A stretch of DNA of 25,518 bases, taken from positions 1 to 25,518 of IMG/VR virus record IMGVR_UViG_3300028844_006088. One strand, given 5' to 3'. Below the pieces are notes generated by a model, which was not told where the DNA came from, searched no databases, and saw nothing but the letters and a program-made list of their open reading frames with translations. Origin of the DNA: a virus. Its lineage: Duplodnaviria > Caudoviricetes. Positions within the stretch are counted from its first letter, which is position 1; every line of letters begins with the position of its first letter. A program made the translations under genes and the position numbers. Below, one piece after another: positions 1-25,518 of the stretch.

Positions 1-1815
1 TGGTGTTCTTCCTGTATGTGAATAAGATGTGCCAGTGACTACCGGTGAAATCGCACTGAAGGATGAATTGTCTGTGCTAAAGTAAACTGTATAGTTATCC
101 GTATTGGCACTTGCTGACCAGCTAAGGTCAATTTGTGTTGTTGAAACGGTAGTTGCAGATAAGTTCGAAACGGGAGTACTTGGTGGTTCATTACCGGAAT
201 CCACCACTGTTGCTATTGTTTGTGCGGCAGCACCATTGTAAAAACTATCAGCGGAACTACCAGTCAAAGTAATTGTTACAGTTTGATTACCATCAGTTGC
301 ATTATCTTCAACTGCTGTTAGATTGATCGTTTGTGCTGTGCTGTAATTACCAGAACTAAAAACAAGTGTGGTAGGTGAAGCTAGAATCTCACTACTATCA
401 TTATCGGTAATTGTGACTGTCACATTTGCTGTGGGTTCTGTATCAAGTTCAACATCAAAACTATCACCTGCTCCTGATTCAGTGACCGTGTTGTTTGTTG
501 AAATGGTAAAACTGAATCCCGCAATGTCATCATTTGTGATCGTAATTGTCTCTTGTTGAGTACCACTTTCAGTGGCGCTATCACCACCAGACACACCAGT
601 TATATCAAGAATGATTGTTTCATTGTTTTCTTGAACACGGTCACCAACAATATCAACTGAAGTTGTACCTGTTGTTGAGCCAGCAGTAATTGTAATTGTG
701 CTGCTATTGAGTGTATAATCATTACCACTACCTGTTGCTGTACCTGTAGCAGTAAGTGTGACGGTCGTGTTCGTGGTTGCTGTGGCACTTTGTGTTGCTG
801 TGATGGTGCGATTTGTCGTACCTGAGTTACCTTCAGAAACAGATGTAGTTGCGGTGAGAGTAACAGTTGGAGCGCCTAGAGTGGTTGCGTTTGCCGTGTT
901 TGATTGACCACTCACTCCATAAGCATTGTTTGAGATCAGATAATAATAGTAAGTTGTTGCTGCGGTTCGTCCTGTGTGTGAGTAGGTAGTTCCTGTGACT
1001 ACTGGTGAGATTGCGCTAAAGGATATATTGTCTGTGCTGAAATAGATCGTATAGTTATCTGTATTTGCGGTTGCCGTCCAACTGAGGTCAACTTGATTTG
1101 AATAGGGAGCAGTAGCTGACAAATTCGAAACAGCAGAGGGTGGATCATTACCTGAATCAACTACAGTGACAGGTGTTGTATCTGATAGGCCATTATAATT
1201 GCTATCGGTAGAACTTGTAGTGACTGTGAGAGTTTCATTTTGATTGTTGTCTGTTACATTATCTTCAATAGCGGTCAGAGTGATTGTCTGTGATGAACTA
1301 TAATTACCAGAACCAAAAACGATTGTGCTTGGTGAAAGAGTAAACTCTCCCGTATCTGAAGAAGTCAATGAAAGAGTTACATCATTGGTTGGAGGTGTGT
1401 CTAATACAATTGAAAGTGTATCACCAGCACCAGATTCTGTGACAGAGTTAGAACCACCTGTAAGTGTAAAAGTGAGTCCAGGTGTTTGATTTGAGTCGAC
1501 TACTGTGACAGGAGTTGTATCTGTCACGCCATGATAAATGGTATCGTTTGAAGTTGCTACAAGTGTGATGGTGACTGATTGATTTGAATCAGCAGCATAA
1601 TCTTCAATTGGTGTGAGACTAACAGTTTGTGCTGAATTGTAGTTGCCCGGAGTAAAAGTAAGAATCGATGGAGAGACTGTGACTTCTCCTGTATCACCAG
1701 AAGAAACAGCAATCGTGACATTATCTGTAGGAGCAGCATCCAATACAACAGTGAAGTTGTCGCCAGCACCCGATTCAGTAACAGAATTGGAACCGCCTGT
1801 GAGGGCGATTGTCAT
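1..1815 (-). repeat. Intragenic domain repeats, order A-A-FN3-Calx-A-FN3
   Basis: Unit A (TESGAGD...VVDS) at about 1815-1490, 1475-1150 and 520-195. FN3 copies at about 1145-880 and 185-1 show visible nucleotide similarity (e.g. atagttatc and ccggtga/ctggtga blocks). Boundaries are approximate. Confidence 0.8.
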
Positions 1816-1989
1816 TGTTCCAGAACCAGGACCTCCGCCACCAGAACCATCATCTTCTTCATCTGGTGGGAAATCTATGTCATAAATTATGGTGCCTTCA
1901 CAAATATCACCAACACAAATATTATCACAGCCTGAAAAGGTGAATGATATGACTGATAAAAAGAACAAATAAAATATACACCGAATCAT
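1..1989 (-). CDS. Large repeat lipoprotein with Calx-beta-like and fibronectin type III domains (3' end runs off the window; not in ORF track)
   Basis: Manual translation from ATG at 1989 gives MIRCIFYLFFLSVISFTFSGC (lipobox-like FSGC), an acidic/Gly linker, repeated TESGAGD...GNYSSAQT...IED...VTVVDS units, FN3-type segments (VSNLSAT..VDLSW..Y.IY...TYSHTG...YYY) and a Calx-beta-like segment (SVSEGNSG...GTATGSGNDY...GDRVQENNET...TITNDD). No stop was seen before the window edge. Confidence 0.85.
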   Translation of the reverse strand, partial: MIRCIFYLFFLSVISFTFSGCDNICVGDICEGTIIYDIDFPPDEEDDGSGGGGPGSGTMTIALTGGSNSVTESGAGDNFTVVLDAAPTDNVTIAVSSGDTGEVTVSPSILTFTPGNYNSAQTVSLTPIEDYAADSNQSVTITLVATSNDTIYHGVTDTTPVTVVDSNQTPGLTFTLTGGSNSVTESGAGDTLSIVLDTPPTNDVTLSLTSSDTGEFTLSPSTIVFGSGNYSSSQTITLTAIEDNVTDNNQNETLTVTTSSTDSNYNGLSDTTPVTVVDSGNDPPSAVSNLSATAPYSNQVDLSWTATANTDNYTIYFSTDNISFSAISPVVTGTTYSHTGRTAATTYYYYLISNNAYGVSGQSNTANATTLGAPTVTLTATTSVSEGNSGTTNRTITATQSATATTNTTVTLTATGTATGSGNDYTLNSSTITITAGSTTGTTSVDIVGDRVQENNETIILDITGVSGGDSATESGTQQETITITNDDIAGFSFTISTNNTVTESGAGDSFDVELDTEPTANVTVTITDNDSSEILASPTTLVFSSGNYSTAQTINLTAVEDNATDGNQTVTITLTGSSADSFYNGAAAQTIATVVDSGNEPPSTPVSNLSATTVSTTQIDLSWSASANTDNYTVYFSTDNSSFSAISPVVTGTSYSHTGRTP

Positions 1990-2003
1990 GACACCGTTTT
2001 TGA

Positions 2004-2489
2004 TTAAGATCCTCCAGCTGCACAATAATCAGCAATCAATCGTATTACAACATCTCTTGAACGTTGATTATCAATCACTATGTCGCCCAGTAACATTCCA
2101 CGAAACTTTTTACCTCTGGCAGAAATACTTTCAGCTTCGCTCATTTTTTTAGCAAAATCAATCCATATGATTTCACGGAAATTTCCAACACCTAAAATTT
2201 CTTTTGTACACTGTCGAATATATGACATACTTACTAAAGGTTCCATTCTCACTACAATTTTATCATGATAAAACCCTGACATCATTGCATTTTTACGACT
2301 TTCATCTAAAATATAAAATGAACAAACAGGATAAACTAAACATATTTCAAATTTAAGTTTAGGTAATTCAATTCGTAGATGAGAACTCGCTTGTATATTT
2401 GATGGTGTAAAACTAAGGCTACTTAGTATTGCGAGAATGATCGTAATTTTGTTGAATCTGAATTTTTCGATCATATGCGGTTTGTTCAT
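2004..2489 (-). CDS. Exported protein, probable inactive thermonuclease (SNase)-fold paralog
   Basis: N-terminal hydrophobic stretch ending in NIQA. Collinear similarity by eye to the 3223-3681 product, but without DGDT and DxPE. Confidence 0.55.
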   Translation of the reverse strand: MNKPHMIEKFRFNKITIILAILSSLSFTPSNIQASSHLRIELPKLKFEICLVYPVCSFYILDESRKNAMMSGFYHDKIVVRMEPLVSMSYIRQCTKEILGVGNFREIIWIDFAKKMSEAESISARGKKFRGMLLGDIVIDNQRSRDVVIRLIADYCAAGGS

Positions 2490-2546
2490 CCTTTGCGTCT
2501 GTGATAAAAATTATGGCTGCGATAAAAATAAGAATAGCTAACATTA

Positions 2547-3251
2547 TCAGCACTTTACATATTGTGTGTCGACGCAGGATTGACCCGAGAATTGAAATCC
2601 AACAAAGAATACTGTTGAATTATATTGAGTTAAATATCCAACATCTTCATCGAAATCAAGCTTGACTTTATTCTGCATGTTCATTCGATGCCAACCAAAG
2701 GCAATATTTTCATCATATTCGTAAATTGTTAGCAAACCGATACCATACAGCAAGTCAATTCCATATCCTCTTGGATATTCTCTGGTTGAACCATTTGCTC
2801 CGGTATAATCTTTTGTGAATGAAGCAAGTCCTAAGCCGCCAAAAATATCTGCTGAAACAGAAAATTTGTGATTTTCAAATGGCTTGTATCCTCTACCATA
2901 TCCAATATGATAAACAAAAGGATGTAGAAGTGTTAGATTATTGCTATGCCGACTACCATCTGTTCCATCAAATGAGTTGACAAAATCAGTCTTCATGGTA
3001 GACATGCCTCTTGTTCGACTGAATTGGCTTCGTTTGGTATCTAATTGATAATCCCACATTGCTTCGAAGGAAAGCCCTTTGACACCTTCATCAATACCAT
3101 AATCAACTTCTTCATATTTACCAGTTGCTTCTCCCCAACCAAACCAGGCTCTTTTTTCCATGGAAACGTCTTTTGGTCTTAATGTCCCTGATAAACATCC
3201 ATTGAGAAACAGAACTAAAAGACTAAGAACACCAATCGATATTTTCTTCAT
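2547..3251 (-). CDS. Lipoprotein with outer-membrane beta-barrel-like sequence
   Basis: Likely start MKKISIGVLSLLVLFLNGC (lipobox-like LNGC). Alternating aromatic/Gly strands (YHIGYGRGY, DIFGGLGLASF, LLYGIGLLTIYEY, VFFVGFQF). Confidence 0.6.
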   Translation of the reverse strand: MKKISIGVLSLLVLFLNGCLSGTLRPKDVSMEKRAWFGWGEATGKYEEVDYGIDEGVKGLSFEAMWDYQLDTKRSQFSRTRGMSTMKTDFVNSFDGTDGSRHSNNLTLLHPFVYHIGYGRGYKPFENHKFSVSADIFGGLGLASFTKDYTGANGSTREYPRGYGIDLLYGIGLLTIYEYDENIAFGWHRMNMQNKVKLDFDEDVGYLTQYNSTVFFVGFQFSGQSCVDTQYVKC

Positions 3252-3681
3252 ATGGTTTACCCAATCCCTTTTCAATCATTAATTCAGCAACATTTACATC
3301 ATCCACATAAATGTCTGCGACAATGCGAAAATATTTACCACGATCTAAATTGTGAAGTTCAATTCTTTTACCATTATTTAGAATTGAACGAATAAAATCT
3401 CTTGCTTTATAAGCCATTTCTTTTTCAGCTGGACATTTACCACGAATTTCTGGTGTATCAATTCCACGAAGCCTCACTGGCATTTTATATCCAAAAATGT
3501 CTGGAACATTGTTTATATTAAATCGACAAGTATCTCCATCATAACAATTCACGTATTCAACATATCGAAAATATTCACGATAAGGAGGAATATCTTTTTT
3601 TGTTTGAGCAAATGATTGTGGAACAGGATGAGCACATTGAGCAACAAGTATTATAAAGAATAAAAACATTATCTTACGCAT
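3223..3681 (-). CDS. Exported thermonuclease (staphylococcal nuclease family), possible lipoprotein
   Basis: Motifs YDGDT, VRLRGIDTPE, KYFRIVADIYVD and LMIEKGLGKPY. N-terminus MRKIMFLFFIILVAQC, with GGAG 6 nt before the ATG at 3681. Confidence 0.9.
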   Translation of the reverse strand: MRKIMFLFFIILVAQCAHPVPQSFAQTKKDIPPYREYFRYVEYVNCYDGDTCRFNINNVPDIFGYKMPVRLRGIDTPEIRGKCPAEKEMAYKARDFIRSILNNGKRIELHNLDRGKYFRIVADIYVDDVNVAELMIEKGLGKPYEENIDWCS

Positions 3682-3949
3682 TTTCATCTCCTCTCTCAAC
3701 TTTAATCTTTGATGTAAATTTCAATGGTGATTTCACAACAGCAATCGCATTCGAATGTCTTGCTTTCAGCACAATTCTTTCACCGTTCACATCAATCAGT
3801 TGTGATTTCGATTGCGGGCATGTTTTACGACAAAACTCTCTCGCCTCTTCCATAGCGTTTTCATAAGATGAATACATCCATGATTCAACTTCTTCACCAG
3901 ATGTGTTATAGTATTCAACACACCAAGCATTATTTTCTGTTAGATCCAT
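3674..3949 (-). CDS. Hypothetical phage protein
   Basis: ORF tiles between its neighbours with short overlaps; start could be 3949 or 3955. Confidence 0.65.
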   Translation of the reverse strand: MDLTENNAWCVEYYNTSGEEVESWMYSSYENAMEEAREFCRKTCPQSKSQLIDVNGERIVLKARHSNAIAVVKSPLKFTSKIKVERGDENA

Positions 3950-5321
3950 TTTCATTTTCCTTTTTTTCACTCATTTGATTAAATAGGCGGTAGAGTTTAG
4001 TGTGATATTTATTCTTTTCTTTTTCAGGATCTGTTGCGACATCAAGGGCATAGAGTAATTCACCGAAAATTCTTTTGAACATATCAAACTTTTTCTCATA
4101 ATCTTCTCCACCGAAATAACGAATTTCAATACGCTCTGCCTTTCCTCTCTTCTTTGATTGATTTGAAAAACTAAAATGTGATAAATTGACTGTTTGCCAT
4201 TTACCACCAATCGATGAACGAAGTGCGAATAGCAAATCATTCTTACCAAATTTCATATTCTTTTCAACCATTTGACCAAGTAAATCTTTGTCTGCTGTTT
4301 GTTGTTTGTCTTTTAGATATCCACGAATTTTTTTGAGAGAACTCTTGACATACTCGGCATGTTTACGGTCTGAAAAGAGTTTATTCGATTGTGATTGACT
4401 TTCATTTGAAAATAAAATAAACTTGAGAGCATCAAAGTTTTTCATTCGTTCTGGTGTAAATGAAATATTGATATGTAATCCACACTGAGCATCTCGTTTA
4501 TTTTTATCTTTTTGTCCAGTAGTTTCAGAATGATGTGACTTTGTGTTGCCATTTTTCTTGATGTAATCAAACATACCTCTTGTCACTTCAATTGCTTGAG
4601 AGGTATTCATAACTGGTGAAATAAATTCAATACCACCTAAGGTCGCAAGAACAGAAAGGTCTGTGCCAATCGTCCATCGAGATGGATCAGAGGTGTCACC
4701 TGTTGTGATTTTAGGAGTTTTTACAAAAGATGGGCGATTACTTTCTTGACTATAATACTTTTTGATTTCCGCATTTGGTGTTTCAGTATTGGCAGTATCC
4801 ATAATCAACATCAAAAATTGTAGAAGTTTTTTACTGTCATTATTATATGTCTTGAAGATTTCTTTTTTATAGTCACCTTCTGCCATATCTTTCGAAGATT
4901 TTTCTAATGATGAATTGACGTAGCGATAAGTTAGGTCAGCTAATTCTCTTTTGTTGATTCCGTTTTTTGAAAAAAAGGAATAAAGATCCTTCGAATCTTG
5001 TCCCTCAAAGTCTCCAAGAATTTGATCAACTGAGACAATTTTCTTTTTTTGACTGGCTTTGCTGACATAATCCCCCGCATTCAGTCTTTTTGATTTGTTT
5101 TCTTTAACAATCTTCTTATTTTTTTCTTTGACTTCGTTGATTACATCCACATAACGACCAAGAATTAGAACATCAGTAGCACTTGGTCTGTTTGTTGCTT
5201 CCAAGAACTTTTCATTATAAAATTCAAACTCAAGACCTACTTTGAAATCTTCATTTGAAAACAGTGATTTGATTTCTTTTTGTTTTACATCTTCGACAAA
5301 GTATGAGTTAAAGCCAAGCAT
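3930..5321 (-). CDS. Putative amidoligase (Amidoligase_2 / COOH-NH2 ligase family)
   Basis: Ordered motifs GLEFEF, DLS, GIEFISP, CGLHINIS, K..TVNL and IEIRYFGG. Confidence 0.8.
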   Translation of the reverse strand: MLGFNSYFVEDVKQKEIKSLFSNEDFKVGLEFEFYNEKFLEATNRPSATDVLILGRYVDVINEVKEKNKKIVKENKSKRLNAGDYVSKASQKKKIVSVDQILGDFEGQDSKDLYSFFSKNGINKRELADLTYRYVNSSLEKSSKDMAEGDYKKEIFKTYNNDSKKLLQFLMLIMDTANTETPNAEIKKYYSQESNRPSFVKTPKITTGDTSDPSRWTIGTDLSVLATLGGIEFISPVMNTSQAIEVTRGMFDYIKKNGNTKSHHSETTGQKDKNKRDAQCGLHINISFTPERMKNFDALKFILFSNESQSQSNKLFSDRKHAEYVKSSLKKIRGYLKDKQQTADKDLLGQMVEKNMKFGKNDLLFALRSSIGGKWQTVNLSHFSFSNQSKKRGKAERIEIRYFGGEDYEKKFDMFKRIFGELLYALDVATDPEKEKNKYHTKLYRLFNQMSEKKENENGSNRK

Positions 5322-5322
5322 A

Positions 5323-5736
5323 TTAGTTTATATATTGAGATAAAGGTTCTGCGATATATTTTTCTTTAGTATATTGATCAATTGCTTCTTGTCCAAAAAG
5401 AAGTCTTTCAAGTTCTCCCTGTTTATTTCTCATTTCAACAAAGCTTGAAATCAAGTCAACTTTTTGTTCTTCAATAAACTTTTTTGTGAGGACTGCTGAT
5501 GTTAGAGAATCGCAACTAAACATGTTGAAATATAATCCAATTCCACCTTCTAAGTATAATTCAACAAGAATTTGTAAGTTGCGAAACATAGCCAAACGAG
5601 CAATGATTTTATTTTCATATTCAAATACATTTTCAGGCTTATAAGTTTTTTCAACACCTTCAATATGTAATTTGTTTTCTTTACAGTAAGCAACAAACTT
5701 TTGAATTTTTAAATCAATCTCTTGCTCTTGTGTCAT
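5323..5736 (-). CDS. Hypothetical protein
   Basis: ATG at 5736 (MTQEQEID) directly follows GAGGAG. The longer 5772 start lies inside a terminator hairpin. Confidence 0.7.
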   Translation of the reverse strand: MTQEQEIDLKIQKFVAYCKENKLHIEGVEKTYKPENVFEYENKIIARLAMFRNLQILVELYLEGGIGLYFNMFSCDSLTSAVLTKKFIEEQKVDLISSFVEMRNKQGELERLLFGQEAIDQYTKEKYIAEPLSQYIN

Positions 5737-5746
5737 TCTCCTCTTT

Positions 5747-5782
5747 AAAATAAAAATAGGGAGCATATTCACATACGCTCCC
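5747..5782 (-). terminator. Intrinsic terminator after phoH
   Basis: Minus strand reads GGGAGCGTAT-GTGA-ATATGCTCCC (10 bp stem with one G-U, GNRA loop), then TATTTTTATTTT. Confidence 0.8.
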
Positions 5783-5810
5783 TGTTATAAGTATGTGCAT
5801 TATATTTATG

Positions 5811-6608
5811 TTAATTCACAGAGGCTTCCTCTATTTGGTATTCTCTACCGTTGATGAGTGCGCCATTAACAGAAGTTCGTTCAATTTTATGACCAGAATA
5901 TATTTGTCTTTCCTTCCTTTCTTTATGATAGGCATTCATTGCGATAATATAGTCTTTGATGAAATCGTTTCGCACGATATCTTTTTCTTGAAAACTGACA
6001 ATTTTGAACCCTGAAACTCGTTTAGCAATTTCATAAAACTCACGAAGACCACTTTCTCGGTCGTCTAAGTCTGTTTGCATAAAATCACCAGCAAGGACAA
6101 GGCCTGTATTCTTACCAATTCTTGTGACAACTGTATGAAGTTCTACAGATGAAAGGTTTTGAATCTCATCAACAAAAATGATTGTGTTATCAATTGTTGT
6201 TCCTCGTAGGAAGGAAGTTGAACAAAATTCGACTAAACCTTTTTTCTCAAGAATTTCCCAAGCATCACCTCTTTTAAAAAGTTCATTCACAATTGACTGA
6301 TAAGGTCTCTTGTAAACAGCAATCTTTTCTTCTTCTGATCCTGGAAGATATCCAATATCTCTTGAGGGCACACAAGAACGGCAGATTAAAACTTTGTGAT
6401 AAGGTGATTGCGGGTCAAACACCGCTTCTAAACCTAAGTAAGTGGATATAAAACTCTTGCCTGTTCCGGCTGATCCCATAAGTATCATGTTAAAGCCGTC
6501 ATACCAAGCATCAAATGTTTGGTTTTGTGCATGAGTCATTGGTTCAATCTCTTTCATACTCAAAGAGATTTGTTCAGATCTAGAAACTTGTGCTTTTTTT
6601 CTTGACAT
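5811..6608 (-). CDS. phoH: PhoH family ATPase
   Basis: GSAGTGKSF, IGYLPGSEEEK, SFLRGTT, VDEIQN, TRIG, GDFMQTDL and DIVR motifs. Confidence 0.95.
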   Translation of the reverse strand: MSRKKAQVSRSEQISLSMKEIEPMTHAQNQTFDAWYDGFNMILMGSAGTGKSFISTYLGLEAVFDPQSPYHKVLICRSCVPSRDIGYLPGSEEEKIAVYKRPYQSIVNELFKRGDAWEILEKKGLVEFCSTSFLRGTTIDNTIIFVDEIQNLSSVELHTVVTRIGKNTGLVLAGDFMQTDLDDRESGLREFYEIAKRVSGFKIVSFQEKDIVRNDFIKDYIIAMNAYHKERKERQIYSGHKIERTSVNGALINGREYQIEEASVN

Positions 6609-6635
6609 GGTAACTCCTGTAAATGAAATAGGAAT

Positions 6636-6676
6636 TACTCAGGCCATCTTTCACTCAGGAGCGATGACCTGAGTGA
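6636..6676 (-). promoter_or_regulatory. Structured leader upstream of phoH with two alternative hairpins
   Basis: mRNA segment TCACTCAGGTCATC can pair with either CCTGAGTGA or GATGGCCTGAGTAA. Confidence 0.5.
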
Positions 6677-6718
6677 CAGTTACTTTTGTTTTTGGATCGG
6701 ATACCTCCATGAATTCTG

Positions 6719-6976
6719 CTAAAGATCCATACCACCTAATTGATTGCCATGATAGTTCTTTTTGATCTCACGCAATTTATCTCGAAAGCCTTCCGAAGGT
6801 TTCTTGCCAGTAAGAGCAAAATTGTCGTATCCTATCCGAGGAGAAGCAACATCGAGTGTCAGCTTACAATCAGACCTATCGCAATCTTCGTTTTCAGGTG
6901 TGTGTCTTTTAGCTATGGTTGTATGAATCTCAAAATTTTTGCCGCACTTAGCGCATGAATATTCATAAAAGGGCAT
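6719..6976 (-). CDS. FmdB-family zinc ribbon protein
   Basis: MPFYEYSCAKCG...C....C and GFRDKLREIKK. This family is commonly next to phoH in T4-like phages. Confidence 0.85.
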   Translation of the reverse strand: MPFYEYSCAKCGKNFEIHTTIAKRHTPENEDCDRSDCKLTLDVASPRIGYDNFALTGKKPSEGFRDKLREIKKNYHGNQLGGMDL

Positions 6977-6996
6977 ATAATCTCCATCTAAAATAT

Positions 6997-7004
6997 TATA
7001 AATA
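6997..7004 (+). promoter_or_regulatory. T4-type late promoter
   Basis: Exact TATAAATA, ending 38 nt upstream of the ATG at 7043. Confidence 0.75.
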
Positions 7005-7042
7005 AAATCAAGTTCACAACATTATTTATCAAAAAAGAGAAA

Positions 7043-8665
7043 ATGAAATCATTTAGTCAATTTTTAACAGAAGCAAGAAAAAACCCAGAAAAGAACGTCA
7101 AAGAATTTCCAGTGAAGTCATTAGAGAAGTATAAAGATGATGATGATGTCTTTATTACTTTTATTGCGAATGCAAAAGATTTCACAGAAACAGGCAAAGA
7201 TGATTATTTGGCGGCTCAAGTTGGTTTGAATACCAAGTCAAAGTACAACACACCAAATGGCATCTATACATATCCAATGGTTGAAGTCTATCAACAATAT
7301 GTTGGAAACTATACAGGGCAACATGATTTTTTTGACAAGCATAAAGGTCTAAAAAGATTCAATGTTCCCTTTGCTGGTGACCAGCCAAAAATTGGCGTGC
7401 TTCGACGTGTTGGTAAAAATCATATTGATGATATTGGTTCTGGTGAATATTCGCATGCAAAACTTGCGGGTGATACTGAAAAAATTGTCAAGTATACAAC
7501 TCAAAAACTCATGAAAATTTTGAATGTAAAGAATGAATATCTAATGTTTTTGATTGTATGTGCCACATGTCAATACGCTTTCACTCGAGCAGCAAAAGAC
7601 ACACCAGGAATGCAATTCTGGAACGCAACTCGATTATGTGCTGCTCTCATTGCATTAGCCCATGAGAAAAAGAAACTTACTGGTGATGTTCGATCATCAA
7701 AGACAACTGCTCAAAGAAGTTTTCGACTTGGTGAAACCATGCCAAAAATGTCAGCCTGGTGGCTTCTTGGAAATCGAAAAGACCTTGAAGAGAATTATGA
7801 TCCAGACAAACCAAGAAAAATTCCACCAAAACTATTAACTAAAGTATATGATACTGTTCAAAAAATGAAAGGCGATAATAAGGCTTTGACCGCGGCAAAT
7901 ATTTTCAATCCATCTGGTGAAAAGAAAGAACAGGGTAAATCAAATCCATATGCGAATGCCTGGGCAGTTTTATTGATTCGAATTGGATATAATTCAATTG
8001 CGGATCGAAGTGGTAAGAGAGTGATTCACTCCGCTGAACCAACTCAAGCAGTTTTCTTGGCAAGAAGAGGATACAAAGTTCTTGAAATTATTGAGAATAA
8101 AACATATGAAGATCGTAAACCAATTCTTCAACAATATAGTGAACTCAAAACGGATGAGAAAAGAGCCGACTTTCTTCAGAGAATGGAAAACAATGGTATT
8201 GTTCAAGGACAAGAAAATGTTCGACTATGGCGTTTTTTTGAAACATTAAAATCAAATAGTATTGTAGTGAATTCGGATGTTCTCGAAATCTTAGTCAAGA
8301 AAGAACCACATACAGCGGCAGAATTTCATCGCACAGGACATTCAGTTCAAGTGATCAATGACCTGATGAAAATTGGTCTCAAAGAAAAAGCCAGTACTCT
8401 AACTGTTTATGTAGCAAGAGGACCTGAGTGTAAAATTAAACCAGAAACAATTGTCTTTGGTCTCAAAGAACTTCTTCGTCAGAAAAAGGATGCGAATCCT
8501 AAAAGTATGGATTCACCACTGCTTGATATTCGTCAGTCACTGAGAATGTATGAAAACAAATGGAACAAACAAACTGAGGATGTGATTCAAGCGTTCCGCA
8601 AGGCCAAAGAAAAAGCTCAGGCGGATGCTACAGAATATCTCAAATCAGAAAAGAAGGCATCATGA
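7043..8665 (+). CDS. Probable virion-internal protein with ADP-ribosyltransferase-like motifs
   Basis: N-terminal MKSFSQFLTEA resembles the T4 capsid-targeting sequence. Motifs NTPNGIYTYP and GYNSIAD...IHSAEPTQAVF. The ORF is certain; the function is inferred. Confidence 0.55.
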   Translation: MKSFSQFLTEARKNPEKNVKEFPVKSLEKYKDDDDVFITFIANAKDFTETGKDDYLAAQVGLNTKSKYNTPNGIYTYPMVEVYQQYVGNYTGQHDFFDKHKGLKRFNVPFAGDQPKIGVLRRVGKNHIDDIGSGEYSHAKLAGDTEKIVKYTTQKLMKILNVKNEYLMFLIVCATCQYAFTRAAKDTPGMQFWNATRLCAALIALAHEKKKLTGDVRSSKTTAQRSFRLGETMPKMSAWWLLGNRKDLEENYDPDKPRKIPPKLLTKVYDTVQKMKGDNKALTAANIFNPSGEKKEQGKSNPYANAWAVLLIRIGYNSIADRSGKRVIHSAEPTQAVFLARRGYKVLEIIENKTYEDRKPILQQYSELKTDEKRADFLQRMENNGIVQGQENVRLWRFFETLKSNSIVVNSDVLEILVKKEPHTAAEFHRTGHSVQVINDLMKIGLKEKASTLTVYVARGPECKIKPETIVFGLKELLRQKKDANPKSMDSPLLDIRQSLRMYENKWNKQTEDVIQAFRKAKEKAQADATEYLKSEKKAS

Positions 8666-8892
8666 AAACTTTCTCAGACTTTTATTCTGATATTCAGAAT
8701 ATGAAAACACCTGCTGGTGAAGCTTCTGAGCCTTCAGAGGGGCAAATTGAAGAGAAGTGGTCGGACAAGAGAAAACGAACGATAGATTGTGACCGCCCTC
8801 GTGGCTTCAGCGAACGTGCCTCATGCCAAGGTAGAGAAAAGCGAAAACGAGAACGTGAACAACGAAGACGAAGATTTGCGAGGTTATATTGA
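8662..8892 (+). CDS. Small protein with acidic leader and basic Cys-containing C-terminus, probable internal head protein
   Basis: MKTFSDF start, EEKWS..RKRTIDCDRPRGFSERASCQGR motif, ATGA overlap with the upstream gene. Confidence 0.65.
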   Translation: MKTFSDFYSDIQNMKTPAGEASEPSEGQIEEKWSDKRKRTIDCDRPRGFSERASCQGREKRKREREQRRRRFARLY

Positions 8893-9596
8893 CACCATAC
8901 ACTTATATTATTGAATGTAAACCAATTAGTAAAAAATATTATGGAGTAAGATATGCGAAAGGCTGTAAACCAGATGACCTTTGGAAAACATATTTTACCT
9001 CATCAAAAATTGTTCGAAACTTAATTGAAACATATGGCAAAGAATCTTTTGAGATTCAGATCGATAAAGAATTTGAGACAGTCGAAGAAGCGATTGACTA
9101 CGAACATCAATTTATAATTACTAACAATCTTTCTAGCAATCCTAATTGGCTAAACGTACATCGCAGAAAAGCTATCGATTTCAATGATCCTGTTATTAGT
9201 GAAAAGTTATCAATAGCACGAAAAGGACGAGTAACTTCAGAAGAAACAAAAAAGAAGCTAAGTGCGATAGGTAAGGGTAAGAAATTATCAGAAGAAACAA
9301 AAAGAAAGATTAGTGAGAGTAGTAAAGGTAAAACAATATCTCAAGAATCTATCGATAAAGCTAGAGAATCAAAAAAGAAGAGTGGTAAAAATCAAGGTGA
9401 AAGTCACTGGACTTATGGCAAGCAGAGAGATGAAGAGACAAGAAGAAAGATTAGTGAGGCGCTAAAGGGGAAGTCTTACAATGTTGGGTATAAACACGAA
9501 AAGAGAGTGTGCCCTCATTGTAATTTAGAGGGCGCTGGAGGAAACATGACAAGGTTTCATTTTGATAATTGTAAAAAACGTCAGTCTGGTAAGTAG
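8889..9596 (+). mobile_element. Free-standing GIY-YIG (Seg-like) homing endonuclease with NUMOD3-type repeats
   Basis: YTYIIECKPISKKYYGVR, repeated SEETK(K/R)K(L/I)S...KGK, C-terminal CPHC...HFDNC. The TTG start overlaps the upstream TGA. Confidence 0.85.
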
Positions 9597-10018
9597 TTCC
9601 AATTGGGATAGACTTTCTGAACAACTTTCTTTTTCAGTCCAGGATAACTTTTCAGGTTCTTATCTTTGATTTCATTGATCAATTGTGCTTCATGAGGTGA
9701 AAGATTCTCAAGCATATCAATCCACACTTGTTCTTTTTTCATTTCATTCAAATGACTTGCGTTGTGATTGACAAACATTTCAATGGTCCGGCGATTCGCA
9801 TACAACAAAGTCGAATTATATAAATCAGCTTCCCCTGGACTTTCATAAGGAGGATCACCTTCTGGCAAATTGATTTTATGATCTGCTGAAAAAGTGAGCA
9901 GTAATAAAAAATCAATCATTTCATTACGATTTTCTTTTAAATGTTTTACTTTTTCTAAATGTGTTTTCTTTTCTGAAATTTCCTGAAACACTAAAGGAAT
10001 TGATCTTACATTTTGCAT
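9581..10018 (-). CDS. Conserved T4-like hypothetical protein (possibly DUF6433)
   Basis: LPEGDPPY and E..WIDMLENL...EA.L...IKDK.L..YPGL motifs; family name is recalled, not verified. Confidence 0.7.
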   Translation of the reverse strand: MQNVRSIPLVFQEISEKKTHLEKVKHLKENRNEMIDFLLLLTFSADHKINLPEGDPPYESPGEADLYNSTLLYANRRTIEMFVNHNASHLNEMKKEQVWIDMLENLSPHEAQLINEIKDKNLKSYPGLKKKVVQKVYPNWNYLPD

Positions 10019-10024
10019 ATTTAC

Positions 10025-11098
10025 CTATAAATCTATAAATGCTTGAAACACGCAAAACTTATCTGTTGAGCGATATTCATTGTTTTTGAGTTCGATTTCT
10101 TCTTTTCTTCGAACAATCACATGTTTTGATAATTTTTTTGCCATTAGCTCATGCTTTGATTTTGCCAAATAACGAATGGCACTTTCAAGATTCTTACCAT
10201 AAACTACAATCTTTTCAGCACGATCTATATTTGTCAAAAAGGCTGAACGAGTTTCAATTCCTGATTTTGATTCAAGTCGAATCAATGAACGCTTGTCTTG
10301 AGAAGCGAGATAGACAACTCTCTTACCAATCAAATATTTCATATCAATCTGAGGAAATTCAAAAACAGATGTTGAGAACTTTAGTTTACGAATCAATTCT
10401 TCAACGGGCTTCAACCGAACAGCACGTTTCTTTTTCTTTTGTTCAGTGACAACACTCTTCACTGAAAGAAGTTCTTCCTTGACTTGTTTAAGATTTTTGA
10501 AAATTAGATTTTGCTGACGCCTTGTCAGAAAAGAATATGCTTCTTTGACCTCTTCATCACTTTGAATATGCCTCAAATCATTCAAATGATCTTTCTCGAG
10601 CATCTCAGCGATTTCAGTTGATTGAGATTTATTTAGTTCGTAGATTGTCAGAATTGATTGTGCTGTGATTTCTTTCTTACCTTTCGAATCAAACAATTCT
10701 TCGATTTGATTTTCAAGGTAAGCATAGGCATCATAGGTTCGTTTCCCATTCCTTTGTTCAGTCGAAACACGAACTACAATTTCAGTCTTTTTTGTAGGAC
10801 GAACTTCTTTTTGTAATTTTTCAATAAAGGAATCAAGGCGTCGAACTAATTCTTCAGGTAGAGTGTTACCATTTGAAATCAATCTTGCACACCAGCAGTA
10901 GGAGAAAGGAAGATAGCTTTGACTATTGATGTTTTTTCTTTGACTTTCGGTTCTCGCATAGTTAATCAAGAATTGTTTTGCATCTTTATCAGTAAAATTT
11001 TGCCGATACCAGTTATACTTATGAAGAACATCAAATTCACTGAGAACAAGTGATTCGGGTTCACGAATACTCATCTCTTGTTTTCTTCTTCGTTTCAT
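10025..11098 (-). CDS. Conserved T4-like hypothetical protein
   Basis: 357 aa ORF with YNWY and LKEAYSFL-like motifs; GGAG upstream. Confidence 0.7.
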   Translation of the reverse strand: MKRRRKQEMSIREPESLVLSEFDVLHKYNWYRQNFTDKDAKQFLINYARTESQRKNINSQSYLPFSYCWCARLISNGNTLPEELVRRLDSFIEKLQKEVRPTKKTEIVVRVSTEQRNGKRTYDAYAYLENQIEELFDSKGKKEITAQSILTIYELNKSQSTEIAEMLEKDHLNDLRHIQSDEEVKEAYSFLTRRQQNLIFKNLKQVKEELLSVKSVVTEQKKKKRAVRLKPVEELIRKLKFSTSVFEFPQIDMKYLIGKRVVYLASQDKRSLIRLESKSGIETRSAFLTNIDRAEKIVVYGKNLESAIRYLAKSKHELMAKKLSKHVIVRRKEEIELKNNEYRSTDKFCVFQAFIDL

Positions 11099-11116
11099 CT
11101 CAAAACTCCAATAATG

Positions 11117-11332
11117 TTAAGCAATGGCAGTGAGTGATTCTTTCCAATTAGATGTTGAACAATTTTTAGCAAGAAGCATAAAGTTGTCTCTTGTTTCAAA
11201 AATACCTTCACCCACAATTTCATCAACTAAAAAAGGTTGTGTTTCAAACACGCAAAAATCACCATTTTCATCAATCGCATGATATTTTGCCCAGTCAGGC
11301 ATTTCAAATAGTAGGTCCACTTTGTTTTTCAT
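11117..11332 (-). CDS. Small phage hypothetical protein
   Basis: PDWAKYHAIDENG...P...NWKESL pattern common in phage proteins; GGAG upstream. Confidence 0.75.
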   Translation of the reverse strand: MKNKVDLLFEMPDWAKYHAIDENGDFCVFETQPFLVDEIVGEGIFETRDNFMLLAKNCSTSNWKESLTAIA

Positions 11333-11624
11333 TTTGAATCTCCATAGTATTAAAAATTTCAGTCAACGTATTTTTTTGACCATCAGCAAACATTAACTTT
11401 ACATCGATTTTTTCACTCAATTCTTCATTCATTGCATTGAACATGTGAGTTACTCCTTCTTTTGTTGTATAAGATTGAGTAAATCCCCAAACATCTGGTT
11501 CAGAAGCATCACGATTTTTCCATTTAGCAAATAAAATATAAAGCCCTGAAGTTGATCCTGTACCTGTCGCAGAACCCAAAACAGGCACATTTTCAACCAT
11601 TTTTTTCAATTCATTATAATTCAT
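11304..11624 (-). CDS. Hypothetical protein
   Basis: ATG with AGGA upstream; tiles with its neighbours. Confidence 0.7.
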   Translation of the reverse strand: MNYNELKKMVENVPVLGSATGTGSTSGLYILFAKWKNRDASEPDVWGFTQSYTTKEGVTHMFNAMNEELSEKIDVKLMFADGQKNTLTEIFNTMEIQNEKQSGPTI

Positions 11625-11631
11625 AAAAATC

Positions 11632-12372
11632 CTAATATTTTTGTTGATCGTATGGATGAATTCTCAATTCTTTAATTGGGAATCCATAAAAAACTCTTGG
11701 ATTTGGATTTACATGATTTGCCTTAAAAATCAATAGAAAATGTTTTTGAGCAAATCTTCTTATCCAAGTTTTGTCAGCCATCTGTTCCTTTGAAGAAATT
11801 AATTGATCCGCATATGAATCAAATATTTCCACCTTTGCTCTTTCAGCCGCTTGCTTTGTAGCATCAGCATTATCAATCTTAAATGTCGGAGGATGCCCAT
11901 CAAACGTCGATGCTGAACTTAAAATATCAAATGTCTTTTTATCTGCTCGAAAAGCTAATTTATCTAATTGAGGATCATATACAAGTTGGTCATTCAAAAA
12001 AATATAAGAATTAATTACTTGTTTATTTCCAGAACTATCAAAACGATATTCTTGCCATCGAACATCAGGTGCTTGTATATCATTTACTTGACAAAAATAA
12101 GGATCAGTAGCAAGGGCACCTGTTTCACGAAAGTCTCTTCTTGAAAAAAGAATATCATAATTATCTACATAGAATTTTTTCTCAACAGCAGAGTAACTTT
12201 TTTCAACATATTTATCCAAACCATCACCAGAAACATGACCTAACTTAAAAGAAATTTTATAGATAAATTGTGTTCTTTCATCAAAAAGATACATCTTTGT
12301 ACCATCTTTGACCACATAACTATTTTGTTCTCTCGCAAATTCGGTTGGAAAGGTAAGTCTTGTTTTTGACAT
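11632..12372 (-). CDS. Hypothetical protein
   Basis: 246 aa ORF with no recognised motif. Confidence 0.75.
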   Translation of the reverse strand: MSKTRLTFPTEFAREQNSYVVKDGTKMYLFDERTQFIYKISFKLGHVSGDGLDKYVEKSYSAVEKKFYVDNYDILFSRRDFRETGALATDPYFCQVNDIQAPDVRWQEYRFDSSGNKQVINSYIFLNDQLVYDPQLDKLAFRADKKTFDILSSASTFDGHPPTFKIDNADATKQAAERAKVEIFDSYADQLISSKEQMADKTWIRRFAQKHFLLIFKANHVNPNPRVFYGFPIKELRIHPYDQQKY

Positions 12373-12389
12373 CTCTATCTCTTTTTATA

Positions 12390-12890
12390 TTAAAATGAAG
12401 TTTGTTGGTTCGGCCTTTTAAATAGCGACAATGTTTGAGCATTCATTGCCGAACATTTGTTCAAATAATCTGTAAACAAAGGAACATCTTTTGCTGTGGC
12501 TCTTGTAAACTCATACTGAAATTCGGCTTGGTCGTTGTTTTCACGATAGCTATCCATGACACATGAACAAACAAAGCCGGATGATGCTTGAGCAATTTGT
12601 GGTTGAACATTCTCATATTGAAATCTTTGCATCATAATTGTACCACAGAAGTTCATAAATTGACCAATCATTGCAGTAGGATACTTAACTTTTGGATAAT
12701 CATCTGGAAGAATTTTTAGCCATTCAAAAGGATTTTTTCCTTTAAATCGGTTTGAATTAGGAACTTGTTTTTGCTCTTGCTTAGGTGTTGGTGTGTAATC
12801 ATAATCAAAATCTGGTCCCTTGTGGGTATCCGCATAAGTCAATGAAACTGTCATCAGAATACAAGAAATAGCGATAATAAACTTTTTCAT
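12390..12890 (-). CDS. Exported Cys-containing hypothetical protein
   Basis: Likely start MKKFIIAISCILMTVSLTYA (signal peptide) after AAGGA; C...CSC...C pattern in the mature part. Confidence 0.7.
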   Translation of the reverse strand: MKKFIIAISCILMTVSLTYADTHKGPDFDYDYTPTPKQEQKQVPNSNRFKGKNPFEWLKILPDDYPKVKYPTAMIGQFMNFCGTIMMQRFQYENVQPQIAQASSGFVCSCVMDSYRENNDQAEFQYEFTRATAKDVPLFTDYLNKCSAMNAQTLSLFKRPNQQTSF

Positions 12891-12910
12891 AAAGATTGTC
12901 CTTTGTTTAT

Positions 12911-12926
12911 GCACTCTGCGGAGTGC
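12911..12926 (-). other. Intergenic hairpin downstream of the helicase
   Basis: GCACTC-CGCA-GAGTGC with no U-tract on the minus strand. Confidence 0.4.
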
Positions 12927-12964
12927 CGATTGTTAATTGTATTTATTCAACTTTTTAAAAAAAG

Positions 12965-14506
12965 TTAAGCTGCAACTGACATTTCGGTATTGGCAGTTTC
13001 TTCATCTACACTTGGGAACAATCGTGAACATGGTCCGAGTTCCAAGACTCTTTTTGCTCGAGTTACAGCAACGTAAAACAGGTTTTTCTCCATCAATGGA
13101 GCCTCGGAAAAAGAGATAGGTATACGAACTTTTCTTCCTGATTCATCCATATCTGAACGATAGAAAACATTCTCAGCATCGTCAGCTATAGTCACATGGT
13201 TCCATTCTTTACCTTTAGACTTGTGCATTGTTGTGATCATGGTAGCATTGGCAGGAATGTTTTTCTGAGCATCTTTGATACGCTTGAGATTATCAAGAGC
13301 CATTTCAAATCCACCAATCTTATCAATCACTCGCAAGGCAGTTTTCCATTCATTATTTAGCAAATCCTCTTCTAGTTCTTTGTGAAACTGCTCAATGTTT
13401 CTCAGACCTTTCAGGTCAGGGTGTGAAACATTGTAGGTATCACCAGCATTGAGGGATACAAGGTTCTCAATCATCTTGAATCCTTCATTGTCAACGCCAC
13501 CCTCAAGAGCAAAGGTCTTTTCATCTTCAAGCATTTGAAATGCCTCAGTCAGACAACCCATGTTGGTGCGGCAGAGAACAGCAGAGGTGTCTTCTTCTTC
13601 AACACCTTCAAAGCCTTTCATTCGTAGGTCAGTCATATGCTCAAGCAACAGATTTGCCTTGTCAGCAATCTCTGGCAAAAAGCGGAAAGATTGTGTCAAG
13701 GTGTAGGTAGCTTCTGCTGGCATATCTTTCAAGAAGTCCTGTGCGCCACGAAATTGATAGATGGCTTGATTCGAATCACCCACAGCAATCAATCGTGCTT
13801 GAATGTGTGAAGCAATGTCAGAGAACACAGGATTGATATCTTGTGCCTCATCAAGCAACACAACGTCTTCAGCAATCTGAATATCATTGTAGTGAAGTTG
13901 AACGAGCTTAACATACATGTCATGTAACATCAAATCACTTGAAAAGCCAAACGAAGAAAATAGAGTTTTAGCGATCTCAAGTGCACGTTTCTTCTTCTTG
14001 TCAACTGCCTGAAGGATCTTTTCTGCTGGCATGTTGGTGAATCTCAGCAATTGAGAATGAAAGCGATCTTCAACTGATTTAGGAACGTGACGGAGTGTCA
14101 TTTCACTGTCATCGGAAATCATGAATTGGCGCATGATTTGAAATGCGGGATTTGCCAAGAACTTGTCATCACCGCTCAATCGCAAACGGTCAATTGTGTC
14201 TTTGACAGACATGTAGCCTTTGATGTTGCGGCTGTTACAGCCAGCACCTCGGGCCAATTCAAGGCAGAAGCCATTTTGAGTTTTAACTTTGATGTTGTCA
14301 AGACCACGACTTTTGGCCTTCTGCTGAACTTCTTCTTTAATTGCGGTGTTGAAGGCGAGGTAGAGGAAAGAAGTCTCAGGATGCTGCTTCACAAGCTCAA
14401 GCAGAGTGCTTGTCTTGCCAGTGCCGGCGAGTGCGAGGACTTTGATGTTGTTGCGAATTGCTTCGAAAGCGTCGAGGATAGCTTGTTGTTCTGAAGTAGG
14501 ATTCAT
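12965..14506 (-). CDS. UvrD-like superfamily 1 helicase
   Basis: ALAGTGKTST, LAFN, LDEAQD, VGDSNQAIYQFRGA, LTQSFRF, TMHKSKGKEW and YVAVTRAK. Confidence 0.92.
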   Translation of the reverse strand: MNPTSEQQAILDAFEAIRNNIKVLALAGTGKTSTLLELVKQHPETSFLYLAFNTAIKEEVQQKAKSRGLDNIKVKTQNGFCLELARGAGCNSRNIKGYMSVKDTIDRLRLSGDDKFLANPAFQIMRQFMISDDSEMTLRHVPKSVEDRFHSQLLRFTNMPAEKILQAVDKKKKRALEIAKTLFSSFGFSSDLMLHDMYVKLVQLHYNDIQIAEDVVLLDEAQDINPVFSDIASHIQARLIAVGDSNQAIYQFRGAQDFLKDMPAEATYTLTQSFRFLPEIADKANLLLEHMTDLRMKGFEGVEEEDTSAVLCRTNMGCLTEAFQMLEDEKTFALEGGVDNEGFKMIENLVSLNAGDTYNVSHPDLKGLRNIEQFHKELEEDLLNNEWKTALRVIDKIGGFEMALDNLKRIKDAQKNIPANATMITTMHKSKGKEWNHVTIADDAENVFYRSDMDESGRKVRIPISFSEAPLMEKNLFYVAVTRAKRVLELGPCSRLFPSVDEETANTEMSVAA

Positions 14507-14562
14507 ATCATCTCCATGATTTAAGTGTCAAGCATTCAGAGCGAAACGATTTTGCTCAATCA

Positions 14563-14601
14563 ATGATCAGATCATATCAGATCGAATTCAAAAGTCAAGA
14601 A
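14563..14601 (-). promoter_or_regulatory. Sigma70-type early promoter, copy 1 (upstream of helicase)
   Basis: TTGACT-16nt-TATGAT with TG extension and an AT tract upstream; motif repeated at 15783-15821. Confidence 0.75.
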
Positions 14602-14606
14602 CTTTT

Positions 14607-14756
14607 TTAAAAAAATTCGATTGCGGTCACCAAGACAATCCAAGCGAGATAGGGATAGAAAATCTTGGCGACCAGCGGTTGTTCTTTGTACTTCTCAATA
14701 AATGTCATCATTTTACCTTTTTCAGTTCGAATAGGATATCCGTTTGAATCTCTCAT
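14607..14756 (-). CDS. 49 aa membrane protein (not in ORF track)
   Basis: MRDSNGYPIRTEKGKMMTFIEKYKEQPLVAKIFYPYLAWIVLVTAIEFF; TGATG overlap with the upstream stop; alternative start near 14711. Confidence 0.6.
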   Translation of the reverse strand: MRDSNGYPIRTEKGKMMTFIEKYKEQPLVAKIFYPYLAWIVLVTAIEFF

Positions 14757-15112
14757 CAGCCGAACATCGGACGAGATTGACGGTCCATGCCAATGCCATA
14801 GATATCAGAAGACCTGCGACCCGCACTGATTCTGCGGTCTGTGCCACCGTCTCTGGGCTTTTCTCTGCGAGGGAATCTTCGTCGAGTGATACCACTGACT
14901 TCTGGATCAGTCCTGCGCTCAAGACCATATTTGGCTCTTTGCATGTTAAAAGGATATAGAATTTTTAGAAGTTGAATGCGAAGATTGCCCAGAGCCTCTT
15001 GCAATTCAGCATTTTCTTCTGGGCATCTCTTGATTTCTTGAACGATTGTATTTTCACATCGCTCAATCGATTGAACTGCTTCCATGAGTTGTTTTCTCGG
15101 ATCTGCCGACAT
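14756..15112 (-). CDS. Hypothetical protein, helical N-terminus plus Arg-rich ERR/DRR/GRR tail
   Basis: GGAGGAG ribosome binding site; ERRTD...RRRFPRR...DRRISAGRRSSD. Confidence 0.7.
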   Translation of the reverse strand: MSADPRKQLMEAVQSIERCENTIVQEIKRCPEENAELQEALGNLRIQLLKILYPFNMQRAKYGLERRTDPEVSGITRRRFPRREKPRDGGTDRRISAGRRSSDIYGIGMDRQSRPMFG

Positions 15113-15128
15113 GCTCCTCCTATATTGA

Positions 15129-15158
15129 TTTCAAATATTTGAGTAGTTTCAAATATTT
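15129..15158. repeat. 12 bp direct repeat TTTCAAATATTT x2
   Basis: Copies at 15129-15140 and 15147-15158; TCAAATATTTGA (15131-15142) is a perfect palindrome. Confidence 0.6.
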
Positions 15159-15159
15159 A

Positions 15160-15498
15160 TCAATTATAGATAATCACAGAAGGCAGTTGAGAAATTCGTT
15201 CTTGTAGTTCTAATACCTGGTCTTCAGTCAACCAACCAACTACAGTGTCATGTTCGCCGGTGATTTCATCAACAGAAACAAACTCATAGTTATCTTCTGA
15301 AACGTCATCTGAAGCAATACGAAGTAAACCTAACTCAAATAGTCCTTGGTCGCCTCCGTAAGAATGGCTGTGACAAATGACAGAAGTGGCGTAGCCATTG
15401 TTAAAGTATTTTTGATATTGTGCTCCTGAGCCATCATCAAATTTATGAGTGCTAGGAATTTCTAACTTTTGACCGAAGGGATGCTCACTCATTTTCAT
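15160..15498 (-). CDS. Conserved phage hypothetical protein
   Basis: FNNGYATSV...SYGGDQGLFELG...VVGWLT pattern frequent in phage early regions. Confidence 0.75.
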   Translation of the reverse strand: MKMSEHPFGQKLEIPSTHKFDDGSGAQYQKYFNNGYATSVICHSHSYGGDQGLFELGLLRIASDDVSEDNYEFVSVDEITGEHDTVVGWLTEDQVLELQERISQLPSVIIYN

Positions 15499-15607
15499 TC
15501 TCCTCTGGAACTGAAAAGAAAAATCTCAGAAAAACTTCAATAAAAATAACCATAATAATAATCGGCAAAAATGCGATTATAAACATCCATGTTTCAAAAT
15601 CAAGCAT
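15485..15607 (-). CDS. 40 aa single-pass membrane protein (not in ORF track)
   Basis: MLDFETWMFIIAFLPIIIMVIFIEVFLRFFFSVPEENENE; fills the gap between two genes. Confidence 0.55.
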   Translation of the reverse strand: MLDFETWMFIIAFLPIIIMVIFIEVFLRFFFSVPEENENE

Positions 15608-15610
15608 AGG

Positions 15611-15757
15611 TCAGCTTCGGAAAATTGCCAAAACTTCGGCAGTTGAGGTTGTGTTGTCAGGTTCACAATTGACACATTGATCCGTGCGATATGTTTCACT
15701 GTCAGGGAACAAACCGCACGAAGCAACAAATAGACTCAAAGCAATCAAAATTCTCAT
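15611..15757 (-). CDS. 48 aa lipoprotein (not in ORF track)
   Basis: MRILIALSLFVASC GLFPDSETYRTDQCVNCEP...; canonical lipobox VASC, AAGGA upstream, first gene after the promoter. Confidence 0.7.
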   Translation of the reverse strand: MRILIALSLFVASCGLFPDSETYRTDQCVNCEPDNTTSTAEVLAIFRS

Positions 15758-15782
15758 AATTATCCTTGGGTTGGTGTTCATC

Positions 15783-15821
15783 ATGATCAGATCATATCAG
15801 ACTGGATGAAAATGTCAAGAA
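15783..15821 (-). promoter_or_regulatory. Sigma70-type early promoter, copy 2
   Basis: TTGACA-16nt-TATGAT; 19 bp identical to copy 1 (plus strand ATGATCAGATCATATCAGA). Confidence 0.78.
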
Positions 15822-15829
15822 AAAAAATA

Positions 15830-16291
15830 TCAAGTAATATCAGTTACTTCGATATGACAGGCATCAATGAAGGGCCGCTTTCCTTGTGACCTTCTCAAGT
15901 CAACATATTCGTTCATTGCTTCTTCCATGGTTCCCTCATAATCTACAATGTTGTTAATATGCCAAGCAGCACCCCAGCGGATCGATACTTCCTTTTCTGC
16001 GGCAGCTTGTTTAACAGCATCAATTATATCGTCATAGCACGCCAACTCCCAACTTGCCCTGCTCCCGATATACGCCATGAGATCCACCGCATCGCCAGTG
16101 AGATGTTTTGACTTCATGGTTTTTGAAGCTTTTTTGGCAACAAGTTCTTTTTGTCTTTCTTCTGTACGAAGACCTTCTGTTACTCCAAAATCAATTGTTG
16201 TCAATTCAATTGCTCGTTTGACAACATCCACCAATTCTGGTTTTACACCTTCTAATCTACCTAAGGAACGTTGTGATAGTTTAAATGCCAT
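15830..16291 (-). CDS. Endolysin, peptidase M15 (L-alanyl-D-glutamate peptidase type)
   Basis: FKLSQRS..RLEGV, DFGVTEGLRT.ERQ, SKHLTGDAVD, IRWG and D..H motifs. Confidence 0.92.
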   Translation of the reverse strand: MAFKLSQRSLGRLEGVKPELVDVVKRAIELTTIDFGVTEGLRTEERQKELVAKKASKTMKSKHLTGDAVDLMAYIGSRASWELACYDDIIDAVKQAAAEKEVSIRWGAAWHINNIVDYEGTMEEAMNEYVDLRRSQGKRPFIDACHIEVTDIT

Positions 16292-16496
16292 TGTTCTCCT
16301 TTACTTGCTTAAAATATTCGCAATTTTTAGCGGCTTCGATTGTTAGCTTATCATAATTTGTATCACATAACCCACGAAATACACGTTGATGAAACTCAAC
16401 GTATTTGCGATTATCTGGTGTTGTAAACAATTGAGCGACAAACAACCAAAGCACATACAAAATAATCAGTGTTGAAATAGATCTTAGATTCAACAT
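16281..16496 (-). CDS. Small membrane-anchored protein next to the endolysin
   Basis: One N-terminal hydrophobic helix and two Cys in the soluble part; TTG start; overlaps the endolysin start. Confidence 0.55.
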   Translation of the reverse strand: MLNLRSISTLIILYVLWLFVAQLFTTPDNRKYVEFHQRVFRGLCDTNYDKLTIEAAKNCEYFKQVKENNGI

Positions 16497-16499
16497 TAT

Positions 16500-17036
16500 T
16501 TATGTGGTGCCTGTTGAACCAAAACCTCCGGCTCTTGTTGATTGAGATGGTCGTGTTTTTGTTTCAACTATTGTTGTCGGCACATTTTGAACTAATTCAC
16601 CCTGACAGATTCGTGTGTGATTCGGTAACTTATAAGGAACATCAGTGAGATTCTGAATCAAAACAAATGTTTCTTCAACATAATCAGAATCAATCACCGC
16701 TTCTTGATTCACCAGAACAATACCATTCTTGAGTGCCAGACCAGAACGAGGATGTAATCTTACACTGAAACCTTTGGGAATGTTAAAAATGATTCCTGTT
16801 GGTATCATCACTCGCAGACCACGATGAATCTCAAGAGAACCAAACTCAGGCTTCAATTCAATACTCTGGTCAGAGGATGATTGAAAGGCACGAATGGTTG
16901 AAGTTGGTTCAAAATTACAGAAAAGATCGAAACAAGCAGAACCTTCTGTTGCGAAATAAGGTGCTACCGCTTTTGGATTATGTTTGTAGAAACCAAGAGT
17001 TTGTTTAGGAATGAAATCTTCCACGCCAGTTGACAT
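16500..17036 (-). CDS. dut: Trimeric dUTPase
   Basis: GSACFDL, IPTG, PRSGLALK, VIDSDY, RICQGEL and RAGGFGSTG; ATG at 17036 follows GGAG. Confidence 0.95.
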   Translation of the reverse strand: MSTGVEDFIPKQTLGFYKHNPKAVAPYFATEGSACFDLFCNFEPTSTIRAFQSSSDQSIELKPEFGSLEIHRGLRVMIPTGIIFNIPKGFSVRLHPRSGLALKNGIVLVNQEAVIDSDYVEETFVLIQNLTDVPYKLPNHTRICQGELVQNVPTTIVETKTRPSQSTRAGGFGSTGTT

Positions 17037-17057
17037 AATAACTCCATAATAAAAGAT

Positions 17058-17083
17058 CAAAAAACGGAGTCCGAAGACTCCGT
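17058..17083 (-). terminator. Intrinsic terminator with cUUCGg tetraloop
   Basis: Minus strand ACGGAGTC-TTCG-GACTCCGT followed by a T run, the classic T4-type terminator. Confidence 0.88.
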
Positions 17084-17096
17084 GACAAAAATAAAA

Positions 17097-18209
17097 TTAC
17101 ATTACAGCATGATCGCCAGGGTTATCTGCGGGCGGTGGTCCTGTCCACCATCGATTATATAGATCTTTTTGACCCGTAGCTGTTTTTACGATTAAATGGC
17201 ATAAGTCTCTACCCGGAATTACTGCAGAACTACCTGATGTTATTGATGTTGCGGCGCTCACAGCAGCACCCCATCCAGCATTTCCAGGAGTAATACTACT
17301 GTCAATCCAAGAAACTTCATAAGTGCTGGCTGCTCCTGTTGCTTCATTTATAAAATGCGCTGTATACGATTCATTGTTATCAGCAATAAGAGAATGATGA
17401 ATAACAGGATATCTTTCCATTTCACGGTAAGTTGCCGGTGTTGCCAATGGATCATGCCCATATACAAATAATTCAGGATGAACCGCAGGGGCGGCATCTC
17501 TAAGAACAAACCAGAATTCTTTTGGTAGTCTACGTGAAATAGTTGTTTCAGAACGTCCACCAACAGTTTCACCAGATTCAATTGTCATCCAAGGATATTT
17601 ACTCATCAAACCAGCAAGATGATTTGCGTAATCTAGATATTGAGTATTTGCATCGAAGAATTCATCAATAATTGTATTGATTGAAGCATCATATGAATAT
17701 GGTGGAGTTGCTGGATATGATAGTCCGCTTGGAATTGGACCATCGTAATATGGCCAACCTGATGCTACTTCATACAAGGTAGGATCTACACGATACATGG
17801 CAGTATTTGACCAGAAATTTGTTTCAAGGTCTACTGTATGAATTGTCAGACCAGCAGAATCTGTATAACCTTCTGTCATTTTATCAAATACTGTATTCAA
17901 TTCTGTTCGAACATCGTTGATCAAAGCTGTATTTGAAGCGTCCGCAGCGATTGCTTGAGTAAGTTCATCTGTTGTTCGATATAGATAACCGGCGTAATCA
18001 GTTAGTGAAGTTTGTACTGCTTTCATTTCTTCAATCAAAGCAACGCCTTCTGTTTGAAAATCAGAATAAATCAAATTCATACAAGCATTCACAGTATTTT
18101 GTGTGATGATGTTTTCGACTTCTAATCGATTGAGTCCTCTAGCAACATCTCGAACTCGCAAGGGCTTTTCAAGAATTTGTGTTGCTGTCAATTTGGTGTA
18201 GGAAATCAT
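17097..18209 (-). CDS. Hypothetical protein, possibly virion-associated
   Basis: 370 aa acidic, Thr/Ala/Tyr-rich ORF ending at the terminator. Confidence 0.75.
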   Translation of the reverse strand: MISYTKLTATQILEKPLRVRDVARGLNRLEVENIITQNTVNACMNLIYSDFQTEGVALIEEMKAVQTSLTDYAGYLYRTTDELTQAIAADASNTALINDVRTELNTVFDKMTEGYTDSAGLTIHTVDLETNFWSNTAMYRVDPTLYEVASGWPYYDGPIPSGLSYPATPPYSYDASINTIIDEFFDANTQYLDYANHLAGLMSKYPWMTIESGETVGGRSETTISRRLPKEFWFVLRDAAPAVHPELFVYGHDPLATPATYREMERYPVIHHSLIADNNESYTAHFINEATGAASTYEVSWIDSSITPGNAGWGAAVSAATSITSGSSAVIPGRDLCHLIVKTATGQKDLYNRWWTGPPPADNPGDHAVM

Positions 18210-18223
18210 TGTTGTCTATCCCG

Positions 18224-18715
18224 TTATGTTAGTTGAGTAAGTAAATTAACAGACTGTTGTTCGAAATATAAATGAGATTGCTCATTCACAACAGCAAATC
18301 TTTCTGGTGTATTTATCCAGCAAGTGGGTAAAGTTGTATCTGTCATTTCTTGGTAATATTCCAAGATATAATACAGTTTATACATATTATCGACTTCTTC
18401 AAAATAATCTATACGCTTTCGGTCATCAAATTCACTTACAATTGTAACTGTTCTACCATTTGTATATAAATCATTTGAATAAGTATTCAAGTCAGTGATT
18501 TTTAAGTCATACTTATTTTTTTCAGCATCAATATAGGGCTTAACAATAGCTTCAAGAGGAACGAAAGAAGTCTGATATACTTCATCAGCAAGAAGTTTCA
18601 TTACATCATAATAATAAGGATTTCTTAGAATAAGACCATAAGAATGCTCGGTATGTAAATCAATCATCAACTGAGCATACTTATTAAAGTTTGATGTAAT
18701 GTCTGAATAAGTCAT
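18224..18715 (-). CDS. Hypothetical protein
   Basis: 163 aa Tyr-rich ORF; TAAATA just upstream. Confidence 0.72.
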   Translation of the reverse strand: MTYSDITSNFNKYAQLMIDLHTEHSYGLILRNPYYYDVMKLLADEVYQTSFVPLEAIVKPYIDAEKNKYDLKITDLNTYSNDLYTNGRTVTIVSEFDDRKRIDYFEEVDNMYKLYYILEYYQEMTDTTLPTCWINTPERFAVVNEQSHLYFEQQSVNLLTQLT

Positions 18716-18733
18716 CGATTTATTTAAATAAGT

Positions 18734-19162
18734 TTAGTTTTTTGAACCTACTTGGTATTTAGCTACTAATTCCCATTGAGATTTTTCCTTATGCGGAATG
18801 ATCTTAATTTGAGAAATAGGAACTACAGGATTTTCAATCGGATTTAGGTCTTTGATTTGAACAAGATTCCAATCGTGTAGTAGTTTAGCGATTGTGTTGC
18901 GTCTTGCCAAGTCTGATTCGGTGAAATTACTTTCTTTTCCATCCAGTTTGAAAAGTTCCTTGAAAGAAAGAATCACATATCGTCCACGTTTGTGAAGAAT
19001 ATGACAGGATTGATATAATTTCTTTTCTTTTTTTGAAGCAATTCCGATTCTTGTCAATGTTTCACGAACTTTCAAAAAGTCATCTTGACTTTTCAAATCA
19101 ACTTCCACACCAACTCCTCGAAAAATATCACCATCATGATCAATTTCATGTTCATTCAACAT
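18734..19162 (-). CDS. regA: Translational repressor RegA
   Basis: DDFLKVRETLTRIGIAS, LYQSCHILHKRGRY, FKELF.LDG, RRNTIAKLL.DW and WELVAKY. Confidence 0.97.
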   Translation of the reverse strand: MLNEHEIDHDGDIFRGVGVEVDLKSQDDFLKVRETLTRIGIASKKEKKLYQSCHILHKRGRYVILSFKELFKLDGKESNFTESDLARRNTIAKLLHDWNLVQIKDLNPIENPVVPISQIKIIPHKEKSQWELVAKYQVGSKN

Positions 19163-19214
19163 ACAAATCTCCTAAAATAATTTTATCGTATTACATAAGT
19201 ATTGTCATTACTCA

Positions 19215-19222
19215 TATTTATA
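19215..19222 (-). promoter_or_regulatory. T4-type late promoter upstream of regA
   Basis: Exact TATAAATA on the minus strand in the gp62-regA gap. Confidence 0.6.
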
Positions 19223-19227
19223 CTTTT

Positions 19228-19665
19228 TTATTTTTCTATGACGCCATAAACCATTGAATGTTCTATCTGTTTTATTTGATCATTCGTTAGAATTTCGAGA
19301 AATTCTTCGGCTTTCTTAAAGGAGACATTGTAAAATTTTGAAATCATGGATATATTTTCATAGTTGTCTTTCTTGAACCATTCTGAATATCGCTTTTTCT
19401 TTGGCACACCATAATAATAAAAATCATAATGCATTCTGTCACTTAGCGCAGGAACAAGATTGATTTCTTTCGCATAGAAAACTGTATCCGTAAAACCAGC
19501 AAAGGATCTTGTGACAAGAAATTGTGAATATCCACTCAGGTCTTCACCAAGATAAATCTCTTTGGTGTTGATTGACTTCACATAATCGAAGGGACTTCGT
19601 TTCTTTTTCTTTTCGAGTTCTGGCTCGACATATTCATTGTTCTTGAGACCGAAAAAGTTTTCCAT
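19228..19665 (-). CDS. gp62: Clamp loader small subunit (gp62)
   Basis: PFDYVKSIN, Y..FLV.R, DTVFYA.E.N and K.KRYS.W; lies between gp44 and regA. Confidence 0.9.
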   Translation of the reverse strand: MENFFGLKNNEYVEPELEKKKKRSPFDYVKSINTKEIYLGEDLSGYSQFLVTRSFAGFTDTVFYAKEINLVPALSDRMHYDFYYYGVPKKKRYSEWFKKDNYENISMISKFYNVSFKKAEEFLEILTNDQIKQIEHSMVYGVIEK

Positions 19666-19669
19666 GGCA

Positions 19670-20620
19670 TTACTTCACTTCAAAGTTAGAAAGTAACATC
19701 AACTCAGTCATACAAGCCAATGTGTGAATTTCTTTATCTACCGCCGATAAAGATTCATAACCATAACGAGAAAGAATCAAAATTACGTCTGGCAGACATT
19801 CTGGTTTTGCTCTCTCAAGAAGTTGGTCATAGAGAGAACGATAAAGTTCTGTTTCAGAACCGTGCCAGTTTTCGAGAATAAACTTGCGAATTGTTTGAAA
19901 CTTCTTTTCACGAATAGCTTCAACAAGAACATCAATGTTTTCATTCTGAACATTCGAAAGAATTTTGTCAGATAAGGTTCCTGCGCCACTGTATCTTTGA
20001 ATCTCATTGATACATCGTCGAAAGTCAGGAAAGAAATGAACGACCGCATGTTGAACTAATTTCTTTTCATAGTTGATACCTTCTCGGTCTAAAATTGTGC
20101 ACAGCTTTTGAAAGAAGTTCAAAGCTAATTTAGGTTTTTCATCTTTCGGAAAACGAAACTCAATTACAGCACAACGAGATTGTAGAGGAGGTATAATCTT
20201 TTGTGCTTGATTTGCGGTCATCACAAAACAACAATTTGATGAAAACTTTTCGAAAAAGTTTCTCAATGCATTTTGTGAAATGTCTGTTAGATGATCAGCC
20301 TCATCAAGAATCAGCATCTTGCGTCTGCCATCCATGGACATCGCAGAACAAAAGTCGGTCATCTTTGTTCGTATCGTGTCAATACCTCGTTCTTCAGAAG
20401 CATTGATCAACATTGTTTCAAGATTCAGTTGAGCAGCAATTGCCATGGCAGCAGATGTTTTACCTGTGCCACCTGACTGTGAATGAAATAGAAAGTTTGG
20501 AAGGTCACCTTTTTTCACAAAGGCGGTGAGAGTTTCTTTGATATCTTCTGAGAGAATCAATTCAGAAACTTCTTGAGGACGGTACTTTTGAACCCATAAA
20601 AATTCATCTCTTACAATCAT
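19670..20620 (-). CDS. gp44: Clamp loader large subunit (gp44)
   Basis: FLWVQKYRP, GTGKT, INAS.ERGID..R, ILDEAD, LQSRC and FPDFRR.INE.Q. Confidence 0.96.
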   Translation of the reverse strand: MIVRDEFLWVQKYRPQEVSELILSEDIKETLTAFVKKGDLPNFLFHSQSGGTGKTSAAMAIAAQLNLETMLINASEERGIDTIRTKMTDFCSAMSMDGRRKMLILDEADHLTDISQNALRNFFEKFSSNCCFVMTANQAQKIIPPLQSRCAVIEFRFPKDEKPKLALNFFQKLCTILDREGINYEKKLVQHAVVHFFPDFRRCINEIQRYSGAGTLSDKILSNVQNENIDVLVEAIREKKFQTIRKFILENWHGSETELYRSLYDQLLERAKPECLPDVILILSRYGYESLSAVDKEIHTLACMTELMLLSNFEVK

Positions 20621-20654
20621 GAATACCTCACATTTGAATTTTCAATAATATACT

Positions 20655-20731
20655 TGGCGGTCCCAACGGGATTTGAACCCGTAACTTCTATGTGACAGAC
20701 AGATATTTTTACCAGTTGAAACTATGGGACC
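20655..20731 (-). tRNA. tRNA-Asp(GTC), CCA encoded
   Basis: 77 nt cloverleaf: acceptor GGTCCCA/TGGGACC, anticodon arm TCTGT-CTGTCAC-ATAGA, T arm ACGGG-TTCAAAT-CCCGT, with G73, C38 and G10-U25. Confidence 0.93.
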
Positions 20732-20737
20732 TCCTTG

Positions 20738-20766
20738 ATCATAACACAATCTCCGAAGAATGTCAA
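20738..20766 (-). promoter_or_regulatory. Sigma70-type promoter for tRNA-Asp and possibly gp44-gp62-regA
   Basis: TTGACA-17nt-TATGAT with TG extension. Confidence 0.8.
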
Positions 20767-20969
20767 CTCTTCTTTAGGGCCTTCATTGTGTTTTCAATCG
20801 TCAACTTGTGAGCTTTCAGCTTGCCCTCAAGTTTTTTAATCTCCTTGACATCGTCCTCATTGGACTTGTTCAAGGCAGGAATCAAGCGATTATACGTCTC
20901 AACGTTTCGCTCAATTCGTTCAATGGCGCTTTTGCGGCGCACATTCTTTGCGGCAGTGCCACGAATCAT
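20763..20969 (-). CDS. Small basic coiled-coil hypothetical protein
   Basis: AGGAG upstream; helical hairpin-like sequence. Confidence 0.7.
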   Translation of the reverse strand: MIRGTAAKNVRRKSAIERIERNVETYNRLIPALNKSNEDDVKEIKKLEGKLKAHKLTIENTMKALKKS

Positions 20970-20981
20970 AAGCTCTCCTGC

Positions 20982-21263
20982 TTAAGGTTGACGGAAAATT
21001 TCATCGTAGATGTAGAACTCTTCATCGACTTTGGCTCTCTCTTCTGCGATGTTTCTCTTATGATAAATTTTGACTACTTTATTCAGACTCGCCTTTGGAA
21101 TCGAATAAGTCTTCGAAAGGTCTGTGATTGCATCTTTGATGAAATCTTTCTCACCATCAATGCGAGTGAGTGAATCAGAGACTTCTTTGAGGACTTTTCG
21201 AATAGTTGCCTTATCTTCAGTTGAAGAAGGTAGAACTACGGCTGAGGGTGTATTATTGGACAT
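20982..21263 (-). CDS. dsbA: Phage dsDNA-binding protein (T4 DsbA-like)
   Basis: KEVSDSLTRIDGEKDFIKD, NKVVKIYHK and YDEIF pattern; AAGGAG upstream. Confidence 0.75.
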   Translation of the reverse strand: MSNNTPSAVVLPSSTEDKATIRKVLKEVSDSLTRIDGEKDFIKDAITDLSKTYSIPKASLNKVVKIYHKRNIAEERAKVDEEFYIYDEIFRQP

Positions 21264-21855
21264 TTTTCACTAACTCCTTATTACTCTTCATCTCATTTAT
21301 ATGCCGAATCATTGCGGCAAATTTGTAAACATAATCTCTTGTTTCTCTGGGTAATCTTAGCTTTTCAACATCAGTTGTCTTTCTTCTTTTCATCTGTGAA
21401 CGAACATAGCCAGGTCCAACATTGTAGGCTGCTAAGGCTAATGTCCAATTAGGAAATCTTTCTTTTAGGAAAAGAAGATATTCAGCAGCCTTAACTGTGG
21501 ACTTTTTCCAATTGTATCGTTCATCAAGAAAGAAACCTTCTCGTAGTTCAACATGTTCGGCTGTGATATCATTAATTTGCCACATACCAACAGCACCGGC
21601 AGAAGAAACAGCAAACGGGTCATAACAACTTTCAATTATAGGTAGGTAAATCAAATCTTTAGGTAGACCATACTGACGAAAAACATTTTCAATATGTTCA
21701 ATATAAAAACGAGTTTTGCCAGTTTTCAAACATCTTTCAACATGACGAATAAATCCTTCACTTTGATACCAGCGGTCAACTTTTTCTCTTTTTAGGACAG
21801 TTGCATGTGCTTGCTGAAAAGAAAGAAATACTAGACTAAACGCCAACCACTTCAG
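21253..21855 (-). CDS. Exported lytic transglycosylase (SLT, MltD-like)
   Basis: LPKDL.YLPIIES, A.SSAGAVGMWQ, DER, LALAAYN.G and LPRETRDYV. Start uncertain; a CTG at 21855 is proposed. Confidence 0.88.
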   Translation of the reverse strand: MKWLAFSLVFLSFQQAHATVLKREKVDRWYQSEGFIRHVERCLKTGKTRFYIEHIENVFRQYGLPKDLIYLPIIESCYDPFAVSSAGAVGMWQINDITAEHVELREGFFLDERYNWKKSTVKAAEYLLFLKERFPNWTLALAAYNVGPGYVRSQMKRRKTTDVEKLRLPRETRDYVYKFAAMIRHINEMKSNKELVKNVQ

Positions 21856-22156
21856 GTTGTTCCACCTTGGTTTGTTGCAAATAAATTGTTTCAATATGAG
21901 GTTGTGGAATTTGTATTGAAATAATTTGCTGAGTTGGAATCCAATAAATAGGTTCAAATTGAGAAGTAGGGATTTCAGCAGCAGACATATATGGAATAGC
22001 ACCTTGAATTCCTTTTTCGGGATCTATAATTAAAAGTCTTGGCCTGGTGAATTTAAGTGTTGCTTCATTAATCCAAGTTTCATCGAGATTATTTTCCTCT
22101 GATTGTGCAAGAATTTCTGAACCATCAACTAAACGAACAGCATAAACATTACTCAT
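21836..22156 (-). CDS. Conserved T4-like small protein (Sm-like fold candidate)
   Basis: VRLVDGSEILA...PRL...PYM...I....I...P.....YL pattern. Confidence 0.65.
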   Translation of the reverse strand: MSNVYAVRLVDGSEILAQSEENNLDETWINEATLKFTRPRLLIIDPEKGIQGAIPYMSAAEIPTSQFEPIYWIPTQQIISIQIPQPHIETIYLQQTKVEQPEVVGV

Positions 22157-22161
22157 AGTTT

Positions 22162-22863
22162 TTATCCAAATGTTACAGGTTGTTGTAATGCTACAAAGAA
22201 AGTGTATTCACGATTTTTTGAAGTGAACTGAGCGCCACCTTTAGCAGCAATACGAACTTCGTAATCATCGTTCAGCATTTTGAGTTTTGAAACTTCAAAT
22301 ACTGCTGAGAATCTTTTTTCTGTAGTATTTTTTTGATCAAGTTTTCTTCGATGTCTTTCAGAAATCGTTGAACCATTTTGTGAAATATTTTCTGATACCA
22401 TATAGATATCATTTTCATCACCTTCAAACACAAGGTTTTGAAAGCCATTTACAGCGGCAGACTTTTTACCATACTCGAGCATATTTTCAGACAAGGTGAA
22501 CTCGATGTCTGGCTTTTCAATCACATACTTTTTTGAACGGTCTAATTCTTCAACAAGTTTAGGATCACAAAAACGAATATCCTGACTGGTTTTATCCGAC
22601 TGAATCACAAGATACTGTTCATCTTTTGGAAACTTCAAAACTGTATCACCTGTTGAAGACACAAGTGAATAGACAGAAATGAAATGATTCAGATCGAAGA
22701 TACAGAATTCTTTTGGAAATTCTTCTTCAAAGGTTGCGAAAGCAAAAGAATTACCTGAATTACTGACAGTGCTTTGTTGTGAGCCAGGATAGAAGTGAAT
22801 TGATTCATTGATAGAGGCAAAGTTTGAGAGAAAGAGAAGGTCAGACTTTGACAAATTTAGCAT
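22162..22863 (-). CDS. gp45: DNA polymerase sliding clamp (gp45)
   Basis: LS......L.NFASIN.SI, FP.EF.IFDL..F, LKML.DDY.V.I and FFVAL. Confidence 0.9.
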   Translation of the reverse strand: MLNLSKSDLLFLSNFASINESIHFYPGSQQSTVSNSGNSFAFATFEEEFPKEFCIFDLNHFISVYSLVSSTGDTVLKFPKDEQYLVIQSDKTSQDIRFCDPKLVEELDRSKKYVIEKPDIEFTLSENMLEYGKKSAAVNGFQNLVFEGDENDIYMVSENISQNGSTISERHRRKLDQKNTTEKRFSAVFEVSKLKMLNDDYEVRIAAKGGAQFTSKNREYTFFVALQQPVTFG

Positions 22864-22867
22864 AATA

Positions 22868-23113
22868 TTACCTCGTTGTTAAAATTTCAATTGTAATTCC
22901 AATGGAACTAAGAGACATCTCATACGTATTCCACCGATTATCTACACGAATACCAAAGTTTTCAAAACGAAACAAACAATATTCACGATTTTCGTAATAA
23001 CCAGTGATGTCATTTGTAGCATAATCAATTCCAGCATTATACATATGATTCAGCATGTGAGGATTATCCCTCACACACTGTTCGCATTCATTTGTTGTAA
23101 TGAATAATAACAT
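22868..23113 (-). CDS. Hypothetical protein
   Basis: 81 aa ORF filling the gap; CxxC near the N-terminus. Confidence 0.55.
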   Translation of the reverse strand: MLLFITTNECEQCVRDNPHMLNHMYNAGIDYATNDITGYYENREYCLFRFENFGIRVDNRWNTYEMSLSSIGITIEILTTR

Positions 23114-23128
23114 ATTTTGAATTGTTTG

Positions 23129-24061
23129 TCAAGAGGCTTTATTCAATCCTGTCAAATCAATATCAGGAACATCGGATTGAGTTGTAGCAATTGATGGTCC
23201 TTGTTGACTAAATTGTTCCATAGCAGCAAGTGCCTGAACTGAACCACGATAGACATAGGTGCCAACATGACTCAACTGCATCCAAGGACATGCCCAAATT
23301 TTTGTGCCTGCTTTGCGAGACATTTGACAGAAGAAATAATCTTCAGATAACAAACGATTAGTTGATCCACCAGTTGTTTCTGGTCGGTCAAAATCAACAT
23401 GGAAATATGCGGTGATATTTTTTGAGCCGTTGAAATCTTTTGAGTGATTATGGTCTGGCTTATATTCGTAATTAGGATAAGCTTCTTTGTAGGCGTTCAA
23501 GGCGGTTTTGTTCAACATCATGAAACCGGTTCCGATCTCAAGAACTTCAACTGGTTTGAAAATCTCAATCTCACCACGGCTTGCTGGATTGAAAACGAAA
23601 TCACCACCAAAATCTGCTAGTTTAGCAGGTGAATCTAAGAAGCCATCCATCTTGGCAGCTTTATCAACTCTTGGCCAGAGAATATGTTTTTTAGGATATA
23701 AACCTCCAATGATTGAATGCTCATCATCAGAAAGATATAGAAGATGTAGAACATCACGAGGATCAAACACAACATCAGCATCAATGAACATACCATGTGT
23801 AAATTCACTGATTTCGAAATAATGCGCTAGATAGTTTCTGGCTCGTTGAATCAAACTTTCGTTCATGATGAACTTACATTGTAGTTTGATACCAAAATAG
23901 GAACAAAGAGTGTTGAGGTCAATCAGGCGAGATGCTGTTTCGGCAATCATTTGACCACCATAACACGGCATCATAATCATCAATGATTTGCCTTCAAAAT
24001 CTTTAGGTTCGAGTTGAGTTTTTAAATCACCATCGGTAGGTTGTACAGGTCGTTCTGACAT
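23129..24061 (-). CDS. GT-A fold glycosyltransferase-like protein
   Basis: PCYGG, ESLIQRARN, FIDAD (DxD), GTGFM, LSEDYFFC and LSHVG. Confidence 0.8.
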   Translation of the reverse strand: MSERPVQPTDGDLKTQLEPKDFEGKSLMIMMPCYGGQMIAETASRLIDLNTLCSYFGIKLQCKFIMNESLIQRARNYLAHYFEISEFTHGMFIDADVVFDPRDVLHLLYLSDDEHSIIGGLYPKKHILWPRVDKAAKMDGFLDSPAKLADFGGDFVFNPASRGEIEIFKPVEVLEIGTGFMMLNKTALNAYKEAYPNYEYKPDHNHSKDFNGSKNITAYFHVDFDRPETTGGSTNRLLSEDYFFCQMSRKAGTKIWACPWMQLSHVGTYVYRGSVQALAAMEQFSQQGPSIATTQSDVPDIDLTGLNKAS

Positions 24062-24140
24062 TTATAACTCCATAAAATAGTAAAAAATAAAGAGAATCAT
24101 TCAATCTCATTTCTCTATTTAGTCTGTTTAAATTTCAATA

Positions 24141-25518
24141 TTATTCACCCGAAAGGTCTTTCATCAATCGGTCAAGAGTGGTTCCTTCGGTTGGTTCATT
24201 TTCATCTTCATGTGAATCTCTTACACGAACAAGGTCACTATACTTTGAATTCAACCAGTTTCGCATATCACTTAACTCTTCTAAATCTGATTGTGAATTC
24301 GAATCATATGCTTGTTTCCAATTTTGTAGCTCATCTACTGATATTTGAATCAATTCTTTTTTGATTTCATCACGTTCATCTGAGGTGGTAGATGAGGTAA
24401 ACTGATTGGCAACTTGTTCAAGCACTGTATCGAAAGTCACCATGTTCTCAGGATTTACAGGCTGATGATTCGGATCTTGAATTGTCTCATCAAGTTTTTT
24501 GTAGAGTGAAACGAATGAATCACGGACTTCTTCATCAAATCGAGCAATTGCATATTGAAGAGCCTTTTCTTTGTCACCCAGAATTGAATAGATATCCAGG
24601 ATGTGAAACAGACGTCGAGTGGTGATCATCTCATCAATCGCCTCATCTTTGTAGGACTTTCGAGTAACTTCTGCCCACTGACAAAGTTTCTCTGTGAACT
24701 TTACATCTTCAACATCAATGTTGTGAATTTCAAGATACTTATCCAACATCTTGATTTCTTTTGCCTTTGATGGATAATCATGCTCAATACACATTACAAA
24801 TCGCTCAAGGAAAGCGGTATTCTGAATGTTTGTACCAATGTAACGACCAGATTCAGAACCATTACCTTTTGTGTTATCTGTCGCAATGATGTTAAATCCT
24901 TTGGCAGGAATGATACGCTCACCCGTCTTCTTGATGAGGAATGGCTTGCCCTCAAGAATACCCTGAAGACACAACATTCTCGCAGGATTCCCCGCAAAGA
25001 TTTCATCAAGTAGTACAACACCACCAACTTTAGCGGCTTCAACAAGTGGTGAATCTTCCCATACAGTCTCGCCATTCACAAGATTGTAGTGACCAAGAAT
25101 GTCCATCTCATCTGTCTCAATGGTCACGTTCATGCGATAGAAGTGCCGCCTGTTCTTGGCGCAGGCTTGTTCTACCATCTTTGTCTTACCATTACCAGAA
25201 TCACCAGTGATGACAGTAGGACAGAATTTCTTTGAAGCAATCACAGCATCAATCACACTGTAATCACCAAAGGGAACGAAACAAGGATCTTTCTCAGGAA
25301 TGTATCCTTTTTGAATATCTTCTTTCGAGAGAATCTTGCGTTCTTGTCGAAAGGGGACAACTTTGGCGGGTTGGGCAACATTTAATTCAGGAGTTTCATT
25401 CTTTTCAGCCAACTCAAGATTGTAGACACCATAATCAACTTTCTTTGCTACACGAAGGATTTTATTGTGTTTCAATCCAAGTTCAGCCGCAGCTTGAACA
25501 ATTTCTTTACGAGTGGCT
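24141..25518 (-). CDS. cobS: CobS/MoxR-like AAA+ ATPase (5' end outside the window)
   Basis: FVPFG, GDSGNGKT.MVEQACA, ETDE.D..G, LLDEI, NTKG.GS..GR.IGTN, AFLERF and ITTRRL. The frame stays open upstream of 25475 (..ATRKEIVQAAAELGL). Confidence 0.9.
   Translation of the reverse strand, partial: ATRKEIVQAAAELGLKHNKILRVAKKVDYGVYNLELAEKNETPELNVAQPAKVVPFRQERKILSKEDIQKGYIPEKDPCFVPFGDYSVIDAVIASKKFCPTVITGDSGNGKTKMVEQACAKNRRHFYRMNVTIETDEMDILGHYNLVNGETVWEDSPLVEAAKVGGVVLLDEIFAGNPARMLCLQGILEGKPFLIKKTGERIIPAKGFNIIATDNTKGNGSESGRYIGTNIQNTAFLERFVMCIEHDYPSKAKEIKMLDKYLEIHNIDVEDVKFTEKLCQWAEVTRKSYKDEAIDEMITTRRLFHILDIYSILGDKEKALQYAIARFDEEVRDSFVSLYKKLDETIQDPNHQPVNPENMVTFDTVLEQVANQFTSSTTSDERDEIKKELIQISVDELQNWKQAYDSNSQSDLEELSDMRNWLNSKYSDLVRVRDSHEDENEPTEGTTLDRLMKDLSGE

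Follow-up and report, generated by a model that had tools for sequence, protein, structure and literature searches.

What a T4-like phage would gain from four consecutive genes whose products appear to leave the cytoplasm of the infected cell is the question raised by this locus. The block lies at one end of the 25,518-nucleotide stretch of viral DNA analysed here (the window), and its features are listed in Table 1. Judged by its genes, the phage is a large marine T4-like phage of an undescribed lineage. The window contains the T4-like context genes gp44, gp62, gp45, regA and phoH, the nearest GenBank relative of the clamp loader is at 46%, and the contig of a related phage, on which locus L014 lies, is 346 kb long. 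An earlier note on this DNA had described four real, co-oriented and signal-bearing genes with products destined for the envelope, and this description held, the destination being a prediction. A simple heuristic for signal peptides is passed by 7 of the 37 genes in the window, including all four of the block, and given this frequency, a run of at least four such genes arises in 1.6% of 200,000 shuffles. Two of the three lipobox-like cysteine motifs that had been claimed were supported: LNGC in the barrel is invariant in all five aligned homologues, and FSGC in the giant lipoprotein has a Cys that is invariant in 14/14 aligned N-termini, with [GS]C in 15/15 listed tag-bearing N-termini. The third, VAQC in the nuclease, is doubtful due to the Q at -1; AAQC or VAQC is found in 3/3 island-bearing relatives and is missing in both island-free relatives shown. 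The genes overlap or are separated by gaps of 14-57 nt, which is operon-like. Promoter-like sites occur at chance level (27 found, 25.5 expected), as does the T4 late motif, with two occurrences in the window and none inside the block.

Table 1. Features of the four-gene block, with positions in the window.
Feature	Position	Strand	Length	Basis or remark
Block of four consecutive genes	3681-3223, 3251-2547, 2489-2004, 1989-<1	-		all on the minus strand
Staphylococcal-nuclease-family protein, predicted exported	3223..3681	-	152 aa	Pfam PF00565, E 5.9e-11
Predicted 8-stranded outer-membrane beta-barrel, OmpX/Ail/OmpA-like	2547..3251	-	234 aa	AF2, Foldseek
ORF with hydrophobic N-terminal stretch	2419..2544	-	41 aa	other frame, overlaps the pseudonuclease start
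SNase-fold pseudonuclease, predicted exported	2004..2489	-	161 aa	HHalign, AF2, Foldseek/VIA
Giant lipoprotein, 5' part	1..1989	-	663 aa	lipobox FSGC, tag, Gly-rich linker, Calx-beta/FN3 stalk
Tag EGTIIYDIDFP	1867..1899	-		ten residues past the predicted lipidated Cys

The gene identities proposed earlier, including a dead paralog of the nuclease, proved right, and a domain scan also confirmed the Calx-beta and FN3 domains. The nuclease scores 43.2 bits against the Pfam SNase HMM (cut-off 21). Its catalytic set, aligned to 1a2t, is complete and invariant in 5/5 (D48, D50, R70, D75, E78 and R119); the reference residues are presumably D19, D21, R35, D40, E43 and R87. The kinship of the two nucleases is visible only by profile and fold comparison and not by pairwise sequence. 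BLAST between them is not significant (E 1.1), Pfam returns no SNase match for the pseudonuclease, and its profile found nothing among PDB sequences, whereas HHalign aligns the two with a probability of 93.5 (E 2.4e-7). The Atlas model of the pseudonuclease is poor. Its AF2 model reaches a pLDDT of 82.6, the Foldseek matches listed are all staphylococcal nucleases (E 0.004-0.02), and the best VIA-align match is staphylococcal nuclease as well (Z 8.4, rmsd 3.7 over 95). The acidic catalytic positions (D, D, D, E) are replaced by V52, P54, V86 and S89, both catalytic Arg positions are retained (R81 and R130), and the four Cys align with those of the active nuclease. The family is rare, with 9 matches in 1.84 billion representatives.

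The fold of the barrel, with eight antiparallel transmembrane strands, is a prediction from structure modelling. AlphaFold (AF2) gives eight long strands, with a pLDDT of 71.7 for the best of five models and 26-48 for the others, the best Foldseek match is Ail (E 1e-6), and the Atlas model reaches a TM of 0.81 to an outer-membrane protein cluster; the sequence itself has no Pfam, PHROG or NCBIfam match. Typical eight-stranded outer-membrane proteins have a cleaved type I signal peptide and end at the aromatic residue of the last strand. In contrast to the barrels of OmpX, Ail, Lom and OmpA, the phage barrel has a lipobox instead of such a signal, and instead of the aromatic end a tail of 13 residues beyond the last strand, in which two Cys are invariant. 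Slam, or type XI secretion, in which a large DUF560 barrel with a TPR domain is encoded beside its lipoprotein cargo, was considered as an identity and rejected because of the 234-aa length, the eight-strand model and the missing Pfam match, only the layout of a barrel before a lipoprotein being alike.

The giant lipoprotein is cut by the end of the window and is the first gene of a variable tandem array. Its N-terminus has the basic n-region, hydrophobic h-region and lipobox Cys of the SPII type according to the heuristic used. The L014 orthologue, 87.5% identical over the part in the window, has 1760 aa and contains, in addition, LamG and a propeller of the RCC1 type, with the lipoprotein domains being taken from a scan of the copies in the related phage G001 and from the precomputed Pfam annotation of P0056. 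The tag follows the consensus EGTI[IV]YDxD[FY]P, which is common to giant lipoproteins of phages and of SAR324 bacteria (15 N-termini listed, 5 from phages and 10 from hosts).

It had also been proposed that the four genes form one apparatus, and this is contradicted by sister phages, which keep the nuclease without the other three genes. The position of the nuclease is identical in all five sister-phage loci that run on into an unrelated gene (L019-L023), and none of these five contigs, which are 22-68% complete, carries the barrel, the pseudonuclease or the giant lipoprotein. By gene content, these three genes are an accessory island downstream of a nuclease common to the sister phages. Co-conservation among relatives was found in part: the nuclease is separable, but the full order is retained in three of six distinct island-bearing relatives (L001/G001, L013 and L014), while one has no barrel ahead of the pseudonuclease and one no lipoprotein behind it. 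The lipoprotein array differs among phages in copy number and domain order, with three tandem genes in G001 (1543 aa, 1943 aa and one cut) and at least two at L014.

The closest counterparts of the island lie in bacteria. A phage-only LamG profile matched 14 loci in 185,579 species genomes, the four strongest of which are in SAR324 JCVI-SC AAA005 and genomes placed in the same family. Among 88 genomes of the SAR324 phylum, matches were obtained in 10 for LamG, in 5 for a phage-only barrel profile (0/5 non-SAR324 genomes in a small control), in 7 for the pseudonuclease and in 7 for the tag, at 2-7 places each and with a profile that includes host rows. These matches fall in essentially the same eight genomes (G002-G005 and G055-G058), and the best genome homologues of all three island genes belong to one SAR324 cluster, the JCVI-SC AAA005 group. 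The island genes were likely taken from SAR324 bacteria, and this group is the likely host, which would give an undescribed lineage of large T4-like phages a specific host. No CRISPR-spacer-like matches to positions 1-20000 of the window were found in five host genomes. A spirochaete or Bacteroidota host, suggested by look-alikes in the Atlas, was dropped, as the likeness is at fold level only and the LamG matches there are weak.

The host giant lipoproteins are multicopy and chromosomal, with ABC transporters, pheS-like and other bacterial genes as neighbours. They share the domain set, the lipobox, the N-terminal tag and, in some loci, an upstream barrel with the phage copies (in 3/6 locus types, a host barrel gene immediately precedes a lipoprotein gene), whereas the phage copies are tandem-clustered with phage codon use, and the phage barrel has the lipobox that its SAR324 homologues lack. 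The phage barrel is 26-32% identical to the 11 host barrels and branches separately from all of them, and it is nearer to copies not adjoining lipoproteins (31-32%) than to lipoprotein-adjacent ones (26-27%). In the host, the pseudonuclease genes have neither barrel nor lipoprotein genes nearby.

Exchange in the other direction is indicated for a related phage. Lipoprotein gene 2 of G001 matches the host sequence G057:C20 with 86% over 1,679 nt, including a 163-nt exact match, and third positions are identical at 234/247 in codons 731-1030 as compared to 57/200 in codons 73-529. In the shared tract, the GC3 of the host gene drops from 0.72 to 0.31. The host C-terminal LamG is placed inside the phage clade (99/96), that clade is placed inside the host LamGs, and monophyly of the phage LamGs was rejected (p-AU 2e-7). 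A recent phage-to-host transfer or recombination is the likely explanation for this tract. The patchy composition and the discordant within-gene tree concern G001 and G004/G057 only and not the window's own lipoprotein fragment, which matches host DNA with at most 68% over 344 nt. Both G004 and G057 are metagenome bins, and in each of them three contigs carry parts of the host mosaic gene. The host-type lipoprotein gene is present in four DNA runs that contain the phage, and the mosaic junction is bridged by none of the contigs listed from these runs.

Host-derived genes with patchy G+C and two-way exchange are described for psbA and psbD of marine T4-like cyanophages (PMC1484495). The island is similar in its host-derived genes, in the chromosomal homologues of its presumed host, and in the intragenic recombination between G001 and G004/G057. 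It differs in that its genes are cell-surface rather than metabolic ones, form a paralogous array, belong with an uncultured host and are known here from genes. This kind of host-phage gene mixing would be widened from metabolism to cell-surface adhesins.

On balance, and with a confidence that slightly outweighs doubt, a host-derived surface island is favoured that would re-coat infected SAR324 cells with phage variants of the host's own giant lipoproteins. These would be lipidated at the lipobox Cys and carried to the cell surface by the host's machinery, which would route them because the host tag has been kept. The long acidic Ser/Thr-rich Calx-beta/FN3 stalk would hold the lectin-like LamG and RCC1-propeller tips outward, the barrel may be an Ail/OmpX-like surface protein or a lipoprotein helper, and the pseudonuclease may be a non-cutting binder. 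The infected cell would then adhere to particles or neighbouring SAR324 cells until lysis, and the coat would perhaps also shield it from grazers and rival phages. The phage would shuffle lipoprotein variants with the host chromosome, an exchange tract being seen between the related phage and two genomes of the host. For SAR324, a particle-attached life has been proposed (PMC9031357). Among the functions offered in the earlier note, adhesion is the best reading of a predicted function, and the evidence does not distinguish it from shielding or from masking of a receptor. Should a lytic phage devote at least 15 kb to re-coating a doomed cell, an infected-cell surface phenotype (particle attachment, grazing, exclusion) would be missing from marine lysis models. 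More tentatively, and on the unlikely side, the lytic jumbo phage and SAR324 may share a recombining pool of giant adhesin genes, whose products would be displayed by an undescribed route guided by the tag and by a dedicated small barrel, lipid-anchored only in the phage, with new tips being returned to the host chromosome and the virus driving surface diversity and particle attachment in a major marine lineage.

The alternative that survives best is superinfection exclusion, which is nevertheless unlikely; here, the exported nuclease would destroy competitor DNA, and the barrel and lipoproteins would mask or out-compete a receptor. The nuclease has the full catalytic set and a signal peptide, the alleles of the host lipoproteins appear hypervariable, a common trait of phage receptors, and destruction of incoming DNA by periplasmic DNases encoded on prophages is known, as for Dns of CJIE1 (PMC12378983). 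With the fold and catalytic residues of PF00565, the cyanophage endonuclease phrog_452 and this Dns, the block nuclease differs from the family in its signal peptide, its four Cys and its pairing with a rare exported, catalytically altered paralog. However, it is not tied to the island. It belongs to the wider phage clade, relatives occur in 91 GenBank phage records, and its homologues in 34/88 SAR324-phylum genomes are unspecific. Furthermore, PADLOC gave a weak SNase-domain match only and nothing for the other three genes, and genes of 5-6 kb with lectin-like tips appear costly for mere exclusion. For the nuclease, a separate role is probable, either in the periplasm or at the surface.

Another possibility is that the island is passenger DNA, that is, host genes in a hypervariable region which serve as a shuffling pool for the host and are inactive during infection. 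Its absence from all five sister contigs and its varying order fit this, as does the RNA without a clear signal: the four runs (X17-X20) yielded contig fragments only, with one 240-nt lipoprotein piece and most of the block uncovered, a gap that is not informative about expression. Passenger DNA is improbable, however, since all four genes have a dN/dS of 0.13-0.37 in comparison with two relatives, the full-length phage lipoprotein frames of 4.6-6.5 kb are intact in every full copy seen, codon use has been ameliorated to that of the phage (island GC3 0.20-0.26), and tag and lipobox have been retained.

Very improbable is the display of these Ig-like and lectin lipoproteins on the virion or on lysis-released vesicles, aiding binding to hosts or particles. 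FN3/Ig-like and LamG domains are known on phage capsids and fibres, and there is a weak PHROG tail match (E 0.003). Yet the N-terminal lipobox is conserved, the tag is shared with the host, the homologues are bacterial chromosomal genes, and none of 50,697 GenBank phage records exceeds a 16% match, in RCC1 only. Least probable of all is phosphate or nucleotide harvesting, with lipoproteins and pseudonuclease catching extracellular DNA that the nuclease cuts to feed replication: the phage clade keeps both phosphate-binding Arg positions and phoH lies 2.1 kb upstream, but in host pseudonucleases just one of these Arg is retained, the block contains no nucleotide transporter or phosphatase, an eight-stranded barrel is not a DNA-size pore, and phoH and the nuclease both occur without the island, so that the proximity of phoH, read earlier as a sign of DNA harvesting, offers no link to it.

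For the favoured re-coating of the infected cell, a close comparison is with the lysogenic-conversion morons of phage Lambda, whose Lom is an Ail/OmpX-type barrel. Lom, an adhesion-promoting outer-membrane protein, and Bor, an outer-membrane lipoprotein, alter the host surface (PMC3594210). The island likewise encodes predicted surface proteins, and the fold predicted for its barrel is of the same type. It differs in belonging to a T4-like phage, and no integrase was found among the 33 proteins scanned in the window (25.5 kb) or among the listed ORFs of a 58-kb relative, these records being fragments. Moreover, the cargo consists of arrayed lipoproteins of 1,500-2,200 aa, and the barrel combines lipobox and C-terminal Cys pair and has no Pfam match.

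A literature search that reached few subscription journals and no supplements brought up nothing on a jumbo phage of SAR324, on giant Calx-beta/LamG/RCC1 lipoproteins carried by phages, or on the giant Calx-beta/FN3/LamG/RCC1 lipoproteins of the SAR324 JCVI-SC AAA005 group. Newly exposed are a family of giant SAR324 lipoproteins that share a conserved N-terminal tag, a family of exported pseudonucleases, and a barrel predicted to have eight strands and a lipid anchor. The 41-aa ORF, which had been overlooked in the earlier note, is open in the same frame in all seven loci examined, and its product is possibly a small membrane protein.

The four genes described in the earlier note are present in the window, and all four are among the 7 of its 37 genes found to be signal-bearing by a simple heuristic, four such genes in a row occurring in 1.6% of shuffles. 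The proposal that they form a single module did not hold. An island of barrel, pseudonuclease and giant lipoprotein, complete or in part, occurs in six distinct phage relatives (L016 repeats L001 and was not counted), with the order nuclease-barrel-pseudonuclease-lipoprotein intact in L001, L013 and L014. The others are short contigs: L018 has barrel, pseudonuclease and a type 2 lipoprotein, the upstream barrel is missing in L015 and the downstream lipoprotein in L017. Lipoprotein genes stand in tandem, three in the relative G001 and at least two each in L013 and L014, whose second genes differ. In five sister-phage loci, four of them nearly identical, phoH, an amidoligase-like gene and the nuclease follow in the same order and precede an unrelated gene of 967 or 1026 aa; barrel, pseudonuclease and lipoprotein were each found in 0/5 of these contigs, which are 22-68% complete. 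Since the island-free sisters keep the nuclease without the other three, it is a clade gene; barrel, pseudonuclease and lipoprotein form a variable island that was inserted.

The nuclease is an SNase with a complete catalytic set (Pfam; alignment), and its VAQC lipobox is doubtful. Of five models of the barrel, one was confident and predicts eight strands; its nearest matches in the fold search are Ail, OmpX, NspA and OmpA. The pseudonuclease had no family match, but its alignment (n=15) matches the nuclease alignment (HHalign 93.5), its model (pLDDT 82.6) has staphylococcal nuclease as the first match in both fold searches, and four Cys are in line with those of the active nuclease. All four acidic catalytic positions are substituted, while R81 and R130 are kept. 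Some homologues (L066:1844-2353, L067:7938-8363; P0028) carry a His-rich N-terminal extension, which suggests metal binding. The lipoprotein gene runs off the window edge and encodes 1760 aa in the L014 orthologue; its family combines Calx-beta, FN3, LamG and RCC1 domains, with an Ig-like, Thr/Ser/Asp-rich stalk (20% Thr, 13% Ser).

Among 50,697 GenBank phage records, the lipoprotein found nothing beyond an RCC1-only match in three. A phage-only LamG profile searched against 185,579 species genomes gave 14 loci, the four strongest in SAR324 JCVI-SC AAA005 and two bins placed in its family, one carrying an NCBI-style Myxococcota label in the tree output. Within the 88 genomes of the SAR324 phylum, matches were found for LamG in 10 (eight strongly), the phage-only barrel profile in 5, the pseudonuclease in 7 and the N-terminal tag in 7, the last partly by construction since that profile includes host rows, as does the extended barrel profile, whose counts are likewise affected. 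All centre on one cluster of eight genomes (G002-G005, G055-G058), the likely host group, whereas the nuclease (34/88) lacks such clustering. Giant tagged lipoproteins are expanded in this cluster (2-12 LamG matches per genome), which has up to six barrel loci; almost none of these lipoproteins and barrels occur in the remaining 80 genomes. G002 has three pseudonuclease copies, two apparently truncated. G068 has a tandem SNase pair (L098, contig C22), and G007 has ten SNase matches, several of identical score, perhaps on a mobile element.

The lipobox Cys and the tag EGTI[IV]YDxD[FY]P are common to 15 N-termini (5 phage, 10 host), most with a Gly-rich linker. The C-terminal Cys pair of the phage barrel recurs in the 11 closest host barrels. 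Host barrels have type I signals, and at three of the six types of locus they lie upstream of a lipoprotein gene. The neighbours of host copies are ABC transporters and housekeeping genes. Simple operon capture is disfavoured because the phage barrel forms a long separate branch nearer a host paralog unlinked to lipoproteins, and host pseudonucleases sit away from barrels and lipoproteins.

Recent exchange is likely for the second lipoprotein gene of G001, which is 86% identical to contig C20 of G057 over 1,679 nt, 89% to G004:C10 over 385 nt and 71-74% to G004:C75 and G057:C141 over 1.5-1.9 kb; both hosts are metagenome bins. Third positions of identical residues match at 57/200 in codons 73-529 (host GC3 0.72) and at 234/247 in codons 731-1030 (GC3 host 0.31, phage 0.33), compared with 110/176 for phoH between two phages. 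Phage genes have a median GC3 of 0.27 and 0.22, host genes one of 0.44-0.55. In both bins the gene, split over contigs, is flanked by livF/livG-like genes on one side and an MFS-higBA block on the other, and no contig among those listed from four other DNA runs bridged the mosaic junction. A tree was built from 36 LamG domains, without duplicated rows, rows containing X and rows shorter than 150 aa; two of its outgroup branches are long. In it, the host C-terminal LamG falls inside the phage clade (99/96) and the phage clade among host LamGs (99/98); phage LamG monophyly was rejected. These patterns suggest that the phage took the gene from the host and later passed sequence back. The window's own lipoprotein fragment has only old similarity to host DNA (68% over 344 nt).

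Because lipobox and host tag are kept, the phage lipoproteins would follow the host route to the cell surface rather than enter the capsid. The stalk ends in lectin-like and propeller domains that differ among copies, an anatomy which, judged from sequence, is that of an adhesin, and SAR324 has been proposed to live attached to particles (PMC9031357). For these reasons the probable role, on balance, is to re-coat the infected cell so that it attaches and is shielded, and this is favoured over all four rivals. RNA data on the island consist of fragments. Superinfection exclusion is unlikely, the nuclease belonging to the clade rather than the island. Exported phage DNases are known (PMC12378983). 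That the island is passenger DNA is less probable still: purifying selection acts on each of the four genes (dN/dS 0.13-0.37 against L001 and L014; phoH 0.05-0.18). Virion decoration, which the kept lipobox and tag argue against, is very improbable, and DNA harvesting is the weakest reading. Re-coating would resemble lambda lom/bor (PMC3594210) in host surface conversion and cyanophage psbA (PMC1484495) in mode of evolution; however, the island belongs to neither, with its T4-like phage, giant lipoprotein array and lipobox barrel without family match. Literature searches, at the level of listings and abstract openings, gave no account of the phage, the SAR324 link or the lipoprotein family.

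The 33 scanned proteins of the 25.5 kb window include a T4-type clamp loader, sliding clamp, regA-like repressor, dUTPase, helicase and PhoH. No GenBank phage has a clamp loader more than 46% identical to this one, so the lineage is without a close cultured member; L014, of the same gene order, is on a 346-kb contig. Half or more of positions 1-6600 was present in 16 DNA runs, marine wherever labelled. In every relative, island-free sisters included, the nuclease has the amidoligase-like gene upstream. Amidoligase-type ligases have been proposed to modify the host wall.

Further features of the window
Feature	Position	Strand	Remark
41-aa hydrophobic ORF	2419-2544	-	between barrel and pseudonuclease, overlaps pseudonuclease start; frame kept in 7/7 loci
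Amidoligase_2-like gene	3930-5321	-	Pfam E 5e-4, below cut-off
Homing-endonuclease-like gene	8889-9596	+	missing from the corresponding position in L014 and L001
165-aa protein, no assigned family	12390-12887	-	signal-bearing; also in G001
Lytic-transglycosylase-like protein	21253-21855	-	signal-bearing; also in G001

Read from sequence, a purN-like gene in a sister phage (L023:9698-10270) and a guaC-like gene in G001 (3381-4514) are usable for independent host inference.
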